Positions 1 to 64,000 of a stretch of DNA of 64,000 nucleotides are shown here, in pieces. The notes under the pieces are model-generated. The model did no database searches. It saw only the letters and a list, made by a program, of their open reading frames with translations, and was not told the DNA's origin. The DNA comes from Octopus vulgaris (lineage: Eukaryota). Made by a program: the position numbers and the translations under genes. The DNA is taken from the NCBI GenBank assembly GCA_951406725.2, contig OX597821.1:14880001-14944000 (forward strand). The letters run 5' to 3'. Position 1 is the stretch's first letter; the number at the start of each line of letters is the position of its first letter.

Positions 1-84
1 GGGTGTGAGGGTGAAGTATACAGAGAATGGGTGAAAGAGAAAATTGACAGAATGTAACTGGAGTGGCTGATAGATCGAGAGAAA

Positions 85-110
85 TAGTGGTAGACAGATA
101 GATAAGAATG

Positions 111-141
<31 letters not shown>

Positions 142-420
142 GAGAAAGAGAGAGAGAGATAGAGAGAGACAGGGAGATAGATAGATAGGCATATACATAG
201 ACAAATGCATATATGGACAAAAATGATAGATATACAGATAGCTAGACAGAAAGATAGCTAAACAGGTAGTTAGAGAAATAGACAGATAGATAGACAGAAA
301 GTTAGAAATATAAATAGACTGACAGACAGACAGGTAGATGGATCGATGGACAGAAGGATAGATAGAGAGAAAGAGAGGGAGAGTGGAAGGGAGAAGAGAA
401 AGAGAGAGAGAGAGATTTCA
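85..420. repeat. Degenerate (AGAT)n/(AG)n low-complexity tract
   Basis: Runs of gatagata, gacaga and gagaga read directly. Confidence 0.9.
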
Positions 421-1059
421 TTTTACTAAGTAAAACAGATTTAGCCTGAGGCGAAACAATATCACTACCGGCGACAACAACAGCAGCAACAACCTTAAGT
501 TTTCCCTGAGTTATTTTTATTTGTATATCATTATTAGCCAAAGCAGTATGTCGTAAGTGAAGCTCCTGCCAATGCATGCAACACACCAAGTAAGAAGCGA
601 GAGAGAATCATGAGGTTCTTGTAGAATATCGCACGCAAGGAAACCTGGAAAATTAGCATATTTAAAACGATAAATTACTGAAGTTACTTATCAGACGCCA
701 TGCACATAGTAAAAAAGTGGATAAGATAAGGCTAATATATTCATGGCCTTGGTTTACCTGATCTGCATAAGATAATTATGTGAAAATAAATCAAGCTAAT
801 CTATAGGGTGATGGGGTGCTATTGGCGAAATCACAGATCGCTCAAGTAAAGTTGAGAAAGTACAGAAATAAATGAAATAATAAATATGTACTTTAAACAT
901 TCTCTTCATTGATTCTTCTGCTTGTTTTAAGAGATACGCAACCGGGAATTAATGCGATAATTCACACTCCTTGTAAGATTAAAGCCCATTGTTCAAGGCG
1001 ACGTCACTCGGTTACGTCACCGCTAATTTTCTTTCAATATTCGATTGTATTCTGTTTTT

Positions 1060-1392
1060 ATCTTTTTATCTTTTACTTGTTTCAGTCATGTGACTGTGGC
1101 CATGCTGGCGCACCGCCTTTGGTCGAGCAAATCGACCCCCAGGACTTATTCTTTGTAAGCCTGGTACTTATTCTATCGGTCTCTTTTTGCCGAACTACTA
1201 AGTTACGGGGACGTAAAAACAGCAGCATCGGTTGTCAAGCGATGTTGGTGGGACAAACACAGACGCACAAACATATATACACACACACACATATATATAT
1301 ATGTACATATATACGACGGGCTTCTTTCAATTTCCGTCTACCAAATCCACTCACAAGGCTTTGGTCGGCCCGAGGCTATAGTAGAAGACACT
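1060..1392 (-). mobile_element. SINE family A copy, 5' head missing
   Basis: Reverse complement of the tail and body of the full copy at 12218-12627; similarity stops at 'agaagacact'. Confidence 0.9.
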
Positions 1393-1399
1393 TTTTTAT

Positions 1400-1632
1400 A
1401 CGCCTGGGTCAAGGAAATTACCTCAATCCGTTTTGTACGGAAGAATTGGGTATGAATCCCAGTACAGCTGTTATTTACAACAGTTATGTTCGTGAGTTGT
1501 GTGCGAAGGACCTGCTCCACAACCCAGTTCAGATAGTTGGTCAAGGAAAGATCGCTGAAATAGACGAGACAGTGTACTCAAAACGCAAGTACAACCGATG
1601 GAGGAAGTTACTTGAACAGTGGGGTCTTTGGA
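1400..1632 (+). pseudogene. Merlin/ISXO2(IS1016)-like transposase fragment
   Basis: Translation YVRELCAKDLLHNPVQIVGQGKIAEIDETVYSKRKYNRWRKLLEQWGLW fits the Merlin motif GGxGxxVEIDESxFxKRKYNRGRxxxxQWVFG. Confidence 0.8.
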
Positions 1633-1795
1633 GGAGTTTTTTTTTCTTGGAGATGGTAGCAAGTTATATAAGGGTCGTTTGGCTGCTATTTCTTATTGCG
1701 TTAAGTGACAACTTAGAGACATACTTCATGCCTCTTATAAAATACCGAACGAGATACGCAAAAATTTCAGTGAATTAAAATATTAAAAGCTTAAC

Positions 1796-3783
1796 CCGGA
1801 CCGGTCTTAGGAGGTGCGGAGGGAATTTCCGATTTCTGTGTAAAAAAATTATTTGGGGTATATAAGGAGATGAGATTAGTTGATATACGGATGTGTGTGA
1901 TTGTGTATAAAAAAATGCATTACTCAAAGAAATTCCAACTTTGACTTTCACATTTTATTTACAAGCTCATAATAATATAATATAAGATAATATGAAATGA
2001 TAGAATATTAAATGTCCATTCTGACTGAACTAGTACTTTCATGTATTAAGCTATGCAATCTTCAGGTTCATATAGTAGAAGTGACAGTTATGTTTTACAA
2101 TTTACATCTGTAGTGAGATGGCTAAAATGTGTGCCTTAAATACATTTGTATAGGCTCCAGAATGTTAACTTTTGCAAACTGTATTCTGACTAATCAGTGT
2201 GTGGCTTTACTAAATTGCTTAAGTTGATTGGTGTTTGGTTTAAGCGTCACGGTTTGTTGAACATGCCAAGAGACCTGTATTTTGACCCTTGCCAAAGCAG
2301 TAGTTGTTTGGCTATTTTAAGAAATGTTGTAAACAATATTTCCCAGAGATTTTTACATTTCAATTATCATCATCGTCATTATCATCGCCTTTATTATTGC
2401 AGTCGTTGATGGTTGGTAGTGGTAGGAGTAGCTGTAGTAATAGGACTTTAAATCCTAAATAAGATTATTTTCACTAACTTTTCTCTTGACTTAGCTAATA
2501 TTTTCCTGCTATCGTCATCACGAGAACCTTTAGTATTGTTGTTGCTGTTAGTGGTAGTGGTCGTAGCAGTAGAAACAGTATCTTTAAGTATTATTATTAA
2601 TTGTCTATTTAGCTTGGATTGGAATTTATTAAAGTTCTTTTCTCTGATTTTTCTCTCGATTTCACTTGAGCTGTGTAGTTTGTGGAATGGAAATATTATA
2701 AATATTTTTCGACCACCTGTTGCTAGACGGTGACTCAAAGGTATCTGACGAACATCTGGATCTCTAAGTTGCTCTCGGTGCACACGTAAACGTTCTGATA
2801 GTGCATTTCCAGTTTGACCCACATATAGCTCTTCACAATACGGGCATTTGATGCAGTAAATCAAATTTCTGCTTTTGCAGTTCGAATTTGCTTTTGTGAA
2901 TATTTTCCCGGTTTTTGTGTTCATATATTGGCCGGTATGCATGAATTGGCATGTGCCACATCGGCTGTCATTGCATTTAGATACAGTAATTGATTGGTCT
3001 TTGTTGCTAAGGTCAATATTTACCTTTGTTAATAATTTTTTCAAGTTTTTAGGTTGTCGTTTACTAAGAATCACAGCTCGAACTGTGATTATCTTTTAAT
3101 TCATTACTTTGAGCAATGATTTGTAGGTTTGATTTGGCAACGTTGAAGATATTCTGGTGACATGTGTTGTATGTCACTATAAATGGTATGACTTGTTCTT
3201 GTTTTCCTCTTCTTTGGGTTGTCCTTAGTTGTTGTATGGGTACTTTTATAGCCCACTGTATGCCATTTTCTGTTAGTAGAGACGGGTGTTTTTGCTTGAG
3301 CAAACATTCTCATAGTTCTGTTAGGCGTTTGTTGCTGATATTCGCATCTTCTACAATGGTACAAATTCTTCTGGCTAAAAATTTTCCCCAAAATTAAACA
3401 TATACAAAGTATATTTATAGCACATGCACTTAAACAGCCACACCCGTACTCTCTCTCACACACACACAAATATTTTACCCAAACACGCCCATAAACATTC
3501 CCATACATTCACATACACACACGTACACATACAATTGACCTTTACACTAAAAATACAAGCAAGGCTGACCCAAGCAATTTTGGATGAATGGGTTTATCTT
3601 TTGGTATCTTATGTCGCTAAAGCGTAGAAAGTATGTTTTTTTCTTTTAAGGAGTATGTTTATGTAGATTTTTTTTAAACTTCAAGGAGACTACCTTCATG
3701 AAATGTCGCAGTATAGGATGTGGCCTCATTGAGCGCGGGGCCCGACTGGGAGCAATTGTCCCATCTGGCTTAAGGCGGCCCTG
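1796..3783 (+). mobile_element. Possible old hAT-like DNA transposon relic, interrupted by a Penelope fragment
   Basis: 3' end 'ggcttaaggcggccctg' resembles hAT termini and weakly matches 'ccggaccggtcttagg' at 1796; 3560-3630 loosely resembles a hAT C-terminus. Weak evidence. Confidence 0.3.
2598..3380 (-). pseudogene. Penelope-like retroelement fragment: RT thumb, Cys-rich linker, GIY-YIG endonuclease (Neptune-like)
   Basis: Translations LARRICTIVED..., PFIVTYN, RQPKNLKKLL, CNDSRCGTC, NCKSRNLIYCIKCPYCEELYVGQTGNALSERLRVH and ERKIREKNFNKFQSKLN; contains a stop and a frameshift. Confidence 0.9.
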
Positions 3784-4067
3784 GGCCTAGCGATAATTGT
3801 TACCATTTCTCAAAGAAAAGAGTTGATAATAAATATACATACGTACGTATGTATGCATGTATATTTGTATGTACGACTCTCTCAGCTTCTTATTATTTGT
3901 TTGTCTGTCTGTCTGTCTACGTATGTGATGTATATGAAATTAAATCTTTAAATGTGTAAATGTAAATATGATTAAATATACATGTAAGTTCTTCCTTTTC
4001 GGCGTATAAGAAATTTAGAAATAAATATATGTGCTACAGCCTGTATTGCATAATACACACAGAGAAA

Positions 4068-4141
<74 letters not shown>
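4068..4141. repeat. (CA)n microsatellite
   Basis: Perfect CA run. Confidence 0.98.
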
Positions 4142-4145
<4 letters not shown>

Positions 4146-4261
4146 GGATGTCTTCTATTATAGCCTCGGGCTGACCAAAGCTTTCTGAGTGGATTTGGTA
4201 CATGGAAACTAAAAGAAGCTTCTGTGTGTTTGAGTATACACGTCTGAATATATATATATAC

Positions 4262-4437
4262 ATACATATGAGAGGGATGACCAGTATGTGGACAACCGTT
4301 ACGCTAGAAGTAGATCCACTATGGTCTTATCACTAAGAAATGTTCTCAAGAAAAATTTAGCAAACATCAGAACGTTAAACTGATGTTAAATTGATGTTAA
4401 TTAAATTGATATCCAATTTCTCACCCTCAATTTAAAT

Positions 4438-4440
<3 letters not shown>
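4262..4440. mobile_element. TA-flanked short element, same family as 47823-48215
   Basis: 'gggatgaccagtatgtggacaaccgttacgctagaagtagatccactatggtcttatcactaag' aligns to 47843-47905; 'aaattgat...caatttctcaccctc' aligns to 48180-48205. Confidence 0.75.
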
Positions 4441-4483
<43 letters not shown>

Positions 4484-4659
4484 CTAATAACTGCCATAGA
4501 TGTATTTATGTGCTACTATTAGTTTCATGTGCTGTGATTGTTTTATAACACGCCTGGTGTCCCAGTACAATCACTAGACACCGACCACATGGCATAACAA
4601 ACCAAAATTTAAAATCAAATATTCACAGATGAAAGAGTTAATGTTTTCATTTCGTTATG

Positions 4660-4737
<78 letters not shown>

Positions 4738-5450
4738 ACATTCTGAGTGTCTTGGTGTTTGTGTTTGTATTTGTACTACTGCATCACTTGACAATCAATT
4801 TTGGCTAATTTACGTCCCCATAGCTTAGAGGCTCGGCAAAAGAGACTGATAGAATAAGTACCACGCTTTTAAGAAGGAAATATGCATTGGTATCGATTTG
4901 TTCGAACAACCCTTCAAAGGTGTCTCAGTAGAGCTGCAGTCGATTGACAGATACAAGTATAAGATTAATAAATCACAATATATAATGAAATACACATTAA
5001 AATGTGTCTACTTTAGAAAATAAATACACAGTACTTATATTATGACATTAAAAAAATTAATCATCAAAAAGAGGAGATATTAAAAATCATTAAATTTTTA
5101 GGTGACCAGTTCTGAAATCAGCAGACCGATTAATTTACAAAGTAGGTAAAAAAAAAAAAAAGAACATACTATTGATTTTTAACTAGTTTAACTGCTGTAT
5201 TTGCGTTTAGAGCTGGAGTTCCAAATTGCGTTCAATTTTGATTTTAATTTCTTATGTTATCTATTTATTTTATATAAAACTGTATTGTTCTTATCGTTTC
5301 GTTTAATCTATTTCTCAATTTTCATATGGTCCCAGGTTCCGTCCCACTATATGAGATTTTAGAGAAAGTGTTTGCTGCTGTAGCCCTGAGGCGACCAATA
5401 CCTTGTGAGTGGATTTCGTTAACGGGAACTAAAAGAAGCCCATCATGTGC

Positions 5451-5451
<1 letters not shown>

Positions 5452-5523
<72 letters not shown>

Positions 5524-5525
5524 CA
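5452..5525. repeat. (TATC)n microsatellite after a SINE A fragment (5325-5450)
   Basis: Direct reading. Confidence 0.95.
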
Positions 5526-6136
5526 TCTCTTTCTCTCTGTATATATGTCTGTATGTATACAAGCCCACACAAGTAAATGTTCGTACGTAGAATATAAACT
5601 TACTTATACGTAAGCAAAGGCAGATGTAAATTTTTCTACGTTATGCCAACTCCTGCTAAATTACTTTGTGTATATATACACATGAAAATATATACATATA
5701 TACCGCACACAAAAATGCTTATATTTATATATATACACTCGTACACAGACACATATACATAGATAGACTTATATACATAAAAAATCTTTAATGAGAAGTG
5801 GTTCACATAAACGAGGCAAATTTCGTGTATATATCTATAGAGTGATTGGGATATATTTACTATGAGGCGCTTGATTGAAATGAGTCAATAACGCAAGAAA
5901 CAACAGACAAACCATAAACATAAAATTTTAAATCAAATATACGCAAATGAAAGCCTACATATGTCAATAGCAATTATTATTGCAGTGAAGTGATGCTTTA
6001 CGTTCAGAAGTTTCAACATAGAATGAGGTATTTATTATTCTCAAAAGTTTTTTTAAAAAATGAAAAAAAAGGTAGAGGGAAGATTGTATTCGTAAACAGT
6101 TTGAGTGCTTGTTTCTCTGGAGAGAATGATGTAGAT

Positions 6137-6179
6137 GCCTCTGATGAGACCCCAATAAGGTTCGAAAATCGATTAAGGT
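6137..6179 (+). ncRNA. Minimal type-I hammerhead ribozyme motif
   Basis: GCCT-CTGATGA-GACCccaataaGGTTC-GAAA-ATCGAT-TA-AGGT: canonical core, stem I GCCT/AGGT, palindromic stem III AATCGATT. Confidence 0.7.
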
Positions 6180-7607
6180 TGTTCATAATTTTATCAGTCT
6201 GCTGAGAAATGGCTAAAATTTGCTGCTTATAATTATACCATATGTTACATACATACATTCATATATGCATACATGCATACATACATACATACATAGTTTT
6301 TCTATTTAGTGTTATTTCACTATTTTATATAAAACCGTATAGATAGATGGATACATAGATAGATAGATAGATAGATAGGCACATGATGGGCTTCTTTCAG
6401 TTCCCGTTAACGAAATACATACATACATACATACATACATACATACATACATACATGCATACATAATGGTGGCAGTTGTGATCAGTTCAATAATCGGACG
6501 TTTGTAATTACTGCTTATATGAAGGCAACATATTTCTACACAAATGTTATAAACATTACATATATTGCAGCATATCTATATTAACGATATATCTTAACAC
6601 ATTTATGTAAACACAGCATTCTAACGATACACAAACAAAGAAATAAGTCAACATTGTAAAACAGTTTACAAAAAAGATCAACACCACTCAACGTGTACGT
6701 TTAAATGCAATTGTAGCATTAAAAACAACCAGCAAGAAAAGATTACCCAAGTTGTGAACAACGTAAAATTTTATTCTGACAAAATTTTGTCGAACCTTTT
6801 AAGGAAGATCGTTGTCTATTTTTGAAAAAAAAAAAAAAAAATATCAGTGAATAAACAACAAATTTCATAGCCAAACGTGTAAGTCACCTTCGACCAAATC
6901 ATAACTACAATCACTGCATACAATGAACCTACGGTGCTAAAGATTTATATGAAGCATAAATACAATCTGAACCCCAAAATTTCGGTTTTATGCAAAGGCT
7001 AAAATATTTGCGGAACTCAAAACATCCCAAATTAGATTTTCCCCCTAAAACATTTAAATCATTAGATGTAAGTTGATACATCTAAAGGAAGCAGTTGATT
7101 CTAAGCCAGCCATTGAAGATAACCATCCCATTTCCAATGATGGATAGACGCAATGGTCAGCTAAATCTAGCAGTAAGCAACACACCAACAATGTGAGCTG
7201 AATTCCATACCTGTACTGTACAAACAGAACACCAAAAACTTGTGAACGCCTTACTAGACTACTTAGTCTAGGATAGTGTTTCAACAATTTGAATGACAAG
7301 CCACACAACACCAACATAAGTAAAACACCCCAGTAAATTAGAATTAGAAGCAATGAACGAAATAGCAAGCAAATATCTGAAGGTTACACAGTCCAGAGGT
7401 ATGAAAGCAACATACGAAACCGTTAACCTTTTGATTTATGTCACAGCAATTATATTAGTGAGGGTCTTTGCATGTACGTGAGACATGGTGCTTCCACATT
7501 TTTGAGCCTGTAACCAACATTGGCACTTGATATCTTGCTCTGTCTTGTCTCTGGATCATGTCAGAAGGATGGACAAGGTTTGTGAGGTGTTATGCAAGCC
7601 TTATTGG

Positions 7608-8049
7608 ACCTAAATTTTATTTCAGAATTGATGGGGCTCATATGAAGACTCATATTGTCACTGAATGCAACAACTGATGAAGGGTTCTTTCTCTGTGTTT
7701 ACTTGTCCTGTTATCCATTTTTCTCTCGTTTGTTTACGTATTTCATGTTATTTGCACCGTTGGTGACGTCCTGTAATCATATGTATATTATATATTATTT
7801 AGTATTTAACTGAACGCGACGCATTCATTACCAAGCAAGTTTATCTTCACCTTTTTGATGCGACTCTCTACTCTATACTGTTCTATTCCCCTTTCCTTCT
7901 CTAATCTATTTTCTCCTCTCCTTCCTTCACCGTTTTCTACGCCTCTCTATCGCTCTCTCTTCCTCTTTCCCCCTCTCTCTCTTTCGATGCACATATGCGA
8001 CCATCGTCCATCTTTCTTTTCCTGCACAGACGTTTAAAAGAACGTAGTG

Positions 8050-8087
<38 letters not shown>

Positions 8088-8460
8088 TCTTTTCTCATTA
8101 AAAAAATGTTTCTGCCAGCGTTCTCTATTTCCCACTCATTCTGGTCTAACGACCCAATATGCTTATTTTCGTTCGGTTTCATTGTATGTCACCACTGTCA
8201 TTTTTGTTCCCAACTTTGACCCTCTATAAATCCTAAATTTTATTCTAGAATCTATGGGAGCAACTGTCTTTCAATACTCATATTGTCGTTAAATGCTCGA
8301 AAGGAGGAATAGATTACACAGTCGACAACTGATGAAGGGTCCTTTCTCTGTGCTTACTTGTCCTGTTCTCGTTGTTCACGTACTTCATTCTTTTTCTGTC
8401 TCGTTTGTTTACTTTTTCATGTTATTTTGCACCGTTTGTGATGTCCTGTACCCATATATG
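7608..8460 (+). repeat. Diverged direct repeat pair (~7608-7785 and ~8232-8460), probable retroelement 3' termini
   Basis: Shared 'cctaaattttatt', 'actcatattgtc', 'caactgatgaaggg..ctttctctgtg.ttacttgtcctg' and 'ttcatgttatt(t)tgcaccgtt.gtga.gtcctgta'; both run into TA-rich sequence. Confidence 0.75.
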
Positions 8461-8542
8461 TATGTATGTATGAATGTATATATATACATATATATATACA
8501 CACATTATACATTATTTATTATATATATATTATGTATTACTT

Positions 8543-8592
<50 letters not shown>

Positions 8593-8946
8593 TATATAAA
8601 CACATATGTATACACACTCTTGTTCATACAATATCCCTCTAGGCTACCGGGAGGAGTAGGATTGCTAGAATCTCGGCAGAACAAAAGTAACACCTGTCAA
8701 AAGAACGGATGAACCCAGCGTGCGGCAATCACTCCGAAGCAAAGATTAAAGTAAGTGAGTGTTCACTTGGAAAATTTCCAGAAGTGAAATTCATAGCAAG
8801 TTGCATCCTGTCTAGTAAAACGAGAGTAAAGCTGTTCGAAAATCTCAAACACGTTTCCATGAGGTTTAATGTGTCACATGACAGTTACATATTTTGTGTA
8901 TTTAGTTTGACATCTGTGATACGCTGAGGCATAAGACATATAGAGA

Positions 8947-9409
8947 ATACCAAACGAGTTCCCTATGGATAATGTATTTATTACAACGAGTGGCTTGTAA
9001 ACGTATCTAACGAGCGAAAGCGAGTTAGATACGTTTACAAGCCACGAATTGTAATAAATACGGTATCCACAGGGAATGGGTTTGGTATTTTATTTATTAC
9101 ACACAAATAAACGACCATATTTTATTAACCCAATAACTAAATTCTTCACGTTTAGTTGTAACTTATGAATGACAAAAGTAGTGCCGTCACCGTGACCTCG
9201 GGTTATCACCATGGATTGACCAATCAGAAGCAGCGCTGTCACCGTGACCTCGGGTCATCACCATCAATTGACCAATCAGAAGCAGCGCTGTCACCATGAC
9301 CTCGGGTCATCACCATGGATTGACCAATCAGAAGCAGCGCTCGCAGTATCTGACATATGTTAGATACCAAAAATATCTCAAAGTGTTCTCACTCACATGT
9401 GTGTAATAA
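8947..9409. mobile_element. Non-autonomous element: ~140 bp palindrome plus three CCAAT tandem units (Crypton-like architecture, inferred)
   Basis: Hairpin 8947-9089 centred on 'cgagcgaaagcgag'; inverted pair 'ttattacacaca' (~9094) and 'tgtgtgtaataa' (~9398). Confidence 0.6.
9186..9341 (+). repeat. 3 x 52 bp tandem repeat, each unit with TTGACCAATCAG
   Basis: Unit gtcaccgtgacctcgggtcatcaccatggattgaccaatcagaagcagcgct starts at 9186, 9238 and 9290. Confidence 0.95.
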
Positions 9410-9549
9410 GTTATGTTAAGACAAACGCCAGTCCTCATATATGTTTTGGTGTGTGACTGTACGCATCGAAATGTTTGGGTATTGCATCCTAACATGACTC
9501 AGAACTTGCTCATTTTACGCAGTGTACATGCCGGATTATGTGTATCATT

Positions 9550-9955
9550 TATCTTTTACTTGTTTCAGTCATTAGACTGCGGCCATACTGCGCCAGCACC
9601 TTGAGAAAGTTTAATTTAACGACCCCTAATATTTATTCTGCCGCTCGCCAAACTGCTAAAGTTACGGGTTAAAGAAACAGCGGTTGGTGGTGGGGAACAA
9701 ACACAGATACACACACACACCCATACAAACACACACACAATAGCACACACAATACACACACTCACACACACATAGGCGTACACACACACACACATGAGAT
9801 GGGCTTCTTTTCCTTTCCGTCTACTAAATCTACTCACAAGGCTTTGGCCGGCCCGAGTCTATAGCGGAAGACATTTGCCAAGTTTTCTACGCTATAACTC
9901 TGAACCCAGATTCACGCGGTTTTGGAAGCAGCCTTCTTACCACACAGTCACATCT
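9550..9955 (-). mobile_element. SINE family A, diverged copy
   Basis: Matches tail, body and head of 12218-12627 in reverse, with many substitutions. Confidence 0.8.
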
Positions 9956-10054
9956 GTGCTCTGTGTGTGTGTATGTAAATATATATATATATGTGTGAGT
10001 GTCTGTGTGTCTGTGCGTGTGTATGTATGTGTGATTGTATGTGTGTGTAAATAT

Positions 10055-10103
<49 letters not shown>

Positions 10104-10156
10104 CACACACATACAATCACACAGAACGTACACACGCACAGACACACAGACACTCT

Positions 10157-10199
<43 letters not shown>

Positions 10200-10395
10200 G
10201 TACATACTCATAAATGTGTGTTCAGTTATACGTATGCAAATGTATGTAATTTCAAATATTTATACACGTACAAAGGTGCATTAGTAAATGCACAGATACA
10301 TGCATGCATACATAAACACAGAAGTACATACATGCAGTTTACCTACACTATCTCAAATACGTATGTTGAAAGCAAACACACACACACATTAATGG

Positions 10396-10778
10396 TTGGA
10401 AGCACTCCGTCGGTTACGACGACGAGGGTTCCGGTTGATCCGATGAACGGAACAGCCTGCTCGTGAAATTAACGTGTAAGTGGCTGAGCACTCCACAGAC
10501 ACGTGTACCCTTAACGTAGTTCTCGGGGATATTCAGCGTGACACAGAGAGTGACAAGGCCGGCCCTTTGAAATACAGGTACAACAGAAACAGGAAGTAAG
10601 AGTGAGAGAAAGTTGTGGCGAAAGAGTACAGCAGGGATCGCCACCATCCCCTGCCAGAGCCTCGTGGAGCTTTAGGTGTTTTCGCTCAATAAACACTCAC
10701 AACGCCCGGTCTGGGAATCGAAACCGCGATCCTACGACCGCGAGTCCGCTGCCCTAACCACTGGGCCATTGCACCTCT
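10396..10778 (-). mobile_element. SINE head B + tail 1
   Basis: tRNA-like head with A box TGGCCCAGTGG and B box GGTTTCGATTCC; TSD 'cacacacattaat' on both sides; near-identical to 41496-41879. Confidence 0.95.
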
Positions 10779-11254
10779 CACACACATTAATACAAACTCG
10801 TACACACGAGTGACGAGCACTCTCCCTAGATAAGTGTCACTTCACACACACAAACACACACGCGCGCGCACCCACCCACCACATCCACACAAATAAATAT
10901 ATGTATTCACTAAATAGTTTATGTAGCCATAAAGCCCAAGAGCAACTTAATTTAAACAGAAGAGCCTCGCTTAGAAACTGGCTTCAATTCTTCAAAGGAA
11001 AAAAAAAAGGCCAATGAAATGCATGAATTTAGCCTCTGAAATGCATGAATAACACACATGCACCAATGAAATGAATAACACACATACACCAATGAAATGC
11101 ATGAATAACACACATGCACACCCAGAAACACACACATATACACTCTCGCAGCCACACATGTACGTTTACACACACACACACATACAGTATCATTTACACT
11201 TATATAGTGTGCATAATGTATATAAAAATATTTTATGGTTTATATATGAATATA

Positions 11255-11480
<226 letters not shown>

Positions 11481-12217
11481 ACATGTTATATAGAATTCGT
11501 ATATTATATAATGTACACGTTTTACATATATAATACGTTATATACGTGCGCGTGTGTGTAAACACACACACACGTACATACACTTTCACACACTTTCACA
11601 CACTCTCACACACAAAACAACTTCACAAAATACAGAATAGCACAGACAGCATATAGTTAGATATGGATACACAGACATATACATACATGCATATATGCAC
11701 ACACACACATACACACACACACATATATACAAACATATATACAAACATATATACAAACATATATACAAACACACACATATATACAAACATATATACAAAC
11801 ATATATACACACACACATGCAAACAAATAAACTTAATACCGACTTTAGTTTCTTCCCTACAACATGAACATTTTTACGAGAAAATAAGCAGATTATTCTA
11901 GCAGCATAAACTTAATCTGACAATTTCCTTTTTAGTTATTTTTCATCATAATCTAAACATTCATTTGTCTGTTCAAATGTCTTTGTTAATGTAATCCTTT
12001 TGTTAGAAAAGGCGCCGTTGCCGTCGTGTCCGCCTTCGACGTCGCCATTTTCGTCCCTTTTCGTTTTGCTCCTCCTCATCATTTTGCAGATGGACTTACC
12101 TCATCTGTTTCAATGATAATTCTAGAGAAAATATATGATCGACGAAATAAGTATCCCTGTACTGATTTTACTGCGATAATATAACTGGATTAATTTATTG
12201 ACTTATATCCATGTCTA

Positions 12218-12380
12218 GGCGCAGGAGTGGCTGTGTGGTAAGTAGCTTGCCAACCAACCACATGGTTCCGGGTTCAGTCCCACTGCGTGGCTTCTTGGGC
12301 AAGTGTCTTCTGCTATAGCCCCGGGCCGACCAATGCCTTGTGAGTGGATTTGGTAGACGGAAACTGAAAGAAGCCTGTCG

Positions 12381-12415
<35 letters not shown>

Positions 12416-12627
12416 TTGTGTGTCTGTGTTTGTTCCCCTAGCATTGCTTGACAACCAATGCTGGTGTGTTTACGTCCCCGTCACTTAGCGGTTCGGCAAA
12501 AAGAGACCGATAGAACAAGTACTGAGCTTACAAAAGTATAAGTCCCGGGGTCGTGTTGCTCGATTAAAGGTGTTGCTCCAGCATGGCCGCAGTCAAATGA
12601 CTGAAACAAGTAAAAGAGTAAAAGAGT
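12218..12627 (+). mobile_element. SINE family A, full length (tRNA head, CORE-like segment, internal TA/TG microsatellite, (TAAAAGAG) tail)
   Basis: A/B boxes TGGCTGTGTGG and GGTTCAGTCCC; 'cttgggcaagtgtctt' resembles the CORE domain; short TSD atgtct. Confidence 0.95.
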
Positions 12628-12884
12628 ATGTCTCGTTTGTTCCTAGTTGAATAAGCGATACTTTTGTACAATTGTTCGCGGGAAGAACAGGTGTTTCAGC
12701 TGGTGCAGGTTAAAATTTGAAAAGGTGAACATTTCAGTAAAAAGCAAAAACAAAACACTCGACATGGTGTAAATTTCAACCCCCTTGGTATAGGTATCAC
12801 AAATTACATGTAATAATATAAACTTGTTAATAATGATAAATTTCGAGAAAAAGACGGACCTAAAATATATAAATATTAACTTTA

Positions 12885-13072
12885 AATTTTGACACAAGGC
12901 CAGAAATTTTGGGGTATAGAGGGGTAAGGTGATTACTGGTACTTATTTTATCGACTCTGAAAGATGAAGGACAAGGTCGACCTCACCTTAATTTGAACAC
13001 AGAACATGGAGACAGATGAAATACACTAAGCATTTATCCATTCGTCATAACGATTCTGCCAGCTCGCCGCAT
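12885..13072 (-). mobile_element. SINE family C, old subfamily
   Basis: 'ggtacttattttatcgac...aagatgaa...gtcgacctc...atttgaac...cgattctgccagctcgccgc' shared with 25591-25824. Confidence 0.85.
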
Positions 13073-13324
13073 TGAAATATATAAATATTGTTACACTTAT
13101 ACATATAGATGTAGTGCATTGATAAGCTTGATGCTTACACACGAACCAATGCATAAACACGTAATAAACAGATAATAGACCAGTTTATAACGTATTTATA
13201 CTTATATGCCATATTGAAGAGAAATGCAAATATACGTAAAGAAGGATATAAAGCAAGATGTGAGAAAGAGTCTGGAATGTAAAAAAATTCGTAATAGTTC
13301 AGATGTAGATAGATACACTCCCAG

Positions 13325-13358
<34 letters not shown>

Positions 13359-14014
13359 GCGCGCAGACGTATAAATATATGTGCGCGAGCGTGTGCAATG
13401 TGTGTAAATCTTTATTTAACTCGTTCGTGTGCACATGGACGTAGAATGACCTTCGCTGTGGAATTTATCTCGAGAGAAAAAATTCCCATAGGCAGTGTGT
13501 GTGACATCTCATCAATGGATTATGAATGACATCATGTGTTTCTGCGTCGTTATGCTCCATCAGCTACGGGCACCGAAATCCGTCGTTCATAGCCCACAAG
13601 AAACAGGTGTTCTTAATTTTAAACAGTAAATGGTACATTTGCCAATGTATGCCAAACATACACAAGCTTGATACAACTAGAGGCGCACGAAGTAGTGTTG
13701 ATTGAAATATGAGTGTTACAATTATATTTAACACGTTCGTGTACACTCGGATATGGAAAGACCTTCACTGCGGAATTTGTCCTCGAGGAGAAGTGAAAAG
13801 ATACCACTAGGCTATGAATGATGCTATCGGACCCGAGGACACATGCATTTCTGCGTCGTAACATTTCTTAAGTGATGGATTTCGAATCGGTCTTTCATAG
13901 CTCATTAAGAAAAATCCATTTTTATATTTAAACAGCAAACAGGACATTTGTTGACTTGTGCAAAGCTTGGTTAAACACACGCGTATATAAAACCATATGG
14001 AGACATTTATATCT

Positions 14015-14189
14015 CTCTTTGACTCTTTTACTTGTTTCAGTCATTTGACTGCGGCCATGCTGGAGCACCGCCTTTAGTCGAGCAAATCGACCCCGGGACT
14101 TATTCTTTGTAAGCCCAGTACTTATTCTATCGGTCTCTTTCGCCGAACCGCTAAGTGACAAACACAGACACACAAACACAGACACACAA

Positions 14190-14258
<69 letters not shown>

Positions 14259-14423
14259 TACGACAGGCTTCTTTCAGTTTCCGTCTACTAAATCCACTCA
14301 CAAGGCATTGGTCGGCCTGGGGCTATAGCAGAAGACATTTGCCCAAGATGCCACGCAGTGGGACTGAACCCGGAACCATGTGGTTGGTTAGCAAGCTACT
14401 TATCACACAGCCACTCCTGCGCC
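14015..14423 (-). mobile_element. SINE family A with internal deletion
   Basis: Reverse match to 12218-12627, lacking about 45 bp after 'ctaagtgac'. Confidence 0.95.
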
Positions 14424-14744
14424 TATATATATAAATATACTACACACACACACACACATGTAGATGCCGAAACAACTTGGCTGAGGAAGTGTTGGTGTGC
14501 AAAATGGGTCTATGAAAATGATTTATCGAATTATTTTATAAATGATTTCTCTTCTTTTCCTTCTTTGGCTTTTTGGTTACTACGAATGATTTTAGCGGAT
14601 GCGTAGACTTATAATGTATGTAATGCATCTGCAGACTGAGACATTTATTTGTCTATAAGTGTGTTTGCGAATGTGTGCATATATAGGTGCCTGTATATGT
14701 GTATGCATTTGTATATGTTTGCTCCTGTTTGAATACCGAGTTGG

Positions 14745-15090
14745 GAGGTGGTAAGTTATTTACAACAACACCAGTATTTTATCGACCTTGAAAGGATGAA
14801 AGGCAGAGTCGCCTCGGCGTCATTTGAACACAGAACGTAAGGAGTCGGAAAAAAGCCTCCAATGGTGCAACTCTGCTAGCTAGACGCCTTATGGTTTCAA
14901 ATTATGGCAAAAAGTCAGCGATTTTGGGGGGAAGGGTAAGTTCATACTATCGACTACATACTTGAATGGTACTTTATTTTATCGACTTAGGAAGGATGAA
15001 AGGTAAAGTTGACCTAGAGGAATTCGAATCTAGAATGTTGGAGAATAACATTTGGCATTTTGCCAAACTGCTAAAAATTCTGCTAGCTGG
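14745..15090 (-). mobile_element. Two tandem old SINE C copies
   Basis: Two occurrences of 'ttttatcgac...aaggatgaaagg...gaa..agaa'. Confidence 0.8.
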
Positions 15091-15499
15091 GAACAAATTA
15101 TATTAACAATAAATGTCGATGCACGCATATAAACGTAAAGCGCAATATACGGAAATGTTATTTCATGACAAAAAGACATTGAATCAGTGAATCCAAGACG
15201 ATACTTTCATTTTAAATAGTGAATTCCGTTCCATGAAGGCCTATAATATTAAACCACACACGAGAGTTAGATTTTGTGATTTTATTTAAATCCCTAGAAC
15301 TAGTTATCTTATCTCACCTCACGTAAAATATGCTAGAAGAGCATATTTGGACGAACAATAATATGAAATACAGTCGAAGCATATCGGGATAAGATAATTA
15401 GGAGAATTCTTTGACAAAACATGTAAGCAAACACAGACGCATCGACATATATATAGCTATATGTATATATACATACATCGGTGTATGTTTATGTCTACA

Positions 15500-15553
<54 letters not shown>

Positions 15554-15635
15554 TATATAGAAAGATATAAATACACACACTCACATATATATATATAAAC
15601 ATATTTACATATATATATATTAGTATATATGTGTA

Positions 15636-15698
<63 letters not shown>

Positions 15699-15739
15699 CA
15701 AAGTTGAGTTGTGGGGTATCGCACGAGTGGAATTATATA

Positions 15740-16324
15740 CGAAAGAAGGTTTGAAAATGCAATTTAAAAGATGTTTATTTACTTAACCGGTTTCACTCTT
15801 TGGAAAAAGATTGTCAAAAGTAACATAGAATATTATGAATTCAAAAAAGTTTTTTACATAATTGCCACATTGAATATTATGAATTCAAAAAAGTTTTTTT
15901 TACATAATTGCCACATTACATGTATATATATAGTCTTTGGTAACAGGGACATGCTAAGGGCATAAAGAAGTTCAACAGTGTGATGAGAATATCTAAAAAA
16001 AAGGGGCAGAAAAGAATAAAACAAATATATTATTGGAAGTTTTGGTTGCGTTAATTGCCCCTTTTTTTCAAATATTCTCATCACACTGTTGAACTTCTTT
16101 ATGCCCTTAACATGTCCCTGTTACCAAAGACTATATATATACATGTAATGTGGCAATTATGTAAAAAAAACTTTTTTGAATTCATAATATTCAATGTTGC
16201 AATTATGTAAAAAACTTTTTTGAATTCATAATATTCAATGTTACTTTTGACAATCTTTTTCCAAAGAGTGAAACCGGTTAAGTAAATAAACATCTTTTAA
16301 ATTGCATTTTCAAACCTTCTTTCG
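15740..16324. repeat. Near-perfect inverted repeat, ~269 bp arms and ~47 nt spacer, between (TA)n tracts
   Basis: 15740-16008 is the reverse complement of 16056-16324; the ORF track shows identical 64-aa ORFs on opposite strands. Confidence 0.97.
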
Positions 16325-16358
<34 letters not shown>

Positions 16359-16360
<2 letters not shown>

Positions 16361-16525
16361 CGGGAAGTTTTATGAAAATAAACAAAAGACGAAGGCAGGT
16401 GAAGTACAAACAAACAATTGTATTAGTACGGCGCTCAGGAATATAAATAAAACAAGTCTTTTACGTTTCGAGCCTACTCTCTTCAACAGAAAGATACACA
16501 GAAAAGAAACAAGGAGAGAAAAATG

Positions 16526-16528
<3 letters not shown>
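16359..16528 (-). mobile_element. TA-flanked short element with hammerhead-like motif (family of 27629-27830)
   Basis: Reverse strand reads CTTT-CTGTTGAA-GAGagtaggCTC-GAAACGTA-AAAG; downstream sequence matches 27740-27829. Confidence 0.8.
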
Positions 16529-16568
<40 letters not shown>

Positions 16569-16572
<4 letters not shown>

Positions 16573-16837
16573 CTTTAAATTCAGGGAAAATGCAACCTAT
16601 AACCAGCGCATTAGCAGAATCATATTTTATCACAAAGTATAATCCGCTTTTGAATGCGTCCACCACAAATGACACTTCTACAAGGGCCTTAGAGTAATAC
16701 CCATGCAAATAACTATTCCACAATTTAATTATTTTTCATTCTTTGAAAAGTTGAAAATGTCGCAAAGTCTGAAACCGGTACTAAAATGTTCTTGATGATT
16801 AAATTATTATAGCATTTTCTACCTTGTCTTATTTTCC
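16569..16837 (+). mobile_element. 3' end of a Penelope-like element
   Basis: Translation ...SALAESYFITKYNPLLNA fits a GIY-YIG C-terminus (ExxxIxxxxPxLN); followed by 'ttgaaaat...gaaaccggta'; (TA)n on both sides. Confidence 0.6.
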
Positions 16838-16839
16838 TT

Positions 16840-16897
<58 letters not shown>

Positions 16898-16903
<6 letters not shown>

Positions 16904-17330
16904 GTTGTATACTGTCAATCTAACAAGAACGTGACAGTAGGGGGTACACCACCGCTGTATAGCCCTAGGAAGCATCGAACGCCTCCTGATAGCTTTGACA
17001 CATTTTTTCCCTGTGTCCTTATATACATATACGAAGGGGAGACAAACACACCCGGCCGCCGGAACTGCATCTAGGGACACCGTGTTTCAGGATCATTGTC
17101 CCTCATCGGCCTAGAGTAGCAGACACCGGTCAGCTGGTGATATTTGCCTCGACTTCGTAATTGTATATATGTAAACTCAGTGAAGTCTATTCACTGATTA
17201 TCAAAATAAGAAATATTGAATTTCTAAATCTCTCGTAGAGACATGTACGGTGGTGGGGTGATAGAATGGTTGTGTACTGTCAATCTAACAAGAACGTGAC
17301 AGTAGGGGGTACACCACCGCTATATAGCCC
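16898..17330 (-). mobile_element. Element with ~68 bp direct terminal repeats (16898-16966, 17263-17331) enclosing a hammerhead
   Basis: 'agaatggttgt.tactgtcaatctaacaagaacgtgacagtagggggtacaccaccgct.tatagccct' occurs twice, 365 bp apart. Confidence 0.85.
17070..17115 (-). ncRNA. Type-I hammerhead ribozyme motif with GUC site
   Basis: Minus strand: TCTAGG-CCGATGA-GGGAcaatgaTCCT-GAAA-CACGGTG-TC-CCTAGA; 6-bp stem I and a U4C core variant. Confidence 0.8.
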
Positions 17331-18014
17331 TTACGTAATACCCTGATATTGAGATCTCCGTTGACGGGTTTCTGGTATTAAAGCGTTTAACACTTACGAT
17401 ATGCAAATTAGTAATTCCATTTCTCTGTAGCTACTGGGTTTGTTGAGTATATAAACATATTAGCTGCCTATCTCCCCCGCTATTTCACAAGATGATGTTG
17501 ATACCATTGATGAGAACCCATAAGATTATAAACTCGATTAACACTGCTCATGGTTTTTTTCCCCCATCTCATGAGAAATAGTTAAATTTACCCTGTTTAT
17601 ATATCTACTTTATAGGTTACATACATACCTGTGTTTCTTTGTGTGTTCAAATGTGTGTAAATTGCTGAATAGTATCTCAAGGCAACTCAATCAATTTTGC
17701 CAGCAAGACAATAGCTAGCTCACAAAGTCACCAAAGAATTATTGAAGATTAATAGTAACAAAGCCACGACTAAAATATTTAAAGGCGAACTTGTCTACCG
17801 ATCTAAATTATCTTCATTATTAATTACTGTTTTACATTTGAAAGATGCGAGAGCTTCAATTAAGTATAAAAGACATAAATGTTTGAAACATCTAATTCTG
17901 TTACGTATTGAATATTAATTATATTTTGTCTTTCTCGTCTAAGATTTTCGTGTCAAGAACATGAACGTGTGTTTGTGTGGCTGGTGGTAGCGGTGTTGTG
18001 TGTCTGCCTTTCTT

Positions 18015-18111
<97 letters not shown>

Positions 18112-18135
18112 ACATACATACATACATACATACAT
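18015..18135. repeat. (TATC)n(TACA)n microsatellite
   Basis: Direct reading. Confidence 0.97.
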
Positions 18136-18251
18136 CAACCAATAATATGCCCGAAGATAATCATTACTGGTATCTGATTGTTGGAAATTTAACCTTATTC
18201 CGTTATATTGAGTGCTTCCTCGATATCTGCCAGAATTTTTTACGCCATTTT

Positions 18252-18292
<41 letters not shown>

Positions 18293-19219
18293 CGCGTGTA
18301 TGTGTGACCGTGTGTGTGAGTTTATGTATATGTGTATTTATATATATATGTGCTTGGTATAGGTATGACTGTATTACGCCAACAGCGTGAACATACTATA
18401 GTAACGATATCGTTCATCGCAATTATATGGTGTATGTTGATATACGTGTGTATGTGTGCATTTGTGTATGTCTGTGGTTATGTGTGTGTGTATGTGCGCG
18501 CGCGCGTGTGTGTCTGTGTGTGTAAGTATATCTGTTAGTATTTATGCATGCACGTGTGTATATGTATAGCTGAAATAAGTGTGAGAGACGCTTTGCCTCA
18601 AGCTGAATTTGCAGGAGCTATTGCCTAAAACTGCCTTATTTTTAAATAAGAGCGTTGTAGTTCGCTTGAGGCATTAGACTTTCAACATCTATGTCAAAGT
18701 AACAGGCATTTCACCCCTTAGCTGCTACGTTTTTTTCTTCTTCGAGTGTGGCTACAAAGGCTGAACTGAATTAGTTTTTTGCCTGCAGAAAGATTTTTAT
18801 ATCTAATGTCTCTACTCAGCCGCACACAGCTTGAGCTGATTTGAACTGTCATATGTATCTTCTAAACGGCTTTCTTCAGCTTCCACTGTTCAAAGTTGTG
18901 TTCTGAAAAAAGTAGCGCACTGAACGTGTGAGGGAACCGCGGCAGCCAACTTCAGTGAGGAATAAAGTTGCCAGTCATTTTTGACAAGAATCACATCTAT
19001 AAAACCCTAGTATCTGACTTCCATAAATGGTGAAACATCTCAAGTCTGTCCTCCTAGAGTACTATATGTGCAACCGTGGCGATAAAAGTCAGGTGATCTT
19101 TTTTCAATCTACGGACATAAAGATTGATTGGGCATATCTGTGTGTCAACTAGATAGGTTTACATATATCATAGCTTGATTCTGTGTGCACTGGGTCACTC
19201 ATTGACAGGCTTCTAATAT

Positions 19220-19631
19220 TGGTTTCAAATTTTGGCTCAAGGCCAGCAACTTGACCCCAGTGCTCAACTAGCACTCATTTTATCGACTGCGAAAGGACTA
19301 GAGACAAAGTCGACTTCAGTGGCATTTGATCTCAGAACGTAAAGTCGGATGAAATGCCCGATAAGTAGTTTTTCCGGTACAGTAACGATTCCGCCAGGTC
19401 GCCGGCCTACAAGCTTCTAAAATTGGTTTCAAATTTTGGCACAAGGCAACAATTTCAAGGGAAGGAGCTAAGTCAATTATATCGACCCAAAGCTTAACCG
19501 GTACTAATTTTATCTACCCTGAGAAAAACAAAGTCAACTTCGACGGAATTTGAACACAAAACTGAAAGAAGAACGAAATGCCGCTAAGTATTAAGCTCGA
19601 CATGCTAGCGATTCTACCAGCTCACCGTCTT
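19220..19631 (-). mobile_element. Two tandem old SINE C copies
   Basis: Both begin 'tggtttcaaattttggc.caagg' and end in a 'cag.tc.cc' head. Confidence 0.85.
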
Positions 19632-19682
19632 ACAGGCCTCTCTATTAAATAGAGTGATAATAATTTATTTATTTATTTATCT

Positions 19683-19991
19683 ATGCGCCCTTTTCAGCCT
19701 ATCCAGGTTCATGGGCCTGTTTTCCCGGTTTCTGTGGCGTATGTGTTCACCCCAGCAGGACGGGACGCCAGTCCATCGCAACGTTACTCAAGAAACAGGA
19801 AGAAAGAGTGAGAGAAAGAGAAAGTTGGGGCGAAAGAGTACAACAGAGGTCGCCACCACCCCTGCCGTAGCCTTGTGGAGCTTTAGGTATTTTCGCTCAA
19901 TAAACACACACAGCGCCCGGTCTGGGAATCGAAACCGCCATCCTCCGACCGCGAGTCCGCTGCCCTAACAACTGGGCCATTGCGCTTCCAC
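19683..19991 (-). mobile_element. SINE head B + tail 2
   Basis: Head as in 10396-10778; tail 'tgcgatggactggcgtcccgtcc...aaagggcgcat' as in 38035-38336. Confidence 0.93.
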
Positions 19992-20504
19992 GTTAATAAT
20001 TTATAGTATGCAAATTTGTAGCTCCAGTTTTTTGAAGCTACTGCTTGGAAACTTGTTTTTCTGGGATTATTCGATGACGTAGACACCTATGATTAGATTT
20101 CAGCAAGCGTCAAAAATCGAATAAGACCGGTCATTATAATTAACTTTTGGCATTAATAATGCTTTCGTTGCTAATAATTAACTTTTAATAAGTCTGCCGG
20201 CTATTTGCGACATCAGTATCTGAAAAAAAAAAGCTGATATCCTACATATGATAGGAATAAGATCTGACTGGCATGCGGTGCTTCCCTCTGATTAAGTCCA
20301 ATAGATCGAAATCACGTGATATGAGAATTCTGGCGCCCGCATCAGGTGAATTCAGTCTGCTACGATCTATGTGTGTGTTTATATGCACCAAGGGCCTATA
20401 TGAGGAGATCTCTCAATGCCAAAACACAGTATTCGGTGTTCTAAACAGGCATTCATGCTAAGCCGATATAATAATTACTTTTGGTATTAATACTAATTCC
20501 TGGG

Positions 20505-20563
<59 letters not shown>

Positions 20564-20575
20564 ATAATAATAATA
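20505..20575. repeat. (TAC)n(TAA)n microsatellite
   Basis: Direct reading. Confidence 0.97.
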
Positions 20576-20901
20576 AAGCATACAATGAGCTTCTCTGCCC
20601 TAGGTGTACGGAAAACACTCGGCGAGAAACGGAAGAAAATTTGAAGAAAAAAGAAAAAAAAAATAATAATAATAATTATATATATATATATATATATGTT
20701 TATAAGCATATTTTATATATTATACAGCAAACACATATATAATTATATGTAATATATTTTATGTACAGCATTTTGTAACATTTAAGACAGTAATTTAAGT
20801 TTGACACTCGAAGAAAGATACTTGGGTAAAGTTACTGCAAGTTGTCACGTACTTTATATGTATACTGTATACCAAATATTCATATCTCAAAAATGTATTG
20901 T

Positions 20902-20941
<40 letters not shown>

Positions 20942-21262
20942 TGTACATATATAAATACGCAAACACATAATATCATTACATTTTGGGGATGCCGATATTT
21001 TTATATCATATTTGCATTTATTTAACATGTAATTTTCAATAATATGGATTACATGGAAAAGAATAAATTGATGCTAATAGTTGTAGGGTTACACGCTGAT
21101 GATGTCTCACAATATGAAACAAAAACGATGAAAAATTTAACTGGAGAATAGGAATAATGCTGTTGTAGCTGTGTAACTCTGGCAACTCTGATTTACCAAA
21201 GCAATACGGATGTGTCTGTCCTATATCTTTTCAAAACGGCGAAGTGTGATACCTATATACAT

Positions 21263-21675
21263 ACAGGAGTGGCTGTGTGGTAAGTAGCTTGTTTACCAGC
21301 CACATGGTTCCAGGTTCAGTCCCACTGCGTGGCACCTTGGGCAAGTGTCTTCTACTATAGCCTCGGGCCGACCAAAGCCTTGTGAGTGGATTTGGTAGAC
21401 GGAAACTGAAAGAAGCCCGTCGTATATATGTATATATATATATATGCATGTGTGTGTTTGTGTGAGTGTGTTTGTCCCCCTAGCATTGCTTGACAACCGA
21501 TGCTGGTGTGTTTATGTCCCCGTTACTTAGCGGTTCGGCAAAAGAGACCGATAGAATAAGTACTGGGTTTACAAAAGAATAAGTCCCGGGGTCGAGTTGC
21601 TCGATTAAAGGCGGTGCTCCAGCATGGCCGCAGTTAAATGACTGAAACAAGTAAAAGAATAACAGAATAAAAGAA
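21263..21675 (+). mobile_element. SINE family A
   Basis: High identity to 12218-12627. Confidence 0.95.
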
Positions 21676-21775
21676 AGAACATACATACATACATACACAC
21701 ACATACATAGTTATACATACATATTTATACATATATAAGTACATGTATATCAATATATGAATATATCTTTTTATA

Positions 21776-22627
21776 CACATGGTCTGATCAATAAATATCT
21801 GGACTGTTGCTATAGTAACGAAGCTAAAACACGCTGGGTAAAGCCGTTTGGCTCAGACTAACCTTGAACTCTGCTGTGCATGCGTACTAAGTTTTAATGT
21901 TCTAACTCACTCCCGTTGTTCACAACAGTGCTTGGAAGGAAGGTGTGTAGCGTGTGATCGTCACATTGACTATGACAAAGTTGTTGTGGCGATACCTGCT
22001 CCGAGGCCTGCGCAAAGTGGCAGAACATGTATGGAGGGGAGTATATGAGTCGCACATAAAGGTATGGCGAAAAAATGTCGATATTGACGAACATTCTGGA
22101 AGACCCGCAATCGGCAGAACTGAGAAAAACATCGCAAATGTGCGTGCAGCTGTGAGGGAAATCGTCGGATGACCATTCGTGAGTTATCAGAGGATGTGCA
22201 GATTAGTTAAGATGTAGTTCAGTCCATTATCACTGAAGATTTAGCTTAGAGACGCGTGTTTGCCAAGTTTGTGCCAAAACTACTTTCAGCTGGCCAAAAT
22301 GACACTTGGGTCTCCTTTATTGGGTTGAGAACGATGAAAACATTTCGAAAACTTTTCGTAGGCCTCTGAGCAGGTATCGCCAAGGTTTTGGCAAAAATTG
22401 ATGGAGATTCTCTGATCAATGTCCTCTGTCATGTTCAATGCGACGATCGCACACTACACACCTTCCTTCCAAGCACTTTTGTAAACAGTGGAAGTGAGCT
22501 AGGGCGTTAAACCTAGTGCGCATGCACAGAAGAGTTCAAGATCAATCTGTGCCAAGCGGCTTCACTCTCCATGCTTTTGGTTCGTTACTATAGCAACAAT
22601 CCCGATAATTACTGATCAGATCATATA
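21776..22627 (+). mobile_element. Fold-back mariner derivative with long inverted arms and an N-terminal transposase relic
   Basis: 21776-~22020 is inverted at ~22350-22627; internal translation DIDEHSGRP...ANVRAAV...TIRELSEDV...RRVFAKFVPKLLS; TA at the ends. Confidence 0.9.
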
Positions 22628-23027
22628 TCTTTATATATAAAAGTGAGGCTGTGTGCTGTCTGTCTCCTACGATTTAGATTCCTAACTACTCCCACATTTT
22701 GCGGTGCAGTTTAACCAAAACCGGGCATCTTATAGTCGTGATTCATATCGAGCCCTTCTGGGGTATTAGCACGCGTCTACGATGAGTCTACGATTTAAAA
22801 AAAAATTACCATCATTTTTTTCCATTTTAATGCATTTTTTCGCGATTATATAAGGGAAGTAACTCTCTAAAAATGTCTACGATGAGTCAACGATTTAAAA
22901 AAAAATTACCATAATTTTTTTTCCATTTTTAATGCATTATTTTGCTATCTTTTGGCTATAACTCTCTAAAAATGCTTATATAGTTATTTCCCTTACAAAC
23001 CCGAGCAACGCCGGGCGATACTGCTAG
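22628..23027 (+). mobile_element. Non-autonomous Helitron
   Basis: A|TC start, subterminal hairpin CCCGagcaacgcCGGG, CTAG|T end; internal ~90 bp duplication. Confidence 0.9.
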
Positions 23028-23306
23028 TGTATATATATATATTTTTATACACACACACACATAATACATATAGTTATATGAATATTATATATTTATATAG
23101 ATATACATACAGAGATACATCCATATACATATGCTTTTATATGTTTATATGTCTGGTTGTCTGTCGGTCTGTGCGTAAACATGTATTTATGTAATCTTAT
23201 CGAGTATGATAGGTCTGAGAATATGTTGACTGCACGAGAGAAGAATGCTTACTCTATAAGAAAGAGCTGATAATCTTTGCAGGAATAATACATGCACACA
23301 CACACA

Positions 23307-23346
<40 letters not shown>

Positions 23347-23702
23347 TATATATAAATATAAAGTATATAAGTGAATATAAGTATGTTTTGCTTATGTGGT
23401 CTGTCTGCTTTCAAAACTATCAGTTATCTTTAAAGAGTAAGCATTTTCAATCAATATGCTTAAAACTTAAGCTACCGTGCCTGATAAGGTTAAAGTTGTA
23501 TGCACATAGACGCTTAATACGTACAGACAGACAAATAGACAGAGACAGACAGCCACATCGATGCGAGAAACACACACATGTACATGTGTTTTACGTCGCT
23601 ACACACACACACACACACACACATACACACACACACACACATATATTAATAAAAATAATAATATTACTATCCAGTAAGCATAAAACACCATAAAAGGCAT
23701 AA

Positions 23703-24084
23703 TCTATATATATAAAGCTGAAGTTGTCTGTTTGTGGCAGGTTTGGTAGCCTTCAACTAACACTATCTCCTCCGAGACACTGCGAAGCAAGTTGAGCAAA
23801 ATTAAGGGTATGATAGAAGAAGGCTTGCTCTTCATTCCCTAGAAGATAAAATTCAAATCGGACCATGTTAAGGCCAAAAATTATTTACATCAAAAAGGCG
23901 CTTTTTTTTCTATGAAATTCCCTATTTTTCACGATATTTTGACTGCCGTGTCGCCATTTTTCGGTGTATTTCAAACAGAGCTTAAAGAGAATAACAAGCT
24001 ACATAATGCAAAATTTTTACTTTTCAAAAATTCCAATTCTAATGGGTCGAAAAAATCCCGAGCAACGCCGGGCGATACTGCTAG
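23703..24084 (+). mobile_element. Non-autonomous Helitron, different body
   Basis: A|TC start and the same 3' end cccgagcaacgccgggcgatactgCTAG|T. Confidence 0.9.
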
Positions 24085-24224
24085 TTATAAATACAAAGCG
24101 AATGTACACGAAATACAATCATTGCTAGAAATAGCAGCCGTTAAGTTATCAGCACTATGTAGAACACCACTGAATGCGTACATTAGGCTTTGTGTGTGTG
24201 TATGTATATAAATATATATATGAT

Positions 24225-24470
24225 TTATAAATGAGGGTGAAATAATTTGATATTAATTTAATAATACCATCAATTTAACACCAAGTGGCTTAGCACATAA
24301 AAACCAGGAATACAATACAAATTTATATATAAATATGAGAGAGTGACCACTATGTGGTTAACTCTAGTGCTAAAAATAGCTCCGTTACTGGTAACGGGGC
24401 TACCAGTAACGGAGCTATTTTTAGCACTAGAGTTAACCACATAGTGGTCACTCTCTCATATTTATATATA
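24225..24470. mobile_element. TA-flanked element with a perfect ~70 bp-arm palindrome (24324-24470)
   Basis: 24324-24393 is the exact reverse complement of 24401-24470; left part related to 48130-48215. Confidence 0.9.
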
Positions 24471-25085
24471 TATATATATATATATGTATATAAAAAGAAA
24501 GAGAGAGAGAGAGAGAGAGAGTGAGAGAAAGGATGATATTATGCATTTAACTCGTGTTTCTCAGTTATATTGAACCCATACATAAAAAAAATCTTCAGTC
24601 GATATGCGTGTATTTGAGTGTGTGCAAGTATGTGTGTGTGTTTATATGTTTGAGCGCTTGTGAATGTGTATGTCTATGAGTTAAGAGAATGATCAGTAGT
24701 TAGACAGAGATCAATACATTTTCAAACGGAACTTAAAATATTCGTTGTCGTAGGCTTCTTTAATGGCAGAGTGTTAATTTTATTGTGAATGCTGTTTGAG
24801 AGAATAGTGCTGAGTACTGTCATCAAGAAATTTAGACACCTGCGAAGTAATAAAATTTATTTAAAAATTTGATTTCTCCTATTCACTATTAAATATTCAC
24901 TCCTTAATTTCGTTGCTACCGCGTATATGTATCTGTCTAATTCTCACTTTTAATACGTATTATGTGTTATGACTATAGCATTAGAGCATTTTAGGTCATA
25001 TTTCTAGCAATGTAGGTGTTTGTAACACCCTAGTCATGTTTAGTGACAATTATAGTTTTCTTTTTGGGTAAAATATTGAATACTG

Positions 25086-25130
<45 letters not shown>

Positions 25131-25168
25131 CATACATACTACATATCTATATATATATATATATATTA

Positions 25169-25570
25169 GGCGTAGGAGTGGCTGTGTGGTAAGTAGCTTG
25201 CTTACCAGCCACACGGTTCCGGGTTCAGTCCCACTGAGTGGCACCTTGGGCAAGTGTCTTCTACTATAGCCTCGGGCCAACCAAAGCCTTGTGAGTGGAT
25301 TTGGTAGACGGAAATTGAAAGAATCCTGTCGTATATATGTATATATATATGTGTGTATATGTTTGTGTGTGTGTGTGTGTTTGTCCCCCCCAACATCGTT
25401 TGACAACCAATGCTGGTGTGTTTACGTCACCGTAACTTAGCGGTTCGGCAAAAGAGACCGATAGAATAAGTACTAGGCTTACAGAGAATAAGTCCTGGGG
25501 TCAATTTGCTCGACTAAAAGGCGGTGCTCCAGCATGACCACAGTCGCATAACTGAAACAAGTAAAAGAGT
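25169..25570 (+). mobile_element. SINE family A
   Basis: High identity to 12218-12627. Confidence 0.95.
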
Positions 25571-25590
25571 ATATATGTAAGTATGTATTC

Positions 25591-25824
25591 TATTTCTTTA
25601 CTACCCACAAGAGGCTAAACACAGAGGGGACAAACAAGGACAGAAAAAACAGATTAAGTCGATTACATCGACCCCAGTGCGTAACTGGTACTTAATTTAT
25701 CGACTCCGAAAAGATGAAAGGCAAAGTCGACCTCGGCGGAATTTGAACTCAGAACGTAACGGCAGTCGAAATACGGGTACGCATTTCGCTCGGCGTGCTA
25801 ACGATTCGGCCAGCTCGCCGCCTT
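25591..25824 (-). mobile_element. SINE family C monomer (tRNA-like head + Meta-like domain)
   Basis: Minus strand: GGCGGCGAGCTGGC...GAGTTCAAATTCC...gtcgactttgcctttcatc...gtcgataaattaagtaccag; 18-bp TSD atatgtaagtatgtattc. Confidence 0.93.
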
Positions 25825-25841
25825 AAAATATGTAAGTATGT

Positions 25842-26136
25842 ATTCGGCTCACAATCGTAAGCTTGTGAGTTCAATTCCCGGCGATACGCTGTGACTTTCA
25901 GCAGGACACTCTATTTCAATTTGCTTCAGTCCACTCCGCTGGCAAAACTGAGTTGTACCTGTATTCCAAAAGGGCCGGCTTGTCACATTCTGTATCACGC
26001 AGAATCTCCCTGAGAACTACGTTAAGGTTACACGTGTCTGTGGAGTACTCACCCACTTGCACGTTAATTTCATGAGCAAGCTGTTCCGTTCATCAGATCA
26101 TTTGAGACCCTCGTCATCGTTACCGACGGAGTGCCA
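25842..26136 (+). mobile_element. SINE head D (CORE-like) + tail 1
   Basis: Head and body match 31163-31300; tail 'ttgtacctgtatt...accgacggagtgc' matches 10396-10585 reversed. Confidence 0.85.
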
Positions 26137-26469
26137 GATATATACGAGTGTGTGTGTGTGTGTGTGTGTGTGTCCGTCCGTGCGTGTGTGTGTGTGTGTG
26201 TGTGTGAGTGTGTGCGTGTGTGTATGTCTATTTATGCTCTTAACCTTAAAGAAACATGAAAACCCATAATGTATCAATACTCGTTGACGCCTCAGTACAC
26301 TGGACACTATATTACGCACACTTTACATGATGCCTCTCCCCATTAACAAATCAAATTCAATCCCCATTGAATTTCGACATTATTTTAATCCAGGCGTGGA
26401 TAACCCATGATTTGCTTAGTCCTCATTTATTCAAAGGCAAATATGAAATGCTTAAGACCAAAACAGTTT

Positions 26470-26622
26470 CCTTTTATTCTTTTACTTGTTTCAGTCGACC
26501 CCAAGAACTTATTCTTTGCAAGCCTAGTACTTATTCTGTCGGTCTCTTTAGCCGAGCCGCTTTGTTACTAGGACGTAAACACATTAACATCAGTTGCTAA
26601 GCAATGGTGGGGACCAGCACGG

Positions 26623-26709
<87 letters not shown>

Positions 26710-26900
26710 AATTCAGGGTGAATACTTGATAAGTGTAAGCATCTGTATATACCAGCTAGTAGCAAAGGTGAGAGGGTATATGCATCAAATGAAATAAAAC
26801 ACAGAACACAAAGGATGTCGCGGTACCCGTGTTTCAAACTTTATAAAACAACCTATTCTTACGTCAATGTATAATCGACATAACAGATGGTTTAAAGCTT

Positions 26901-26935
<35 letters not shown>

Positions 26936-27095
26936 GCCGGGATTCTTTTAGTTTCCATCTACAAAATCCTCTCTCAAGACTTTGGTCTGCCCGAGGTTAT
27001 AGTAGAAGACACTTGCTCAAGGTTCCACGCTGTGGAAATGAACCTGCAACCATGTGGTTGAGAAGCAAGCTTCTTACCAGACAACCACTCCAACA
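26470..27095 (-). mobile_element. Fragmented, diverged SINE A
   Basis: Tail at 26470-26620 and head at 26935-27095, separated by microsatellite and other sequence. Confidence 0.75.
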
Positions 27096-27548
27096 AAAAT
27101 TACATTTCATACCCCATAAAGTATGAACGCTTGTCTTGGCATATTAATCATGAGTCAGAATACGTTCGAATTCATGACGTAGAATAACAGTGCTATTACA
27201 ACCTATAAGCATTGACAATACTACCCATATTTTTATGTAATTCATTCTATCTTATTTATTATTAATACTGGTGCGGTTGCGTGAGAAATAAAATGGAATT
27301 ACTTTGAATGCTTATATGCTGTCAACATCTATGATTCATATAACTATATCTGTTAAAGCTTTTAAAATCAATATTTTAGTGTGAGTACTACTAAACCCCT
27401 GTGCAATGACTCGTATTAATATATAATATATAAGAAGAGTGTTACCGGTAGTATTTTGTATTCTTCTTTGAAAAATGGACAGGTGAAATTTTTTTTCATT
27501 GACCTATATAGAAAGAGTGCGCTTATTATTAAGAAAGACTCTGTTACA

Positions 27549-27628
<80 letters not shown>

Positions 27629-27630
<2 letters not shown>

Positions 27631-27826
27631 GCCATGATAGATTGTTAGCCACTACACACATATTTTTCTTTCCTTTTTTCTCTCTTTGTTTTTTCTGTGT
27701 CCCTTTCTGTAGAAGAGCGTAGGCTCGAAACGTAAAAGACTTTTTTCTATTCCTGAGCGTTATACTAATACACCTGTTTGTTTCGTACACCACCTGTCTT
27801 CGTCTTTTGTTTTTTTCGTAAACTCT

Positions 27827-27830
<4 letters not shown>
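27629..27830 (+). mobile_element. TA-flanked ~200 bp element with hammerhead-like fold at 27703-27738
   Basis: CTTT-CTGTAGAA-GAGC-gtag-GCTC-GAAA-CG-TA-AAAG; (TA)n on both sides. Confidence 0.8.
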
Positions 27831-27880
<50 letters not shown>

Positions 27881-28839
27881 CAATACTATAGTCAAAACTC
27901 CATTTTTAAGCATAAAGAATATGAAAAAATTTAAACGGAGTTTCCGTTTAAAATGGCTTTCATTTGGTAAGGTATCAAAAGGATCTTGTTGTTTTATTAA
28001 AAAAAGTAGTTGAGAGCCATTAGTTTGAATCGGATACCTTGTCATTGTTTTATAATTCTATTAACACAAGTTATTACAGAAATGGTTACTTTTAAGCAGT
28101 TTACAATATTGATTTCATATAGTCTATATATGTGGGGAAAATGACATATACGTGATCCTTGTATAAGAATAAACGTGAATAAAGCTGTCTCCAAATGTAT
28201 TAAACTTCATAAAAATATAGGAATGAATAGCAGAAAAGTTGAAGAAATTTTGCAAAACTTTGAAGCAGAATTTATTGATTTATTGTGACACTATAATATT
28301 TACTTGCTAAGCAAAGCGCGCATGCTCTAAGATTTTTATGAGCAGAAAGATGAAGCGAGCTCTTAGTAGTGGTTAAAGCTTATTCACTATGGAAGGACAG
28401 AACGAAACATCGGTTTCATGATTTGTTTACTTTTTATGAAGTTTAGTAGCGAAATCAAAGTTCTTAACTTGAAATTACTGGGACTGAATTAGCTTATGTT
28501 TCTTTTTACCTATATTACCTTACGAAAACGCAGCTGAAAAATACTCGCATGGTTCATTTTTCCAAATTGTTCTAATCTTTTAGATTAATTTCAAAAGATG
28601 CTTTCAGATTAAATGAAAAATATGTAAAACTTGTTTTGATGTGATACCAGTTAAAATTCCTGACTAATTCGACTTAGTTAATTTAAAACCGGATATCCAA
28701 ATTTAATGACTAATCCGTTTTGGAATTTCAAAACCGCTACGTAGATATCGAAAAGTATTCTGCTTTGCAAATTTATTCTTTATCTTTCTTTTTTTTGCGC
28801 CTTACCTATGCGAATAAATTTGTTGTTTGAACATTCGAT

Positions 28840-28991
28840 GCAAGAATGGCTTAAAAAGCTCGCTTTGTAACCCAGTGGTTTTGAGTTCGCTCCCACTTTG
28901 CAGTAACTTGGGCTAGTGTCTTCTGCTACAGTCCGGGTCGAATAATGCTTGTAAGTGAATTTGGTAGATGGAAATACAGCGAAAGCCGGCC

Positions 28992-29029
<38 letters not shown>

Positions 29030-29035
29030 ATATAC

Positions 29036-29077
<42 letters not shown>

Positions 29078-29278
29078 GTTTGTTTGTCTCCCATCGCCGC
29101 TTGCCAGCCGGTGTTGCTTTGTCCACCTCTCCTTAAATAAGCAGAATGGTAGAATAAGAGCCACACTTAAAAAAAAAATGTAATGTGGTTGATTTGTTCG
29201 ACTTGATCTTTCTACATACCACTACAGCATGGCCGGTGTTCAACTGATTGAAACAGGTAAAAGATAAACGATAAGATA
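28840..29278 (+). mobile_element. Old SINE A-related copy
   Basis: 'cttgggctagtgtcttctgctac...gtgaatttggtagatggaaa...gaaacaggtaaaagat'. Confidence 0.8.
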
Positions 29279-29779
29279 TTATAAATAATTATTGGCGCCA
29301 TCTAACACCTCATAATTTTGCAGAGTAAAGTAGAACCAATCTTTTCATTAAGATGAAAAGCTTTAAAGTTTCATTACATTCAAAACATATTTTGTAGCCA
29401 CTTTGGTGCTTCTGTATTTAAAACATTTTTAACTATCTAATTAATTAATGTATCGAAATATTTTAATAAATGATGTTTCGTGTGATTGCGTGCATAGCTA
29501 TGGTTTTCGAAAATTTAAGATTAATTACTTTTCTCTGCACATTGGAATTCTCAGATTCTTACACACTTGTAATAATAAAAAAGACAGAAGAAAAAGAACG
29601 GTTCCGTTCTTAGGTTTTAATTATTAGCTTTCGCACAATACACATCATGCTCGAGTGGTTTTAGTTGAAGATGAGTTGATGGCATCGCGAAATTTCTTCT
29701 TTGCTATATAACACTAAAGAGCGGGGTGACCTTCGTCAAATATAATCCCATCATTTAAATCATCTGATATTTAGTTTGC

Positions 29780-30160
29780 TTGACTGTGTGGTTTCGAAGC
29801 TTGTTTGGCAAGCGCTTGGTTTTACGTTGAGTTCCACTGCGCAGCTCTTTGGGTAAAGTCTTCTGCCATCGCCCCGAGCCAACCAATGCTTTGTAAGTGA
29901 ATTTGGTAGATGGAAACTGTGTGGAAACCCGTCGTATGTGTGTATGCATGTGTCTTTATGGTTGTACCTCCACCCTTTGTCAACCGGTGTTCGCTTGTTT
30001 ACGTCCCTGTAACGTTGTGGTTCGGTAACAGAAAAGGACAGAATAAGGACCAGGATTTAAAAAAATAAAAATCACTGGGGGCAATTTTTTCGATTGAACC
30101 CTTCAAAGAGTAGGGTGACAGCATGGCCACAGTTCAATGAGTGGAACAGGGAAAAGATAA
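29780..30160 (+). mobile_element. Old SINE A-related copy
   Basis: Same landmark motifs, strongly diverged. Confidence 0.75.
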
Positions 30161-31162
30161 CTGCTAAATGATATGTAAGTCGATAAATAAAATATAATGC
30201 GGCTAAACACACGATTGAAGAGATTCACAATTAATCCGGACATTCATATATGAGTACACTAACAATATACTCGCGTTAGCAACAAACGCACAGGCACACT
30301 ATGCCTACGTGCAAATCGCCTAAGTATATAACATTTACAAAATGTATTTACATAAATTTGCTATGGAAGAGCACAGGAATCCAACTCTATTCATTGATTA
30401 AAAAGTGAGATCATTATTGCTAAAATTAATTTAAGTTATAAAAAAAAAATTCTCAGAGGAAAATACGCATTGATTATCTCACAACTTCACTGAAAAAAAA
30501 TCTCAAAGAAACAAATAAAAGAACAAAAAGCACGTATATTTACGAAATGGATATTAAGGGTATGTTTACATTTATTACAAAAACCGAGGGAAATGATGTA
30601 CAGAATAAATTTCCATGTTATATCAGCTGTAAGTTTTCAGTAGTCAAAATGAGTTATTGTAATTAAGGATGTTATTGGGTGAAATATAGTTTCCCTTTCT
30701 ATAGAACTGCACAATTGGATATTCGCTTATGTATTGTCCTGTATTGTACGTTATGCATTATGGTTCAATCACCGTCAGTCAATAACATGTTTAAAAATTC
30801 TCGTGTTGTATTTTTTAGTTACTTCACTGTATAGTAACTCTATGGAGATTTTACTTATTAACCTCTTCAGAGGACAGAAGAAACAATGAAGTCTAAGAGG
30901 TGTGTAGGAAGAGGAGAAGGTGTAAGAGCGAGAGGGAGAGAGGGGTGTGAGGAGAGAAGAGGCGAGAGAGAAAGTAAAGTAGAGAGAATGAATATGTTTA
31001 ACATGTTATATTCCTATATAAGAGAATTCCTAATTAGAATATGCAATCGCTCATAGACAAACAAAACACACAAATAAAGATTGCATATTACATATGTGCG
31101 CACGTGTGTATATATATATATATTTATATATGTGTGTGCGTGTGTGTGTGTATGTGTGTGTG

Positions 31163-31401
31163 TGTGCTTAGTGGTTAGGGTGTCAGCATCATGATCGTAA
31201 GATTGTGGTTTCGATTCCTGGACCGGGCGAAGCGTTGTGTTCTTGAGCAAAACATTTCATTTCACGTTGCTCTAGTCCACTCAGCTGACAAAAATGAGTA
31301 ACGCTGCGATGGACTGGTGTCCCGTCCAGCTGGGGAACACATATGCCATAGAAATCGGGAAACCGGGCCCATGAGCCTGGCTAGGCTTTAAAAGGGCGCA
31401 T
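31163..31401 (+). mobile_element. SINE head D (CORE-like) + tail 2
   Basis: tRNA-like head 'tagtggttagggtg...ggtttcgattcc', body 'ttgtgttcttgagcaaaaca...gtccactcagctg..aaaatgagta', then tail 2. Confidence 0.88.
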
Positions 31402-31407
31402 TTATTT

Positions 31408-31651
31408 CAATGGCCCAGTGGTTAGGGCAGTGGACTCGCAGTTTCGATTCCCAGACCGGGCGTTGTGTGTGTTTATTGAGCGAAAACACCTAAAGCTCCA
31501 CGAGGCTCCGACAGGGGGTAGTTTCTTCCTGTTTCTTGGGTAACGCTGCGATGGACTGGTGTCCTGTCCAACTAGGTGGGGGAGGGGCACATACGCCACA
31601 GAAACCGGAAAATCGGGCCCATAAGCTTGGCTAGGCTTGAAAAGGGCGCAT
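31408..31651 (+). mobile_element. SINE head B + tail 2 with internal deletions
   Basis: Aligns to 38035-38336. Confidence 0.9.
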
Positions 31652-32048
31652 AAAAAATATATAAATGCAATTACGTTTGTATGAATATACATAGACTCAT
31701 ACATAAACACACGGATGCATCTATTCCTTTAACATTTCTAGTGAAAGCTGAACGTTTATCTGACACGTATAAAAATGTTTGCAATTGATAATATGATTGA
31801 CTCAGATGTCAATATTTATTTCCAAATGTTAACACGTCAGCCTGCACCAGGAGAAGAATGGTTGTCTGAAACCGGATATCTTGATTCTAGGGTGCGTAGG
31901 CTCCTGTGAATTCAGAACAGGTCAGCATCTACTGATCTATCTATTTTTCGATCTGTATCATACAAACATATACACACTCACACGTATATATATATATATA
32001 TGTGTGTGTGTGTATTTGATTCTATGTATATTATTCTTTCTCTCTCTC

Positions 32049-32165
<117 letters not shown>

Positions 32166-32256
32166 AAACCCTACAAATATACAGTGAACAGTTTCTGTCA
32201 AACACGCACATATCTGCTACGTGGTGGACAATATTTCTGAAAAAGAATATTTGTAA

Positions 32257-32297
<41 letters not shown>

Positions 32298-33002
32298 ATC
32301 AAGATGAACAACATCTCAAAGAAGCATTAGAGATATCCTTAACTGGCTAGTTCAAAACCAAATCATGGTGTCCGCCTTGGTTTGAAAGAATAATATAGCA
32401 AATAATTCCGAAGATATCGAAGATATTTAAAGGAATGTAATATTCTCAAGCAGATTAAGAAAATACTTCGCCGAGAATTAAGTAACATACGATGAGTGTA
32501 TTAGATTCTGTAGAAGAAAAATATCTGGAAAAGTTTTAAGTACAATAACCAAAGAACAAAAACCAAAAAATCTGAAAAATGGCGATAAAGTGAAATAATC
32601 TACACCCACAAAGCAAAAGAAAAATTGAACCATGTACTATAACAGGGATTAACGGATATCATTGCTGAAGATGTAAAATAATAGACAGTGGAGAAAAATA
32701 AATGGTAGACGCCTGGAAAAGAGAGATTTGGAAACGTCCAGGTAAAACACTCACACACGTGCGCGCACACGGGGATACACTCCTCGTAGACGTTAAGCTT
32801 TAATAAGATAATACGGATTCTACCCTGGTTACCAACTTGGATGACACAACAAAACATAAGATCCAAAAATTTGAAAGTGATTCTTGTAGTCATATGCTAA
32901 GTATATGGTTTCTTACTCTGTGTAAGACGGTGGTATTAATAATATAACTAAGATGCTGTAGTAAAGTCTTTAAACAAGCGCTTGAAGGATGTTATAATTT
33001 GC

Positions 33003-33401
33003 TTTACTCTTTTACTCTTTTACTTGTTTCAGTCATTTGACTGCGGCCATGCTGGAGCACCGCCTTTAATCGAGCAACTCGACCGCGGGACTTATTCTTT
33101 TGTAAGCCCAGTACTTATTCTATCGGTCTCTTTTGCCGAACCGCTAAGTGACGGGGACATAAACACACCAGCATCGGTTGTCAAGCAATGCTAGGGGACA
33201 AACACAGACACACAAACACACACACGCATATATATATACGGCGGGCTTCTTTCAGTTTCCGTCTACCAAATCCACTCACAAGGCAATGGTTGGCCAGAGG
33301 CTATAGTAGAAGACACTTACCCAAGGTGCCACGCAGTGGGACTGAACCCGGAACCATGCGGTTGGTAGACAAGCTACTTACCACACAACCACTCCTGCGC
33401 C
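33003..33401 (-). mobile_element. SINE family A
   Basis: Reverse match to 12218-12627. Confidence 0.95.
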
Positions 33402-35104
33402 TATAATAAATAACTGTAATAAATAACTGTCTACTAAAATACTTCAGAGAGAAAAATGAGAATTTACATAATGCTAGCATTCCTGAAATGTAGTGTTGTG
33501 TGTGTGTTTGTTTGTGTATGTGTATTATGTATATATGAAATACCAATCAAAGAGTTGTAATTACGGATGATTTATATCAGAAATCGAATATTCCGGGGAA
33601 GAAGGTTGTTATTATTTTCCACAGATAGGTTCAGCCCTAAATTCCACAGTTTAGTTTGGACAAAATCTTCAAGTTAATCTATAAGCATGACAAGAAACTT
33701 GACGCTGTTTCGAACATTTTCGATGCTAGAGTGAACTAAAAACAATCATAGATTAAACAAATAAGGAAACTGCACCACCCCATCCCCATCAAAAGTTTAA
33801 GGAACAATGTGGTGTACAGATATACGAAGATTAATGTGGCGAGTATAAATCATATAAAAATGAACGAAAGAGCTAATATCAAGGAATATATCTGGCATGC
33901 TCTTAGTAGCAGGATTATAAACGAGAGAATTTAACTTAGCTCACAGGAGGAACTGTGTCTTGTTCTCATCATTTGCAAGAGAGACTTTCCAGTCTTTCGG
34001 ACGCTTTGTTTTCTCACAACTCAGGATGCGTTTATCTCCAGCAACTCGTGCGTTTCGTTCCACCTCTTTTACAGTCTTCCTTGTACATGTCAGTGCTAAC
34101 TATGACAGTTGACTGATGAAAGAGAATTTGGCTCGTTCTTTACCCGAATTTTTCCATAAACTTGTAGATCTTGACCAGGTAATCCTTTTAAGTGGTCATT
34201 TGAAATATTTTGGCGAAGAGTTGCAAAGTTAGAGCTGTTTGAATTTTCCATACCCTGATGTAAAAGTGGGCGTGGTCAAAAAATCCATGGCGGGTATTTT
34301 TTATCCCAAGTTTTTTTCTGGTAATATCAATTTTCTGACTTGGGCTACAGGAAAATATCCATTAAAGTAAATCACAAGTGGGGTGCACCATGATCACCAC
34401 TAGGCCATGACCTAAAAGGATTATTCTGTCAGTTTTGGAAGTAAGTCACAATTTTAACTAATCTAGACGCGAATACATGAAAATTGTTGGTCTCAGTATG
34501 AGAAATGTACGGTAGTTACCTCTAAGACAGCAGTTTTTGTTGAATGAAAACAGTGTGATAATATGAGGTATGCAAATGCATATGAATAAATATAATTTAT
34601 GAAGGACAACAAGACATGTCTTCCATGTTGGTATGGCTTCTTCTCAGAGAAAAGAGGTTGTATATATTAGCAGAATAATGTGATATGCAAATATAATATC
34701 AGATATGAAATCTAGACGCAAGGACTATCAGGCAAACCTACGTTAATAATATAAGGAGAAAGGTTTCTAACAAACGCAAGAAAAAAATTAACAAAAGAAC
34801 AAACTCTGCCTTAAAATTAGAGAATAGGTTTGGCAGTGAAGTATGGCAAATAGAATAGTTATAATGATATTTTGTATCAATGAAACATAGACATGTATTT
34901 TACATGGAAATGTAATTCACTGAAGAGGTCTTTCCTATTAAAATCTTGATTGGCATATGTTTTATCTTACTCAGTTGCATGAAAGGTAGAGTGACGTCTT
35001 GTGGAAATTGTCTACGACAGTAAAATTCGGTAGGAAAGTCCTGAAAAATTTTTTTCCTGCATCCTGCTGTCGTCATCCACCGCTCTGAAGATAATGCTTT
35101 CAAC

Positions 35105-35485
35105 TAAAGGTTCAAGATCTGAAATCGTGGGGGATAGGATAAGTCGATTACATTGACCCAGTGCTTCACTGATATTAATTTTATCGATTCCGAAATTTGA
35201 ATTCAGAACGTAAACAGAAATGCCGCTATTTTTCCCGGCGTGCTAACGATTCTTATTTCTTTACTGCCCACAAGAGGCTACACACAGAGTGGAAAAACAA
35301 GGGCAGACAAACGGATTAAGTCGATTATATCGACTCCAGTGCGTAACTGGTACTTATTTAATCGACCCCGAAAGGATGAAAGGCAAAGTCGACCTCAGCG
35401 GAATTTGAACTCAGAATGTAGCGGCAAACGAAATACGCTAAGCATTTCGCCCGGCGTGCTAACGATTCTGCCAGCTCACCGCCTT
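35105..35485 (-). mobile_element. Old SINE C copy with a younger C copy (35253-35485) at its head
   Basis: Two sets of C landmarks; 'cccggcgtgctaacgattct' occurs at ~35234 and ~35451. Confidence 0.85.
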
Positions 35486-35959
35486 CATAATTAATAATAA
35501 TAGTTTCTTTTAAAATAATGAAAATCAAAGTCATCTAAAAAAAAAAAATAAAAAAAAAAGGTCCCATGCCACAAATTTTATTTGAAGGAAAATACCTATA
35601 TAACCGATTATATCTACACCACTATTTGGTTAGTTTAGTGATCGAGAACAGTAAAAGGCAGAGTCGACGTTTGCGGAATTTGAAATTAGAATGCCAATGA
35701 ATGTAACTCTATTACAAAACCATTTTGTCGCGCAGAATCACCTATTTACAGCATAACAATAAGAAGATGAAGAAGAATGTAAAACTTATAAAGAACATCA
35801 CAATCAATGCTAAAATAAAATAAAATAAAAACAATGAATAATAACTATAATATAACGTATCAAGGTTTCCATTTTTACATCTATTTTCTATTTGGTATCT
35901 AGTTACATGAGTGTATAGCATTATAGATCAAATTGTAAATGTGTTCGATGGATTATCTT

Positions 35960-36340
35960 CACCGACATCATCGACTCCATCACCAATCTCGCTTCTATCT
36001 CCACCACCATCGTTAACGCCATCGCCATCAGCAATGCGTTTATCACCGACGACTCCACTACCATCAGTGCCGTCGCCACCACCGTTAACATCACCGTCAA
36101 CACTATCACCACAAATACCGCAATTACCACTACCTCCGCCATAACATTCACCACAACTACCACCATCACCACCGCCACCACCGCCAGTTTAATTGCCATA
36201 GCCATTATTAAGTTCACGTCCATCAGCGCCATCACCTCAAACTCTAAATCTATCACCACCACCACCACCACCACCACCACCACCACCACCACCACCACCA
36301 CCACCACCACCACCACCACCACCACCACTACCACCACCAC
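35960..36340. repeat. Degenerate (CAC/CAT)n tract with a perfect (CAC)n core at ~36254-36340
   Basis: Direct reading; source of the poly-V and P/S/T ORFs. Confidence 0.95.
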
Positions 36341-37251
36341 AATTACAAACTCCATTTCTCGTATCCTGAAGACCAACTAGAAGCAAAAGAAATCTAACAC
36401 AGTAATTTTACCAGAACCATCTCCACTAAATTCTCATTTATATCAGTGTTACCACTAACTACAATCTCTAATACCAACATTACTAACATCAGAATAACGA
36501 ATACTACCTCATCATCGCTACTACATTTTCACCATTGCCTTAACTTTTTCTATCACTATATAACTGAGAGCAGTAATTGCAGTAGCAACGACAACAACAT
36601 CAAACACATCAAGAAATGCATCGTAAAGAGCAATATTACTAAGAGCATCAACATCGTTGGCAAGATAATAAATACTCCGCAAGTGCACACAATGAACAAA
36701 ATACACACCCCCCAGCGCTCCATGCACCTTCCTTGTCGCCCCTCCAAAAATATATACAGTACATTTCTATCGATTTTACTTAGAGCATCTGTAACCACTT
36801 TACTGTCTCTCTCTCTCTCACTCATTCTCTCCACCTTTCCTCTCATCTATCTCTCACTCACACCTTTTCTCTCTGTAATAACTACTCTCCCACACTTTCA
36901 TTCCACTTTCTCTCTCTCTGTTCAATTACCATTTGACTCCCTTATTTGGCTTCTGTCCTTGAAATATGAAGTTTTATCTGATGGTATAACTCGACAGACA
37001 ACCCCAAGGAAGGACGCATACAGAGTAGCTCCACTTTCAAGTACTGAAATGTTGCTGTTTGTTTAGAGTAGAGCTGTTTGTGAGCGTATCTGCTGATGGA
37101 ATGTGGTGGTGGTGGTGGAGGTGTGAAGGAGGGAATAATAGAAAAAAGCAAATCACAAAAAAGTCAAAATAAAATTTACAAGGAAAAGCAACACAAGAAT
37201 ACAGCCGAGAAACGATAAAAATTAGGCAGCACAAGAACGTGACATTTTCTT

Positions 37252-37667
37252 ATTTCTTTATTGCCCACAAGGTGCCAAACATAGAGGGGACAAACAAGGA
37301 CAAACAAAGGGATCAAGTCGATTACATCAACCCCAGTGCATAACTGGTACTTAATTTATCGATCCCGAAAGGATGAAAGGCAAAGTCGACCTCGGTGGAA
37401 TTTGATCTCAGAACGTAACGGCAGACTAAATACCTATTTCTTTATTACCCACAAGAGGCTAAGCACAGAGAGGACAAACAAGGACAGACAAAGGGAGTAA
37501 GTCGATTACATCGACCCCAGTGCGTAACTGGTACTTATTTAATCGACCCCGAAAGGATGACAGGCAAAGTCGACCTCGGCGGAATTTGAACTCAGAACGT
37601 AACGGCAGACGAAAAACCACATAGCATTTCGCCCGGCGCGCTAACGATTCTGCCAGGTCGCCGCCTT
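37252..37667 (-). mobile_element. SINE family C dimer
   Basis: Two units enclosed by one 17-bp TSD gaacgtgacattttctt (37235-37251, 37670-37686). Confidence 0.93.
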
Positions 37668-37689
37668 AGGAACGTGACATTTTCTTGTT

Positions 37690-38890
37690 TAATCCTTTCT
37701 ACTATAGGCACAAGATCTGGAATTTACTGTTTAATATTTTCTATTATAGGTACAAGGTCTGGAATTTACATTGACTCCATTATTTGACTGGCTCTTCTTT
37801 CATCGTCCCTGAAAGGATGAAAGATAAAGTTGATTTCGGAGGAATTTGAACTTAGAATGCAAGGCTGGAAGAAATGTCGTTGAGCATGTTGTCCGGCGGG
37901 CAAATGATTCTGTTAATCCTTTCGATTTTTGGCACGAGGAGGTAGAATTTTTTGATGGGAGAGGGCAAATCGATTACATCAACCCCACTACTTGACTGGT
38001 ACTTTATTTTATCTACCCCGTAAGGATGAAATGTGTGGAGGCGCAATGGCCCAGTGGTTAGGGCAGCGGACTCGCGGTCGGAGGATCGCGGTTCCGATTC
38101 CTAGACCGGGCTTTGTGTGTGTTTATTGAGCGAAAACAACTAAAGCTCGACGAGGCTCCGGCAGGGGATGGCGGCGACCCCTGTTGTACTCTTTCGCCCC
38201 AACTTTCACTCTTTCTTCCTGTTTCTTGAGTAAGGCTGCGATGGACTGGCGTCCCGTCCAGCTGGAGGGAATACATACGCCATAGAAACTGGGAAACCGC
38301 GCCCATGAGTCTGGCTAGGCTTAAAAAGGGCGCATAAAAAAAGGATGAAATGTAAAGATGACTCTGGCAGAATTTGAACTCGGGATGCAAAAGGTCACGA
38401 CAAATACCGCAAAGCATTTTCCGATGCTCTGACGAGTCTGTCCATCCACCATGTTAATTATGATGGCGATGCTAATGATAACAGTTTCAAATTTTTGGTA
38501 GATGGCCAGCAGTTGGGGAAGGGGTTGTTGATTGCATCGACCGCAGTACTCGACTGGTACTTATTTTATCGACCTCGACAGTATGAACGGCAAAGTCGAC
38601 TTCGGAGGAATTCAAACTCAGAACATAAAGAGCCTGCAGAAATAGCGCTAAGCATGTTCTCTGACGTGGTAAGGATTCTGCCACCTCATCACCTTTATAA
38701 TTACTTAAATTTTAGCACTAGGCCAGCAGTTTTGAGAGGAAGGGTAAATCGATTACATAGGCCCCAGTAATTTGTTTTATCACCTCAGGAGACCTGAAAA
38801 GCAAAGCTGACCCCAGCGGAATTGAACTTAGATCATAAAGCCTCGTAACTAAAGACCACAAGCCATTTTGTTTGACGTTCAAACCATTCA
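37690..38890 (-). mobile_element. Stack of about four old SINE C copies, one split by a SINE B insertion
   Basis: C landmarks recur at ~37800, ~38010/38345, ~38565 and ~38775. Confidence 0.8.
38035..38336 (+). mobile_element. SINE head B + tail 2, nested in an old C copy
   Basis: Full head GTGGAGGCGCAATGGCCCAGTGG; 13-bp TSD aaggatgaaatgt (38022-38034, 38341-38353). Confidence 0.95.
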
Positions 38891-39245
38891 GTCATACAGA
38901 AACCTCATTTCGCAACGAACACAGAAACATTTTTGGATAAGAATGCTTATCAGCTGAACCAAAATCAAATACTTCATTCGTGAACTTTCATACATTTCTC
39001 TATTTCCCTGTACCTTTACTTCTCTCAATGTTTTTATCACTGACATTTTCGCTTCCTTTCCTCTGTAGTTCAACTACTGTGCCTTATAGCTGTCAACCAA
39101 TAAACCGCTGTATTTTTTCCTTAATTTTCTACATCTTCGCTTAATATCTCATTATCTCACGCCTATTATTTACCCTTTCTATTTTAATATATACAGGTGT
39201 GTGCACGTGTCTCTCTCTGCCCTTCTCTCTCCACGCACCCACATA

Positions 39246-40424
39246 TAGAGGGTGTTCGAGTTAAATTTGATTATTCCCATGTCCCCACTTTTCAGTAACA
39301 GCTTCCTGTTTTGGTGAACAGTCAACGGCGTTGGAGAGCATAAACATTAAAGTTGCAATTGAGAAAAAACTGACGCAAATGAATAAAATCTATCTGAATA
39401 GTGGAAAAAAATTACCTGTATCATGCTGATTCGCGCTGGTCGTCAAAATGCTGACATGATGACAGCTGCTCAATGATATGTGAACCTAGTACAGGCTGTA
39501 TGACGTGATAATTATTTCTTTATTGCCCACAGGGTGCTAAACATAGAAGGGACAAACAAGGACAGACAAACGGATTAAGTCGGTTACATCGACCCCAGTG
39601 CGCAACTGGTACTTATTTAATCTACCACGAAAAGGATGAAAGGCGAAGTCAACCTCGGCAGAATTTGAACACAGAACGTAGCGGCTGATGAAATACCTAT
39701 TTCTTTACTACCCACAAGGGGCTAAACATAGAGGGGACGAACAAGGACAGACGAACGGATTAAGTCGATTACATCGACCCCAGTGCGTAACTGGTACTTA
39801 ATTTATCGACCCCGAAAGGATGAAAGGCGAAGTCAACCTCGGTAGAATTTGAACTGAGAATGTAGCGGCTGATGAAATACCGCTAAGCATTTCGCCCGGC
39901 GCGCTAACGTTTCTGCCAGCTCGCCGCCTTGTATGACGTGATATTGATAAGCACTACTGTGACTACGAAGGAAGGAACACAAAAGGCATTTTGACCCTGT
40001 TTGCACGCCGCAATTCATACTTACATCTTTGAAGAGTGTCTCAGGTTCAATTCAGACGGTTATGTGAAGCTGCTGAAAATTGCGATCAGTCCCTGGCCGG
40101 AGAGGTTTGCTGCTAGAAGGCCATAGGTCTGGCAACAGGGTTCGGTTCCTTGAGATACACCCGGAAAGAACCAGAAGTGGATATCGGAGAAATTCAATAA
40201 CTTCACCAGATCTATTGTCTGACCTAATTTCGTCGATCGTAGCCTCAAGGCGCCATCAAGAAAGACGCCATCAAGCCTGCCTTGTGGCCAAGACCATAGA
40301 GGTATTTGAAGATCTTCCCAAACGCATGTGCGAGGTTCTAGAGCCGTCACAATCTAGTTGATATTTTTTGATTCTTCAAATATTTTCGGATACAAACTAT
40401 CGAATTTTGCCCAAACACTCTGTA
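39246..40424 (+). mobile_element. Decayed Tc1/mariner-type DNA transposon hosting a SINE C dimer
   Basis: Imperfect TIRs 'tagagggtgttcgagttaaatttgat' and 'atcgaattttgcccaaacactctgta'; C-terminal relic LVAKTIEVFEDLPK..ACARF*SR. Confidence 0.65.
39512..39930 (-). mobile_element. SINE family C dimer
   Basis: Same internal junction as 37252-37667; 14-bp TSD tgtatgacgtgata (39497-39510, 39930-39943). Confidence 0.93.
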
Positions 40425-40761
40425 TGTATATTTGCATACATACATACATACATATAAACAAAAATACCCTGATGATGACGTTGGAATTCCAATGAAGGAG
40501 CCTTGGATCTAGGTTAGAAACCGGTTCTTTCTCTGTTGGCAAGAAATCTTGAAATAAACTGAATAATGACATACATACATACAGAGAGATACATATGTAT
40601 TTATATATACGCATGTGTGTGGGTATAGATTGTTGGGCGAAGGTAAGCTAGCCGAAACGTCTAAGTCACTGCCATTCGTTTGCTTGTAAAAGCTTAATAA
40701 ACATACTCCACTAAAAGTATTGGGCGCTTCTTCAGTTCAACGTTAAATTATTTTATACATA

Positions 40762-41163
40762 GGCGCAGGAGTGGCTGTGTGGTAAGTAGCTTGCTAACCA
40801 ACCACATGGTTCCGGGTTCAGTCCCACTGCATGGCATCTTGGGCAAGTGTCTTCTGCTATAGCCCCGGGCCGACCAATGCCTTGTGAGTGGATTTAGTAG
40901 ACGGAAACTGAAAGAAGCCCGTCGTACATATGTATATATATATGTATGTGTGTGTTTGTGTGTCTGTGTTTGTCCCCTAGCATTGCTTGACAACCGATGC
41001 TGGTGTGTTTACGTCCCCGTCACCTAGCAGTTCAGCAAAAGAGACCGATAAAATAAGTACTGGGCTTACAAAGAATAAGTCCCGGGGTCGATTTGCTCGA
41101 CTAAAGGCGTTGCTCCAGCATGGCCGCAGTCAAATGACTGAAACAAGTAAAAGAGTAAAAGAG
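40762..41163 (+). mobile_element. SINE family A
   Basis: High identity to 12218-12627. Confidence 0.95.
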
Positions 41164-41188
41164 TATAGTAACATAAACACAGCAACAT

Positions 41189-41247
<59 letters not shown>

Positions 41248-41495
41248 AACACTCACACGCGCGCGCACACATAAGCACACACTTATGTGTTTACGTGCAA
41301 AAGTATAATTGTGAGCGGGCATTTTCCCACACATCATGCATGCATGTAAGCAGCATGTAAGTCATACAATTATGGTCTGATATGGCTTGATGGATTCATG
41401 TAAACTTTATATAAATACATGCGCATACCGTCAATTATGCTGGACAATGCCAACGAGAACGTGCATATGAGGATCCTTGATATGTCATAAATGGA

Positions 41496-41879
41496 TGGAA
41501 GCACTCCGTCGGTTACGACGACGAGGGTTCCGGTTGATCCGATCAACGGAACAGCCTGCTCGTGAAATTAACGTGTAAGTGGCTGAGCACTCCACAGACA
41601 CGCGCACCCTTAACGTAGTTCTCGGGGATATTCAGCGTGACACAGAGAGTGACAAGGCCGGCCCTTTGAAATACAGGTACAACAGAAACAGGAAGTAAAA
41701 GTGAGAGAAAGTTGTGGTGAAAGAGTACAGCAGGGATCACCACCATCCCCTGCCGGAGCCTCGTGGAGCTTTAGGTGTTTTCGCTCAATAAACACTCACA
41801 ACACCCGGTCTGGGAATCGAAACCGCGATCCTACGACCGCGAGTCCGCTGCCCTAACGACTGGGCCATTGCGCCTCCAC
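41496..41879 (-). mobile_element. SINE head B + tail 1
   Basis: Near-identical to 10396-10778. Confidence 0.95.
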
Positions 41880-42111
41880 TGTGATAAATAATAGCTATAT
41901 CTTGCCGAAGATCATATTCGATATTATCGTTCTAGATTCCCTCTAAAGTTCCGTGACATCATGAATAGCTGCTATGCTTATCGACAGAGAGACAGCTCAG
42001 TCGGGTTTGATTGATAGGGATGTACAAAAATGTATCATAGATAACATACGCACGTGCAAGTACTTAAGCTCAACACACAAACTCACACTAGCACACGTTA
42101 CTCTCTCTCTT

Positions 42112-42162
<51 letters not shown>

Positions 42163-42424
42163 GCTATATAACAAGGCCAATATTCTTGTAGAAAGCACTT
42201 CGAGTACGTATTTATTTCTTCATCCATACCAAATGTAACAAATCAGAATTTTAGTCGGACAAAGGCTATAATAGAAGACACTTGCTCAAGTTGCAACGTG
42301 GTAGGACTGAACCCGGAACCATGTGGGTGGGAAGCAAGCTTCTTACCACACAACCACTTCCCCCCGTGTTTATGTATAGACATACATACATACATACATA
42401 CATATATACACACACATATATATA

Positions 42425-42559
42425 TATTTCTTTACTACCCACAAGGGGCTAAACACAGAGAGGACAAACAAGGACAGACAAACGGATTAAGTCGATTACA
42501 TCGACCCCAGTGCGTAACTGGTACATAATTTATCGACCCCGAAAGGATGAAAGGCAAAG
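42425..42559 (-). mobile_element. 5'-truncated SINE C (next to a SINE A head fragment at 42255-42358)
   Basis: Matches 25591-25727. Confidence 0.9.
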
Positions 42560-42702
42560 CATATATATATATATATATATATATATTTGTATATACATAA
42601 TTAATATATATATATATATATATAAAAATATATAAATATATACATACACACACACGCACGAATAATGTGGAGAGCTAGACACACTATAAAGCGTATAGGC
42701 AA

Positions 42703-42806
42703 AATTTAGTCGTCACTAGGTGTGACTGTATGTACTACAGGTACATATGTTTCTCGCAATAAATGTGCTTGTAGCGCGTGCAGTTACAATTAGTGACGAC
42801 CAAATT
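42703..42806 (+). other. 44-bp imperfect hairpin rich in G-U pairs
   Basis: 42703-42746 pairs with 42763-42806. Confidence 0.85.
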
Positions 42807-43029
42807 GTGTGTGCGTATATATATACACGTTTATTTATTTATATTTAAACCCAAGCATGTACGTACGCGTGTGTGTGTGTGTGTGCGTGCGTTCGTGGAT
42901 GTGTGTAAGTGCGTGCATGTATTAATGCTTGTATTTATGAATAGTTATATATAAAACAGTGAAACATAAAAATTGAGACGTATTCATTGATACATCTCAG
43001 GATATATTAAATTGTTCCAAGGAAAAGGT

Positions 43030-43340
43030 TGATAGTCATTTCCCATTCATCGAGTTGTTACCAACCTTCTTTTTCCGCTCTCCTGTCTTTGAAAACCTGT
43101 CCACGCTGTCTAAGACTTCCGGCCTTTCAGCATGTTTACTTCGTGAAAACCAGTCGCGTTTTTTTTCCCTCCGTCCGCCCGCCTCGGGATCTTTCTTTCT
43201 CTTATGCTTCCGACGAAGAGCTCCGCTCGAAACGTCATACCCTCCTTCTTCCCTTTTTCCTGAGCGCCTAATAATAATACTTTAATTGTTCCACCTCCTT
43301 GTGTTGTTGTTTTTTCTGTTTTCTCGTTTGGATTAACCTT
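43030..43340 (+). mobile_element. Penelope-like 3' terminus with hammerhead-like motif at 43210-43236
   Basis: CCGACGAA-GAGC-tcc-GCTC-GAAACGTC followed by 'tcctgagcg...taata' as in 27750-27770; ends in (TA)n. Confidence 0.7.
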
Positions 43341-43358
43341 ATATATATATATATATAT

Positions 43359-43464
43359 AGTACTTAATCTATCGGTCTCTTTTGCCGAACCGCTAAGTTA
43401 CGGAGACGCAAACACACCAGCATCGGTTGTCAAGCGATGTTGGGGGAGAAAACACAGACGCACA

Positions 43465-43527
<63 letters not shown>

Positions 43528-43698
43528 CATATATATACGACGGGCTTCTTTTAGTTTCTGTCTACCAAATCCACTCACAAAGATTTGGTCGGCCCGAGGT
43601 GGTAGTAGAAGACACTTGCCCAAGCTGCCACGCAGTGGGACTGAACCCGGAACCAGGTGGTTCGTAAGCAAGCTACTTACCACAGAGCCACTCCTACA
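43359..43698 (-). mobile_element. SINE family A, tail missing
   Basis: Reverse match to 12218-12520. Confidence 0.92.
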
Positions 43699-44094
43699 CT
43701 TTCAACACTTTCTCCTCTTAGATTCACACACTTATTGCAGCAGTCCTTCAGTTTTTCTAAACCCTGTAAAATAACTCGGAAGGTTGGGCCTCCAACCAGG
43801 CTTTTCGCGACACCCTTCAAGCCAGGAACTTTTCAACACCACTTCGTATAACGCCATTGTCATAATTTATATGGACTGTAACATTCCGAGCAACTTACAC
43901 GAAACCTCATCGGAACTTATTGGGTGTAGATAATTTATTTCTACATCCCTTTCTAGCTAGTGCGCTTTCTGTTGATCCGGTCTTCTTCAAGCCCGTGATT
44001 AATCATTATGAGGTTTGTGGTTATGCTTAGGCTAATCCTTCGTTCAATAAACAAAGCAGGATTTAATCCTGCCTCTCCCATCTCTGGGTTTCTG

Positions 44095-44403
44095 TCGCCT
44101 GACAAATGAGAGAGTTTAAATATTTTAAAAATATTACAGTTTTATTAAGTAGAAGGACAATGTAATTGAAATTTTGAATAAAATATTAAATGACAACTGA
44201 TATATTAATTATTAAATGGACAACTTTTTATGAACAATTAATCCACCTACAATTTTTGCAAATAAATAATTATAATAAATTGTCCATTTCAAAATTAAAA
44301 TAATTCAGCAGATGGCTTTCTAATATTTTATTCAAAATTTCAATTACTTGGTGCTTCTGGGTAATAATTCTTTAATATTTTAAAGCATGCTTTCGTCAGG
44401 TGA
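44095..44403. repeat. AT-rich diverged fold-back (MITE-like)
   Basis: 'gtaattgaaattttgaataaaatatta' (44162) is inverted at 44321-44347; 'aaatggacaa'/'ttgtccattt' are inner arms. Confidence 0.75.
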
Positions 44404-45235
44404 TTAAGAATGACAGAGTTGAGTGGAAGAACTAATTATGAATGCAAAAAAAAAAAGAAAAAGAAAAAAACAAAGAAAAGGAAAATAAATGAGATTTAAA
44501 CTTGAATTCGTATATGAAGGAAGGGTTCAAATAATCATAGCGGTACTCGACACGATAGCTGACCGCCTCTTTAAGTGGTGTTTGACTCCACAATTGGTGT
44601 ATCTTTCACAGACCAGATGAACAAACGTATTTTATCTGTCACGTATAACATTACGGTAAGGTTTCAAGTGAGTCTCGAAAGATAAAATTTATATTATGAC
44701 AATAGCGTTTTATGCTGAAATATCATTTTAAGGATTGGATTCTTGGTTTTTAATAAATTGTTCATTAAACAAAGACAAAAACAAAAAACCCCAAAAAACC
44801 AACACAATTTGTTCGATAAATGTATATACATATCAATTCAAACAGAAAACCGTTTTTAGGAATATTGAATATCAGTGGTCTAGAAAGAGGCCATTGACGA
44901 ATTTACTTTAAACGGCCTTCGATAAATCCAGAATGAGTATTCTGTCTCATGTATCTCACTCACTGGCCTAAGATATTCTTTGAAATGTTTAATCTGTATT
45001 AAATAGCAATCTCCCTAGAACGTTCACCTTAAAAAAAAAGAAAAGTTAAAATATTCAACTGAAAGTTTACATCAATTTATAGTCCAGTAAAATGATAATA
45101 GTTTTACGAGTCTGATAACGATACAAAAGACAGATTGTGTTTTACTTCGTTGTCTGTTGTGGATGAAAAACAAACAACTTACTCCCCATGAAAATACATA
45201 AAAATAATATAACATAATATAATATAATAAATTTA

Positions 45236-45295
<60 letters not shown>

Positions 45296-45916
45296 AGTAA
45301 AGCTAATCTATTGCTTGTTAAGCTTCTCAGCCAAAATGAAATCTATTTTTCTGTGTTGGTAATAGAATTAAGTGTCTTGCTATAAAGCGCAAGACGTTCA
45401 GTAACTTTGTATTCCACTTGCTCTGCATATTTTGCGATCTTATCTTATCTTATTGGTCATCGTACTTCTAAGAACATAGTAATGCCTCAGCTGATCATTC
45501 TGTATGTTATACTACTTATTTTTAGATTAGAACGTTCTTGTATTGGTAGAAAGCTAAGGAACCAACTTGCCAAAAGATTTATCAACTATGAGAGAATCGA
45601 GAGATGTATTGAATATCTTTATTTGTATATAATTAAATTAAAACTTCGACTAAATTTGTTTATCTGCAAGAAACTAACGGAAATTAATTGAGAGGATGGC
45701 ATGATTTAAATGCCAAAGTAAAAGCATTAGGGAAATTAAATTCCTTCCTATTCGCAGCCAGAGAAAATTTTGTGAAATAAATTTAGCAAAGAAAATGAAA
45801 ATTATGCGTAAAATAACTAAAAAGGAAATGAAAGCAAAATTCACTCCAGAAAGAGGAGATGCAGATGCACCCACACACGCGCATGCCTGCACATGCACAA
45901 ACACACAAACACACAA

Positions 45917-45978
<62 letters not shown>

Positions 45979-47743
45979 CTATATACACAAACATACACAA
46001 ATATACAAAGGATGCACATAAATGAGTCTGAGTGTGTGAGAGCGTGTGTAAGTGTGTTTGTGTGTGTGTTGGGTGTGTGTGCATGTGTAAATCACTACTA
46101 GTTGTAAACACATTGTTCTCAGCATTTACTTCGGAATAGTAAAACAGGTTGAACGTTGAATGTGTAAGTTAGTCTTCTGCCAAATCCTGTCTACATGTCG
46201 ATTCTTGCCGACTCCTGTCTACACATCGTGTCAGCAACACTCTTTCCTCTATGGAAAAAGTACTCACCTTACCCACGTTATGTATGTAAACTGTTGAAAG
46301 TAAAATGATAAGATACAAATATACAAATTACCTTGACTTAAGGTGTAATTTAGCACCTCGGCGTTAGTGACAATTCTTAAATACATTTATCATAGGAATA
46401 TGTCATGGTTTAATACGAAATTCCTGCTTGTATAATCATATGATGTTTAACTAAAGTGTAACAGTTATTGTATTGTTGAGATTGCTAGTTTTAGCATTCT
46501 AAATGTTTTCTCAGTGGTAGTATAATCAACTAATCAATCAAAACAGGTCAAGATAATATTTTTGAGAAACGATACCAAATTTCTCATAGTAAAACTCCAC
46601 TTTCGCGCTTTCACAGTCAAGCGATTTGACCGGAAAGAGACTTGTCATTATTATTACACAAAGTTATAAACCATGTTAATATTCGAGTATTTGATTTTCA
46701 GTGTTATTTATAGATGGAACTAGAGGCCGCAAAACATATAATAAATATATTTATTACAATTTGAGTTACCTCTTTTCTTTTCTACTTTCAGCTCAGAGCT
46801 GCGGTCATGCTGATTCACCGCCGTTTATGTTGATCCCATATACAATTTGTTTGGTGTCGTTCTGAATCTCTTCTGAACCTTCTTCGATAAAGAGAAGTCA
46901 TGTTTCCTAACATCTTACAACAAAATTTCACTAAGAATCACTTCAAAGGAAACAACGTTTGAACCACTCGAAAGCTCATGGCCAATAACGTTTTTGGTGA
47001 ATTTTTAACATAATAGGATATAATGTGACTGCTCAATAACAAAACGTTTCTGAATTTAAATAAAAGACCAGATAAACTTTATATCTGCAACGAATTTTTA
47101 AAATCCTCCTACTCTATAAAGATATTGACCCATCGGTGAATAATATCTGACATCTAAGTCAGTTCTTCTGTAAATGCGAGTCTATGAAAAAATAATAATA
47201 AATAAATAAAACAGGCCATAATTCACCAAAGAGGAACTAAATTTTCAGTCTTTTCCTATAACATACTTTTACTTAATATCATCTTTAAATTTCACCACTG
47301 AATACTTTCAAGGTAATTAGTATAAGTGATTAGAGTAAACTGTAAATGTAAGTCAAAACATCATAAAAAGCTTCATTACCGCCGAATGTCTACAATCTTC
47401 TCTTCTCACAGAAAATTATATTATACAAATTTTAAAGAAATTATCAGAAACCGTATTTTCAGATTACATTTCAAATTAAAAAGCAATTTTGTCTTTTTGT
47501 TTTATATAGAGAAAAAATAAACATTTCCATTATGAAGTATGGCTTCTTGAATTCAAATAGTATAAGTATTACCGTTCTTTTATTAAGAAAAGTGTAGATA
47601 AGATCCATCTGTATATACACTCACGGAACTTATAGCACGATTATATCAGTTTCTCCTTATATAAAAACTTAATAATGTGCGATGTGGTATAAAAGTTAAA
47701 ACATATGTATGAATCACAAAACACTACCCACCAACGTGTGTGT

Positions 47744-47774
<31 letters not shown>

Positions 47775-47782
47775 CCCACCAA

Positions 47783-47822
<40 letters not shown>

Positions 47823-47829
<7 letters not shown>

Positions 47830-48215
47830 CATAAATATAAGTGGGATGACCACTAAGTGGACATCCATTATGCTAGAAGTAGATCCGCTATAGTCTTACC
47901 ACTAAGAAGAGATTGTTCTCAAGAATATTTAGCAAACGCCAGAACGTAAGCGAGCAAGACAAATAAAAATATATATTTTGTATCTTTTCATTTGCCTTGC
48001 TCGCTTACGTTCTGGCGTTTGCTAAACTTTCTTGAGAACAATCCTTTCTTAGTGGTAAGACCATAGGGGATCTACTTCTAGCATAATGGATGTCCACTAA
48101 GTGGTCATCCCTCTTATATGTATGTAATATAATTTTTCTGAATCTTCAGACTTTTCAATATGCTAGAGCACTGGTTATAAATTGATATTATTCAATTTTC
48201 ACCCTTATTTTAAAT
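47823..48215 (+). mobile_element. TA-flanked element with a ~145 bp-arm palindrome (47823-48131) and a unique 3' extension
   Basis: 47823-47968 is the reverse complement of ~47984-48131 with scattered mismatches. Confidence 0.9.
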
Positions 48216-48480
48216 ATATATATATAATTATTAATAGTAGGGAATATAAAATTCCAAGGCAACAGCGGAAAATAAACACAATTTAGTAATTCTAAATCAA
48301 ATTTCACGATATATAATATATATATAGAATTAAGAGACAGAACCTTCATAAAGTAATGCAATTAATAATGAAAGATATTATCTATAAAATATACATTTAA
48401 ATATGTTATTTATATTGTACTGTAAATTACTATACTAAATAACACTAAATTTTAACTGATTTTTTAAACTTGGTATTAGA

Positions 48481-48858
48481 AACGCAATCTTTCAGGATGA
48501 AAATGCACTTATTCACACAGTTAAAATTGTTACCGAATGGCACGAAGAACATTCTAGTGAAGTTGGACATCTTATTTAGCCACCACAATCCCCAGATCTC
48601 AATATTATTAAACATTTATGGTGCATTTTAGAAAAACAAGTAAGGAGTCGATATCCTCCACCATCATCACTATAAGAACTGGAGACTGTTTTAGCTGAAG
48701 AATAGACAAAAATTTCTTTGGAAATAATTCAAACTTTGTACGAGTTAATACTTCGTAGAATTCAAGTTGTAATTACGACCAAAGGCGGTCCTACCCCATA
48801 TTAAAATAAATTTGTTTGAAATTTGAAGGTGTTTGCATGATATAGTCCAACCCCTGTA
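48481..48858 (+). pseudogene. Tc1-like transposase C-terminal fragment with right TIR
   Basis: Translation NAIFQDENALIHT...*PPQSPDLNIIKHLW...RRIQVVITTKGGPTPY* with in-frame stops; ends '...caacccctg|TA'. Confidence 0.92.
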
Positions 48859-48901
48859 CATATGCATATATATATGTGGTTTGGTTTTTAATCTTGATTT
48901 G

Positions 48902-48950
<49 letters not shown>

Positions 48951-49245
48951 TGGGCTTCTTTCAGTTTCTGTTTACCAAATCCACTCAGAAGGCTTTGGTC
49001 GGCTCGGGTCTGTACTAGACGACACTTGCCCAAGTTGTCACGCAAAGAGGATCGAAGCTGGAAACATATGGCTGGGAAAAAAACTTCTACAAGTTTATAT
49101 TAAAGTTATGTAGATCGTAACTCAGAGTGGACTATGAAATCCTACGTGGAGCACTAAGCATAACAGTAACCGTACACACAATTTCTGCTCTCCCTCTCTC
49201 TTTCTATGTATGTGTGTGCGTGTATGTATATATATATATATATAT

Positions 49246-49320
<75 letters not shown>

Positions 49321-49434
49321 CGGACACAGACTGTGTGTCGTTAGCCAGCTGGAAAAGATGCTCCCCTGGGGCTAAAACAACAATAACATCGTCCTTTACA
49401 GGACTGCCAAGTTATGTTGGCATCTAAACATTAG

Positions 49435-49485
<51 letters not shown>

Positions 49486-49489
49486 GTAT

Positions 49490-49540
<51 letters not shown>

Positions 49541-50486
49541 CGTATACACATGCATCCACACATATATATGCGTGTTTCTCTATGTATGTCTGCGTATCCG
49601 GTTACCTGCATGCATGCTCGTATGCGTATTCATAAAGACATTAGTGTATAAGAAGGTTCGCTGTTATAAAACTCTGACAGAAGCGATCTAATTGCGCCGT
49701 GTTAGTGAAGTGACATAAATTCAAAAGAAATGTCAAGACATGAAACGTTAATTCTTATCTACTTTGTACTGAAATAAAAATTATTTGAGATGATTCAATG
49801 ATCAGTACTTTATTGGAAGTTCGATGTATTAGTCATTATCTTCTCATCTACGGAACTGCTATATTTTAAGTCACAAACATTTAAAATTAATGTTATAGGA
49901 TCCAAGCGATTTATCTTTACATGGTCGCTTGAGTTGCCAGAAATAACAGTCAACTCCCTTAGATCATACTACAAGCTGGTAATTTTACACAACCTCAATT
50001 AGGATATGTAGAGCCACAGATTTAGCTTGAATATGGGACCGGATGGCTGCACTTACAGTGATTTTCGTCATAGGCATTCATTCGTATCTCGGACTAGATA
50101 ACAAGTGTAACATTAAAGCGAGCAACAGCAACTTATATTTTTGAAATATATTAGCTATTATCTATATGGTTATTTAATATAAGCTTATAGAGACTGCAAC
50201 AACATATGTTAGAATTAAGAAATAATAAACGACAGCTAATCAGCAGAATATAACCAGTAGTCATGTATATGAAAACCTATTTAATAGGAATATGAACCAG
50301 CTAAAATATATTTGCGTCTGCTATATTATTTGATCAGGAATATTAGAGACGTGGTGCCTGTTAAGATCTTTCTGAAGTATGAAAGGACTAATTGAGAAGT
50401 ATACTAAATCACATATTTGTCAGTGTGATATAAGAGAAAACTGACAGGTTAACTTTTGTCTTTGTCGCAATCACGATAAATTAGAC

Positions 50487-50931
<445 letters not shown>

Positions 50932-50984
50932 ATATAAATATATATATAAATATATATTTATATATATATATATATATATATTTA

Positions 50985-51363
50985 TCTCTCTCTATATAAA
51001 CGGCAGTTTGTCTGTGTGTGTTTCTGTGTGTCTGTTTGGTTGTACCCTCACTCTGACCACGGCTTTCAACCGATTCTGATGAAACTTGCACACACATAGC
51101 CCAATGTCATAATTCAAAACTAACGCAGCGAAAATTTTGAAAAGTTCCCCCAGTTCTGAAAAAATCGATAAATTCGACATGGGGTCGAGAATCAGAAACA
51201 CAAACCACAGACTGTCTAGGGGACGCAACTCCACCTTTTTAACTCTCAAAAAATTTACCATCATTTTTTTCCCATTTTTTTGCTATATTTTGGCTATAAC
51301 TATCTAAAAATGCTTTATAGTTATTTCCTTACAAACCCGAGCAACGCCGGGCGATACTGCTAT
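50985..51363 (+). mobile_element. Non-autonomous Helitron, third body type
   Basis: A|TC start; last ~120 bp shared with 22628-23027, including the hairpin. Confidence 0.88.
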
Positions 51364-51556
51364 ATATATATATATATATATATAGGTTAATGAAACGCTC
51401 ACACACCTGTCTAATTACCATGTGTTTGTACATGGTCAGTAACATTAATTATACCGAATAGTATTTCTAACTAATTCAAATATTGCTGCTGACTAGCTAA
51501 TCTATCGCTAAGAGTGAACATGAAGACTAAGTGTCATTAATTCGTAAATTTAAAAG

Positions 51557-51617
<61 letters not shown>

Positions 51618-52216
51618 CGATCAGTAATGTTAGACTTTCGATATAGTCATTGATTGTAAGAGGTACTGCTATGGGCAATTTTTCATTGATGTAGTATATT
51701 GTTAAAATAATCTATTAGAATTTATCAGTAATAATAATATTGTCTGTGGCTACAGATGAAGAACGTTAGTAATAGCCTAAGGCAGATCAGAATATGAGCT
51801 TTATGCAACATTTTCAGTTGATATATGAGCTTTTGTTTTTAACTGTACTTGATGGACAGTCTTTATTGAATTTCTCTCCTCTTTTTATAAAACTTATAGC
51901 AGTCGTCGGCATACTTCCAATTTTGCCTTCGACATTTTTCTCTACACAACCGCATTCGAGTTTGATCGCCATCCTGTAATACTTTTCTTCTCCTTTTACT
52001 GAATGTCTTCTTTGTTTAGTCAAAAAAGTAGATGGAAGCGTGCGGGGAAAGACCAACGTCAGCAATTTTTTTTCTTATCTGATGTTGATGATGCCTTTTT
52101 CTGTACTGGCACCAATTCACATGGAATTGTTCGCTTTTCCATTAGAATAGAGACATATTGCCCAGAAAATAGCCACCAGTGATTAAATCTCTATTCAAAC
52201 AGACATACATATTATA

Positions 52217-52583
52217 GGAGCACTTCGTCGGTTGCGACGATGAGGGTCCCAGCTGATACGATCAACGGAACAGCTTGCTCGTGATATTAACGTGCAAGTG
52301 GCTGAGCACTCCACAGACACGTATACCCTTAACGTAGTTCTCGAGGAGATTCAGCGTGACACAGAATGTGACAAGGCTGGCCCTTTGAAATACAGGTGCA
52401 AGAGAAACAGGAAGAAAGAGCGAGAGAAAGTTGTGGTGAAAGAGTACAGCAGGGTTCACCACCATCCCTTGCCGGAGCCTCGTGGAGCTTTAGGTGTTTT
52501 CGCTCAATAAATACTCACAATGCCCGGTCTGGGAATCGAAACCGCGATCCGCTGCCCTAACCACTGGGTCATTGCGCCTCCAC
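52217..52583 (-). mobile_element. SINE head B + tail 1
   Basis: Aligns to 10396-10778; TSD 'acatacatattata'. Confidence 0.93.
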
Positions 52584-52838
52584 ATACATATTATACCCAG
52601 ATAAACGATACCAAATAATGTTATTCAGTATGTTTGAGAGGCAAAAGGCGTTGACATGACCTGTAATCTAAATAACTATATTATGATTATTTGTCAAACA
52701 TATCAACGTCTGCTTCCTTAAATCACCGTAATGAAATAGTTATGAATCATTAAAGGCAAATTACTTTCCCACCTTTCACATTCAGATTGATGAGTACATT
52801 TAACCTTGCGAACTTTTAGCAACTGCATTTCTTTGAAA

Positions 52839-53212
52839 TCTTTATATATAAAAGTGAAGTTGTGTGTCTGTCTACTCCGATTTAGATTCCTAACTACTCC
52901 CACATTTTGCGGTGCAGTTTAACCAAAACCGGGTATCTTATAGTCGTGATTCATATCGAGCCCTTCTGGGTATTAGCGCGCGTCTACGATGAGTCTACGA
53001 TTTTAAAAATAATTTACCATCATTTTTTCCATTTTAATGCATATTTTTTTAAAGGGAAGTAATTCTCTAAAAATGTCTACGATGAGTCAACGATTTAAAA
53101 AAAAATTACCATCATATTTTTTCCATTTTTAATGCATTTTTTGCTATTTTTTGGCTATAACTCTCTAAAAATGCTTTATACAAACCCGAGCAACGCCGGG
53201 CGATACTGCTTG
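52839..53212 (+). mobile_element. Non-autonomous Helitron, same family as 22628-23027
   Basis: End-to-end similarity; terminus CTTG instead of CTAG. Confidence 0.9.
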
Positions 53213-53294
53213 TCCTTTATAAACTTTTAATTATTCTTGTAAAAGATGCAGCGATACACAAGGAACTACCTAAACATCACTAGATATATATTAA

Positions 53295-53609
53295 AGTGGG
53301 ATAATACTGATCGAATGAAAAACACCGAACATCGAACCGTTGCTAAATCATCCATAGATTTTTATGGTGAATATATATACTCTGATAGGCGAGCTAGCCC
53401 GGAATCAACCGAATGAGCTGGCCTTACAGAAGATGGCAAGGGAAATTGCCGAAGCTGGCTGGTCAGTGTGAGGAGTTCTCGGTTCGGTGTTCGGGGCGAT
53501 TGCAGCCTCTGTAAGAATATATATTATGTGGTTTGTAACAACATTGGAGAATTGTAGCTCCTACTTCTAGCATTGTAGGTGTTATTCACACCAAGTATAG
53601 TTGAATACG

Positions 53610-53612
<3 letters not shown>
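53295..53612 (+). mobile_element. Short element with a decayed hammerhead (53422-53473) and TTCTAGCA-hairpin end, running into (TA)n
   Basis: CCTTACA-gaagat-GGCAA-gggaaa-TTGCC-GAAG-ctggctgg-TC-ag-TGTGAGG; 'ctacttctagcat' at ~53561; short inversion 53324-53339 vs 53480-53494. Confidence 0.6.
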
Positions 53613-53658
<46 letters not shown>

Positions 53659-53771
53659 ATATATAGATATATATGTATATATGTATGTATATATTTATAT
53701 GTATATATATATATGTATGTATATATTTATATATATATATATATGTATGTATATATATATCTATATATATT

Positions 53772-53854
<83 letters not shown>

Positions 53855-54001
53855 TGAGGTATACGTATTTAATGGCTGATTTTATTCGTTTACTTGTACC
53901 ACTTCAACACATGTTTGTTATCATTTAATAAATACATATAATGCAATGTTTACTGGCTGATGTTTGTCGATTTTATATCCTCTCCATTTTCTTATTTGCC
54001 T

Positions 54002-54033
<32 letters not shown>

Positions 54034-54537
54034 CATATATTTGCATGTATGAGTGTATGTGTGTGCATGTATGCATATGCATTCAATAATATTTTGTAAT
54101 ACATTAAATTATTACCCACCCATTTGTGTAGTGCATCTGTCTACATACAAAATCTATATGCACAATGTGGCAGAAAAATGGACAAGGTAGACTGTGGAGT
54201 TCTAACTCGTTTCATATTCTGTTACGAGAACTACAAAGCATCTGTGCATAACACAATTCTGAAATAAGGCAAACTACTGTGAGAGAAATTATGCATCATT
54301 AATTAGGAATATCCCGTGAGTAACCTTGTCCACCCTTTAATTTCTTTTATTATACTCAATATCGAAAGAACTATCAATTGAAGGTACATTTCCATACAAA
54401 CAACTTGGTATAACTAATTTTCATATTTCTCAATGATATATAAAATATGACTGAAAAAGAAATTTCCTTTCTCGCTTGTTAGAGCAAAGCTAATAATTTA
54501 ACACGTACATTCATCATGTTGAACTGCTAATCCCTAC

Positions 54538-54725
54538 ATGTTTTTTGTCTATCGTTTTTTGTTGTTGTTGTGTCTTCTTTTTTCTCTTTCAAACTTTTCT
54601 GTCGAAGAACGTAGGCTCCAAACTTCAAAGACTTTTCCATTCTTCACGAGCCTGAAACTAAAACACCTGCATGTTGTTCCTCACTTGTCTTCGTCTTTTG
54701 TTTTCTGTAAATCTGAGCTATATTT
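54538..54725 (+). mobile_element. Diverged copy of the 27629-27830 family
   Basis: 'ctgtcgaagaacgtaggctccaaacttcaaagac...tgtcttcgtcttttgttt'. Confidence 0.75.
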
Positions 54726-54770
54726 ACAATACACACACATACATACATGCACTTTATTTATATTCGTGGG

Positions 54771-54939
54771 TTAACAAGGCTACCATTGGTTTCATGCTGA
54801 GAATTCTTCTCAATTATCAAGCCTGCCACGTAGGAGGCTGATTCTCATCTGCAGTTTGGATGCGAATAACATCGTTTCATGTGGCAGGCTTGACAGTTGC
54901 TAAGAATTCTCGGTATTAAACCAAAGGTAGCCCTGTTGA
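54771..54939. other. ~55-60 bp-stem imperfect hairpin
   Basis: 54778-54831 pairs with 54879-54932. Confidence 0.85.
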
Positions 54940-55289
54940 TCCAAAAATACTGAATATTTATCGGACAATGCGATGGCATTTGAAATGTTGCCAATTTGAC
55001 TTCTATAAGTCCGTTATTTTTTTCTCCTGAACCTATTGCTCGTTTAGACAGCCATGAACTGACGTGAAGGTAAGTGCGCAGGACCGTCAGTTGACAACCT
55101 TCCTGTGCATAATACACACACATACACACGCACACACTCACACACTCTCTCTCACATATGGCATATATATTCAACGTTAAAATAAGTTATGATTATCTTT
55201 AAAAAATAATGATAAAATGGCCAGCAAGCATAATCCAAATATTCAAATACATATTAAAAGGCTGGGTACAATATGTACTTTTTTGCTTG

Positions 55290-55612
55290 AAAGAAAGATA
55301 TAAGTCTCCAAAACCACGTATCTCTCTCTATATGTAAACATGCACGGAGAATGTAGCAAATACATTTAGTAAAACGCGCACGGAAAGGTTAATATATTAA
55401 AAAAAAATAGTTTACGTAGTAAGCCTAGCTGACGAGCTTTAAGTGCCAATTCAACGCAGAAAGCAAAATCAATTGATACTGGGATATCTACCCGCCTATA
55501 TATAGTTTCACAAATTGGAAGAACCGTTTTTCTATATGTATTTGCTACATTTTCCGTGTGTGTTTACATATAGTGAGAGATGCGTGGCTTTGGAGAGTTT
55601 TACTCTTCTTTA
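55290..55612 (+). mobile_element. Fold-back element (~85 bp arms) enclosing a hammerhead motif
   Basis: 55290-55375 is inverted at 55524-55612. Confidence 0.8.
55424..55483 (+). ncRNA. Type-I hammerhead motif with a G12A substitution
   Basis: CCTAG-CTGACGA-GCTTT-(19 nt)-AAAGC-AAAA-TCAATTGA-TA-CTGGG; palindromic stem III ATCAATTGAT. Confidence 0.7.
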
Positions 55613-55642
55613 AAAAAAATAGATACATATTATACTCTGACT

Positions 55643-55647
<5 letters not shown>

Positions 55648-55726
<79 letters not shown>

Positions 55727-55782
55727 AGTATATATATATATGTATATATATATATATGTGTATGTATATATATGTGTATATA

Positions 55783-55835
<53 letters not shown>

Positions 55836-55837
55836 AG

Positions 55838-55868
<31 letters not shown>

Positions 55869-55960
55869 GTGTATGTATATATATGTGTATATATATATGT
55901 GTATATATATATGTGTATATATATGTGTATATATATGTGTATATATATATGTATATATAT
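55648..55960. repeat. Compound (TA)n/(TATG) microsatellite
   Basis: Direct reading. Confidence 0.97.
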
Positions 55961-55964
55961 AACT

Positions 55965-58540
55965 TAGAATAACTTAGAAAGGTTTTGGCCAGTATTGGCC
56001 CAGGCCATGTCTAACTTAATAGCACAATTGAGGTGAAATAATTGTGCCGTATTGTCGTTATGTGATGCGATTTAGATTTTTGTTGTGGACGGATGGCACG
56101 TGGTTCAAGCCTTGGATGTATTTTGAAGGTGTTGCCAACATCATTCGGACAGTGCTGATGGAATATTTTCCACATCATACAGATAATGTAGCCTTCACGG
56201 CGTCGTTGGAGTGAATACAGTTTCAGTTTCTCTAGTCTACCCCAGTAGTCAAGGTCTTACATGCCATCTATCTTTTTTGTGATTGACCTTTGGGGAGCTT
56301 CAATTCTCATAATATTTTGTTTTGTGTAGGGAGACCACAGTGGACAGCAGTATTCAAGGTGGGGTCGGGCAAAAGTGGAGAAGAGAAGGATAATGGTGTG
56401 GGAATCTCTCGATTGGAAGGTTCTGAGAATCCAGGAACACATTCTGCGGGCCATGTCAACTTTGCTGCTTATATGTGTAGCCCAGCTTATGTTGGAATCA
56501 TCAGCGAAGGTTCTGATGTTACTGTGTTTGATGGTGTCAGTAATATCATTTATGTAGATGATGAAGAAAAGTGGGCCCAACACAGTGTCTTGTGGGACAC
56601 CACTGCTGACTTTGGCTGGGCTGAATTTGACTCCTTCGACTACAACATGTTGGGTTCTGTTAGACAGGAAGCACTTGATCCACTGCAGCAGATTTCCAGT
56701 GACACCAATATTGGACAGCTTTCTCAAAAGGATCTTATGATCAACCCTGTCGAAGGCCTTGCTGAAATCAAGGTAGATGACATCAGTGTTGGAACCCTCT
56801 CCCAAGGCTCTCAAAATGTCATCAAAATGATGCAGTAGCTGCGTCAGGCAATCTCTTCCATTACGGAATCCATGCTGGTTGGAGTTCAGCATATTATGAC
56901 TCTCAAGGAAGTGAGTCATACGCGATCTCAGCACTCTCTCAAATACCTTAATGATATGAGAGGTGAGTGAGATTGGACGGTAATTCACGGCAAGCGATTT
57001 GTTTCCTTTTTTGAAAACTGGGACAACAGACTGGGATAGAAGGTGTTCTGGTATATATCCAGCATCCAGTGAGTTCCGCCACAGATTGGCTAGAGGGGGT
57101 GCAAGTTGGTGTTGACACATCTTCAAGACACAAGCAGGGAACTTATCGGGACCTACTGCTGAATTGTGCTTCATTTCCTTTATTGCTGATAAGATATCAG
57201 GAGCGCCAAAGATAAAGTGTATTGGGGAGTAATATCACTGATACAGCCCAGATCAGTCATATCAGGATTGCTGAAAACAGAGCAATATTGTTTCTGCAAT
57301 ATCTCTCCCATGGTTTTGGCATTGTCTTGAAGAGTACCATTTTCATCAATCAGAGGGCCAACAGTAGAACCAGTGACTCTGTGTTTTTTTGCAAATGAAA
57401 AGAACACTTTGGGATTGTGTTTGATCTTCTCAATGGCCCAGGCCTCTTCAGCTCTTCTGACTATTGATGATAAACATCATGTTGTTTTGGAGTTTATGTT
57501 TTTTAATCTCTAGCGACGAGATGGCAGTCAGGTTGGTGTGTTGCTGTTGACAGTATTTCAGCTTGTTGATTTTTTTGTTAATTCTTTTAATTTTCCTGAT
57601 GAGGGATTTTCTATTTCTAGGGATTCGACAATTAGATTTGTTTGCAGATCTTAATGTTTTGCACATATGTTAGTAATGGTGTCTACAAATGACTGCCAAG
57701 ACTTTTTGATGTTTTTGATATTAGTGGGTGGGTGTGTATGTGTGCGTGAAGGACCAATCGACTTGTGCAAGATCATTATTGATCGCTTCCCAGTTTGCAT
57801 TGTGGAAATCCATAGTGTCAAATGGATGAACAGGAGGGATGACATTTGTTTTGCATTTTGGCCGGTAAAATCTCAGATCACGGAGAACCATGTCATGATC
57901 AGAGAGTAGAGTTTTCTCCACTGCAATATTGTGGATAGTATCAGTGTGATTGATGAATATTAAGTCTAAGACGTTTTTGTGACATCTCGTTGGTTTGAGC
58001 ACCAGTTGGGACAGGAAGAAATCATCCATGAAGTCAAGAAGTGATTCCACTGCCTCCCTGTCAGGGGTTGAGAGAGAAGAACCTGGCGGCAGACTGTTTG
58101 TAGACCAGTCAACCCCGGGAAGGTTGACACTGCTGAATGAAACACTTTATGTTGTTGAGGCATTCCTTGAAGTATGGTAGGGGCGTTTGGGGTGGTCTGT
58201 AGAGCCCAACTACTGTTAAGTTGTTGGTTTGACTGAATACAGCGACTGCTTCGCAGTATCCATTGGAAAATATGTTCATAGCTTCTGTTGAGAATGAATC
58301 ATGAACATAAATGGCAGTCCCACCGTTTCTTCTGCCAGCACGATCAGCACGAATGGCTTTGAAATTTTTAACTTTCACCTCGGCTTCCAAGTGGAGGTTA
58401 CTAAGATGGGTTTCAGTGAGGACGAAGAAAGGGATGTGGTTTGGATGAGCATCGACTCAGTCCTCCAGGAATTTTATCTTCCATTTTTGAGTATTGGTGG
58501 AAGGGCTGATGCCTTGGGCATTAAGCAAAAATGTTGAGGC
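55965..58540 (-). pseudogene. CR1-group LINE ORF2 (APE endonuclease + reverse transcriptase), frameshifted
   Basis: APE motifs IRADRAGRRNGGTAIYV, VGLYRPP, PTR..NVLDLIF, LSDHDMV; RT motifs YRPISLTS, QHGFR, YLDFSKAFDRVDH, GVPQDTVLGP, FADD; C-terminal RPHLEYCCPLWSPY. Confidence 0.95.
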
Positions 58541-58559
58541 GAGAGTGGTTGGTTTTAAT

Positions 58560-59015
58560 TGTTTTGGTGTTTTGCTTATTTGTTTGCTTTTTAATGGCAT
58601 GTGCAGTAGGGTGATAGTGGTGGATGGTGGTGGGTGATAGCTCGGATGTCTTTTTCCAGTTCTTTTGCTAGATTCATTATAGCTAAAAAAGAGGAAGAAG
58701 AAGTTTCCTGTCTAGGGAACTGTAGGTGACTGTGGTTGTGGTTATCTTTATATGAGTGGTTATTTCTATATGAGTCGTAGTTTTTTTGGTTTTTATTTTT
58801 ATTTTTATTTTCATTTGTCCGACGAGTCCCGGGAGATGGGTAAAGGGACAATCCCTGTGCAAACACAATCTGTCTCGCTGGGAATAGCGGCAGATTTGGG
58901 GATTCCTTGTTAGAGATATTGGTGGTTGTGGTGGTGTTGTAATAGAGTATGTATTATGGTGGTGGCTGTTGTAGTTTGTGGGGATAGAGCGTTTTGTTCC
59001 AGGTAAATGGGTGAA
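58560..59015 (-). pseudogene. C-terminal part of LINE ORF1 (Cys/His motif), 5'-truncated
   Basis: Translation PQICRYSQRDRLCLHRDCPFTHLPG lies directly upstream of ORF2. Confidence 0.6.
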
Positions 59016-59019
59016 TTTG

Positions 59020-59186
59020 CATATATGTATATATATGTATATATATATGTATATATATGTATATATATGTATATGTATATGTATATATATATGTATATAT
59101 ATGTATATATATATATGTATATATATGTATATATATATATGTATTTATATATATGTATATATATTATATATATATGTATATATATG

Positions 59187-59255
<69 letters not shown>
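59020..59255. repeat. Compound (TA)n/(TATG) microsatellite
   Basis: Direct reading. Confidence 0.97.
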
Positions 59256-59256
<1 letters not shown>

Positions 59257-59470
59257 CGTCTTTTACACGACTGCCATGTTATGTTGGCATATAAACACTA
59301 CTATTTATGTATGCACATATACACATACATACACATATATATGTACGTATGTGTTTCCATCTCCCAAATCCACTCACAAGGCTTCGGTCGGCCCGAGGCC
59401 AAAGTTTTACGCAGTGGGACTGAAACCGGACCCATGTGATTGAGTAGCAAATTTTTACCCAATGGCCACA

Positions 59471-59528
<58 letters not shown>

Positions 59529-60106
59529 TAAATGCACACACTCACTCATACATATATCTATCCACACATATCTAGAATTGTGAAGGTGTAGAGACTAGAT
59601 AAACTATACATATATGGGTCGTCATTAATGACCCTTCTGTTACTCAATAAGGGTTGTTCTAAAATGTGCCGGTGCAGAAATTTACCCTCTATGACAATCT
59701 TTAATGTACACTTCGACACATTTAGGATCTTTCGGGTGAGCGGTCAACTCTTCACAATATCTGTGAGGCAATCAAAATATGAGCGTTATAATTATTGCAT
59801 ATACAATACACATGCCATATACAATGCAAGTGAGAAAAAAAACTGTTCTGGAATAAATATCGGGAATAATACTAATATTGAATACATACACAAATATCGA
59901 CACAAAGAATATTAGTGGAATATTCCCAATAAAACATTTTTCAAGTGTAAACATAACATGTCGGATATTGTTTGGGACAGACAAGAAAACGTATGTGCCG
60001 CCATAAAGATGAGCTGCCGTGCTGGTGTGAATATCTCTTTGAAAATCATAGAGAAAGAGGATAACTGTGGACGACTGTCTCTCAAAACCTCCAACTTCTA
60101 TATGCA

Positions 60107-60519
60107 CTCTTTTACTCTTTTACTTGTTTCAGTCATTTGACTGCGGCCATGCTGGAGCACCGCCTTTAGTCGAGCAACTCGACTCCGGGACTTATTCTTT
60201 TTGTAAGCCCAGTACTTATTCTATCGGTCTCTTTTTGCCGAACCCTAAGTGACGGGGACGTAAACACACCAGCATCGGTTGTCAAGCAATGGTAGGGGGA
60301 CAAACACAGACACACAAACACATACACACACATACATATATATATATACATATATACGACAGGCTTCTTTCAGTTTCCGTCTACCAAATCCACTCACAAG
60401 GCATTGGTCGGCCCGGGGCTATAGCAGAAGACACTTGCCCAAGATGCCATGCAGTGGAACTGAACCCGGAACCGTGTGGTTGGTTAGCAAGCTACTTACC
60501 ACACAGCCACTCCTGCGCC
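60107..60519 (-). mobile_element. SINE family A
   Basis: Reverse match to 12218-12627. Confidence 0.95.
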
Positions 60520-60993
60520 TATACAGATCATAAATTCAGATTTATACCGATAATAATTTATGCACTTGGTTTTATGTGTAAATGCCAATGTGGATAAGGT
60601 AGGGTGAAAAGCTGGAGGGGTCTTCTGGTATGGTGACAATAAATTAGGGGCTTCTGGAAAAAAACCCATCCAACTGACACGCATATTACAAATACAATCT
60701 GCAAGCGGAGCAATAAAAATGTATGAGTTTTGTATCTTTTTCTGAAACTTGCTCCTTTCTCAGAAGAATTTAATAGAAAACAGAATGTATATGCACACAC
60801 ACACATGTATACATATACATATATATATATATATATTTACACACACACACATATCCACTACATGTCTGGAAATCTGTAGGTGTGTTTGTTTTTGGCGTTG
60901 TTATCTAACTCCGATTTCATCGTTTTATCGATTTTGATGAAACTTGACACGTGAGTAGAACTCACGTCTAGAAAACGAATGACATACTTAAAT

Positions 60994-61391
60994 TCTCTTT
61001 TACTCTTTTGCTTGTTTCAGTCATTTGACTGCGTCCATGCTGGAGCACCACCTTTAGTCGAGCAAATCGACCCCAGGACTTATTCTTTGTAAGCCTAGTA
61101 CTTATTCTATCGGTCTCTTTTGCTGAACCGCTAAGTTACGGGGACGTAAACACACCAGCATCGGTTGTCAAGCAATGCTAGGGGAACAAACACAGACACA
61201 CAAACACACACACATACATATATATATACGACAGGCTTCTTTCAGTTTCCGTCTACCAAATCCACTCACAGGGCTTTGGTCGGCCCGATGCTATAGTAGA
61301 AGACATTTGCCCAAGGTGCCATGCAGTAGGACTTAACCCAGAACCATGTGGTTGGTAAGCAAGCTAGTTACTACACAGCTACTCCTGCGCT
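60994..61391 (-). mobile_element. SINE family A
   Basis: Reverse match to 12218-12627. Confidence 0.95.
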
Positions 61392-62245
61392 GCCCTTGGA
61401 AGGGATTCTCATATCTACTACATATAACTAATATATTATTTTAAAACATCCAAAGGAAATAACCCATTCGCTCCTGAAAGGGATCCTTATATATATAGGC
61501 AAGGGAAATAACCCATTCATGTTCGAAAATATTTTGTATAAATCAAACTGAGTGTGCTTAATTCTTACTATTTAAACTATTTGAGTTATTTTCGCAATTC
61601 ATCCAGTATAACGCTTAAACAAGTAAATAATATTTTCCTAAACAATAGATCCACTTATTTTGGTTAGTGACTTTTTCACGCATATAGCAACACTAGCGCT
61701 GCTGGGGGTAATATTCTCTGCAAACGCACAAAAGCCTTTTTCAGAGTTATTTACTTTGCATTGATATCTCATATGTGATTAGCCTCTTATTATGCAACAT
61801 ACTTCACGATTTTCGTATTCAAACCTTATTAGTATTTCCTCCTAAGTTCTATATACTCTGGGAACGTATTAAAGCCCTTTTCAGGGCTACACACTTGGTA
61901 TTGTTGTTACTGGATTAGCGAAACAATTATGAGAACGGAACCAAGGGATAAGCGCCGCTTTCCCGGGAATAATCGAGTACGTCAGCGAGTATATATATAT
62001 ATATATATATATATATAACAGTTGAAACACTCCTGTCACAACCTCGGACCTCGAAGACTGCCTTAATACAAGAAAGTACACTAGTCCCTTAATATTTGAT
62101 ATTCAATATTTCATCTATTCAATAAGGCAATCAATACTTCATTTCATTTTACTATATATGCTATTTATATTATATATTCTATATTCTACATTAATATTGT
62201 AAAGAATATAAATTAAAAAAAAAAACAGACAGATTTGGAATTCCT

Positions 62246-62314
<69 letters not shown>

Positions 62315-62332
62315 CATATATAAAATACACGT

Positions 62333-63197
62333 ATTAATCAAAGGACGCATTAAAGTGTCTACCCGCTAGAAATAAGAGTTAAAACCCTCATTTGTACCGC
62401 GTAAAAATATTTACACTGAAAATAACATTATATGCGTGCGAGCGAACCGAAAAAAATCTCTCGCATATAGCTTTAAGCTATATATTTAATGGAACAGGTA
62501 TATATGTGGACAGGTTTGTGGTCTGATACAAAGATCTTACCTTCCTTAGCAATTTTAAACCCTTTGAAACATCTTCCCAGTCCGCCACGTTGAAATCTGT
62601 TCGCGTCCTTAAATGTAATTTTAATTCTATAGCTATATAATGATGTTTTAGGCTTGCAACCACCTATATTGATATTTTTGTTATTATTGACTATTTGTAT
62701 TCCCTTCGATAGTAATAACAATATCAATATCTATATAAATATTCGCTTCTGAATATTTTTGCTGCTGATTAGTCCTTTTCACACTGAGGCTGTCCACAAT
62801 TTGGCGCTAAGCAATTAAGGTCAGATTTCAACGTGGTGGACTGGGAAGATGTTTCAAAGGGTTAAGATGTGCTGAAGAAGATAAGACTAGAAACCGGTCC
62901 ACATATATACCTGTTCCATTAAATATATAGCTTTATGCTATATAGGTATGTGAGAGATCTTTTCGGTTCGCTCGCCCCTATACTGTTGAATCGTTTATTT
63001 TCAGTGTAAATATTTTTGGTAGTCCAAATGAGGGTTTTAATTCTAATTTCTAGCGGTTAGACACTTTAATATGTCCTTTGATTAATGTAATTTTAATTCT
63101 ATAGCCATATAATGCTGATTTAGGCCTGCAACGAACTACATTAATATTGTTGTTCAATATCAATATCTATATAAATATTCGCTTCTGAACATTTTTG

Positions 63198-63200
<3 letters not shown>
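62333..63200 (+). mobile_element. TA-flanked element with structure revcomp(A)-B-x-A-B (inverted plus direct pseudo-LTRs)
   Basis: 62333-62599 is inverted at 62822-63086; 62613-62760 is directly repeated at 63084-63197. Confidence 0.88.
62867..62904 (+). ncRNA. Minimal hammerhead-like motif
   Basis: ATGTG-CTGAAGAA-gataagacta-GAAA-CCGG-TC-CACAT; perfect stem I, palindromic ACCGGT, GUC site; stem II eroded. Confidence 0.65.
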
Positions 63201-63270
<70 letters not shown>

Positions 63271-63372
63271 AAGTTGGTGTGTGAAAGCACGTGGTTGAAT
63301 ATATAGAAAATGGTAAAAAGTGGAAAAAATACAGAAGGTTTGTTTTAAAATAGTGTACATTTAAACACAAGC

Positions 63373-63542
63373 GAAAACTACCTTTAACAGGCAATTTTTA
63401 CATGCTAGAAGAAGCAGTCAATATGACAAAATCCACATTTAAGAGCAATTTTCGAAGGGAATGAAAACTAAAAACTTTTACCTATGTTATTTTTTGACTG
63501 CTTCTTCTAACGTGTAAAAATTACCTGTTAAAGGTAGTTTTC
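63373..63542. repeat. Fold-back with ~55 bp arms carrying the TTCTAG-hairpin motif
   Basis: 'gaaaactacctttaacaggcaatttttacatgctagaagaagcagtcaaa' is inverted at 63493-63542. Confidence 0.88.
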
Positions 63543-63629
63543 TATTTTATATTGAGAATATGTTGTCTATTGACTTTCTATTCATGCTAGGCCACTGGTG
63601 GTGAAATTTCTAAGAATATTCGCTACCCT

Positions 63630-63685
<56 letters not shown>

Positions 63686-64000
63686 TAAAAAGATATCGAT
63701 CAGCATTATAATTAAAATAGAAGAAATAAAATAGTATAATCAACCCGATTCCAATGAAAATTGATGAGTAGGTGATATCAAATAGATAGTCTAATCCATT
63801 TGTAAAGATTACTAAGCATTCATACAGTTCGTCAGTGTAATATATGACCATGTAAATGCGTTTTTCAATCAGGAAATGTAAAAATGTATGCACACTAGGA
63901 TTGTCGTTAATGAATTGCGAGTTAACTCACCGGAGATATAATTTTAAATTATATCTTCGGCGTGTTAACTTGGGATTCCTTAACGACAATGTGATCTTCA

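What the first reader, a model, noticed from the sequence alone, without database searches (positions are those of the whole stretch)
16898..17330. 365-bp-period direct repeat bracketing a GUC hammerhead (retrozyme-like unit)
Seen: two ~68 bp copies differing at about 2 positions, each containing a TACTGTCA...TGACAGTA hairpin, flank the best-formed hammerhead in the window; the minus-strand 3' end joins (TA)n. Known: animal non-LTR retrozymes are tandem units of a few hundred bp with one hammerhead each, copied through circular RNA, and Penelope insertions show partial tandem ends. Inference: reverse transcription went slightly more than once around a ~365-nt circular or tandem template.
Basis: partly seen in the sequence, partly recalled or inferred. 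Interest (0 to 1): 0.7.

Follow-up and report, generated by a model that had tools for sequence, protein, structure and literature searches.

The report
Penelope-mobilised hammerhead retrozyme copy
This is one 436-base insertion of an abundant, non-coding 365-base repeat that carries a predicted self-cutting RNA motif and was likely copied from RNA by a Penelope-type jumping gene's enzyme; it looks like a known kind of animal element (a retrozyme), and its likely fixed copying start and predicted slow ribozyme make it a handy test of how such elements move.

Summary
Two 71-bp copies (16896-16966, 17261-17331; 2 differences; period 365) bracket a minus-strand type I hammerhead (17115-17070; helices 6/4/2-3 bp; GUC). 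The 3' end joins (TA)30.

Public contigs show a high-copy family in 5 coded organisms. Divergent copies span every junction of the 365-nt cycle, and their variants keep the minus-strand rod. Coverage is uneven, not randomly permuted: it jumps 5-10x at ~17205 and has no step at the cleavage site. This copy ends in the unit's most A+C-rich loop. That fits Penelope-type internal priming plus 5' truncation on an uncut or re-ligated, longer-than-unit RNA.

Verdict: a non-LTR-retrozyme-type element, likely mobilised by Penelope-like elements, probably in an octopod (weak evidence). Tandem arrays, cleavage, expression and circles were not shown, and circle versus linear multimer stays open. New member of a known kind; interest moderate.

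The parts
16839..16898 (.). (TA)n tract, the insertion target at the element's minus-strand 3' end; last 3 nt also match the element (17261-17263)
16896..17331 (-). whole insertion, 436 bp = 1.19 units
   Evidence: family depth falls to single-copy level beyond about 17331-17340
16897..17261 (-). one 365-nt period; 44.7% GC; no stop-free frame over 75 codons even when cycled; folds as a circle at -128.4 kcal/mol, z -7.0 (plus strand -116.2, z -4.9)
16896..16966 (-). downstream copy of the 71-nt redundancy, with hairpin 16910-16939
17261..17331 (-). upstream copy of the 71-nt redundancy (5'-truncated second unit, pLTR-like), with hairpin 17275-17304
17070..17115 (-). type I hammerhead: helix I 6 bp, core CCGAUGA (U4C at 17108), helix II 4 bp with 6-nt loop, GAAA, helix III 2-3 bp, GUC, predicted cut 17076/17075
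17020..17168 (-). imperfect rod extending helix I, hammerhead at its tip; 3-nt UAC bulge next to helix I
   Evidence: -67.2 kcal/mol, z -6.2, 0 of 200 shuffles as stable; variants in other copies mostly keep pairs
17249..17273 (-). most A+C-rich 25-mer of the unit (84%), largely unpaired within a stem-loop; the insertion's 3' end (16898 = 17263) falls in it; inferred reverse-transcription start
   Evidence: compare PMC11167929
17205..17260 (-). tail-like segment (~57 nt) between this copy's end point and a second, common end point of the family at ~17205
   Evidence: depth step 4.7x, 6.7x, 10.3x, 6.0x in the 4 runs; 4 listed loose ends of 3 different sequences join at 17204-17207
17137..17204 (-). 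least-covered segment of the cycle (5' arm of the rod and a small hairpin); still spanned, with the 17204/17205 junction, by divergent copies
   Evidence: tables 2, 3, 8 (records 12, 13, 21, 23, 31)

Best explanation
This is a roughly 1%-diverged genomic copy of an abundant non-coding 365-nt hammerhead repeat (non-LTR retrozyme type) that was likely inserted by a Penelope-like element's endonuclease and reverse transcriptase, which likely nicked a (TA)n tract, primed inside the RNA's A+C-rich loop and copied 1.19 turns of a likely circular template. Steps: (1) inferred: tandem master copies elsewhere are transcribed on the minus strand; (2) predicted: the hammerhead, slowed by U4C and a non-G-C 10.1-11.1 pair and helped by pairing of two units, cuts multimers to monomers, which a host ligase closes; (3) shown: the family's variants preserve the rod on this strand, so the RNA fold is under selection; (4) inferred: a PLE protein binds the stem-loop around 17205-17331 and starts cDNA at one of two preferred sites (16898/17263 or ~17205); (5) shown as a depth pattern, inferred as cause: most cDNAs stop early (5' truncation), a few pass one full unit as here. 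This locus holds one hammerhead only, so it is probably a dead-end monomer.
For: Size, GC, single type I hammerhead with 6/4/2-bp helices and self-paired fold match animal retrozymes (PMC7229834; PMC4209133). High copy: 2959 and 2455 contigs laid in two DNA runs (these include the neighbouring repeat), summed depth 31,000-791,000 over the unit against 52-60 on the unique flank in X1; 555-14,000x raw, 18-456x if divided by the largest possible contig overlap (the tool says depth is no copy number). Held by 20 of 24 listed runs, 12 studies, 5 organism codes. Cycle closed in other copies: joint 17283->16945 running to 16978 in X10 and X12, and records with 10-14 differences across 17204/17205. 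Of 34 listed in-unit variants 17 are at paired sites: 12 keep, 5 break (P about 0.002); G-U toggles 12 against A-C toggles 2 (P about 0.006), favouring the minus strand. The only core position with a listed variant is the free position 7 (17105); 17102 is A-U in 99% of depth; a deletion at 17080 (13% in X4) makes the helix III loop palindromic. No depth step at the cut site (206k/209k in X1, 218k/175k in X4), so templates were mostly uncut or re-ligated there. End point in the most A+C-rich loop and a (TA)n target match PLE priming (PMC11167929; PMC8557442). One X4 contig runs to within 2 nt of the predicted cut site and restarts at 16903 (table 5c), a single hint that cleavage happens in vivo. 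A C-terminal GIY-YIG PLE fragment with the CX-CxxC linker lies at 2448-3095.
Against: No tandem array, circle, cleavage or transcript was shown; no genome is held and no listed contig spans the stretch. Uneven coverage is not what random entry on a circle gives. Only about a tenth to a fifth of the depth seen at the hammerhead continues into 17137-17170 in the DNA runs (7.5x and 5.4x drop), so many copies may belong to a longer element. U4C considerably lowers activity in vitro (PMC3088659), the catalytic fold costs 6 kcal/mol more than the circle's minimum and helix III has pairing probability near 0. For the anole PLE, uncut RNA is the main template (PMC11167929), and 8 of 9 Xenopus retrozyme dimers did not cleave. 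The tail-like segment is ~57 nt against 30-40 bp reported. The variant statistics use only the 34 in-unit rows shown (45 rows hidden), and linked variants are not independent. No sequence link to the window's PLE fragment was found.
Confidence: 0.5

Rival explanations
1. Same non-autonomous PLE-mobilised family, but the template is an uncut linear multimer read from tandem copies; the hammerhead is nearly vestigial and no circle is needed.
For: U4C majority and weak helix III; no depth step at the cut site; the anole PLE uses unprocessed RNA and hammerhead mutants still insert; the two 71-nt copies differ at 2 sites, and depth over both versions of 16909/17274 is high, which could mean two different monomers.
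Against: Core, helices I-II and the rod are conserved with change only at position 7 among listed rows; one contig stops at the cut site; mussel, coral and axolotl retrozymes of this size give abundant circles.
Confidence: 0.3
2. The sequence is mainly the pseudo-LTR of an autonomous Penelope-like element; most copies are its truncated ends and this locus is a gutted partial tandem, a by-product without its own RNA cycle.
For: Partial tandem, tail-like extension, (TA)n target and 5'-truncation are PLE traits. A minor subfamily seen in X10 and X12 continues past 17204 into one shared long sequence (about 670 nt in an 817-nt contig) that could be an ORF-bearing body. Depth falls 5-7x beyond 17136 in DNA runs.
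Against: The hammerhead is the canonical 6/4-bp form, not the minimal form typical of animal PLEs. The 17204/17205 junction and the rod's 5' arm occur in several divergent copies from 3 runs. Three different AT-rich sequences join at 17204-17207, as insertion flanks would. No ORF in the unit.
Confidence: 0.15
3. A short Pol III (SINE-like) transcript from about 17040 to the T4 run at 17206-17203 makes most copies; the hammerhead part is a passenger.
For: One exact B-box (minus strand, 16980) and the only minus-strand T4 at 17206, next to the depth step; depth is 2-3x higher from 17034 leftwards than over the hammerhead.
Against: No minus-strand A-box with fewer than 2 mismatches; no tRNA; a one-base deletion in the B-box occurs in a subfamily that is common in X12; termination at T4 would not give a copy that runs through it, as this one does.
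Confidence: 0.04
4. Chance motif plus local DNA duplication.
For: The window is rich in repeats and Rfam gives no hit.
Against: 0 of 20 shuffles give such a site; rod z -6.2; family-wide conservation and permuted copies.
Confidence: 0.01

Closest known systems
Animal non-LTR retrozymes, closest the Mytilus galloprovincialis (350-390 bp) and axolotl (330/350 bp) families (Cervera and de la Pena 2020, PMC7229834; Li et al. 2026, 10.64898/2026.07.22.740005)
   Same: Unit of 365 bp, GC under 50%, one type I hammerhead, no ORF, highly self-paired RNA, many copies, PLEs in the same genome; single-hammerhead dispersed copies correspond to the 'monomers' of Li et al.
   Different: Core U4C in most copies and A/G10.1-U11.1; hammerhead at the tip of a 149-nt rod; copy ends cluster at PLE-type start sites. 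Arrays, cleavage and circles are shown there and not here. No cephalopod example in the text I read.
Endonuclease-bearing Penelope-like elements (Neptune/Poseidon), insertion structure and priming (PMC11167929, PMC3846280, PMC8557442, PMC4209133)
   Same: Partial tandem, optional tail, 5' truncation, AT-rich or (TA)n target, start in an AC-rich stem-loop downstream of the hammerhead, template uncut at the hammerhead.
   Different: No RT/GIY-YIG ORF; canonical rather than minimal hammerhead; tail-like piece ~57 nt; a 3-nt target-template overlap where the anole PLE needs none; no inverted copy and no visible target duplication.
U4C hammerhead variants (viroid variant cited in Perreault et al. 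2011, PMC3088659; CYGANGA descriptor in PMC13481778)
   Same: C at core position 4.
   Different: Here it appears to be the majority state of a high-copy animal genomic family, not a rare variant of an RNA replicon.
Plant LTR retrozymes (as summarised in 10.64898/2026.07.22.740005)
   Same: Non-coding element with direct terminal repeats and a hammerhead.
   Different: Those have type III hammerheads inside both LTRs, PBS/PPT and 4-bp target duplications; here one type I motif lies between the repeats.

Membership tests
animal non-LTR retrozyme | repeat unit of about 150-450 bp, GC under 50% | tested here: met
   365 bp, 44.7% GC
animal non-LTR retrozyme | one type I hammerhead per unit | tested here: met
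   17115-17070, minus strand, with U4C
animal non-LTR retrozyme | no protein-coding frame | tested here: met
   longest stop-free frame 75 codons in the cycled unit
animal non-LTR retrozyme | many genomic copies | tested here: met
   thousands of distinct contigs and depth far above the unique flank
animal non-LTR retrozyme | tandem arrays with two or more complete hammerheads | tested here: inconclusive
   1.19 units here; every junction crossed by other copies, but contigs are too short to show arrays; no genome
animal non-LTR retrozyme | highly self-paired RNA | tested here: met
   64% paired, z -7.0 as a circle; variants keep the minus-strand pairs
animal non-LTR retrozyme | self-cleavage | not testable with these tools
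   one contig ending at the predicted cut site is only a hint
animal non-LTR retrozyme | expressed as circular RNA | not testable with these tools
   only contigs of runs guessed to be RNA
animal non-LTR retrozyme | co-occurring autonomous PLE | tested here: inconclusive
   a PLE GIY-YIG fragment is in the window; the partner family was not identified
canonical metazoan type I hammerhead | core CUGANGA, GAAA, UH | tested here: not met
   position 4 is C (17108); all other core positions match; C4 is a known natural variant
canonical metazoan type I hammerhead | helix I 6 bp and helix II 4 bp | tested here: met
   pair probabilities 0.81-1.0 in the circular fold
canonical metazoan type I hammerhead | helix III 1-2 bp with short palindromic loop | tested here: inconclusive
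   2 bp plus 5-nt loop here; a one-base deletion in 13% of X4 depth gives a palindromic tetraloop
canonical metazoan type I hammerhead | G10.1-C11.1 pair | tested here: not met
   G-U here, A-U in 99% of family depth
canonical metazoan type I hammerhead | loop 1-loop 2 tertiary contact | tested here: inconclusive
   a 3-nt UAC bulge after helix I and a 6-nt loop 2 ending in A are present; likeness to the Schistosoma arrangement is recalled, not computed
autonomous EN+ Penelope-like element | RT plus GIY-YIG ORF | tested here: not met
   none in the insertion
PLE-type insertion | partial tandem (pLTR) and 5' truncation | tested here: met
PLE-type insertion | optional 30-40 bp tail between two start sites | tested here: inconclusive
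   ~57-nt segment between 17263 and ~17205, from depth steps and 4 loose ends
PLE-type insertion | start in an AC-rich stem-loop; AT-rich or (TA)n target | tested here: met
   one locus, about 7% chance for the AC-rich overlap (25 of 365)
PLE-type insertion | minimal hammerhead in the pLTR | tested here: not met
   canonical helices, against the minimal form described in PMC4209133
plant LTR retrozyme | type III hammerhead in each LTR, 4-bp target duplication | tested here: not met
   single type I motif between the repeats; no duplication seen at the junctions
tRNA-derived SINE | A and B boxes, tRNA-like head | tested here: not met
   B-box match only; no good minus-strand A box; ARAGORN finds no tRNA

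The most novel reading that the evidence does not exclude
A high-copy, probably cephalopod, circular-RNA retroelement whose genomic copies carry the Penelope-specific priming signature (internal start in an A+C-rich loop, two start sites, (TA)n targeting), giving mechanism-level evidence that PLE proteins copy retrozyme circles, and whose hammerhead has been detuned family-wide (U4C, A10.1-U11.1) so that the circle survives long enough to be copied.
Probability: 0.3. Interest if true: 0.7.

Novelty: new member of a known kind. Interest (0 to 1): 0.47.

Why it matters
That Penelope-like elements mobilise animal retrozymes rests so far on co-occurrence and on pLTR homology in Xenopus (10.64898/2026.07.22.740005; PMC7229834), and why hammerheads in animal circles do not destroy them is left open in PMC7229834. 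A family with hundreds to thousands of recent copies, defined start points and a naturally weakened core lets both questions be tested: map copy ends in an assembly, measure cleavage with C4 against U4, and offer the RNA to a PLE protein. If the host is an octopod it would also extend retrozymes to cephalopods and reclassify a sizeable repeat family. The locus itself is most likely an inert copy.

Tried and rejected
No own genome is held, so arrays could not be counted. Rfam: no hit at gathering score; at E<=10 only low-complexity chance matches, no hammerhead family. No third copy of the unit in the window. Hammerhead pattern scans: 0 in metagenome contigs, 0 in viral contigs; the window pattern had one letter too many and is void. 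A 20-nt pattern gave 1 metagenome locus, L001, with no further similarity to the window: chance. No RNA holder listed on record; X10 and X12 are only guessed to be RNA, so I draw nothing on expression from them. A short motif of the shared extension beyond 17204 is not in the window. Absence of the right flank in X4 (17477-17544, 17681-17900) is not used as evidence. Pfam on 145 of 238 filtered frames, plus 5, showed no host exon (one hit below cut-off), so intronic or intergenic position is unknown. The LINE RT search gave only a weak lineage hint: 3 hits of 120 listed carry a species name, the closest an octopod at 62%; ESM Atlas taxa were uninformative. An ORF start in the tail segment was rejected (stop after 6 codons, read). 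Pol III/SINE reading kept only as a minor rival. Earlier scan notes held nothing for this genome or sequence.

Full report
Observation. The window is AT-rich, microsatellite-dense animal DNA. Two 71-nt direct repeats lie at 16896-16966 and 17261-17331, 365 bp apart, differing at 2 sites, each with the stated hairpin. Between them the minus strand reads as a type I hammerhead: helix I 6 bp (17115-17110/17075-17070), core CCGAUGA (17109-17103), helix II 4 bp with a 6-nt loop, GAAA, helix III of 2-3 bp and GUC, cut predicted between 17076 and 17075. It is the only site in the window passing a strict descriptor; 20 of 20 shuffles gave none. The minus-strand 3' end joins (TA)30 with a 3-nt overlap; the other junction shows no target duplication. 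Rfam does not detect the motif.

Core position 4 is C, and pair 10.1-11.1 is G-U. Helix I continues, past a 3-nt bulge, into a 149-nt rod (17168-17020; -67.2 kcal/mol, z -6.2). One period folded as a circle gives -128.4 kcal/mol, z -7.0, against z -4.9 for the plus strand. Helices I and II are well populated, helix III is not, and forcing the catalytic fold costs 6 kcal/mol. No frame exceeds 75 codons.

The family. No genome is held. 20 of 24 listed public runs hold the stretch or part of it, from 12 studies and 5 coded organisms; none is on record as RNA. I laid 4 of the 24 on 16899-17900 at 80% likeness; all are contigs. In X1, 2959 contigs were laid and in X4 2455 (both counts include a neighbouring repeat). 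Summed depth over the unit in X1 is 31,000-791,000, against 52-60 on the unique right flank, which X1 holds with 0-1 differences. The tool warns that this is no copy number; the ratio is 555-14,000 raw and 18-456 at the most conservative overlap correction, so hundreds to thousands of copies is my inference. This copy differs from at least 98% of family depth at 3 sites (17050, 17102, 17259), about 1% with 17322.

The cycle is closed in other copies. In X10 and X12 a contig reads from 17204 through a variant of the repeat and on to 16978, past the end of the redundancy. Records with 10-14 differences cross the 17204/17205 junction (X10 records 12 and 13, X12 records 21 and 23, X4 record 31). 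So the 365-nt order is a family property and not a one-off duplication. Contigs are too short to show arrays.

Selection on the RNA. Of the 34 in-unit variant rows shown (45 rows of the table are hidden), 17 fall at paired sites: 12 keep the pair, 5 break it (P about 0.002 against transition-weighted expectation). Toggles involving G-U outnumber those involving A-C 12 to 2 (P about 0.006), which picks the minus strand. These rows are linked and selected, so the P values are optimistic. Within the core the only listed variant is the free position 7. The family has A-U at 10.1-11.1 (99%), and a deletion at 17080 (13% in X4) gives a palindromic helix III loop, the dimer-forming type (PMC4209133). 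No row appears for 17108. All 14 differences of X10 record 12 and all 3 of X12 record 20 are accounted for elsewhere, so both carry C4. Shown rows go down to about 40% share, so I infer C4 is the majority state. U4C is a known natural variant that lowers activity in vitro yet supports viroid infectivity (PMC3088659, passages and section 8; PMC13481778, passages).

How copies were made. Depth jumps 4.7x, 6.7x, 10.3x and 6.0x at ~17205 in the four runs and drops 7.5x and 5.4x beyond 17136 in the two DNA runs (1.4x in the other two). Four listed loose ends of three different AT-rich sequences join at 17204-17207, one ending in a TA run (519 loose-end rows are hidden). There is no step at the cut site. 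Some dips (17046-17060) reflect subfamily divergence, so the profile is only a guide. This copy's 3' end lies in the most A+C-rich 25-mer of the unit, unpaired inside a stem-loop (about 7% by chance). In the anole PLE, reverse transcription starts inside the RNA in an AC-rich stem-loop downstream of the hammerhead, at two sites whose spacing makes the genomic tail, on AT-rich targets, with uncut RNA as main template (PMC11167929, parts 1-2). (TA)n bias is reported for Neptune and Naiad PLEs and tied to the CX-CxxC linker (PMC8557442 and its preprint, passages). [quoted passage not shown] One X4 contig matches 17046-17073 (20 of 28 letters, compared by eye), then two G, then restarts at 16903: a cDNA that stopped within 2 nt of the predicted cut site and re-primed at the A+C-rich site. 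It is a single case chosen from 8 listed joints.

Mechanism and rivals. Best (0.5): a retrozyme cycle, with slow or dimer-dependent cleavage, ligation to a circle and PLE-type internal priming that here ran 1.19 turns. First rival (0.3): the same element copied from uncut linear multimers. Second (0.15): mostly ends of an autonomous PLE, this locus being a gutted partial tandem. A minor subfamily in X10 and X12 that continues about 670 nt past 17204 is the lead that would decide this, and I could not read it. A Pol III sub-transcript (0.04) and chance (0.01) fit poorly. The locus has one hammerhead and is probably a dead-end monomer in the sense of Li et al. (10.64898/2026.07.22.740005, parts 1-3 of 5).

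Comparison and novelty. It works like, and meets the testable sequence criteria of, animal non-LTR retrozymes (PMC7229834, parts 2-4 of 6 and passages); arrays, cleavage and circles are untested, so membership is probable, not proven. It is not an autonomous PLE, a plant LTR retrozyme or a tRNA SINE. Other papers seen: PMC6155905, PMC3846280, PMC8967140 (passages), PMC4209133 (parts 1-2 of 4), PMC13282606 (parts 1-2 of 3 and a supplement search), which lists 190 Penelope-like families covering 6.8% of the Octopus vulgaris genome and has no ribozyme term in its supplement. Nine searches found no cephalopod retrozyme and no animal family with U4C, but supplements, figures and subscription papers were out of reach. 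The host is probably an octopod; this rests on recalled repeat types and one named RT hit at 62% and is not established. Verdict: real; new member of a known kind, with two features worth testing; interest 0.47.

Noticed in passing
window 6126-6256, 17492-17628, 20052-20180 (+): A second hammerhead-bearing repeat family: intact CUGAUGA core with palindromic helix III loop at 6137-6179, decayed in the other two (65-72% alike). The copy right of the finding (about 17375-17646) shows back-joints of 209-210 nt in both DNA runs, suggesting another ~210-bp retrozyme-like unit.
   Followed up: partly
window 16355-16523 (-), 27675-27836 (+), 43192-43315 (+), 54574-54703 (+): A third family with minimal-hammerhead-like motifs (degenerate cores, one with C4 at 43210); the 16355 copy sits between two (TA)n tracts; likely PLE pLTR stubs.
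   Followed up: partly
window 15739-16325: 270-bp inverted repeat, 98% complementary, 47-nt spacer, with an internal 44-bp tandem, flanked by (TA)n on both sides; single in the window; MITE or palindromic PLE-type insertion.
   Followed up: no
window 2448-3095 (-): 3' fragment of a Penelope-like ORF (CX-CxxC linker plus GIY-YIG), 54-56% identical to four 685-724-aa PLE proteins.
   Followed up: partly
window 56257-58456 (-): Broken LINE with endonuclease (58109-58456) and RT (56257-57234) pieces.
   Followed up: partly
window 17204 (contigs of X10 and X12): A minor subfamily with a variant hairpin has the highest contig depth in X10 and is present in X12, and continues into a shared long sequence in two organisms: autonomous partner or orthologous insertion.
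   Followed up: partly
window 9186-9341 and 37251-37618: Tandem repeats of period 52 (3 copies) and 184 (2 copies).
   Followed up: no
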